This document shows, one piece after another, positions 1-20,277 of a stretch of DNA of 20,277 bases. The DNA lies in contig JAQIBG010000068.1 in NCBI GenBank assembly GCA_027859175.1, positions 1 to 20,277 on the forward strand, read 5' to 3'. A program made the translations under genes and the position numbers. A model generated the notes under the pieces. It saw only the letters and a program-made list of their open reading frames with translations, searched no databases and had not been told where the DNA came from. The number at the start of each line of letters is the position of its first letter. Within the stretch, counting starts at the first letter, position 1. This DNA comes from Planctomycetota bacterium (GTDB taxonomy: Bacteria > Planctomycetota > UBA11346).

Positions 1-3000
1 GTTGAGGCTGACTAGCTGGCGCACCGCAACCTGCATCGGGTCGTCGTCGTCGCCCATTTCTTGGCGGCGCTCGAAGCCGGCGGTGATCGCATCCCAACGC
101 GCCTGCTTCTCGGCGTCCATGTGGCCCACCAGTTGGTAGAAGCGCAGCAGGTTGGCTTCGGCGGCGGAGGTCAGGGTCTGCGATTCCGAGCGGTAGTGGT
201 CGATGACCAGCTGTTCGAGCTCGTCTTCGTTCATGACCGCCACCACCTTCTCGGCGAGCTTGGACATGTTGCGGTACGAGCCTTGCAGCTTGAAGGCCGG
301 TTCGGTGCGGTCTTCATCTGACATCGACGCGGATTCGATGTAGAGCAGGTTAACCTTGAGTAGCACTTGCTGCACCCGGCGCAGGTGACGCAGCACCTGG
401 CAAATCTCATCGAGTTCAACCGCCGCGTAGGGGTGCTCGAGTTCGCTGCGCAGGCTGTCGTCGCCCTCGGCGATTTGGAGCAGACGGTAGAAGTCTTGCT
501 GACTGCGGCTGGCAACCGGGTTCAACACCGGGTTGACGGTCAGGCAGTTTTCGAGGTAGCTGAGCTCGAAGGCCTCGGCGGTGCCGCCGATGATGTCACC
601 CAGGTTGTAGGTGTCGGCGCGATTGGCGAGCATGTCGGGGATCTGGAACTTCTCGCCCGATTCGGTGTAGGGGTTGCCCGCCATCACCACCACAACCTTC
701 TTGCCGCGTAGGTCGTAGGTTTGGGTTTGGCCGCGCCACACGCCTTCGATGCGACGTTGACCGTCGCACAGCGAAATGAATTTCTGCAGCAACTCAGGAT
801 TGCAGTGCTGGATGTCATCCAGGTACAGCATCACATTGTTGCCCATCTCCAGCGCGAGGTTGAGCTTTTCGAGCTCTTGGCGCGCGGTGGCATTGGGGGC
901 CGAGGCGGGATCGATCGAGGTGGCCTCGTGGCCGATCGCCGGACCGTTGATCTTCATGAAGGTTAGGCCCAGCACCGAGGCGATGTATTCCATCAGGGTG
1001 GTTTTGCCGTAACCGGGGGGCGAGATCAGCAGCAGCAGGCCCATCAGGTCGGTGCGCTTAGTATCGCCAACCGCGCCCATCTGCTTGGCGAGGTTGTCGC
1101 CGATCATCGGCAGGTAGACCTCGTTGATCAGGCGGTTGCGAACAAAACTGGTGAGCACGCGCGGCTTGAATTCTCCGAGGCGCAGGCCGCTGCGTTCGCG
1201 GTCGATCAGGTTTTTGCGGAGATCCAGATAGGCCTGGTAGGCAGGGATGGTTTCGCGGTGATGGCGTTCGAGGCGCGGCAGGAATTCATCGATGCGCAGG
1301 TCGAGCTGCTTGTCAGCAATGCGTGGGTGATTGCCGAGGAGGCCCTTCACCGTGACCGCGGTGCGCGCGTGTACCACCTCGTGCTGCATGCTGTCTTTGG
1401 TGAGGATGGTGGCGACGGCTTCGTCGATCACGGGGAGGCTGCCTGGCTTTTCGCCGCGCGCGTAGCGCTCAAGCCAGGCTCGCACTAGGCGGCGCGTGGC
1501 GGCGCGGTCGTCGGTGAGCGCCCGCAGGTCGTCGTCGAAGGCGGTGCGCAGTTGCTTGAGGTCGAGGTGTTCAACGAAGCCATCAATCAAGGTGTCGGCT
1601 TCGCCTGAGCACACGAAGTGTTCGCCGTCGGCTCCGAGTTGATCGAGGGCATAGCGACCCGCCGCGGCGGCGGTGAGGTCTGGTAGGGTCAGGCCTAGGG
1701 CTTGAGCGCTGGCGGCGATGGGGGCTGCCAAGTCGGCGGCCAGGGCGTAGTGCTCGTCGGATAAGCCATAGGCGGCGCGCAGGCGCGCGAGCGAACGGCA
1801 GCGACGGGTTAGCGCGTCGCGCTCGCTGTCATCGATGCCAGTGTACCATAGCAGGGCTGCGGCGCGGGCGTCGGCCGGATGCCGCAATAGGCCAACCGAC
1901 TCGGTCATATGCAGGAGTTGTTCGAGGATTGCGGTAGCGTCTCCATCGTGCAAGCCGCGCTCATAGCCTTCTTCGTAGCGGCCCGAGGCATAGCCCCGCA
2001 CCATCTCGAGCAGGCCCTTGTCTTTCATCGCGGCTTCGCGCAGCTTGGCGATGCTTAGGCCGTCGCGTTCATTGTCGGCGGCATCCAGTATCGACCACGC
2101 CAAGTACTCACCACGGTACACCGCAGTGTTTTCGGACGGGAGCTCTTGGCTCCACAGGTGGCGCGTGGCCAAGAATGCTTCGTCGGTGACGGGCTCGAAG
2201 TAATCGGTGCCACTGAGGTGGAACACCGTGCCCTCATCACGCGGCAGCATGGTGAGCTCGAGGGCCTGACGATTGACGCTGAAGCGATGGCGGCCGAGCT
2301 TAATGGTGTCGCCTTCGAACAGTTCGCTTTGGTCGCGCAGGTGGCGCACCGCGTCTTCGCGCGCGGCCTTGAGCTGCGAGGCGCAGTCGTCGGCTTTGAC
2401 GGTGTCGCCGAGTTCAGTCAGATTTTTGATGATGCCCTTGAGCTTCATCACCATCGGGTCAGACGCGAGATAGGCGTTGAGCTCGTCGATCTCCTTGAAG
2501 CTCATCGAGCGCTTGCGAACGCTGCTGATGATGCGTTCGGCGCTGCGGCTCAACTGCTGGGTGTGGCGTTGACGTTCGTCGAGCAGTTGCTGCTTACGGC
2601 CCTGGAAGGCTTCGTAGATCTCTTCGCGCTTGTCGCCGAGTTGGGTTGCGAACTCGTCGAACTCAACGAACTTGGCCTCGAGTTCTTCCACCGACACCAT
2701 CAGCTTGGCGAGCAGGTCGTCGGTTTTCTCGGGGCTGTCGCACAGGCCGAGGTAGTTGCTGACGGTTTGCGACAGCAGGGTGAACTGGGCTGCAAACTCG
2801 GCGCGCCCTTCGCTGGCGCCGAGCTCTTGGCGCCGGCTGCCGAGCACCGCGCGCGCGCGGTTGAGCTGGCCATACACTTCCGAAATCGCTTCGATGATAT
2901 CGGTGCGTGCGGTGGCATCGGCGATGTCGAGGCCGTTGACGACCTCCATCAGCAGATCGAGCTGACTGGAGATGCTGTCGAGTTCGCCGCCGATGGTCTC

Positions 3001-4860
3001 GCCTTCGGTGGCGGTGTTAATGGTTTCTGCCGCTTCAAGCTGGCCGGCGATGTTGTTGGTGTAGGCGGCCAGCGCGTCTTCGTCTTGCAGACAGGTAACC
3101 GCGCCCTGGCTGAGCTGGTCTTGATTGCGGACGATCTCGTCTTCAAGCGCCTGCAGTGCGGCGTTATCAACGTAACGTAGGCCGCGGGCGGTGTCGACCC
3201 GGCCGCGGATGGCGCGCAGTTGATCGAGCGCGCCGACGTAATCTTCGATGACCGTCTGCTCGGCCAGGGTGATGTCGCGGAACAGCGCGTGGCATTCGTG
3301 TTCGAGGCCCTGCACTTGGCCGGCGGTTTGCGCCTGGATCTGCTGCACCTTCTCGAATTCATCGATCACGGTGTTGGCGGTGCGGCGGATTTCTTGCAGC
3401 TGGGCTTGCAGGCCAAAGGCCTCGTCGTGGCCGAGCCAGTGGTAGCTGTCAGAGGCGCGCGTGATCAGCTTGAGCAGGTCTTGGTAGACCACCGTGCTCG
3501 GCTTTTGGTTGGCAATCAGCCGGTTGACCTGCAGCAGGTCGCTAATGCCGCGTACCAGTTCGCGGTTGCCGATGGTGGCCAGGAAGCAGCTGTCGTCTTC
3601 AACTTCGCTGGCGAAATCTTCTGAGCAGAACGGGGTGGTCCACACCTGCATCGTGTGCAGGCGTTGCGGCTCAGGGTCGGCACGGAACACGATCAACTTG
3701 CCGTCGGGGAACAGGCAGTAGCCGTTGGCGACCTGGGGCTGCGCCACCTCGCGGGTGATCAGGTTGTATTGCAGGAAGATGTAGCGGCCGTCAACGCGGT
3801 GATGGTAGACATAGGCCACGTCTTCGCCGTTGGGGGCGCGGATCTTGCGAATGAACTCCATGTCCTCGGCCGGAATCGGGAACACTTTGTGAGTGCCGTC
3901 GGTGAGGTAGAAGCCGTTGGGGAAAATCAGACCGTGGCCTTCGGGCAACTGCTGGCAACTGTAGCCGAGCGAGTCGATGCGCGTGGCCTGTCGGGTCTGC
4001 TTATTGTAGACGATGTAGCGGTAGGCGGTTTCGCGGTACGGGCGAATCTTGAGGACGATCATCGTCTCGAGATTGGCGTACAAGATCTCAGCGTCGTCGA
4101 GGCCTTGGTTCTGTTCCTCAACGTCTTCGGCGTACACGCCGCTGCCGTCGTCGGTATTGTCTTCGACCTTGATCGTCAAATCGCCTTCGATGCATTCGAC
4201 GAAGATGGTATCGGCAACGTTGACGTGTGGGTGCGCGCCGAGCACGTGGTCTTCACGAGTGGTGCGGATCCACTCGAAATCAAACGAGGGTGGGTAGACG
4301 TGGTCGCGTTCGCCGCGGTTGTCGATGTAGGCGGCCACGCCGGTGGTGTCCAGGCCCCAGCGCAGCACCTTGATGTCAGACGCGCGTTCACCGGTTTGGA
4401 ACACCATCAGCAGGTGGGTGTCGGTGCGACGCAGCTGCATCAGGCGCGCGTCTTTGTAATATTGGAACAGCTCAGTGAAGTCTTTGCCGAAACGCGGGTC
4501 GTTCAGCAATGAGAAGGTGTCGTTGTTGAGGTGTTCGCCATCAAACGCGAGCTTGGCGAAGACGTCGCCAACCGAGGTCTCCTTTTTGAGACCCATGCGG
4601 ACATGGTAGCCGAGTAGCAATTGCTTGTCATTCAGGGAAACCACGTCGCGCGGGATGCAGTTGTTTTCGGTGCGCACCCGTTCGGTGCTGATCAGGGCAC
4701 TTTCAACCCCACCAAATAATTCTTGCCGACGGGTATTGAGCGAGCCAACGCGCTCGCCCAGGGTCGTGCCTTGATCCACCAAACGCTTGCGGATCACCTC
4801 ATAGGTTGAGGCCTCGATCTCACCGCCATCGCTTACTTCGGATGCTACTTCGTCTGCCAT
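1..4860 (-). CDS. Giant multidomain protein (>1620 aa; 3' end lies beyond window start) with an AAA+ ATPase module near the window-proximal part (Walker A ISPPGYGKTT, Walker B VMLYLDD); N-terminal ~1200 aa includes long coiled-coil region; resembles the large 'DUF3686/DNA-repair-ATPase'-type proteins
   Basis: ATG at 4858-4860 (minus strand) preceded by AAGG-type RBS (revcomp GGAACGCAGCAAGGCGAACCATG). Minus-strand frame stays open through all 1620 codons to position 1. I hand-translated the N-terminus (MADEVASEVSDGGEIEASTYEVIRKRLVDQGTTLGERVGS...) and the AAA region around nt 900-1260 (...TDLMGLLLLISPPGYGKTTLMEYIASVLGLTFMKINGP...NVMLYLDDIQHCNPELL...). Long + strand ORFs over this span (2146..3180, 3655..4512) have antisense-type composition. 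The ORF track presumably omits it because no stop codon is inside the window. Confidence 0.8.
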   Translation of the reverse strand, partial: MADEVASEVSDGGEIEASTYEVIRKRLVDQGTTLGERVGSLNTRRQELFGGVESALISTERVRTENNCIPRDVVSLNDKQLLLGYHVRMGLKKETSVGDVFAKLAFDGEHLNNDTFSLLNDPRFGKDFTELFQYYKDARLMQLRRTDTHLLMVFQTGERASDIKVLRWGLDTTGVAAYIDNRGERDHVYPPSFDFEWIRTTREDHVLGAHPHVNVADTIFVECIEGDLTIKVEDNTDDGSGVYAEDVEEQNQGLDDAEILYANLETMIVLKIRPYRETAYRYIVYNKQTRQATRIDSLGYSCQQLPEGHGLIFPNGFYLTDGTHKVFPIPAEDMEFIRKIRAPNGEDVAYVYHHRVDGRYIFLQYNLITREVAQPQVANGYCLFPDGKLIVFRADPEPQRLHTMQVWTTPFCSEDFASEVEDDSCFLATIGNRELVRGISDLLQVNRLIANQKPSTVVYQDLLKLITRASDSYHWLGHDEAFGLQAQLQEIRRTANTVIDEFEKVQQIQAQTAGQVQGLEHECHALFRDITLAEQTVIEDYVGALDQLRAIRGRVDTARGLRYVDNAALQALEDEIVRNQDQLSQGAVTCLQDEDALAAYTNNIAGQLEAAETINTATEGETIGGELDSISSQLDLLMEVVNGLDIADATARTDIIEAISEVYGQLNRARAVLGSRRQELGASEGRAEFAAQFTLLSQTVSNYLGLCDSPEKTDDLLAKLMVSVEELEAKFVEFDEFATQLGDKREEIYEAFQGRKQQLLDERQRHTQQLSRSAERIISSVRKRSMSFKEIDELNAYLASDPMVMKLKGIIKNLTELGDTVKADDCASQLKAAREDAVRHLRDQSELFEGDTIKLGRHRFSVNRQALELTMLPRDEGTVFHLSGTDYFEPVTDEAFLATRHLWSQELPSENTAVYRGEYLAWSILDAADNERDGLSIAKLREAAMKDKGLLEMVRGYASGRYEEGYERGLHDGDATAILEQLLHMTESVGLLRHPADARAAALLWYTGIDDSERDALTRRCRSLARLRAAYGLSDEHYALAADLAAPIAASAQALGLTLPDLTAAAAGRYALDQLGADGEHFVCSGEADTLIDGFVEHLDLKQLRTAFDDDLRALTDDRAATRRLVRAWLERYARGEKPGSLPVIDEAVATILTKDSMQHEVVHARTAVTVKGLLGNHPRIADKQLDLRIDEFLPRLERHHRETIPAYQAYLDLRKNLIDRERSGLRLGEFKPRVLTSFVRNRLINEVYLPMIGDNLAKQMGAVGDTKRTDLMGLLLLISPPGYGKTTLMEYIASVLGLTFMKINGPAIGHEATSIDPASAPNATARQELEKLNLALEMGNNVMLYLDDIQHCNPELLQKFISLCDGQRRIEGVWRGQTQTYDLRGKKVVVVMAGNPYTESGEKFQIPDMLANRADTYNLGDIIGGTAEAFELSYLENCLTVNPVLNPVASRSQQDFYRLLQIAEGDDSLRSELEHPYAAVELDEICQVLRHLRRVQQVLLKVNLLYIESASMSDEDRTEPAFKLQGSYRNMSKLAEKVVAVMNEDELEQLVIDHYRSESQTLTSAAEANLLRFYQLVGHMDAEKQARWDAITAGFERRQEMGDDDDPMQVAVRQLVSLN

Positions 4861-4898
4861 GGTTCGCCTTGCTGCGTTCCTGGTTCTTGGTGGTGCCT

Positions 4899-4994
4899 AG
4901 GTCCTAGGAGGGGCGCGTCGCGCCCCTAGTGGGCCGTAGGGGTCCCAGTCGAGGGCCTACCAGGGGCGCGACGCGCCCCTCCTACGGCCTAGGG
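4899..4994. repeat. REP-like palindromic doublet: two inverted copies of a ~40-bp element, each with a perfect 17-bp GGGGCGCG(T/A)CGCGCCCC hairpin core (4910-4926 and 4963-4979) flanked by GGGCCGTAGG / CCTACGGCC arms
   Basis: Direct reading: cctaggaggggcgcgtcgcgcccctagtgggccgtagg ... cctaccaggggcgcgacgcgcccctcctacggcctagg. It lies in the 141-bp spacer between the flotillin stop (5002) and the giant-gene start (4860). Confidence 0.6.
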
Positions 4995-5001
4995 CCTGTT
5001 A

Positions 5002-7062
5002 TTACTTACCGCCCGAAAGCCAGCCGGCGATTTCGTCGCCGAAGCCCAGTTCTTTGGCCTTGTCGAGCAGGGCCTGGACTTGCTTTGGATCCTTGCCCTT
5101 GGCCAGCTTCGAGAGCAGGCTGGTGGCGGCTAGGTTCTTCAGGTCGTCGGTGCCGAGCTTGCTGTTCGACAAGACTTCTTTGAGGTCTTGCGGCAGCGAG
5201 CGATCGCCATCGATGTATTCCTTGGCTGCGGTCTGCAGGGCGGTGGAACGATCCAGCGCACCGTCGATTGACTTGCCAACCGACACCGCCTTGACGAAGC
5301 GGTCGAAGAAGGCGCCGTCGCCGCCAACAATGTCGAAGCGGGCGCCCGACATGGCGCGGCCGAGGATATCGGCGTTGCGCTCGGCAATGGTGATGTTGGC
5401 TTGGATCTCGGCCTTGGCGATCTCGAGTTCTTTCTCGAGCTTGAGGCGGAACTCCTCGTGCTCGCGGGTCGACTCGTTGAGCAGCTTCATGGCTTCGGCC
5501 TTGTCGCCGATGCCCTTGGCCTCGGCCGCCATCTTGGCTTGCACCGCGCTGGCTTCGGCCGCGCCCTTGTCTTTGATCATCGAAGCTTCGGCTTCACCGC
5601 GGGCGGCAATCACGCCAACCTCGGCTTCGTCGACGCGCACCTTGGCCAAGCCCTGCTTCTCGTTGGCGAGGGCATCGGCTTCTTTGACCTTGGCCTGCGC
5701 GAGGCCGCTGGCGGCTTCGCGGGCCTGGACACCTTCGGCGCGACGGATGTCGGCGATGGCTTCTTTCTCGGCGGCCACTTGCTCGGCTTCGGCCAACACC
5801 AGCCTCTCTTTGGCAGCGAAACCGGCGGCCTGTTCGGCTGCTTCGGCCGCTTTGACTTCGCGCAACTTGGCGTCTTCGGCTTCTTGGCTGGCCTTGGTTA
5901 GCGCCACTTCCTTGTGTCGGTTGGCTTCCATGGTCGCGCGCAGGTCTTTGATCCGCTCTTCTTCTTGGGCCACGCTCTTGTCGACCGCAACGCGCTCGCG
6001 AACCACATCGGCGATGGCTTTCTTCTCGATCTCGAGGGCCTTTTCCTTTTCGATCCGGCTTAGTTCGGTGGCGCGTTCGCGGTTGATGACTTCCAGGTCG
6101 CGTTCTTTCTTGACCCGTTCCATTTCAACCTGCACCGAGCGTTGCCGGTTTTGGTTGGCTACTTCGATTTCGCGCTGGGCATTCTCGCGCTGGATGCCGA
6201 GTTCTTGTTCGGCTTGGATCTTGGCTTCTTCCGAGCGGCGATGCTCTTCGAATTGGACCTTCTGGATTTCGGCCGTCTCGCGGGCGCGAACCACTTCTAC
6301 GTCGCGCTGCTGAATCGAGATCGCTTCCTCTTCTTGCCGTTCAAGCGCCAGGATCGCCTCGCGGGCTTCGACGTCTTGTTTCTTGATGGTTTTTTGCGCG
6401 TCGCGCTGGATTTGATTGGCCTTGACCTGTTCGTCGGAGGTCAGCTCGATGATCTTCTTGCGGCCCTGCGCGTCGAGGATGTTGTCGGGGTCGAGGCTAT
6501 CGAGCGGGGTTTGCTCGAGGTAGTCGATCGCGGCGTCTTCGAGGGTATAACCGTTGAGGTCTTTGCCGATCACATCGATGATGGCTTCTTTGAAGCGCTG
6601 CCGCTCGTTATAGAGCTCGATGAAATCCATCTGCTTACCGACGGTTTTCAGCGCTTCGGAGAACTTGGCTTGGAACAGCGCTTCGAGCGTGCGGATGTCA
6701 GACGCACGGTCGACACCCACCGAGCTGGCAACGTTGAGTACGTCTTCGGTGGTTTTGTTGACGCGCACGAAGAGGGCCACCGTGATGTCGGCGCGGATAT
6801 TGTCCCGACAGATCAGGCCGTCTTTGCCGCGACGGTCAACGTCGATGGTTTTGACCGATATGTCCATGACCTCGGCGCGGTGGATGACTGGATAGACCGG
6901 ACAGCCGGTGAAGGTCACTGTCGGCGTTGCTCGCATTGTGTTGACAATGAGCGCCTTGCCCTGATCTACTTTGCGGTAGAAGGCTTTGAAAAAGGCCACT
7001 GCTGCGAACAGGAGAAAGAAGAGAGTGAAAGCAATAACCGCAATGGTTATGAGTATGCTCAT
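5002..7062 (-). CDS. yqiK: Flotillin / SPFH (band-7) domain protein, YqiK-like, 686 aa, with N-terminal TM helix, SPFH domain and a long Ala/Glu/Lys-rich coiled-coil C-terminal half
   Basis: Translation MSILITIAVIAFTLFFLLFAAVAFF... (TM), then SPFH-like segment (GKALIVNTM...VKTIDVDRRGKDGLICRDNIRADITVALFVRV...), then ~330 aa of E/A/K/R-rich coiled coil, matching the architecture of E. coli YqiK. AAGGA RBS 6 nt upstream (revcomp of 7063-7076). Start overlaps the upstream yqiJ-like stop by 4 nt (ATGA). Confidence 0.85.
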   Translation of the reverse strand: MSILITIAVIAFTLFFLLFAAVAFFKAFYRKVDQGKALIVNTMRATPTVTFTGCPVYPVIHRAEVMDISVKTIDVDRRGKDGLICRDNIRADITVALFVRVNKTTEDVLNVASSVGVDRASDIRTLEALFQAKFSEALKTVGKQMDFIELYNERQRFKEAIIDVIGKDLNGYTLEDAAIDYLEQTPLDSLDPDNILDAQGRKKIIELTSDEQVKANQIQRDAQKTIKKQDVEAREAILALERQEEEAISIQQRDVEVVRARETAEIQKVQFEEHRRSEEAKIQAEQELGIQRENAQREIEVANQNRQRSVQVEMERVKKERDLEVINRERATELSRIEKEKALEIEKKAIADVVRERVAVDKSVAQEEERIKDLRATMEANRHKEVALTKASQEAEDAKLREVKAAEAAEQAAGFAAKERLVLAEAEQVAAEKEAIADIRRAEGVQAREAASGLAQAKVKEADALANEKQGLAKVRVDEAEVGVIAARGEAEASMIKDKGAAEASAVQAKMAAEAKGIGDKAEAMKLLNESTREHEEFRLKLEKELEIAKAEIQANITIAERNADILGRAMSGARFDIVGGDGAFFDRFVKAVSVGKSIDGALDRSTALQTAAKEYIDGDRSLPQDLKEVLSNSKLGTDDLKNLAATSLLSKLAKGKDPKQVQALLDKAKELGFGDEIAGWLSGGK

Positions 7063-7910
7063 GGGGATCCTTTCGAGGCGTCGGGGGTGCCGGTCGAGTC
7101 TTTGTGTTGGTGAGTATGGGCGTCGATGCCAGCAGGGAGGCGTTCTTGTGCCCCTGGGGGCGGCATATTTGCGTCAACTGCGATGTCGGCGCTGATGACA
7201 AGCTTGTTTGGTCCGAGTGGCATGACTGCGTAGTGCTGCTTGGCTTCGTCATAATCGAGAAGGGTGACTTCGTCGCCGGTTGCAAGCCGGTTGGCGTCTT
7301 GGCACACGATGTTCAGCTGAAGTGAGGTGGTGCCGTCGTCTGTTGGTAATGAGGCAAGGCCGAATGTGCTGGTCACTTTGCTGGAGGTCACCGTTGCGGT
7401 ACGGCCGATAAGGTATTCCTGTCCATGCTGCGATACGGTGATGAAGGCAGGTTTCAGTGGCTTGACTGCAAGGGTGGTTAGCCAGACCGCAAACAGGAAG
7501 GTCGCAGCTAACATGCCGCCGCCATAGATCCATGCCCCAACGAGCTCGCGTGCCATGGGGGCGATGGTGGTTTCCGCGATCAGGCTGCTGATCCAGCCAA
7601 AGGCTGTGATGAAACTGACGACGATCGTGACGGGTACCGTGCCGATGGCGAGGGCGTCAAGCATGGAGGAGAGCAGGCCGCCGGAGGAGGCATCGGCACC
7701 GAGTTCCGCGTCTGCGTCTAGGTCCAGATCTGGGTCGACATCCATGTCAACGTCCACATCGACATCGGCATCAGGTCCGTCTGCAGTGAACATATCCAGG
7801 TCAAGGGCGCCGGCTATGATGAGCGACCAATACAGCATGCACACGGCCATTGGAACCGTCCAAATGGCCGTGGGGAATGATTCGATCACTGCGATAAGCT
7901 GGTCGAGCAT
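7059..7910 (-). CDS. yqiJ: NfeD/YqiJ-like inner-membrane protein (DUF1449-type membrane region + C-terminal OB-fold), 283 aa, carrying an unusual acidic (DV/DL)n low-complexity insert
   Basis: N-terminal hydrophobic helices (AIWTVPMAVCMLYWSLIIAGAL; LAIGTVPVTIVVSFITAFGWISSLI), C-terminal beta-rich segment resembling the NfeD OB-fold (LIGRTATVTSSKVTSTFGLASLPTDDGTTSLQLNIVCQDANRLATGDEVTLLDYD), and translational coupling (ATGA overlap) with the flotillin gene as in yqiJ-yqiK. Start codon choice is uncertain (weak RBS at 7910). Confidence 0.7.
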   Translation of the reverse strand: MLDQLIAVIESFPTAIWTVPMAVCMLYWSLIIAGALDLDMFTADGPDADVDVDVDMDVDPDLDLDADAELGADASSGGLLSSMLDALAIGTVPVTIVVSFITAFGWISSLIAETTIAPMARELVGAWIYGGGMLAATFLFAVWLTTLAVKPLKPAFITVSQHGQEYLIGRTATVTSSKVTSTFGLASLPTDDGTTSLQLNIVCQDANRLATGDEVTLLDYDEAKQHYAVMPLGPNKLVISADIAVDANMPPPGAQERLPAGIDAHTHQHKDSTGTPDASKGSP

Positions 7911-8113
7911 CGGGGTTCGCTACCGTATAGCTGGTAGCCTCCTGTCGACGGTCATTCTGCGCCGCCCCTGGTAGCATGCATGCAGGTGTCCCAAACCGAT
8001 TCGCGCACGTGTGCTGCTGCCCTCAGCGCATGCTCAGGGCATGCCCTTGAGGGGGCTCGCACTTGCCGTTACCCTCCACCCTGCCTGAGCTTACTGCAGA
8101 GAGGTCTGTCCCT
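7911..8113. promoter_or_regulatory. Divergent promoter/regulatory region between the yqiJ-like and pspA-like genes; dyad- and direct-repeat-rich; contains a candidate sigma54-type -24/-12 element (TGGtagcatgcaTGCA, 7969-7984, + strand)
   Basis: GCTACC-N8-GGTAGC inverted repeat at 7921-7940. CTGGTAGC direct repeat at 7932-7939 and 7968-7975. TGCATGCA palindrome at 7977-7984. GG-N10-GC spacing is consistent with a sigma54 promoter facing the pspA-like gene (E. coli pspA is sigma54-dependent). Match to consensus is only partial. Confidence 0.3.
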
Positions 8114-8953
8114 ATGTTCCGCGCCATCGCTCGCTGGTTCCGTTCCCTCGGTCACTTCATGTCTGGCCGGGTTGATTCCTCGCGTCGTGGGCTCGATACT
8201 GACCCACATGCGATTCGCTCCAAGTACGACGAGGTGCTGCGCGAGAAAACCGCCAGCATCCAGCAGTATAAGCAGGCCGTGGCCGGCTTGATCGCACAGC
8301 AAGAGCAGAAGATGGCCAAAGCCAAGGCCTTGATGGAAGAGGCCCAGCGCCTTGAGTCGCTCAAGGCCGGCGCCCTGGCCAAGGCCCAGAGCACGGTGGC
8401 AGCGCTCCAGGCCAGCGGTGCAGCCAAGGAGGCCATCCACAGCAATGACGACTACCAGCAGTGCCTGTCGGCCTTCAATGACTTCAAGGGCACGCTGAGC
8501 GAGAAGGAAGCCCGGATCGGTGAGCTTGAAGCCGATGTGTCGGAATACGGCAAGCGCATCACCGACCACCATCGCCAGCTCAAGGAGTTGGTGGCCGACA
8601 TTGAGAAGATCAAGGCTGAGCGGGCCGACGCGGTGGCGGAGGTGATCTCGGCCAAGCAAGAGAAGGAACTCAACGACGCGCTGTCTGGCCTGAACACCGA
8701 GAACAGTGCCGACGACAAGCTCGCCGAGTTGCGCAACCTGCGCCAGGAGCTCAAGGCCGAGGCCAAGGTCTCCAAGGAGCTGTCGGGTTCTGACGCCAAG
8801 TCACGCGAGGCAGAATTCCTCGAATTTGCTAAGAAAACTCAGGGTCAAGACGAGTTCGATCAGTTGATCGGCCTCGCTGGTCAGGCCGACGCCCCGGCCG
8901 CCGACAGCCCTGCTGCCGATCGGCCCGCGGCCGAGGGTAAGTTGCCGGAGTGA
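8114..8953 (+). CDS. PspA/IM30 (Vipp1/LiaH) family protein, 279 aa - bacterial ESCRT-III superfamily coiled-coil membrane-remodelling protein
   Basis: N-terminal amphipathic start MFRAIARWFRSLG (cf. PspA MGIFSRFADIV). DP motif (GLDTDPHAIRSKYDEVL, cf. PspA AEDPQKL). Coiled-coil body. Segment ISAKQEKELNDALSGLNTENSADDKLAELRN aligns well with Vipp1 ARAKAAKANAELQQTLGGLGTSSATSAFERMENK. Start at 8114 is preferred over the ORF-track ATG at 8063 because the protein then begins with the family-typical helix. Confidence 0.75.
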   Translation: MFRAIARWFRSLGHFMSGRVDSSRRGLDTDPHAIRSKYDEVLREKTASIQQYKQAVAGLIAQQEQKMAKAKALMEEAQRLESLKAGALAKAQSTVAALQASGAAKEAIHSNDDYQQCLSAFNDFKGTLSEKEARIGELEADVSEYGKRITDHHRQLKELVADIEKIKAERADAVAEVISAKQEKELNDALSGLNTENSADDKLAELRNLRQELKAEAKVSKELSGSDAKSREAEFLEFAKKTQGQDEFDQLIGLAGQADAPAADSPAADRPAAEGKLPE

Positions 8954-9125
8954 GGGTTCCTAGTTCCTGGTTCCTGGTTCCTGGTGCGCGCTTCGCGCGT
9001 TGGGTGCCGGCAGTAAGCAGCGAGCGGCGGCGTTTGCTCCGATTTGCTCTGATCCGTCGGGCGCGTCTGGTCTCCGACGCGCCGCAGGCGCGTACCAGGA
9101 ACCAGGAACCAGGAACCAGGAACCC
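8954..9125. repeat. MITE-like element, family A, copy 1 (172 bp): ~46-bp imperfect terminal inverted repeats built from (GGTTCCT)4 heptads plus GGTGCGCGCTTCGCGCG, flanking a ~80-bp core
   Basis: Left end gggttcctagttcctggttcctggttcctggtgcgcgcttcgcgcg; right end cgcgccgcaggcgcgtaccaggaaccaggaaccaggaaccaggaaccc. Begins immediately after the pspA-like TGA (8951-8953) and ends 21 nt before the AAA gene ATG. A second copy is at 20097-20237. Confidence 0.7.
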
Positions 9126-9146
9126 TCCCCGCCTCCGGACCGCGGC

Positions 9147-10928
9147 ATGACCGTCCCACCCTTCCTCAGCGACATTGGCCGTCTGTTCAACAGCGGTGAG
9201 GCGCGGGTGGCGGTGCTGACAGGCAATATCCACGATCTGTTTCCGGCGCCCGGTGGTGCTTGGCAGCCCTTGCCCGAGGTGTTGGCCGGGCATTGGCAGG
9301 TGCCGGGCCGCATCGTGCTGACCTATGAGATCAATGGGCCGATCCGGTTTCACCGCCCGCAAGACCGCCAACTGGTCAAAGACGCCTGGCTGCGCTGGCG
9401 CCATGGTCGCGATTCTGGCGACCTAACCCTGGCCAGCCTAGCAGCTAGCGGCGCGGCTCGCGACGAGTTGCTGGCCCATTCGCGCAGTTTCGATGAGCAG
9501 ATCCTGGCTGCGGTGGGCCGCCCCACGGTGGCGCTCGAATTGCTGCGCCAGTGCTGCCTGTGCTCGCGCGCGCGCGACAGCAAGGGTGCGGCCTTCCTTG
9601 AGCCCGACCTGGCGCTGATCATTGAGGGTGCCGACCTGATCCTGCCCGAGGCCCCGGTAACCGGCTTGGCCGATGCCGATCGCCAACGGCTCCACATTGC
9701 GCTCGATTGGTTTGCAGACCCAGGCTTTGCGGCCGGCGCCGATGTGGTGGCCTTGTTGACCGAGGCCGCAGCTGGCCTGAATGCGCGCCTGCTGCGTTTG
9801 CCCGAGGTGGTGAAGATATCGGTAGATGAGCCCGATCGCGATGTGCGGCGAGCCTTCTTGGCGGCGCAGAGCGGCGAGCGTTGGTGCCCCACTGACAGCG
9901 AGTTGGACACCTTGGCCGACGGCACCGCTGGCCTGGGTCTGCAGGCCTTGCGTCAGTTGGCGATGGCCGCTGAGCATGCCGGGCAGGCGCCCGACGAAGC
10001 CGCCGTGGTGGCGCGGGTTGAGCGCCACATTCAGGCCCAATTGGGTGAGGATGTGGTGTCGTTTAAGCGGCCGGGGCATGGTTTGCGCCAGGTGGTAGGT
10101 GCGCGCGCCCTGACCGGGTTTTTGCGTGACGAGCTTGCGCCGCGGATTCGCGCTGGTGGCGCCGGGGCCTTGAGTGGTTGCGCGGTGGCCGGCCCGATCG
10201 GTGCCGGCAAGACCTTCATTTTTGAGGCCCTGGCTGGCGAATTAGGCTTGCCGGTGCTCGAGCTTGGTAGCATTCGTTCGCAGTGGTTTGGGCAGACCGA
10301 TGTCATCATCGAACGCTTGCGCCGCGTGCTCACCAGTCTCGGCCGCGTGGTGATCATTGTCGACGAGGCCGATACCCAGTTTGGCCGCCTGAGCGATCAA
10401 AGCCATGAAACCGAGCGCCGCCTGACCGGCAAGATCCAGGCGATGATGTCTGACCCGGCCCTGCTCGGCAAGGTGTTCTGGTTGCTGATGACGGCGCGAA
10501 TCGAGCGCCTGTCGCCCGACCTGCGCCGGCCCGGCCGCGTGGGTGACCTGATTGTGCCAGTGCTCGACCCCGAGCCTGATGATCGGGCCGACTTCGTGGC
10601 CTGGGCCCTGAAGCCGAGCCTGGGCTCTGAGATCGACCCCGCCGTGCTTGAGCGGATCACAGCGGCTACGTCAGGCTACAGCGCGGCGGCCTATGCGGCC
10701 TTGCGGCGCGAGTTGGCCGCCTTGGGGCGTGTTGATGCCGACCGGGTGCAGGCGCTGGTCGATGACTTGCTGCCGGCCGATATCGGCGCAGCACGGCGCT
10801 ATCAGACGCTCCAGGCCCTGGTCAATTGCACCCGCCGCAGCCTGCTGCCCGATCCTACGGTCAGCGAGGCCACACGCGAGGCGTGGCACAACGAGTTGCG
10901 CAGTCTCGAAGCGCGCGGCCTTGCTTAG
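9147..10928 (+). CDS. Classical-clade AAA ATPase (FtsH/CDC48/Vps4-type AAA module) with a ~380-aa N-terminal domain of unknown function, 593 aa
   Basis: Walker A GPIGAGKT, Walker B VVIIVDEAD, second region of homology MTARIERLSPDLRRPGRVGDLIVPVLDP (cf. TNRPDxLDPALLRPGRFD). True start taken as ATG 9147 (MTVPPFLSDIGRLF...). The ORF-track start at 9000 reads through the MITE (QEPGTRNQEP) and is rejected. Confidence 0.8.
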   Translation: MTVPPFLSDIGRLFNSGEARVAVLTGNIHDLFPAPGGAWQPLPEVLAGHWQVPGRIVLTYEINGPIRFHRPQDRQLVKDAWLRWRHGRDSGDLTLASLAASGAARDELLAHSRSFDEQILAAVGRPTVALELLRQCCLCSRARDSKGAAFLEPDLALIIEGADLILPEAPVTGLADADRQRLHIALDWFADPGFAAGADVVALLTEAAAGLNARLLRLPEVVKISVDEPDRDVRRAFLAAQSGERWCPTDSELDTLADGTAGLGLQALRQLAMAAEHAGQAPDEAAVVARVERHIQAQLGEDVVSFKRPGHGLRQVVGARALTGFLRDELAPRIRAGGAGALSGCAVAGPIGAGKTFIFEALAGELGLPVLELGSIRSQWFGQTDVIIERLRRVLTSLGRVVIIVDEADTQFGRLSDQSHETERRLTGKIQAMMSDPALLGKVFWLLMTARIERLSPDLRRPGRVGDLIVPVLDPEPDDRADFVAWALKPSLGSEIDPAVLERITAATSGYSAAAYAALRRELAALGRVDADRVQALVDDLLPADIGAARRYQTLQALVNCTRRSLLPDPTVSEATREAWHNELRSLEARGLA

Positions 10929-11064
10929 CAAATCTGTCACCCAGATGGTGGCGTGGTCAAACGACTGGTCGAGACCGCCGGTAACCGGTGGATGCGCCAC
11001 GTGATGGCGTGGATGCATGGCGCTGCTTGCCGGCGCCTTGCGTGAACCAACCCTGGGCCCAGTG

Positions 11065-12237
11065 ATGAATCAAAGCAGCGCATCTGAGAGCGGCAGCCAG
11101 CCCTTGCCCGACCTCCCGCCACGTGCACGCATCGTGCAGGTGGTGCGTGATTGGATTGAGAGCGGCGAGCTCCAACCCGGCGCGCGCTTGCCGGCCGAGC
11201 AGACTTTGGCCGCGAGCCTGTCGGTGGCGCGCGGCACGGTGCGTCAGGCCTTGGCTGAGTTGGTTGATCTTGGTCTGCTCGAGAAGCAGTTGCACCGCGG
11301 CCATGTGGTGAGCGCGCAGGTAACGACTGGTTCGAGCTTGATGGCGCGCACCTGCTTGTTGCTGGGCGAACTGGTTGAGCAGCGTGAACCGGTGCCTGGT
11401 TTCGATGAGGCGGTGGTTAGCGGTGCGGCAGCGGCTTTAGCTGGGGCGGTGTTCAATCGTCTGAGCTTGCATCCCAATATGCTCGATGTGGATGAGGGTC
11501 GTCGTATTGCGATGGAGCGTCCAGCGGGGGTTATTGCCTGTCACTATGCCAGCTCAACTGAGCGTGGCCGGGCCTTTGTCGACGTCTTGGCGGCGGCGGG
11601 CGTGCCCTGTGTGGTCAATGGCGGTAATGCTTGGTGTGAAGGCTACGATCGCGCCGTGAGCGATCAGGAGCAGGGCGGCTATCGTCTGACGCGTTTGCTG
11701 ATTGAGCGTGGTCGCCGGCACTTCGTATTGCTGTCGACCGCTGCCGATGAGCCCTACTGGTTGATTGAGCGCGAGCGTGGAATCCGCCGCGCTTTGGACG
11801 AGGCCGGCTTGCCGCCGATCACCGTAGTGCCGATGCAGGTGGCGCCGCGCAGCGACACCGAAGATCTTGCTAATCTCGATCAGCGCACCCGCACCTATGC
11901 CGGTCATCTGGTTGAGCACTGTCAGGGCAAAGACGCCGCCGATGCGGTGATGGTGCTCTCAGACAGTGACTGCGCTCCAGTGACTGCCGGCCTTCGTCTA
12001 TGCGGTCTCGACCCAGCCTCGCAGGTCGACGTGGTTGGCTACGACCATTACTGGAATAACGACGCCATGTGGGAGCGCCGCCACGAATCGGTGCCGCCTC
12101 TGGCCACCGTCGACAAGCGCAACACCGCGGTTGGTCGCGCCCTGGTTGAACTCCTGATGAACCGCGTCGAGGGCGAAGTCAGCGACGACACGCCCCGCGT
12201 CCGCTGGATCGAACCCGAACTCGTCCAACTCCGTTAG
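11065..12237 (+). CDS. Hybrid transcriptional regulator: GntR-type winged-HTH N-terminus fused to a LacI/PBP1-like periplasmic-binding-protein-fold sugar-binding domain (~390 aa)
   Basis: HTH segment RLPAEQTLAASLSVARGTVRQALAELVDLGLLEK is typical of GntR. Remainder has PBP-fold hallmarks (alternating hydrophobic beta-strands / helices, VVGYDHY.., ATVDKRNTAVGRALVELL). Alternative in-frame start ATG 11017. Convergent with the GH36 gene. Confidence 0.6.
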   Translation: MNQSSASESGSQPLPDLPPRARIVQVVRDWIESGELQPGARLPAEQTLAASLSVARGTVRQALAELVDLGLLEKQLHRGHVVSAQVTTGSSLMARTCLLLGELVEQREPVPGFDEAVVSGAAAALAGAVFNRLSLHPNMLDVDEGRRIAMERPAGVIACHYASSTERGRAFVDVLAAAGVPCVVNGGNAWCEGYDRAVSDQEQGGYRLTRLLIERGRRHFVLLSTAADEPYWLIERERGIRRALDEAGLPPITVVPMQVAPRSDTEDLANLDQRTRTYAGHLVEHCQGKDAADAVMVLSDSDCAPVTAGLRLCGLDPASQVDVVGYDHYWNNDAMWERRHESVPPLATVDKRNTAVGRALVELLMNRVEGEVSDDTPRVRWIEPELVQLR

Positions 12238-12253
12238 TCTGATCCGGTCCTCG

Positions 12254-12500
12254 CTAGAATTAGCAGGAAGAATTAGCAGGAGGGAGTTGAGGGAGTCGAG
12301 GTCCGAGTGAGGGTTGGCATTTTAGGTTTTTGCGTTGTGTTGCGTGTTTCTTGAGCGCGGGCCTGACTCCGCTTGCAGGGGTGCATGGCCTGAACGCCTG
12401 GTGCGCCACCCTTCCCAGCCCCTTCTGAACTCATTCGGACCTCAACTCCCTCGACTCCCTCCTGCTAATCTAATTCTTCCTGCTAATCTAATTCTAATCA
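12254..12500. repeat. MITE-like element, family B, copy 1 (~247 bp): ~60-70-bp imperfect terminal inverted repeats (…attagcaggagggagttgagggagtcgaggtccgagtgaggg / cattcggacctcaactccctcgactccctcctgctaatctaatt…) containing internal AGCAGGA(A/G)G sub-repeats, around a ~115-bp core
   Basis: Read directly: left arm 12254-12313, right arm 12429-12497. The right arm overlaps the last codons/stop of the GH36 gene. A homologous copy with a related core lies at 15383-15572 (+16893-16906). Confidence 0.7.
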
Positions 12501-14450
12501 AGAATAGCGGAAGAAGCGGTAGTCGGCGGGTTTGTCGATGGTGATGGTGAGGGTGCCGGCTTGGTTGAGGGGGTGCTCGGTGGTGGTGTCGGTCAGCAGG
12601 TTGGTCAGGCGGATGCTGGTGTTAGCGAGATGCGGCAGGTGGACGGTGACCTGGGGCTCGGTGTTGGTGCGTTCGCGGAAGACGGTCAGGTAGCCGGTGC
12701 CGTCGTTGAGTTGGCAGTGGAATCCGGTGTGGCTGGTATTGTTGGGACTCGCGCCGATGCCGCTGACGTCGCCGCGGTGGATTGCGCTGCGGTGGGCGCG
12801 GTACACGGTCAGGAGCTCGCGCAACTCCTTGCGTTGATCGGGTGCAAGGAATTGTAGTTGTTGGAATAAGATCGGCGTGGCCATGAGCGCGGTGGCGAAG
12901 CAGTAGCCGATTGGGTGCAGATGGGCGTCTGATAGATCAGCCCTGGTTTTGCGTGGGTTTTGAATCGTGATCTGAACGTCTTGCAGGCGCTGGTAGCGGC
13001 TCAGTTGCCACGCGTCGCGCAGCATGGTGTGCGGACGATAGACCGTGCTTTCCGGCATCATTGGTTTGCGATTGGCGAGATACAGTGAGCCGTACTCGCG
13101 CATGCAGAAATACCCAACGCGTGGTGGCAGTTCGGTGACGTCAAAATTAATCCGCACCTGATGGCCGGTGTCGCGCACAAAGCTTCGTACTTTGCGTTGG
13201 AAGGCGTGAAACGCGGCGTGGTCGCGCAGGCACATGAAGTCGAGCTTGTAGTAGGCAAAGCCGCCCTGGTCGCGATTCCATTGCAGATCATCGAGCGGAA
13301 TGGGTGTGCCGGCAGCCCATAGGCCGAGAGTGACGCCGTGTTTCGCAGCGTGGGCGCGGATGGCGCCCCAGCCATCGGGATAGACCTCGGGATGCGGGCG
13401 CCAGCCGTTGTCCTCGGTGGGCATGGGTGTGGTGCTGGCGAGATCAAGCTGCCAGCCATCGTCGATTTGAACAACGTCGACGCCGATTTCCGCGGCCAGA
13501 TCGATCTCGCGTAGCACGTTGTCTTCACGTGCGGCATCGCGCGCATCGCGACTGTGCGCGGTGGAGCCCCAGGTGTTGCACAGCACGTAGCAATCGCGCG
13601 CGGGGTCATGCGGGTAGCGCGCGGCAATGAATGCTCGTACCGCGCGTGCGCGTGCGTGCTCGGTGTCGCTGGCATAACAAATAGTCCAGTGGGCCCAGGC
13701 CGGGTAACTCCCTTCGGTGCCGATTTCCTTGGACCACAGTCCCCAGCCGCTGGAACGCAGGCCGTCACTACCGAGGATGAAGGCGCCGGTGTCGTGGCCG
13801 CTTTGGTTGACGCATTTGTTGGACTCTTTGACCAAGCACAGGCCTTCGCCGGCCAATTCAATCGCACACAGGGAGGCCCAGTCACAAACCCCGTCGGCGG
13901 GGATGGCTTCCTCACGCAGAATCGGAGTCTCGAGTTGGTTGCGTTGTTGGGTTTCGTTATAGTACCCGGCGGCAATGGCGGTGGCGCCAAGCGTGGTGCA
14001 GCCGAGATGCTCGCAGCTGACCGCCTGTTCGCTCGCGAGGGGGCTGAAGCCCGGCAAGGCCTGCACGCTCAAGGCGGTGCGGATGCCGGGGGCGCCCGGT
14101 AGGGCCCAGATCTCGACCTGGAGTTCGAGCCCCGCGGCGGGGTAGGCAATGCCGGCCAGCACTTGCACGTGCTCGCTTACGAAGCCGTCGTCGTTGTTAC
14201 GCTGTATAGCGACGCGGCGCAGTTCGGCGCCATCGTGCGGTGCGCCACCGGGCAGACGCCAGTCGGCGCTGTTGCTCGCCCTGGTGATGAGCTCGCGCCC
14301 GCCATGGCGCTTGAGGGAGCAGGTAGCGAAGCCGTTCGCGGTCCAACGCCACTGGCGGACCAGCTGGCCGGTGTCGACAGTGAGGGTGGTGCCGTCCCAG
14401 CTGGCGCTGGCTTCGGCGTGGTGGCAGATCTCGTTGATGGCGTTGGTCAT
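12498..14450 (-). CDS. Glycoside hydrolase, alpha-galactosidase-like (GH36 / clan GH-D), 650 aa
   Basis: Catalytic-region signatures VVQIDDGWQ and YYKLDFM (cf. GH36/GH27 DDGW.. and K.D nucleophile motif). AAGGA RBS 8 nt upstream of ATG (revcomp of 14451-14470). No obvious signal peptide. Confidence 0.7.
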   Translation of the reverse strand: MTNAINEICHHAEASASWDGTTLTVDTGQLVRQWRWTANGFATCSLKRHGGRELITRASNSADWRLPGGAPHDGAELRRVAIQRNNDDGFVSEHVQVLAGIAYPAAGLELQVEIWALPGAPGIRTALSVQALPGFSPLASEQAVSCEHLGCTTLGATAIAAGYYNETQQRNQLETPILREEAIPADGVCDWASLCAIELAGEGLCLVKESNKCVNQSGHDTGAFILGSDGLRSSGWGLWSKEIGTEGSYPAWAHWTICYASDTEHARARAVRAFIAARYPHDPARDCYVLCNTWGSTAHSRDARDAAREDNVLREIDLAAEIGVDVVQIDDGWQLDLASTTPMPTEDNGWRPHPEVYPDGWGAIRAHAAKHGVTLGLWAAGTPIPLDDLQWNRDQGGFAYYKLDFMCLRDHAAFHAFQRKVRSFVRDTGHQVRINFDVTELPPRVGYFCMREYGSLYLANRKPMMPESTVYRPHTMLRDAWQLSRYQRLQDVQITIQNPRKTRADLSDAHLHPIGYCFATALMATPILFQQLQFLAPDQRKELRELLTVYRAHRSAIHRGDVSGIGASPNNTSHTGFHCQLNDGTGYLTVFRERTNTEPQVTVHLPHLANTSIRLTNLLTDTTTEHPLNQAGTLTITIDKPADYRFFRYS

Positions 14451-14684
14451 GAGGCTGTCCTTGTCGATTTATGTCTCAATTGTTGCCACATTTTTAGCCG
14501 AATACAGGTTTGGTGTGGTATCTATTGCCGTTTTGTGATATCCATTGTCGTGAGCGACTGGGAGCGCACCTTCTCAATCCGTCGGCCGTTGCGAGCGCTG
14601 CCGCGTCCGAGGCGGGCGGCATGCTTCCACGTTAATGGGGCGTACCAATCGGTTGGGCGGCGGCGTCGTGATCGCGACGCTGCG

Positions 14685-15377
14685 GTGCTGCAATACTCCG
14701 TGTCAGGCTGTGGCTTGTTTCGGCGTGGCCGGCGTGAATGGCGGGTTGAGGCTGGTCAGGCCTTCCTGTGCCGCGTTTCCGACCCAGAGGTGGTCTATGG
14801 TCACCCGGGTGACGGTGTGCCGTGGCGCTTCATGTTTATCTCGTTTTTCGGTGCGGCGGCCGCGGTGGACGAATTGGTCGAGCGCGACGGGTCGGTGCGC
14901 ACGCTTGGCGACCAGCACCCCGCCGTCCAATTGCTGGCAAGTTTGCAGCGCGGGCCAGTGGTGACCAGCGTGAGCGCTGCTGAGGGCGCCATGTTGGTGG
15001 CGGGTTTGCTCGGCCACCTCGCGGGCTCTGGCCTTGAAGCAAGCGCTGAACGCCTGTTGCAGGCCGCTCGCGATGCGGTGGCCGCGCATGTCCCAGGCAG
15101 TCTCACGGTGGCCGATCTCGCAGCCAAACTCACGGTCAGTCGCGAGCACCTGACCCGCGTATTCACCGCCGAACTTGGCATCGGACCGGGCGCGTGGATG
15201 AACCAAGAGCAAATCCGCCACGCCTGCCAACTGCTCCGCGCCAGCAATGACGACCTCACCACCATCGCCCACGCCAGCGGCTTTCCTTCAGCAAGCCGCC
15301 TCTGCAAAGTCTTCCGCCGCACTCTCGGCTGCACCCCCGGTGATTACCGCAAATCCCGCTATCTGCCTGTGGTTTGA
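14685..15377 (+). CDS. AraC/XylS-family transcriptional regulator (C-terminal double HTH), divergent from the GH36 gene; start codon uncertain (GTG 14685 chosen; region 14451-14684 of the same frame has non-protein-like composition)
   Basis: C-terminal AraC-type HTH ...SLTVADLAAKLTVSREHLTRVFTAELGIGPGAWMNQEQIRHACQLLRASNDDLTTIAHASGFPSASRLCKVFRRTLGCTPGDYRK. Divergent arrangement with the alpha-galactosidase, analogous to melR-melA. Confidence 0.6.
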   Translation: MLQYSVSGCGLFRRGRREWRVEAGQAFLCRVSDPEVVYGHPGDGVPWRFMFISFFGAAAAVDELVERDGSVRTLGDQHPAVQLLASLQRGPVVTSVSAAEGAMLVAGLLGHLAGSGLEASAERLLQAARDAVAAHVPGSLTVADLAAKLTVSREHLTRVFTAELGIGPGAWMNQEQIRHACQLLRASNDDLTTIAHASGFPSASRLCKVFRRTLGCTPGDYRKSRYLPVV

Positions 15378-15382
15378 TTCCG

Positions 15383-15572
15383 ATTAGCAGGAGGGAGTTG
15401 GGGGAGTTGAGGTCCGAGTGAGGGGGGAAGGGTTTGCGGTTCTGCCCTTGTCTGAGCTGGCCACGCGCGCGGACGCGGCTCCGTTTTCAGCGCTGCATGC
15501 CTTGAGCGGCGGAGCAGCCACCATTTCAATACTCATTCGGACCTCAACTCCCTCAACTCCCTTGTAAGTTCG
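15383..15572. repeat. MITE-like element, family B, copy 2 (left arm + core + truncated right arm); its right TIR is interrupted by the IS110-family element and resumes at 16893-16906 (cctgctaactcttc)
   Basis: Left arm attagcaggagggagttgggggagttgaggtccgagtgagggg. Core is related to copy 1 (gcgcggacgcggctccgttttcagcgctgcatgccttgagcg vs gcgcgggcctgactccgcttgcaggggtgcatggcctgaacg). Right arm actcattcggacctcaactccctcaactccct stops at 15572, exactly where copy 1 continues with cctgctaat. Confidence 0.7.
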
Positions 15573-16707
<1,135 letters not shown>

Positions 16708-16814
16708 GGCACCGCCGCAGGCGGCGCAGCCCTTGAGGCCAAATCAGGGCACGCAAAAATGTGCAACGGGCAGGTGAGGCGTCTTCACAGAAGGAGACAT
16801 TGCCACCTGACCGG

Positions 16815-16837
16815 CAGGGCATTGCGTGCCCTGTTTT
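16815..16837 (+). terminator. Hairpin cagggca-ttgcg-tgccctg followed by TTTT inside the IS right end; possible intrinsic terminator of the transposase/ncRNA transcript
   Basis: 7-bp perfect stem, 5-nt loop, T4 run. Alternative pairing of 16822-16833 with 16745-16756 (12 bp). Confidence 0.3.
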
Positions 16838-16906
16838 GGGGTCAAGGGTGCCGGGAAGACGGAATTTGACCCTTGATCAAAACACAGCCGCTCCTGCTAA
16901 CTCTTC

Positions 16907-18379
16907 TCACCCCCCGGAGGTGACGCCGGTGCGGAGGCCGTAGGCGGGGCCGTAGGGTGCCATGCCGACCATGATGTAGGGGTTGATGCAGGTGTCGTCG
17001 TGCTCGCTGGCGAAACGCCACATGCGGGAGCACAGGTCTTCGAGCTGTTGGGCGTAGCGCGGGTCGCCGTTGAGGTTGTGCTGCTCGTGCGGGTCGTTGC
17101 TGAGATCGTAGAGCTCGTCAAAGTCGTAACCGTTATACACGTACTTCCAGCCGTCGGCGGTGATCGAGCGCTGGATGCCGTACTGCTCGTTGCCGTTGGA
17201 CTGGGTAAACACCGCGGTACGCCAAGTGTCTGGCGTTTCGCCGCGTAGCCACGGCACGAGACTGTAGCCACTGCACGGCAGGTCGCTCTCGGTGCCGGTC
17301 AGTTCGAGTACGGTTGGCGCGACGTCGGTCAACGACACCGGCGCATCGACCACGCGGTCGCCCACGATGCCCGGCCCGGCGATCATCATCGGCACGTTGT
17401 AGGCGCCACGGAAACACGGCAGACCCTTGCACCACAAGCCGTGCTCGGCGGTGTAATCACCGTGATCCGAACAATACATCACAATCGTGTTGTCAGCCTG
17501 GCCACTGGCCTCCAAGGCCTCGAGCACTTGGCCAAACAGCCAGTCTTCATAGGTGCAGAAGGCCCAGTAGTGACGGATCGCCTCGCGATGTTCGTCGTCG
17601 GTGAGTTGATCGAAGAAACTGCGCGTGCGCTGATACAGATGTGGCCGGTCTGTGAGCGTGTCATGAAAGTTGGCCGGCAAGGGAATGTCGACATCGGCGT
17701 ACATGTCGAGAAAACGCTGCGGCACCACGTACGGATCGTGCGGCCCCAGCGTTCCGCAGTACAGGCACCACGGATCGCTAGTGGCGTCTTTGCTAGCCAG
17801 CACCTGCTTGGTCACATCAACCACGTGCTGGTCGCCGAAGGGCTGCTCGTTGATTCCATAGTGCACGTAATCGCGCCAGCCGGGGCGAACGATCTCGCCA
17901 GGCTTGCGTACACGCTCAGGGCGCGGCAAGTCTTCGGCCATCTTGGCGTAGCCGTCCCACTCGAGGCCCATGATGCCGGCATGATCTTTCTTGGGGCCAG
18001 CGTTGACGCGGTGCTCAGTCCAGGCGTAATCGCGCGGCCCCTGTTCATAGCTGACGTGCCATTTGCCGGAAAAATCACAGGTATAGCCGGCTGCCACCAA
18101 GTCGGTGCTCCACAGCCGCGTGCCGGGCTTGAGCCCGGTGGTCAGCGCGTTTTGCACCGTCACATTATTCCACACACCATGCTCGCTGGGATACACTCCG
18201 GTAAAGAAACTCGCACGCGATGGGCAGCAATGGGGTGACGGGCAGAAGGTCTCGCTAAAGGTCACGGCGCGACGGCGGAAGGCGTCGAGCACCGGGGTTT
18301 TGACCGGGTGGCCTTCGAGCACCACGTCGCCGCGCTGCTGATCGGTCATGAAGATCAGGATGTTTGGCTTGGCAGTCAT
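16907..18379 (-). CDS. Formylglycine-dependent (type I) sulfatase / arylsulfatase-family protein, 490 aa, no signal peptide
   Basis: N-terminal NILIFMTDQQRGD and sulfatase signature CCPSRASFFTG (C-x-P-S-R...TG). AAGGA RBS 7 nt upstream (revcomp of 18380-18400). Confidence 0.8.
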   Translation of the reverse strand: MTAKPNILIFMTDQQRGDVVLEGHPVKTPVLDAFRRRAVTFSETFCPSPHCCPSRASFFTGVYPSEHGVWNNVTVQNALTTGLKPGTRLWSTDLVAAGYTCDFSGKWHVSYEQGPRDYAWTEHRVNAGPKKDHAGIMGLEWDGYAKMAEDLPRPERVRKPGEIVRPGWRDYVHYGINEQPFGDQHVVDVTKQVLASKDATSDPWCLYCGTLGPHDPYVVPQRFLDMYADVDIPLPANFHDTLTDRPHLYQRTRSFFDQLTDDEHREAIRHYWAFCTYEDWLFGQVLEALEASGQADNTIVMYCSDHGDYTAEHGLWCKGLPCFRGAYNVPMMIAGPGIVGDRVVDAPVSLTDVAPTVLELTGTESDLPCSGYSLVPWLRGETPDTWRTAVFTQSNGNEQYGIQRSITADGWKYVYNGYDFDELYDLSNDPHEQHNLNGDPRYAQQLEDLCSRMWRFASEHDDTCINPYIMVGMAPYGPAYGLRTGVTSGG

Positions 18380-18474
18380 AAGGATGTCCTTCTACCGCTG
18401 ATCCTAACCGAGAAAGCCCATGAATCCATGTCAGCAAGCGTGGAACATGTCAAAAAACAGAGTACACTGCCGGC

Positions 18475-19290
18475 ATGGACCTGCCCCACCTTCGAACCCT
18501 CGGCCGCTGGCAGGCACAGCTGAGCGGGCATCCAGACGCGATAATCGCCGGTGGCTTCCTGGCCGGCAACCGCCTCCTGAGCGAGCGCCGCGACCCTGGC
18601 GGCAACGACTATCGCTGGCTCCTGCTGCTCGACGGCTCGGGCGCCGCCATCGACGAACACGGCGTTCGCCATGACCTCGGCCCCGGCAGCCTGTTCATTC
18701 GCGCGCCCCATACGCCGCATCGCATTATGCGCACCCAAGACGGCACTTGGCTGGAGTTTTTCCTGCGTCTTCCGCTGGCGCTGCATCGAGCCCTGGTCGA
18801 ACTCGGCGCCATCGACCCAGCCCAACGCATCGCCACCTGCCCAGTCACCGACGGTTTAGTGAGCGCTCTCGAGGCCTTCGTGACGCAACTTGCCGATAGC
18901 ACCCAGGCCGGCCAAGAAGCGCGGGCCATAGCCGCCGCGAGTTCGCTCCTGGCAACGATGAGCCAGCGCACCGCGCCACGGCCCGATGCGGTTGACCGGG
19001 TTCGCCAACAACTCGACGCCAAACCCGTCAACGCCGCATCAATTGCCAGCTTGGCAGCCGAAGCCGGCTTGAGTAACGACGCGCTACGCGCCGCCTTTCA
19101 CCGCCGCTTCGGCTGCACCCCGAAGGCCTATCACATCCGCGCCCGCGTCGCCGCGGCACAAGCCCTACTGCTCAGCGGCGCCAGCGTAGCCAGCACCGCC
19201 GAGCAACTCGGCTACCCCGATCCGTTCTGCTTTTCCAAGCAGTTCAGACGCGTGGTTGGCATCCCGCCGTCACGATTCCGCAATGCCTAG
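18475..19290 (+). CDS. AraC/XylS-family transcriptional regulator (271 aa), divergent from the sulfatase gene
   Basis: C-terminal AraC HTH ...ASIASLAAEAGLSNDALRAAFHRRFGCTPKAYHIRARVAAAQALLLSGASVASTAEQLGYPDPFCFSKQFRRVVGIPPSRFR. 95-bp divergent intergenic region (18380-18474). Confidence 0.8.
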   Translation: MDLPHLRTLGRWQAQLSGHPDAIIAGGFLAGNRLLSERRDPGGNDYRWLLLLDGSGAAIDEHGVRHDLGPGSLFIRAPHTPHRIMRTQDGTWLEFFLRLPLALHRALVELGAIDPAQRIATCPVTDGLVSALEAFVTQLADSTQAGQEARAIAAASSLLATMSQRTAPRPDAVDRVRQQLDAKPVNAASIASLAAEAGLSNDALRAAFHRRFGCTPKAYHIRARVAAAQALLLSGASVASTAEQLGYPDPFCFSKQFRRVVGIPPSRFRNA

Positions 19291-19314
19291 TCCCAAATTG
19301 CCTGCTTAACGTTC

Positions 19315-20013
19315 TCAGGACAGGTCGAACAACAAGAACTCAAGCTCGTCATCAGCCTGCATCGCAAGCTCGGCTTCGCCCTCGATCGCCACACCATCGC
19401 CGCGCTGAAGTTGCTGCGCACCGAGACTGCCGCTGCCGTTGACGATCTGCACCCAGGCCTTGCGATCGGCCTGCACCGGCAAGTTCAGTGAACTGCCAGC
19501 AGTGAGCTTCGCGGCGTACATGATCGCATCTTGGTGTATGCTCAGCGACGCATCGCGACCATCGCCACTGACCAAGGTATGCAGCACGTTTGGCTCTTCG
19601 TGGACAGCGAAGTGCCTCTGATCGTAACGCGGGCTATGACCCTCACGGTCAGGCATGATCCAGATCTGCAGCAGGCGAGTGGTACCCTCACCGGCGGCGT
19701 GCTCGCTGTGGGTGATGCCCGTGCCAGCCGACATGACCTGCACCTCGCCAGGGCTGACTACCCCCGATGAACCGGTCGAGTCTTTATGCGCCAGGCCGCC
19801 CACCACTGGATACGATATGATCTCCATATCGCGGTGCGGGTGCGTGCCGAAGCCTCCGCCAGCGGCAATCAAGTCATCATTGATAACGCGCAGCGCAGCA
19901 TATCCGAGCCGCTCGGGATCGTAGTGATTGCCGAATGAAAAACTGTGCCAGCTATCGAGCCACCCAAAGTTGGAGTGAAAGCGATCTTGTGCTGGGTGAT
20001 GAGACATGGTCAT
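19315..20013 (-). CDS. Pirin-family protein (bicupin; quercetin 2,3-dioxygenase-like, YhhW-type), 232 aa
   Basis: HPHRDMEIISYPVVGGLAHKDSTGSSGVVSPGEVQVMSAGTGITHSE matches the pirin N-terminal cupin motif. AGGAGA RBS 8 nt upstream of ATG (revcomp of 20014-20033). Confidence 0.85.
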   Translation of the reverse strand: MTMSHHPAQDRFHSNFGWLDSWHSFSFGNHYDPERLGYAALRVINDDLIAAGGGFGTHPHRDMEIISYPVVGGLAHKDSTGSSGVVSPGEVQVMSAGTGITHSEHAAGEGTTRLLQIWIMPDREGHSPRYDQRHFAVHEEPNVLHTLVSGDGRDASLSIHQDAIMYAAKLTAGSSLNLPVQADRKAWVQIVNGSGSLGAQQLQRGDGVAIEGEAELAMQADDELEFLLFDLS

Positions 20014-20041
20014 GGCGATTTCTCCTGTTTGCGTTCATCAC

Positions 20042-20063
20042 AATAGTCGTTTAAACGACTATT
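20042..20063. promoter_or_regulatory. Perfect 22-bp palindrome AATAGTCGTTT|AAACGACTATT about 30 bp upstream of the pirin start; candidate operator for a dimeric regulator
   Basis: Read directly. Located between the pirin RBS and MITE-A copy 2. Confidence 0.4.
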
Positions 20064-20096
20064 TCAAGAGGGAGTCCCGGAGTGTTGTGGCTGGGC

Positions 20097-20237
20097 GGGT
20101 TCCTGGTTCCTGGTGCGCGCTTCGCGCGTCGTCGGCATGGTCATCGGCTCTCGGCCGTCTGGGATGATGAGGCGTGACGCGCGCGAGCACCAGCCGGCAT
20201 CCAACGCGCCGAAGGCGCGCACCAGGAACCAGGAACC
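20097..20237. repeat. MITE-like element, family A, copy 2 (141 bp): TIRs (GGTTCCT)2+GGTGCGCGCTTCGCGCG / CGCGCCGAAGGCGCGCACC+(AGGAACC)2, different core from copy 1
   Basis: gggttcctggttcctggtgcgcgcttcgcgcg ... cgcgccgaaggcgcgcaccaggaaccaggaacc. Both copies are followed by (C)TCCCC.CC. Confidence 0.65.
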
Positions 20238-20277
20238 TCCCCTACCGCCCACCTCGAAATGCCGACGGACTCTGCCC

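Follow-up and report, generated by a model that had tools for sequence, protein, structure and literature searches.

A compact variant of predicted membrane-remodeling systems: a PspA-like/tandem AAA ATPase gene pair divergent from an NfeD-flotillin-giant ATPase operon in a Planctomycetota bacterium

Two bacterial gene modules closely resembling the locus described here have been reported from comparative genomics. Ravi et al. 2024 (mSystems, PMC11237479) described a dyad of PspA with an 'inactive classical AAA + classical AAA' protein (examples AEY64321.1 and OGG56892.1), the extended operon of which also encodes an ABC ATPase, a permease, a PBPB-OmpA protein, and a TM-anchored Snf7-like protein. 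The same study described an operon of CesT/Tir-PspA, YqiJ/YuaF, Band-7/flotillin, and a beta-propeller/coiled-coil AAA+ protein (ANH61663.1, Dokdonia), as well as an abbreviated triad of that operon, and the roles that it proposed for both modules are the same as those considered here, including an ESCRT-III/Vps4-like function. Some archaeal ESCRT loci also hold SPFH and solute-binding proteins (PMC10936438), and according to work cited in that paper the Bacillus subtilis SPFH protein YdjI is required for PspA localization.

Judged from its sequence, the locus described here is a compact variant of the membrane-remodeling systems predicted by comparative genomics in 2024 and not a new kind of system. 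Both modules, and the ESCRT-III/Vps4 analogy that an earlier note on this DNA had drawn, appear in Ravi et al. 2024; their novelty had therefore been overstated. The window, the whole stretch of DNA that was analyzed, comprises 20,277 nucleotides from a Planctomycetota bacterium. All five open reading frames were found in the places and the divergent arrangement that the note had described, with a corrected start for the PspA-like gene. They are long and conserved and have hundreds of homologues; thus, they are not chance open reading frames. The features of the locus are as follows.

1..4860, minus strand: giant ATPase, with its C terminus lost at the left edge of the window (Pfam matches)
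4892..4996, minus strand: near-perfect hairpin of ~100 nt inside the spacer of 141 nt that separates the flotillin gene from the giant ATPase gene
5002..7062, minus strand: flotillin/YqiK-like SPFH protein, 686 aa (Band_7 match on the N-terminal part)
7059..7910, minus strand: NfeD/YqiJ-like membrane protein, 283 aa (YqiJ_N match)
7911..8113, no strand: divergent intergenic region between both operons (alignment of divergent-layout loci)
8114..8953, plus strand: divergent PspA/IM30-like protein of the ESCRT-III superfamily, 279 aa (family profiles and fold)
8952..9127, no strand: palindromic repeat element of 176 nt with (GGTTCCT)n arms, between the PspA-like and AAA genes
9147..10928, plus strand: tandem AAA ATPase, 593 aa (PF00004, family profile, and AF2 model)

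The giant ATPase belongs to the DUF3686 family (E 4.8e-181 in Pfam), as had been suggested earlier. DUF3686 occupies aa 34-474 at the N terminus and is followed by a long helical/coiled-coil middle part, with DUF7902 at aa 595-679 (E 7e-26), and by an AAA_5-type P-loop module (E 1.2e-8) with a Walker A motif, PPGYGKT, at aa 1281 and LYLDD at 1345. Full-length homologues have 1720-1867 aa, so ~100-250 aa of the C terminus are missing from the window. The gene lies downstream of the flotillin gene in all loci with enough upstream sequence to judge; at locus L094 the gene in this position is truncated where the locus ends and has no Pfam assignment. In the flotillin, a TM segment at the N terminus and a Band_7 domain are accompanied by a long coiled coil rich in Glu, Ala, and Lys. 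Residues 1-221 searched alone matched Band_7/SPFH at E 6.3e-11, and Pfam searches with the full-length protein and with its C-terminal part gave no match. It is 43-68% identical to the flotillins of related triads, in which a gene is also present at the NfeD position, upstream of the flotillin gene. The NfeD/YqiJ-like protein matches YqiJ_N at 23.2 bits against a Pfam cut-off of 23. Its stop codon overlaps the flotillin start codon by 4 nt (ATGA), which confirms the translational coupling of yqiJ and yqiK that had been claimed for this pair. The hairpin in the spacer that follows the flotillin gene has a predicted RNA fold of -89.8 kcal/mol (z -7.85; 0 of 200 shuffles equaled it); it could represent a REP-like palindrome or a structured intercistronic RNA.

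The start of the PspA-like gene was moved to the ATG at 8114; the location claimed for the gene otherwise stood, and the resulting 279 aa equal the length of P0001. The predicted layout begins with an amphipathic helix and continues through a long alpha1/alpha2-3 hairpin to the C-terminal helices, after which a variable linker leads to an invariant K-L-P-E at the C terminus. Identification of the gene as PspA/IM30 held for the family but not for the window protein itself, which scores 13 bits (E 0.079) against the PF04012 cut-off of 33.9. PF04012 is nevertheless the most frequent Pfam match among family members (18/41 and 13/64), a diverse family profile matches Vipp1/PspA structure chains at E 1e-7, and the best 11 Foldseek matches of the AF2 model (pLDDT 76) are all Vipp1. 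Spurious matches are common among coiled-coil proteins. In HMMER searches the family profile collected 574 representatives among 1.84 billion proteins and did not reach canonical PspA, and hhalign against E. coli PspA alone was negative. These two negative results mean that the PspA assignment rests on remote evidence; the probable link to PspA/Vipp1 is seen in family-level profiles and predicted fold only. The hydrophobic moment peaks at residues 1-16, a putative membrane-binding helix. Of 120 close homologues, 119 end in LPE-COOH after the variable linker; distant homologues often have LPE or LPEx, and this end is a candidate recognition tag.

The downstream AAA protein matches PF00004 on residues 347-466 (E 2e-15), and its best NCBIfam match is CDC48. 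The 380-aa N-domain, in which the earlier note had recognized no feature, turned out to be a degenerate AAA domain. This D1 (aa ~1-330) lacks a P-loop, with LTGNIHDLF in that position, so that Walker A is absent, and its Walker B is degenerate; hhalign of the N-terminal half against the C-terminal half gave E 9e-6 across 191 columns. D2 carries Walker A GPIGAGKT (349-356), a WFG pore loop (380-382), Walker B VDEAD (405-409), and the Arg fingers RRPGR (460-464). The WFG pore loop and both arginine fingers are invariant across the family and would suit a translocating AAA protein. The family profile matches VAT/p97/Cdc48 at E 1e-25 to 1e-29, and the AF2 model (pLDDT 90) aligns with D1-D2 ATPases over 615-670 columns. 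Sequence and model together indicate a p97/Cdc48-like tandem with a predicted dead D1 followed by a predicted active classical D2. The previously proposed Vps4-type assignment was rejected, as the protein has two AAA modules and scores best against Cdc48/VAT, with no Vps4 among the 60 PDB matches listed. The search found no MIT domain, in agreement with the earlier reading, and no other known ESCRT-III-binding module.

The intergenic region between the two operons contains the motif GCCTGAGC at 8083-8090. It is kept in 4/4 divergent-layout loci and in 0/58 other loci, against a background of 0.007 per 120 nt. A simple scan of 7911..8113 found no sigma-70-like promoter. The palindromic repeat at 8952..9127, whose 40-nt arms are 95% complementary, folds at -132.9 kcal/mol (z -10.3) and has a second copy at about 20095-20240 of the window. 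The gap between the PspA-like and AAA genes is just 13 bp in relatives L093 and L094, and the repeat is an insertion between the two genes.

A neighborhood survey bore out the PspA-like and AAA genes as a conserved unit. Of 80 genome loci, 63 have the PspA-like gene upstream of, and co-oriented with, the AAA gene; they come from Planctomycetota, Verrucomicrobiota, Hydrogenedentota, Sumerlaeota, Acidobacteriota, and Desulfobacterota. In 47 of these 63 loci the pair is part of a longer operon of eight genes (the 8-gene form), which includes an ABC transporter and lacks flotillin. The ABC transporter splits the two genes in most genomes; they are directly adjacent in 16 of the 63, as well as in the window and in L092, L093, and L094, which were fetched separately from the 80 (L090 and L063 are one contig). 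The additional components in relatives are vWA, PBP+OmpA, a TM coiled-coil protein, SBP, a permease, and an ABC ATPase. The NfeD-flotillin-giant ATPase triad adjoins the bare pair in eight loci and three layouts: divergent (window, L009, L093, and L094), co-directional (L061 and L075), and convergent (L006 and L045). The triad accompanies 8/14 bare pairs and 0/47 pairs of the 8-gene form (Fisher p 1e-6, with kinship ignored). The coupling to flotillin that the earlier note regarded as one integrated system thus recurs, but it is missing from most pair loci and from metagenome triads; the link is facultative.

We lean modestly toward a reading in which two predicted membrane-remodeling modules stand back to back, with the AAA protein acting on a PspA-like polymer and the flotillin module as a platform. 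Module A (8114-10928, plus strand) would be a two-gene operon, PspA-like gene and then AAA gene. The PspA-like protein would use its amphipathic N-terminal helix to bind the inner membrane and its helical hairpin to polymerize. A hexamer-type tandem AAA would then engage it, most plausibly through the invariant, exposed K-L-P-E tail, and extract or unfold subunits so that the polymer is disassembled, recycled, or remodeled. Module A would in this way parallel the action of Vps4 on ESCRT-III in function, but on a Cdc48/p97-like chassis. Of the proposed bacterial ESCRT-III/Vps4-like two-gene unit, the conserved pairing holds, but the ATPase is Cdc48-like and not of the Vps4 type. Module B (1-7910, minus strand), the widespread NfeD(YqiJ)-flotillin-DUF3686 operon, may form an SPFH microdomain scaffold with its own ATPase and in this lineage probably provides Module A with a membrane platform or a site of recruitment. 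The PBP/OmpA protein, the TM-anchored Snf7-like protein, and the ABC transporter would take over that role in most other genomes.

It is possible, though we consider it rather doubtful, that the two modules are functionally independent and are neighbors through shared gene-order ancestry in a few lineages. The eight triad-linked loci collapse to three separate clades in the AAA tree, and the triad is absent from 47/47 8-gene loci. It is also absent from six loci at which a bare pair has complete flanking sequence and stands alone beside unrelated neighbors. Likewise, at the metagenome giant-ATPase loci with a retained triad (6/6), the available sequence of 0.4-10 kb per side contains neither a PspA-like nor an AAA gene; two further matches were too short to judge. 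However, the three lineages have three layouts, one of them tightly co-directional with a gap of 30 bp between the giant ATPase and PspA-like genes, and the five-gene block has different neighbors in the window, L093, and L094. A crude estimate puts the chance of at least three independent co-localizations within 10 kb at ~7e-5, and PspA-SPFH links exist in other systems (PMC11237479, PMC10936438).

Less probable still is a general role for the AAA protein, as a Cdc48-like unfoldase or extractase of membrane or envelope proteins, with the PspA-like protein as its adaptor or regulator and not its substrate. The nearest solved relatives, p97/Cdc48/VAT/AFG2, are general segregases, and PspA regulates the AAA+ protein PspF by inhibition (PMC7619361). 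The vWA, PBP/OmpA, and ABC transporter operon of most genomes also suggests envelope-complex assembly or quality control. The transporter association of most relatives also counts against the reading favored above, in that it could point to envelope-complex transport or assembly rather than membrane repair. As for the general unfoldase, a protease partner and a substrate-recognition N-domain are both absent, and the 1:1 pairing, together with the invariant tail, is no less compatible with a PspA-like protein that serves as a dedicated substrate or client. An anti-phage defense or abortive-infection system, built of ATPases and a membrane effector, is very improbable. Large coiled-coil ATPases beside membrane proteins are known in defense islands and an IS110 transposase lies 5 kb from the locus, but PADLOC models gave weak matches only, to short P-loop/coiled-coil stretches (best E 2.9e-6), the surrounding genes encode regulators and functions in carbohydrate and sulfatase metabolism, and the family occurs in conserved operons, not in variable islands.

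The favored reading, an AAA protein remodeling a PspA-like polymer beside a flotillin platform, combines features of several known systems. Cdc48/p97/VAT type II ATPases share the tandem D1-D2 fold and are the best sequence and structure matches of the AAA protein, which at 593 aa is much shorter, has no N-terminal double-psi-barrel or substrate domain, and, unlike them, has the degenerate D1. As in ESCRT-III with Vps4 (CdvB/CdvC), an ESCRT-III-superfamily gene adjoins a classical-clade AAA gene with pore loop and arginine fingers, and a conserved tail at the C terminus of the ESCRT-III-like protein is a possible docking motif; the AAA protein differs in its two modules instead of one, its missing MIT domain, and its Cdc48/VAT-like rather than Vps4-like matches. 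In B. subtilis pspA-ydjGHI (SamGHI), as presented in PMC8581546 and bioRxiv 10.64898/2026.02.06.704340, a PspA-family gene is genetically linked to those for an SPFH protein, which recruits PspA, and for a membrane partner resembling NfeD. This sets a precedent for the localization of PspA by an SPFH scaffold. The SPFH protein there is of another subfamily, and the system as those sources give it includes no AAA ATPase and no giant ATPase.

The dyad of Ravi et al. likewise joins a PspA-family gene to a two-domain AAA gene with an inactive N-terminal copy, and the additional components of its extended operon are common to relatives of the window pair. In contrast, the window holds a bare pair against a flotillin operon, without transporter genes, and the gene order at OGG56892.1 differs from the dominant order among the relatives; the two are equated by architecture, not by sequence. 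The CesT/Tir operon shares the NfeD/YqiJ, flotillin, and giant AAA+ triad, the description of which fits the DUF3686 architecture, and an adjacent PspA-family gene. In the window that gene is of a different, divergent subfamily and its partner is a tandem AAA ATPase rather than a CesT/Tir chaperone. The CesT/Tir operon is co-directional and the window divergent, and the co-directional layout is found in relatives L061 and L075.

The window is an entire contig (20,277 bp) from a Planctomycetota metagenome-assembled genome. Six-frame analysis of positions 1 to 10928 identified five long open reading frames:

Left edge to 4860, minus strand: giant ATPase, an open frame of 1,620 amino acids with no stop inside the window
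5002 to 7062, minus strand: flotillin/YqiK-like protein, 686 amino acids
7059 to 7910, minus strand: NfeD/YqiJ-like protein, 283 amino acids
8114 to 8953, plus strand: PspA-like protein, 279 amino acids
9147 to 10928, plus strand: tandem AAA ATPase, 593 amino acids

The earlier note had placed the PspA-like gene in the correct reading frame but not at the correct start, which is the ATG at 8114. The stop codon of the NfeD/YqiJ gene and the start codon of the flotillin gene share four nucleotides (ATGA). The region from 11017 to 20013 is unrelated to the five-gene block and resembles a polysaccharide/sulfatase-type neighbourhood. It encodes a regulator combining a GntR-type HTH with a periplasmic-binding-type domain, two AraC regulators, a sulfatase, a pirin, an IS110-family transposase (15706 to 16707), and a 650-amino-acid protein with a weak TIM-barrel match only.

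The designation of the plus-strand coiled-coil protein as PspA did not hold for the window protein by itself, but it did hold, as a superfamily assignment, for the family to which the protein belongs. The window protein scored 13 bits (E 0.079) against PF04012, below the gathering threshold of 33.9 bits, in a match that was weak but collinear (amino acids 40 to 247 with model positions 29 to 209 of 220). Escherichia coli PspA, the control, scored 166 bits. A phmmer search of PDB sequences returned coiled-coil noise only, and a narrow family profile (A1) found nothing relevant there. Alignment with hhalign of A1 and of a more diverse family profile (A5) to E. coli PspA alone was negative, with probabilities of 0.4 to 1%; the E. 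coli sequence used was validated by its 166-bit score. The family profile did not reach canonical PspA among 1.84 billion representatives, and its 574 matches all fell within the same family. The family is therefore sharply delimited and does not merge with canonical PspA.

At the level of the family, PF04012 was by far the commonest Pfam match, found in 18 of 41 members (E up to 0.01; best 9e-7) and in 13 of 64 members of a second set (E up to 0.001; best 3.4e-7). Some close homologues carry precomputed PF04012 matches or the NCBI name "PspA/IM30 family protein." Profile A5, built from 64 diverse members with 27 to 55% identity, matched Vipp1/PspA chains in the PDB (E 1e-7 to 6e-6), and of the two family profiles only this one reached Vipp1. 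The AF2 model of the window protein has helices at residues 3 to 17, 32 to 101, 113 to 194, and 200 to 252, with a hairpin of 70 plus 82 residues predicted at pLDDT above 90, an N-terminal helix before it, and C-terminal helices after it. Foldseek ranks 1 to 11 were all Vipp1 (E 5e-4 to 3e-2). The TM-scores were modest (0.34 to 0.42 on query length), which is not surprising for helical proteins that can flex. Within the protein, the helical hydrophobic moment peaks at residues 1 to 16, as expected for a membrane-binding helix alpha0. The predicted model thus contains the elements of the ESCRT-III fold, namely the alpha1/alpha2-3 hairpin, further helices, and an N-terminal amphipathic helix. 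These results make it quite likely that the protein belongs to the PspA/IM30-ESCRT-III superfamily, and we conclude that it represents a divergent subfamily and not canonical PspA.

The C-terminus of the PspA-like protein is K-L-P-E (window 8942 to 8953), preceded by a linker of about 20 residues that is variable and of low complexity. LPE-COOH was present in 119 of the 120 close homologues, and distant representatives repeatedly end in LPE or in LPE followed by one to three residues. The helix preceding the linker, EAEFLEYA...EFDxLIGL, is likewise conserved. The tail looks like a candidate short linear docking or recognition motif.

The C-terminal half of the AAA protein is a classical AAA domain (PF00004, E 2e-15). 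In this module (D2), Walker A (GPIGAGKT, amino acids 349 to 356), the pore loop WFG (380 to 382), Walker B (VDEAD, 405 to 409), and the arginine fingers (RRPGR, 460 to 464) were each invariant in 40 homologues, and the sensor-1 position, aligned by eye, reads T-A-R, not T-N-R. This motif set is the one expected of an active translocase of the classical AAA clade (PF00004). The earlier note had described the preceding part of the protein as a 380-residue N-domain without recognisable features. However, the AlphaFold model (pLDDT 90, pTM 0.80) aligned in Foldseek over 615 to 670 columns with D1-D2 ATPases such as p97, Cdc48, N-terminally deleted Rix7, NVL, and Drg1. Furthermore, when the N-terminal 329 residues of the family alignment were compared with the C-terminal 264 residues with hhalign, they matched over 191 collinear columns (E 9e-6); IIEGAD aligned with Walker B and LLTEAAAGL with the sensor-1/second region of homology. 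This N-terminal module (D1) starts at about residue 5 and lacks a P-loop, with LTGNIHDLF in the P-loop position. The internal match, the tandem fold, and the missing P-loop together identify the N-terminal 330 residues as a degenerate AAA module.

The suggestion that the ATPase is of the Vps4 type also had to be abandoned, since the protein has two AAA modules and no MIT domain, and its best NCBIfam match was CDC48 (3e-14), versus 6e-4 for CdvC. The absence of an MIT domain, already suspected in the earlier note, was borne out by the lack of any match in Pfam or NCBIfam. The best PDB matches of the family profile were VAT, p97, Cdc48, AFG2, NSF, and NVL; katanin was also among the 60 matches listed, and Vps4 was absent from those 60. 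Overall, the AAA protein has a p97-like tandem architecture in which D1 is dead and both an N-domain and an MIT domain are missing.

To survey gene neighbourhoods, one genome per GTDB species was scanned for relatives of the AAA protein, of which there were at least 546, and ten reference proteins were mapped onto the 80 loci that were kept, so that the counts refer to loci, not whole genomes. A PspA-like gene lay upstream of the AAA gene on the same strand in 63 of the 80 loci, and the remainder were mostly cut by contig ends. The layouts were as follows:

47 loci: eight-gene co-directional operon (vWA, TM+PBP+OmpA, TM coiled-coil, PspA-like, SBP, permease, ABC ATPase, AAA)
11 loci: truncated forms of the eight-gene layout
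16 loci: bare PspA-like/AAA pair
6 loci: other or uninformative layout

Examples of the eight-gene operon are L003 (2601 to 11800), L014 (2373 to 11812), and about 45 further loci. In most cases the ABC transporter separates the PspA-like gene from the AAA gene. The TM coiled-coil protein corresponds to the "TM+Snf7" protein of Ravi et al. (PMC11237479), and neither it nor the SBP had a Pfam match. These layouts indicate that the PspA-like and AAA genes form a conserved pair, as had been proposed for the window. The pair was found in at least six phyla, including Planctomycetota, Verrucomicrobiota, Hydrogenedentota, Sumerlaeota, Acidobacteriota, and Desulfobacterota. The bacterial-type operon also occurs in two loci whose MAG titles read "Candidatus Bathyarchaeia archaeon" (L074, DATKVG010000055.1) and "uncultured Bifidobacteriaceae" (L052, CAZNOE010000095.1). 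In both, the AAA protein shares about 50% identity with that of the window and nests among bacterial sequences in the tree, which suggests binning contamination or mislabelling and not true hosts.

On the opposite strand, the giant ATPase matched PF12458 (DUF3686) end to end (E 4.8e-181, model positions 2 to 448 of 448), which confirms the family membership suggested in the earlier note. It also matched DUF7902 (E 7e-26) and has an AAA_5/AAA P-loop module around residue 1280. Because complete homologues have 1,720 to 1,867 residues, the window lacks roughly the last 100 to 250. The "DNA repair" label of DUF3686 is an annotation name only; both the present locus and the account of Ravi et al. 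place the family in a membrane-associated context. The flotillin has a hydrophobic N-terminus, seen in the sequence, and its first 221 residues matched Band_7/SPFH (E 6.3e-11, amino acids 31 to 209), providing both a membrane anchor and an SPFH domain. Neither the full-length protein nor residues 222 to 686 gave a Pfam match. This part is a coiled coil strongly biased toward E, A, K, and R, for which HMMER bias filters may remove matches, and that compositional bias is probably the cause of the missing match for the whole protein. The NfeD/YqiJ protein matched YqiJ_N marginally (23.2 bits versus a cut-off of 23) and did not match models of the C-terminal NfeD OB-fold. Its gene lies directly upstream of the SPFH gene, a position kept in relatives, and the order NfeD, flotillin, giant ATPase was the same in all related loci with sufficient sequence to judge.

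A link between the pair and this triad was counted when the triad lay no more than 10 kb from the pair. Three layouts were found:

Divergent: the window, L009, L093, and L094
Co-directional five-gene cluster, with 30 bp between the giant ATPase and PspA-like genes: L061 and L075
Convergent, 4 to 5 kb apart: L006 and L045

The linked loci fell into three separate clades of a rough neighbour-joining tree of the AAA protein, and within each of these clades all informative loci were positive. The genes beyond the five-gene block differ among the window, L093, and L094. The triad accompanied none of the 47 eight-gene operons versus 8 of the 14 informative bare-pair loci (Fisher p 1e-6, a value not corrected for phylogeny). 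The transporter set (ABC/OmpA/Snf7-like) and the flotillin/NfeD/DUF3686 set therefore look like alternative partner sets. In locus L006 (8393 to 12285), the AAA and giant ATPase genes are 4.9 kb apart, and the interval contains two unrelated opposite-strand open reading frames (369 and 789 amino acids), which may be an insertion.

The claim that the two operons are coupled thus stands as far as recurrence is concerned, with eight loci in three layouts, but not as obligatory coupling. No PspA-like or AAA gene was present in the available flanks of any of the six triad-keeping metagenomic relatives of the giant ATPase, and some bare pairs have unrelated neighbours. The coupling is therefore facultative; it is recurrent and probably functional.

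The 194-bp spacer that separates the PspA-like gene from the AAA gene had been considered as a border between separate transcription units. This was rejected because the spacer is nearly filled by an inserted palindromic repeat, and in the close relatives L093 and L094 it measures 13 bp. Two copies of the repeat were found:

8952 to 9127: copy 1, 176 nucleotides, in the PspA-like/AAA spacer
About 20095 to 20240: copy 2, downstream of the pirin gene and close to the window's right end

The arms of the element are tandem GGTTCCT heptamers around a GC-rich core, and copy 1 is predicted to fold with about -133 kcal/mol (z -10.3). It looks like an inserted REP/MITE-like intergenic element of this genome, and it might modulate relative expression, but it is outside the conserved design. 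A near-perfect hairpin of about 100 nucleotides (4892 to 4996, minus strand; -89.8 kcal/mol, z about -7.9) occupies the 141-nucleotide flotillin-giant spacer. Its sequence is unlike the heptamer element, and the 5' leader of the giant ATPase gene has one AACCAGGAAC unit. Upstream of the PspA-like gene, GCYTGAGC occurs at 8083 to 8090 in the window and 31 to 69 nucleotides before the start in all four divergent-layout loci. It was found in 0 of the 58 other loci checked (background 0.007 per 120 nucleotides) and may serve as a promoter or operator element specific to this clade. A simple scan of 4700 to 11200 revealed no sigma-70-like sites, and terminator-like sites there were at chance level. 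A sigma-54-like TGG..N..TGC noticed by eye near 7969 to 7983 was dropped because it was not conserved in the alignment.

We infer a four-step mechanism as the most economical explanation. The PspA-like protein would bind the membrane via helix alpha0 and polymerise via its hairpin. The tandem AAA would form a hexamer whose D2 pore loops pull the PspA-like protein, the invariant and exposed K-L-P-E tail being the obvious candidate handle, and pulling would lead to disassembly, recycling, or remodelling. In the window's lineage the flotillin/NfeD/giant ATPase scaffold would serve as the membrane platform. A precedent for such a scaffold, as summarised in PMC10936438, is the requirement for an SPFH protein in PspA localisation in Bacillus subtilis; some archaeal ESCRT loci also hold SPFH and solute-binding genes (PMC10936438).

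Other explanations have to be weighed. The two modules could be independent of each other; triads without the pair and pairs without the triad accord with this, and the recurrence of the linkage in three clades argues for a functional connection. Alternatively, the p97-like AAA could be a general segregase for which the PspA-like protein, its conserved partner, acts as adaptor. A reading of the locus as a defence system was rejected, as PADLOC gave no meaningful matches. The most far-reaching reading is that the pair is a genuine bacterial ESCRT-III/Vps4 counterpart, in which the AAA would dock on K-L-P-E and disassemble or constrict polymers, and which in this lineage would combine with the flotillin/NfeD/DUF3686 scaffold into a single machine of five proteins that repairs membranes or forms vesicles. 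This reading is possible, though we consider it rather unlikely. If true, it would contradict the view, expressed in a 2025 review, that a Vps4-like ATPase regulating ESCRT-III polymers appears to be absent in bacteria (PMC7619361).

The PspA-like/tandem-AAA family offers a concrete candidate for a regulator that disassembles or remodels bacterial ESCRT-III-type polymers such as PspA and Vipp1, and a good entry point for experiments. Vps4 is believed to descend from a Cdc48 that lost one of its ATPase domains. The pair, if it is a true counterpart, might thus correspond to an intermediate in that change or to a parallel case of it. The window's version, with five genes, is the most compact and a convenient target for reconstitution, and the dead-AAA N-domain, the K-L-P-E tail, and the alternative partner sets add testable handles. 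A literature search found no experimental work on the tandem AAA or the giant ATPase, no paper on DUF3686 by name, and none on a bacterial ESCRT-III with a Cdc48-type tandem AAA.

The concept itself has already been published from comparative genomics. Ravi et al. (2024; preprint 2020) reported a dyad of PspA and inactive-AAA/AAA with an ABC/PBPB-OmpA/TM-Snf7 extension, and separately a triad of YqiJ, Band-7/flotillin, and beta-propeller/coiled-coil AAA+ beside a CesT/Tir-PspA dyad, and they drew the ESCRT-III/Vps4 analogy (PMC11237479). What the present analysis contributes is refinement and testability rather than the discovery of a new type of system. Four points appear to be new: the combination of dyad and triad in eight loci, the fact that this combination and the transporter set exclude one another, the invariant K-L-P-E tail, and the explicit evidence of D1 as an internal duplicate.

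The window's AAA, an inactive classical AAA followed by a classical AAA and adjacent to a PspA-family gene, exactly matches the dyad of Ravi et al. in architecture, the level at which the comparison was made. With Vps4/CdvC (ESCRT-IV), which combines an MIT domain with a single classical/meiotic-clade AAA cassette, it shares a conserved genomic partnership with a gene of the ESCRT-III superfamily but neither of those domain features. With Cdc48/p97, the type II AAA proteins, it shares the tandem D1-D2 arrangement, whereas their double-psi barrel N-domain and nucleotide-binding D1 are both missing, IIEGAD replacing Walker B.

Follow-up and report, generated by a model that had tools for sequence, protein, structure and literature searches.

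What is a bacterial ATPase of more than 1,620 residues doing beside a flotillin gene? The question is raised by a stretch of 20,277 nt from a Planctomycetota contig (hereafter the window), in which an initial annotation had noted a giant AAA+ protein, cut off by the end of the DNA, in the same orientation as a flotillin gene. We analysed the open reading frame, its domains, its neighbours and its relatives.

The giant ORF and its family

On the minus strand, positions 1–4860 comprise 1,620 codons with no stop codon, starting from an ATG at 4860 (MADEVASEV...) and still open at base 1. A database search returned a partial protein of a Planctomycetota MAG (P0001) that was identical across all 1,620 residues, and a nearest full-length relative (P0002) of 1,765 residues with 73% identity. 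From the length of this relative, about 145 C-terminal residues are missing here; the corresponding tail is visible in the closest related locus, L001. The giant size and the truncation noted initially are thus both borne out. No stop codon, as a pseudogene might carry, was found within 1–4860, and the nucleotide-binding motifs are intact. Judged by its sequence, the ORF is an intact copy, cut by the window edge, of a widespread and already catalogued giant bacterial ATPase.

The initial annotation had regarded the architecture as unusual. Rather, the family keeps this layout throughout, in at least 594 species genomes of many phyla: DUF3686, DUF7902 and a single AAA+ module starting about 1,270 residues into the protein recur in the same way in the homologues listed. 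More than 3,800 homologues were found at E≤1e-10, and the full-length ones listed are mostly about 1,730–1,950 aa. The matches form 739 clusters at 50% identity, nearly all with an N-terminal DUF3686, and complete members range from about 1,590 to 2,040 aa. The median length of the ATPase in the 79 complete loci is 1,755 aa.

No experimental study of a DUF3686 giant ATPase was found in the literature. A comparative genomics study (PMC11237479, mSystems 2024) has described an operon of a YqiJ/YuaF gene, a Band-7/flotillin gene and a gene for a beta-propeller, coiled-coil and AAA+ protein, with the neighbourhood of ANH61663.1 in Dokdonia donghaensis as an example. [quoted passage not shown] The earlier remark that flotillin-associated giant ATPases are unstudied therefore holds for experimental work but not for computational description. 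The ATPase is a new member of a known, experimentally uncharacterised family and not a new kind of gene.

Domains preceding the AAA+ module

The features of the ATPase gene, all on the minus strand, are as follows.

1–4860: giant ATPase ORF, residues 1–1620 of about 1,765; stop-free frame, C-terminus beyond the window
3439–4761: DUF3686 domain, aa 34–474, with an N-terminal helix and a beta-rich part (aa 55–408) of predicted beta-propeller fold (PF12458, AF2 model, Foldseek)
2323–3585: helical-bundle/coiled-coil region, aa 426–846, about 420 residues (models)
2824–3078: DUF7902 (PF25472), aa 595–679, 90.7 bits against a cut-off of 26
1141–2322: middle region, aa 847–1240, with a small beta unit at about aa 852–890 and then a mostly helical domain (model 2)
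601–1053: AAA+ alpha/beta core, aa 1270–1420 (Pfam, model and motifs)
997–1023: Walker A, SPPGYGKTT, aa 1280–1288, matching the pattern GxxGxGK[ST]
805–834: Walker B, VMLYLDDIQH, with Asp-Asp in place of Asp-Glu
706–759: pre-sensor-1 beta-hairpin, aa 1370–1383 (model)
670–696: sensor-1, VVVVMAGNP, with the invariant N1396 ending the strand
613–639: candidate Arg finger in PDMLANRAD, with the invariant R1414 just ahead of the last core strand
1–600: AAA+ lid and C-terminal helical region, aa 1421–1620 (model 2, DSSP), cut by the window end
259–291: candidate sensor-2 in the motif QGSYRNM (invariant alignment columns)

The N-terminal region, in which no motif had been recognised at first, matched PF12458 over profile positions 2–448 of 448 (602.6 bits against a cut-off of 25, E 4.8e-181). 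Its AF2 model (pLDDT 86.5) contains about 28 strands. The Foldseek search that had been suggested for this part gave beta-propellers as best matches, namely Elp1, Sec12, Ycf48, the clathrin terminal domain and PON1 (E 1e-6 to 1e-3), and the domain is accordingly modelled as a beta-propeller. The long helical segment recognised initially is present, but at about aa 426–846 it exceeds the 300 residues or so first estimated. No Pfam, NCBIfam or PDB sequence match was found for the middle region. Model 2 (pLDDT 86.7) matched only AAA+ ATPases in Foldseek; the matches span about 250–350 alignment columns, consistent with the AAA+ module as the matched part. TM prediction found no transmembrane segment in the ATPase, which suggests a soluble protein.

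The AAA+ module

Two Pfam models matched the core within aa 1276–1401, AAA_5 at 35.4 bits and the classical AAA model PF00004 at 30.6 bits against a cut-off of 21.2. This is the only AAA+ module detectable, in agreement with the initial reading of a single module late in the protein. The superfamily fold, the lid, a polar sensor-1 residue and an Arg finger were all recognised; R1414 is a candidate for the last by position alone. The Walker A sequence SPPGYGKTT is present in 83 of 83 loci, and hhhhDDIQH and PDMLANRAD are invariant or nearly so (83 loci; alignment A1). Every Walker B variant tallied, in the 83 loci and in a 12-sequence alignment, reads DD, and the pattern hhhhDE with the catalytic Glu was not found in any. 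Since Glu is replaced by Asp in all members examined, the protein may hydrolyse ATP slowly, or its AAA+ module may work as a switch that depends on nucleotide.

Foldseek matches to the core included RuvB, NorQ, CbbQ, ClpX, Lon, MCM and dynein, with a probability of about 1.0 to the first five. PDB sequence matches to Rix7 and p97 covered the P-loop stretch only. The hairpin in the model, together with RuvB, MoxR, ClpX and Lon as nearest structures, favours placing the predicted module nearer the pre-sensor-1-hairpin superclade than the classical AAA clade (Cdc48/Vps4/FtsH). Our PDB searches found no solved structure or characterised homologue that could anchor the mechanism.

The likeness to RuvB bears on the names given to the family, which NCBI lists as "DNA repair ATPase" and which also goes by "ATPase involved in DNA repair" (some members are called "MoxR-like ATPase" at JGI). 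If the protein had the DNA repair function implied by its NCBI and Pfam names, the adjacency of flotillin would be incidental. Apart from these names, such a role can draw on the weak similarity of the core to RuvB, but the NCBIfam RuvB models reached 21 and 19.6 bits where 282 and 299 are required, and aligned with about 45 residues of the P-loop segment. Neither Pfam nor NCBIfam detected a domain for DNA binding, a nuclease or a helicase accessory domain; the genes conserved next to the ATPase encode membrane proteins and include no repair genes; and no paper supporting the label was found in the literature. We consider a repair function extremely improbable. The name is probably wrong, and it hides the family from membrane biologists.

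The flotillin operon

Three features upstream of the ATPase gene, again on the minus strand, define its setting.

4861–5001: flotillin-to-ATPase spacer, 141 nt, with two inverted palindromes at 4896–4940 and 4952–4990
5002–7062: flotillin/YqiK-type SPFH protein, 686 aa (PDB Flotillin-1, YqiK, Band_7 of homologues)
7059–7910: YqiJ/YuaF (NfeD-like) membrane protein, 283 aa (PF21001, E. coli YqiJ)

The order of transcription would be YqiJ-like gene, flotillin gene and ATPase gene, and the stop codon of the first and the start codon of the second share a 4 bp overlap. The 686 aa product consists of an N-terminal TM helix (aa 1–30), an SPFH domain, a long coiled coil and a subfamily-specific C-terminal region of about 125 aa. 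Pfam gave no match on the full-length protein even at E≤10. It was assigned from human Flotillin-1 structures (E 1.3e-7, aa 35–349), from E. coli YqiK (28% identity, E 2e-37, aa 8–472) and from Band_7 (PF01145) in its homologues. The 283 aa product matched PF21001 (YqiJ_N) at 23.2 bits against a cut-off of 23 and E. coli YqiJ at E 1e-4, and has about three hydrophobic segments.

The initial annotation had placed the ATPase in the same orientation as flotillin, inferred a functional link and suggested that the adjacency be checked in related genomes. The orientation is correct, and synteny strongly supports the link. Of the 76 loci with sufficient flanking sequence, 72 have a flotillin gene as the immediate upstream neighbour on the same strand; 77 of 83 loci contain flotillin, and 71 the YqiJ-like cluster. 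The spacing between the flotillin and ATPase genes has a median of 30 nt and is a 4 bp overlap in 15 of 76 loci measured. Starting from flotillin, the ATPase was found downstream in 3/3 informative loci. Two Sorangium loci (L003 and L015) carry the ATPase without flotillin, so the ATPase can exist apart from it, at least as a paralogue. It is nearly certain that the protein belongs to the DUF3686 family and that its gene belongs to this operon.

The flotillins linked to the ATPase are 54–88% identical in the SPFH part across phyla, as against 28% to E. coli YqiK, and their C-terminal region of about 125 aa is conserved among them but could not be aligned to YqiK. So tight a conservation at the sequence level suggests direct co-evolution of this flotillin subfamily with the ATPase.

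The spacer of the present locus had been described as a REP doublet. The inverted-repeat search found two adjacent imperfect palindromes of about 40 nt each, which are inverse copies of each other. The REP label is unproven: within the window, the core GGGGCGCGWCGCGCCCC has just these two occurrences, against 0.03 that chance would give, and no copy of the palindrome at 4896–4993 was found in the 83 related loci or in JGI metagenome contigs. Other inverted-repeat families occur repeatedly within the window. The predicted RNA fold of the spacer has −89.8 kcal/mol (z −8.1), and neither a T-tail terminator nor a sigma-70-like promoter was found in the spacer. As the 141 nt hold so stable a hairpin, co-transcription at this locus is presumptive, and so is co-expression of the ATPase with flotillin in this genome.

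Membrane-stress genes near the operon

Bona fide PspA and DUF2170 genes lie upstream in gammaproteobacterial loci, a PspA/polyamine block accompanies the operon on pQBR103, and a phospholipase D gene lies downstream in one locus (L086). Variable linkage of the operon to PspA, CesT/Tir-like DUF2170 and phospholipase D was also reported in PMC11237479. PspA was found in about 9 of the 83 loci, as against 77 for flotillin.

In the window, no DUF2170 or clear PspA gene precedes the three genes. A weakly PspA-like coiled-coil gene (8114–8953) and a Cdc48-like AAA gene lie upstream in divergent orientation; among the related loci, only the closest, L001, is arranged in this way. The product of 8114–8953 matched PF04012 over profile positions 29–209 at E 0.078 and 13 bits, where the cut-off is 33.9, and its orthologue in L001 at E 0.0015. 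Against true PspA, it gave a BLASTP E value of 0.25 and an hhalign probability of 35%.

Large NTPases that sense through beta-propeller or repeat domains are common in conflict systems, and the ATPase could be read as the NTPase of such an anti-phage or biological-conflict system, with the propeller as sensor and a membrane effector. Its patchy phyletic distribution and the occurrence of the operon on some megaplasmids would fit. However, the family keeps 51–73% identity over more than 1,600 residues across phyla, unlike fast-evolving defence genes, and no phage homologues were found. PADLOC returned only IetA for the ATPase (E 0.0047, 29 P-loop residues) and no match for its two neighbours. 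The surrounding genes are membrane-stress genes, with no defence islands. A role in conflict is very unlikely on this evidence.

Proposed function

Its position almost always right after the flotillin gene makes the ATPase a good candidate for a scaffold-remodelling motor. Our overall best explanation, with a probability of roughly 0.55, is that the third gene of the operon encodes a protein whose AAA+ ring would dock on and remodel the flotillin scaffold. As a physiological role, remodelling of the flotillin/YqiJ scaffold or its clients by a soluble AAA+ protein during membrane stress appears the most likely, although our judgement of it is evenly poised.

AAA+ proteins generally oligomerise as rings, and the ATPase would likewise form a ring through its AAA+ module. 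The predicted beta-propeller and the helical arms may then dock at the cytoplasmic face of the flotillin assembly; as the single N-terminal TM helix of flotillin is followed by positive residues, most of that protein is predicted to lie in the cytoplasm. The C-terminal region of about 125 residues in the ATPase-linked flotillins is a candidate docking site. ATP might be used to assemble, disassemble or reshape the scaffold, or to pull clients out of it, when the cell responds to membrane stress or repairs its membrane. More speculatively, the spacer hairpin may cut read-through, leading to less ATPase than scaffold. The logic of such a motor would recall the action of Vps4 on ESCRT-III, or the partnership of FtsH and the HflK/C cage.

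Alternatively, flotillin and YqiJ could provide a membrane-proximal workbench on which the ATPase unfolds, extracts or assembles other substrates, for instance membrane proteins that are damaged or polymers of the PspA/ESCRT-III type, in a pairing that resembles HflK/C-FtsH minus the protease domain. Beta-propellers serve widely as generic platforms for binding peptides and proteins. PspA-family genes are linked to the three genes in several lineages, and the weakly PspA-like gene adjoins them divergently here. HflK/C with FtsH, mentioned in PMC13086221, is a precedent for pairing SPFH and AAA proteins, and the assembly of membrane-linked complexes proposed in PMC11237479 points the same way. 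However, PspA is far rarer in these loci than flotillin, Pfam and NCBIfam detected no protease or other effector domain in the ATPase, and the flotillin subfamily is conserved tightly enough to suggest that it co-evolves directly with the ATPase. We regard work on such other substrates as rather unlikely.

Returning to remodelling of flotillin itself, we tentatively put forward a stricter form, that the DUF3686 ATPase is a machine dedicated to flotillin cages, which it assembles or uncoats at the expense of ATP, and in which the propeller would grip the flotillin C-terminal region while the AAA+ ring remodels the cage. If this is true, it would be a bacterial counterpart, in logic and not by homology, to Vps4/ESCRT-III or NSF/SNARE, and in hundreds of species the bacterial flotillins, whose function is debated, would gain a defined cycle that depends on energy. 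Human flotillin has been described as a dome-shaped 44-mer (PMC13000311). There is as yet no settled view of the function of bacterial flotillins or of the control of their assemblies, and a 2026 survey in P. aeruginosa reported almost no phenotype for SPFH deletions (PMC13086221). The ATPase, some 1,750 residues long, predicted to be soluble and tied to one flotillin subfamily in hundreds of species, is the most obvious unexplored handle on flotillin function. As the operon has already been described computationally, the value of this locus does not lie in a new kind of system; it offers a well-defined experimental target with tractable hosts, namely Myxococcus, Streptomyces, P. fluorescens SBW25 with pQBR103 and Proteus mirabilis.

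Comparison with known systems

The operon of PMC11237479 agrees with the present one in its three genes, their order and their orientation, and in the domain layout of the ATPase, here by Pfam and modelling. Its linkage to PspA, DUF2170 and phospholipase D recurs in other loci of our set, whereas the three genes of the window lack a preceding DUF2170 or clear PspA gene. YuaF of B. subtilis with its flotillin forms an abbreviated flotillin operon (PMC11237479). YqiJ-YqiK of E. coli is another: its genes are homologous to the first two genes here (YqiK at E 2e-37, YqiJ at E 1e-4) and stand in the same order, but the downstream ATPase is missing. YqiK moreover falls outside the tight subfamily of 54–88% identity, at 28%, with the C-terminal region of about 125 aa unaligned.

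AAA_5 is the best Pfam AAA match, and the best matches by structure include the MoxR-type proteins NorQ and CbbQ, at weak E values of 1e-4 to 1e-3. MoxR proteins are about 300 aa long and are partnered with VWA-domain proteins. The ATPase exceeds 1,620 aa, and neither the window nor the neighbour clusters conserved across loci were found to contain a VWA gene; membership of the MoxR family was rejected on both grounds.

HflK/C and FtsH pair an SPFH cage with an AAA+ machine, and the present system may likewise place an SPFH scaffold and an AAA+ ATPase together at the membrane. FtsH is a membrane-anchored protease of the classical AAA clade, whereas the DUF3686 ATPase is predicted to be soluble, lacks a protease domain and has a modelled pre-sensor-1 hairpin, RuvB/MoxR-like fold and beta-propeller. 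Homology is limited to the AAA+ core. The proposed logic, a soluble AAA+ ring recycling a membrane-associated scaffold, would be the same as that of Vps4/CdvC and ESCRT-III, and genes of the ESCRT-III-family protein PspA are linked to the three genes in some lineages. The DUF3686 ATPase differs from Vps4/CdvC in that it has no MIT domain, probably belongs to another AAA+ clade by our models, is about four times larger, and has flotillin as its constant partner.

The giant ATPase and its family

The window carries a YqiJ-like gene, a flotillin gene and the giant ATPase gene in this order, all on the minus strand (the triad). The giant truncated ORF described in the initial annotation is real, because its frame of 1,620 codons has no stop, an identical partial protein was found in the database search (P0001; 1,620/1,620 residues, named 'DNA repair ATPase [Planctomycetota bacterium]') and it aligns with a longer protein, P0002, its nearest full-length relative (1,765 residues, 73% identity). 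According to this alignment, ~145 C-terminal residues are absent from the window copy. The gene is missing from the ORF list because its frame runs off the window.

Features of the triad in the window
1-4860 (-), giant ATPase ORF, 1,620 codons, ATG at 4860 (MADEVASEV...), open at base 1
805-834 (-), Walker B of the giant ATPase, LYLDDIQH (hhhhDDIQH), aa 1343-1352, Asp-Asp replacing Asp-Glu
5002-7062 (-), flotillin, 686 aa, homologous to Flotillin-1 structures, E. coli YqiK and Band_7 proteins
5002-5379 (-), C-terminal region of the flotillin, ~125 residues (aa 561-686), with tblastn matches in most loci
7059-7910 (-), YqiJ-like protein, 283 aa, PF21001 at threshold, E. coli YqiJ at E 1e-4
7701-7778 (-), Asp-rich, strongly acidic low-complexity segment DGPDADVDVDVDMDVDPDLDLDADAELGADA, YqiJ-like aa 45-70

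The N-terminal region had been said to hold no nameable motif; it is in fact the Pfam family DUF3686. Two AlphaFold2 models, for residues 1-720 and 701-1620, were each built from 42-sequence alignments and reached pLDDT 86.5 and 86.7, respectively.

Domains of the giant ATPase
aa 34-474, DUF3686 (PF12458), Pfam, E 4.8e-181
aa 595-679, DUF7902, Pfam, C-terminal to DUF3686
aa 1276-1401, single AAA module (AAA_5 and AAA), Pfam
before the aa 55-408 domain, N-terminal helix, AlphaFold2 model
aa 55-408, beta-rich domain of ~28 strands, AlphaFold2 model
~aa 426-846, helical bundles, AlphaFold2 models
after ~846, small beta unit, then a mostly helical region up to ~aa 1240, AlphaFold2 model
~aa 1270-1420, AAA+ alpha/beta core, AlphaFold2 model
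C-terminal to the AAA+ core, helical lid and tail, AlphaFold2 model

Walker A (SPPGYGKTT), sensor-1 (MAGNP) and a candidate Arg finger (PDMLANRAD) are all present in the giant ATPase and invariant across the sequences compared. All Walker B variants tallied in 83 loci and a 12-sequence alignment have Asp-Asp, and the canonical catalytic glutamate is lost family-wide. No solved structure related in sequence beyond the P-loop stretch was found. Nor was any transmembrane segment found in the protein, which is soluble as judged from its sequence.

The database name would make it a DNA-repair ATPase, for which we found no support: RuvB models give it 21 bits where the cut-offs are near 290, and neither its domains nor its neighbours point to DNA. 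We regard this reading as highly improbable and the name as misleading.

More than 3,800 proteins match the giant ATPase at E≤1e-10, and the full-length homologues among the matches listed are mostly ~1,730-1,950 aa. Searched exhaustively, the DUF3686 region by itself gave 739 clusters at 50% identity. Since DUF3686 is N-terminal in nearly all of these and complete proteins measure ~1,590-2,040 aa, the family has one fixed architecture. Relatives are encoded in at least 594 species-representative genomes of Planctomycetota, Myxococcota, Actinomycetota (including Streptomyces, Nonomuraea and Amycolatopsis), Gammaproteobacteria (Pseudomonas and marine groups), Bacteroidota, Acidobacteriota, Lentisphaeria and others, with cross-phylum identities of 51-73% over the whole length. 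The family is widespread, and the giant ATPase is an intact and ordinary representative of it. No phage homologues were found, and of the 13 'plasmid' records with the gene, most are megaplasmids, chromids or wrongly labelled chromosomes. That it is part of a defence system seems to us very remote.

Flotillin and YqiJ-like partners

The 686-aa protein upstream is identified by homology as a flotillin, with matches to human Flotillin-1 structures (phmmer, E 1.3e-7, aa 35-349) and to YqiK of E. coli (E 2e-37, 28% identity), and its homologues have precomputed Band_7 matches and are named flotillin or YqiK. Pfam hmmscan with the full-length protein returned no family even at E≤10, an annotation pitfall; the long coiled coil, made up of Glu, Ala and Lys, may be triggering the bias or speed filters of HMMER. 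Because basic residues follow its single N-terminal transmembrane helix, its bulk would be cytoplasmic by the positive-inside rule. The ~125-residue C-terminal region is kept among ATPase-linked flotillins, does not align with E. coli YqiK, and may be where the giant ATPase docks. The YqiJ-like and flotillin genes share 4 bp, the stop of the first overlapping the start of the second. The acidic segment lies between hydrophobic stretches one and two of the YqiJ-like protein.

The synteny analysis covered 83 loci, in 76 of which the sequence upstream of the ATPase gene extends for ≥2.3 kb. The adjacency that the initial annotation had proposed to check holds in relatives, as flotillin is the adjacent upstream gene, in the same orientation, in 72/76, its SPFH part being 54-88% identical. 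The spacing from flotillin stop to ATPase start has a median of 30 nt, with a 4-bp overlap in 15/76 measured. ORF clustering across the 83 loci found flotillin in 77 and the YqiJ-like protein in 71; conversely, loci picked via flotillin had a downstream DUF3686/DUF7902/AAA gene in 3/3 informative cases. These results show that the ATPase is linked almost obligately to a YqiJ-like partner and to flotillins of a single subfamily. E. coli yqiJK differs in having no giant ATPase gene.

The exceptions were two loci with displaced genes and two Sorangium loci (L003 and L015), where no flotillin or YqiJ gene is nearby. In these very large genomes the copies are probably paralogues, and they show that the ATPase gene can be maintained without the rest of the operon. 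Several transposase genes and a group II intron reverse transcriptase interrupt the flotillin-ATPase operon of an ENA metagenome contig (L085), where the flotillin gene is cut short and the rest of the ATPase gene is found ~6 kb downstream.

Overall, the initial observation was confirmed and its interpretation is supported in part. The identity of the giant ATPase and its operon membership are close to certain.

Intergenic palindromes and other window contents

The 141-nt spacer between the flotillin and ATPase genes (4861-5001) had been called a REP doublet. The palindrome pair is there, as two imperfect, mutually inverse copies, and its status as REP is putative. The element is single in the window and absent from the 83 related loci and JGI metagenome contigs. 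The spacer RNA is predicted to fold into one long hairpin (-89.8 kcal/mol, z -8.1), and neither a T-tail nor a sigma-70-like promoter was found within the spacer. The closest relative (L001) has a different, smaller stem-loop at this position. One may speculate that the hairpin sets the flotillin-to-ATPase expression ratio.

Palindromic elements are thus not confined to the spacer and are frequent between genes in this genome: the window has two further inverted-repeat families, each in two copies. The heptamer-array element has arms (GGTTCCT)n-GCGCGC ... GCGCGC-(AGGAACC)n, ~95 nt apart; a 15-mer of it has 9 matches against 0.06 expected by chance. The copies of the second family flank a 2.9-kb segment with a TIM-barrel-like gene and an AraC regulator, adjoined by a transposase gene, and could be MITE-like elements. 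The content of 11017-20013 is unrelated to the giant ATPase.

Other features of the window
8114-8953 (+), coiled-coil protein, weakly PspA/IM30-like, in register, divergently upstream of the triad
8952-9127 and 20093-20242, intergenic heptamer-array inverted repeats (partial copy 4876-4890), one copy lying between the PspA-like and second AAA genes
9147-10928 (+), classical Cdc48/VAT-like AAA ATPase, 593 aa, VAT E 1e-21, after the PspA-like gene
11017-12237, GntR/LacI-type regulator
12272-12469 and 15382-15562, second inverted-repeat family, arms ATTAGCAGGAGGGAGTTGAGGGAGTCGAGGTCCGAGTGAGGG ~120 nt apart
12498-14450 (-), 650-aa protein with weak TIM-barrel similarity
14163-15377 and 18475-19290, AraC regulators
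15706-16707 (+), IS110/IS116-family transposase
16907-18379 (-), sulfatase
19315-20013 (-), pirin

Links to membrane-stress genes and proposed mechanism

[quoted passage not shown] Our loci showed that links to PspA and to lipid or polyamine genes are recurrent. DUF2170 and a bona fide PspA lie upstream of the triad in gammaproteobacterial loci, and a phospholipase D gene lies downstream in one locus (L086). In pQBR103, a well-studied environmental megaplasmid of P. fluorescens SBW25 (L089; NC_009444.1, 85-98 kb), the triad comes immediately after a PspA/polyamine block with genes for PspA, rhomboid protease, DUF2491, DUF350, DUF1190 and glutathionylspermidine synthase. Proteus mirabilis H63 (L090) has the triad too, in a 4-Mb record classed as a plasmid, and either could serve as an experimental system.

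The PspA-like/AAA pair adjoins the triad only in the window and in L001. Its PspA/IM30 similarity is weak (Pfam E 0.078; L001 orthologue 0.0015; hhalign 35%), and the AAA domain of its ATPase is confined to the C-terminal half. The pair resembles the pairing of PspA with an AAA+ protein having an inactive N-terminal copy in PMC11237479. The second AAA gene probably does not start at the listed TTG (9000); read from the ATG at 9147, its product is as long as the L001 orthologue.

Our literature search turned up no paper in which DUF3686, PF12458 or 'DNA repair ATPase' appears alongside flotillin, nor any experiments on the giant ATPase or its operon, which appears to be known from computation. 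The operon marks a clear, tractable open problem in bacterial membrane biology.

We propose, with a probability of roughly one half, that the giant ATPase is a flotillin remodeller. It would form an AAA+ ring, its propeller and helical arms would dock on the cytoplasmic flotillin assembly, and ATP would be used to assemble, disassemble or reshape that assembly in membrane stress; alternatively, clients held by the assembly would be processed there. The main rival, that flotillin is a platform and the giant ATPase processes another substrate, is conceivable, if rather unlikely. The proposed remodelling of flotillin is like Vps4/ESCRT-III in logic, and the ATPase-flotillin combination is like HflK/C-FtsH in pairing, in both cases without homology.
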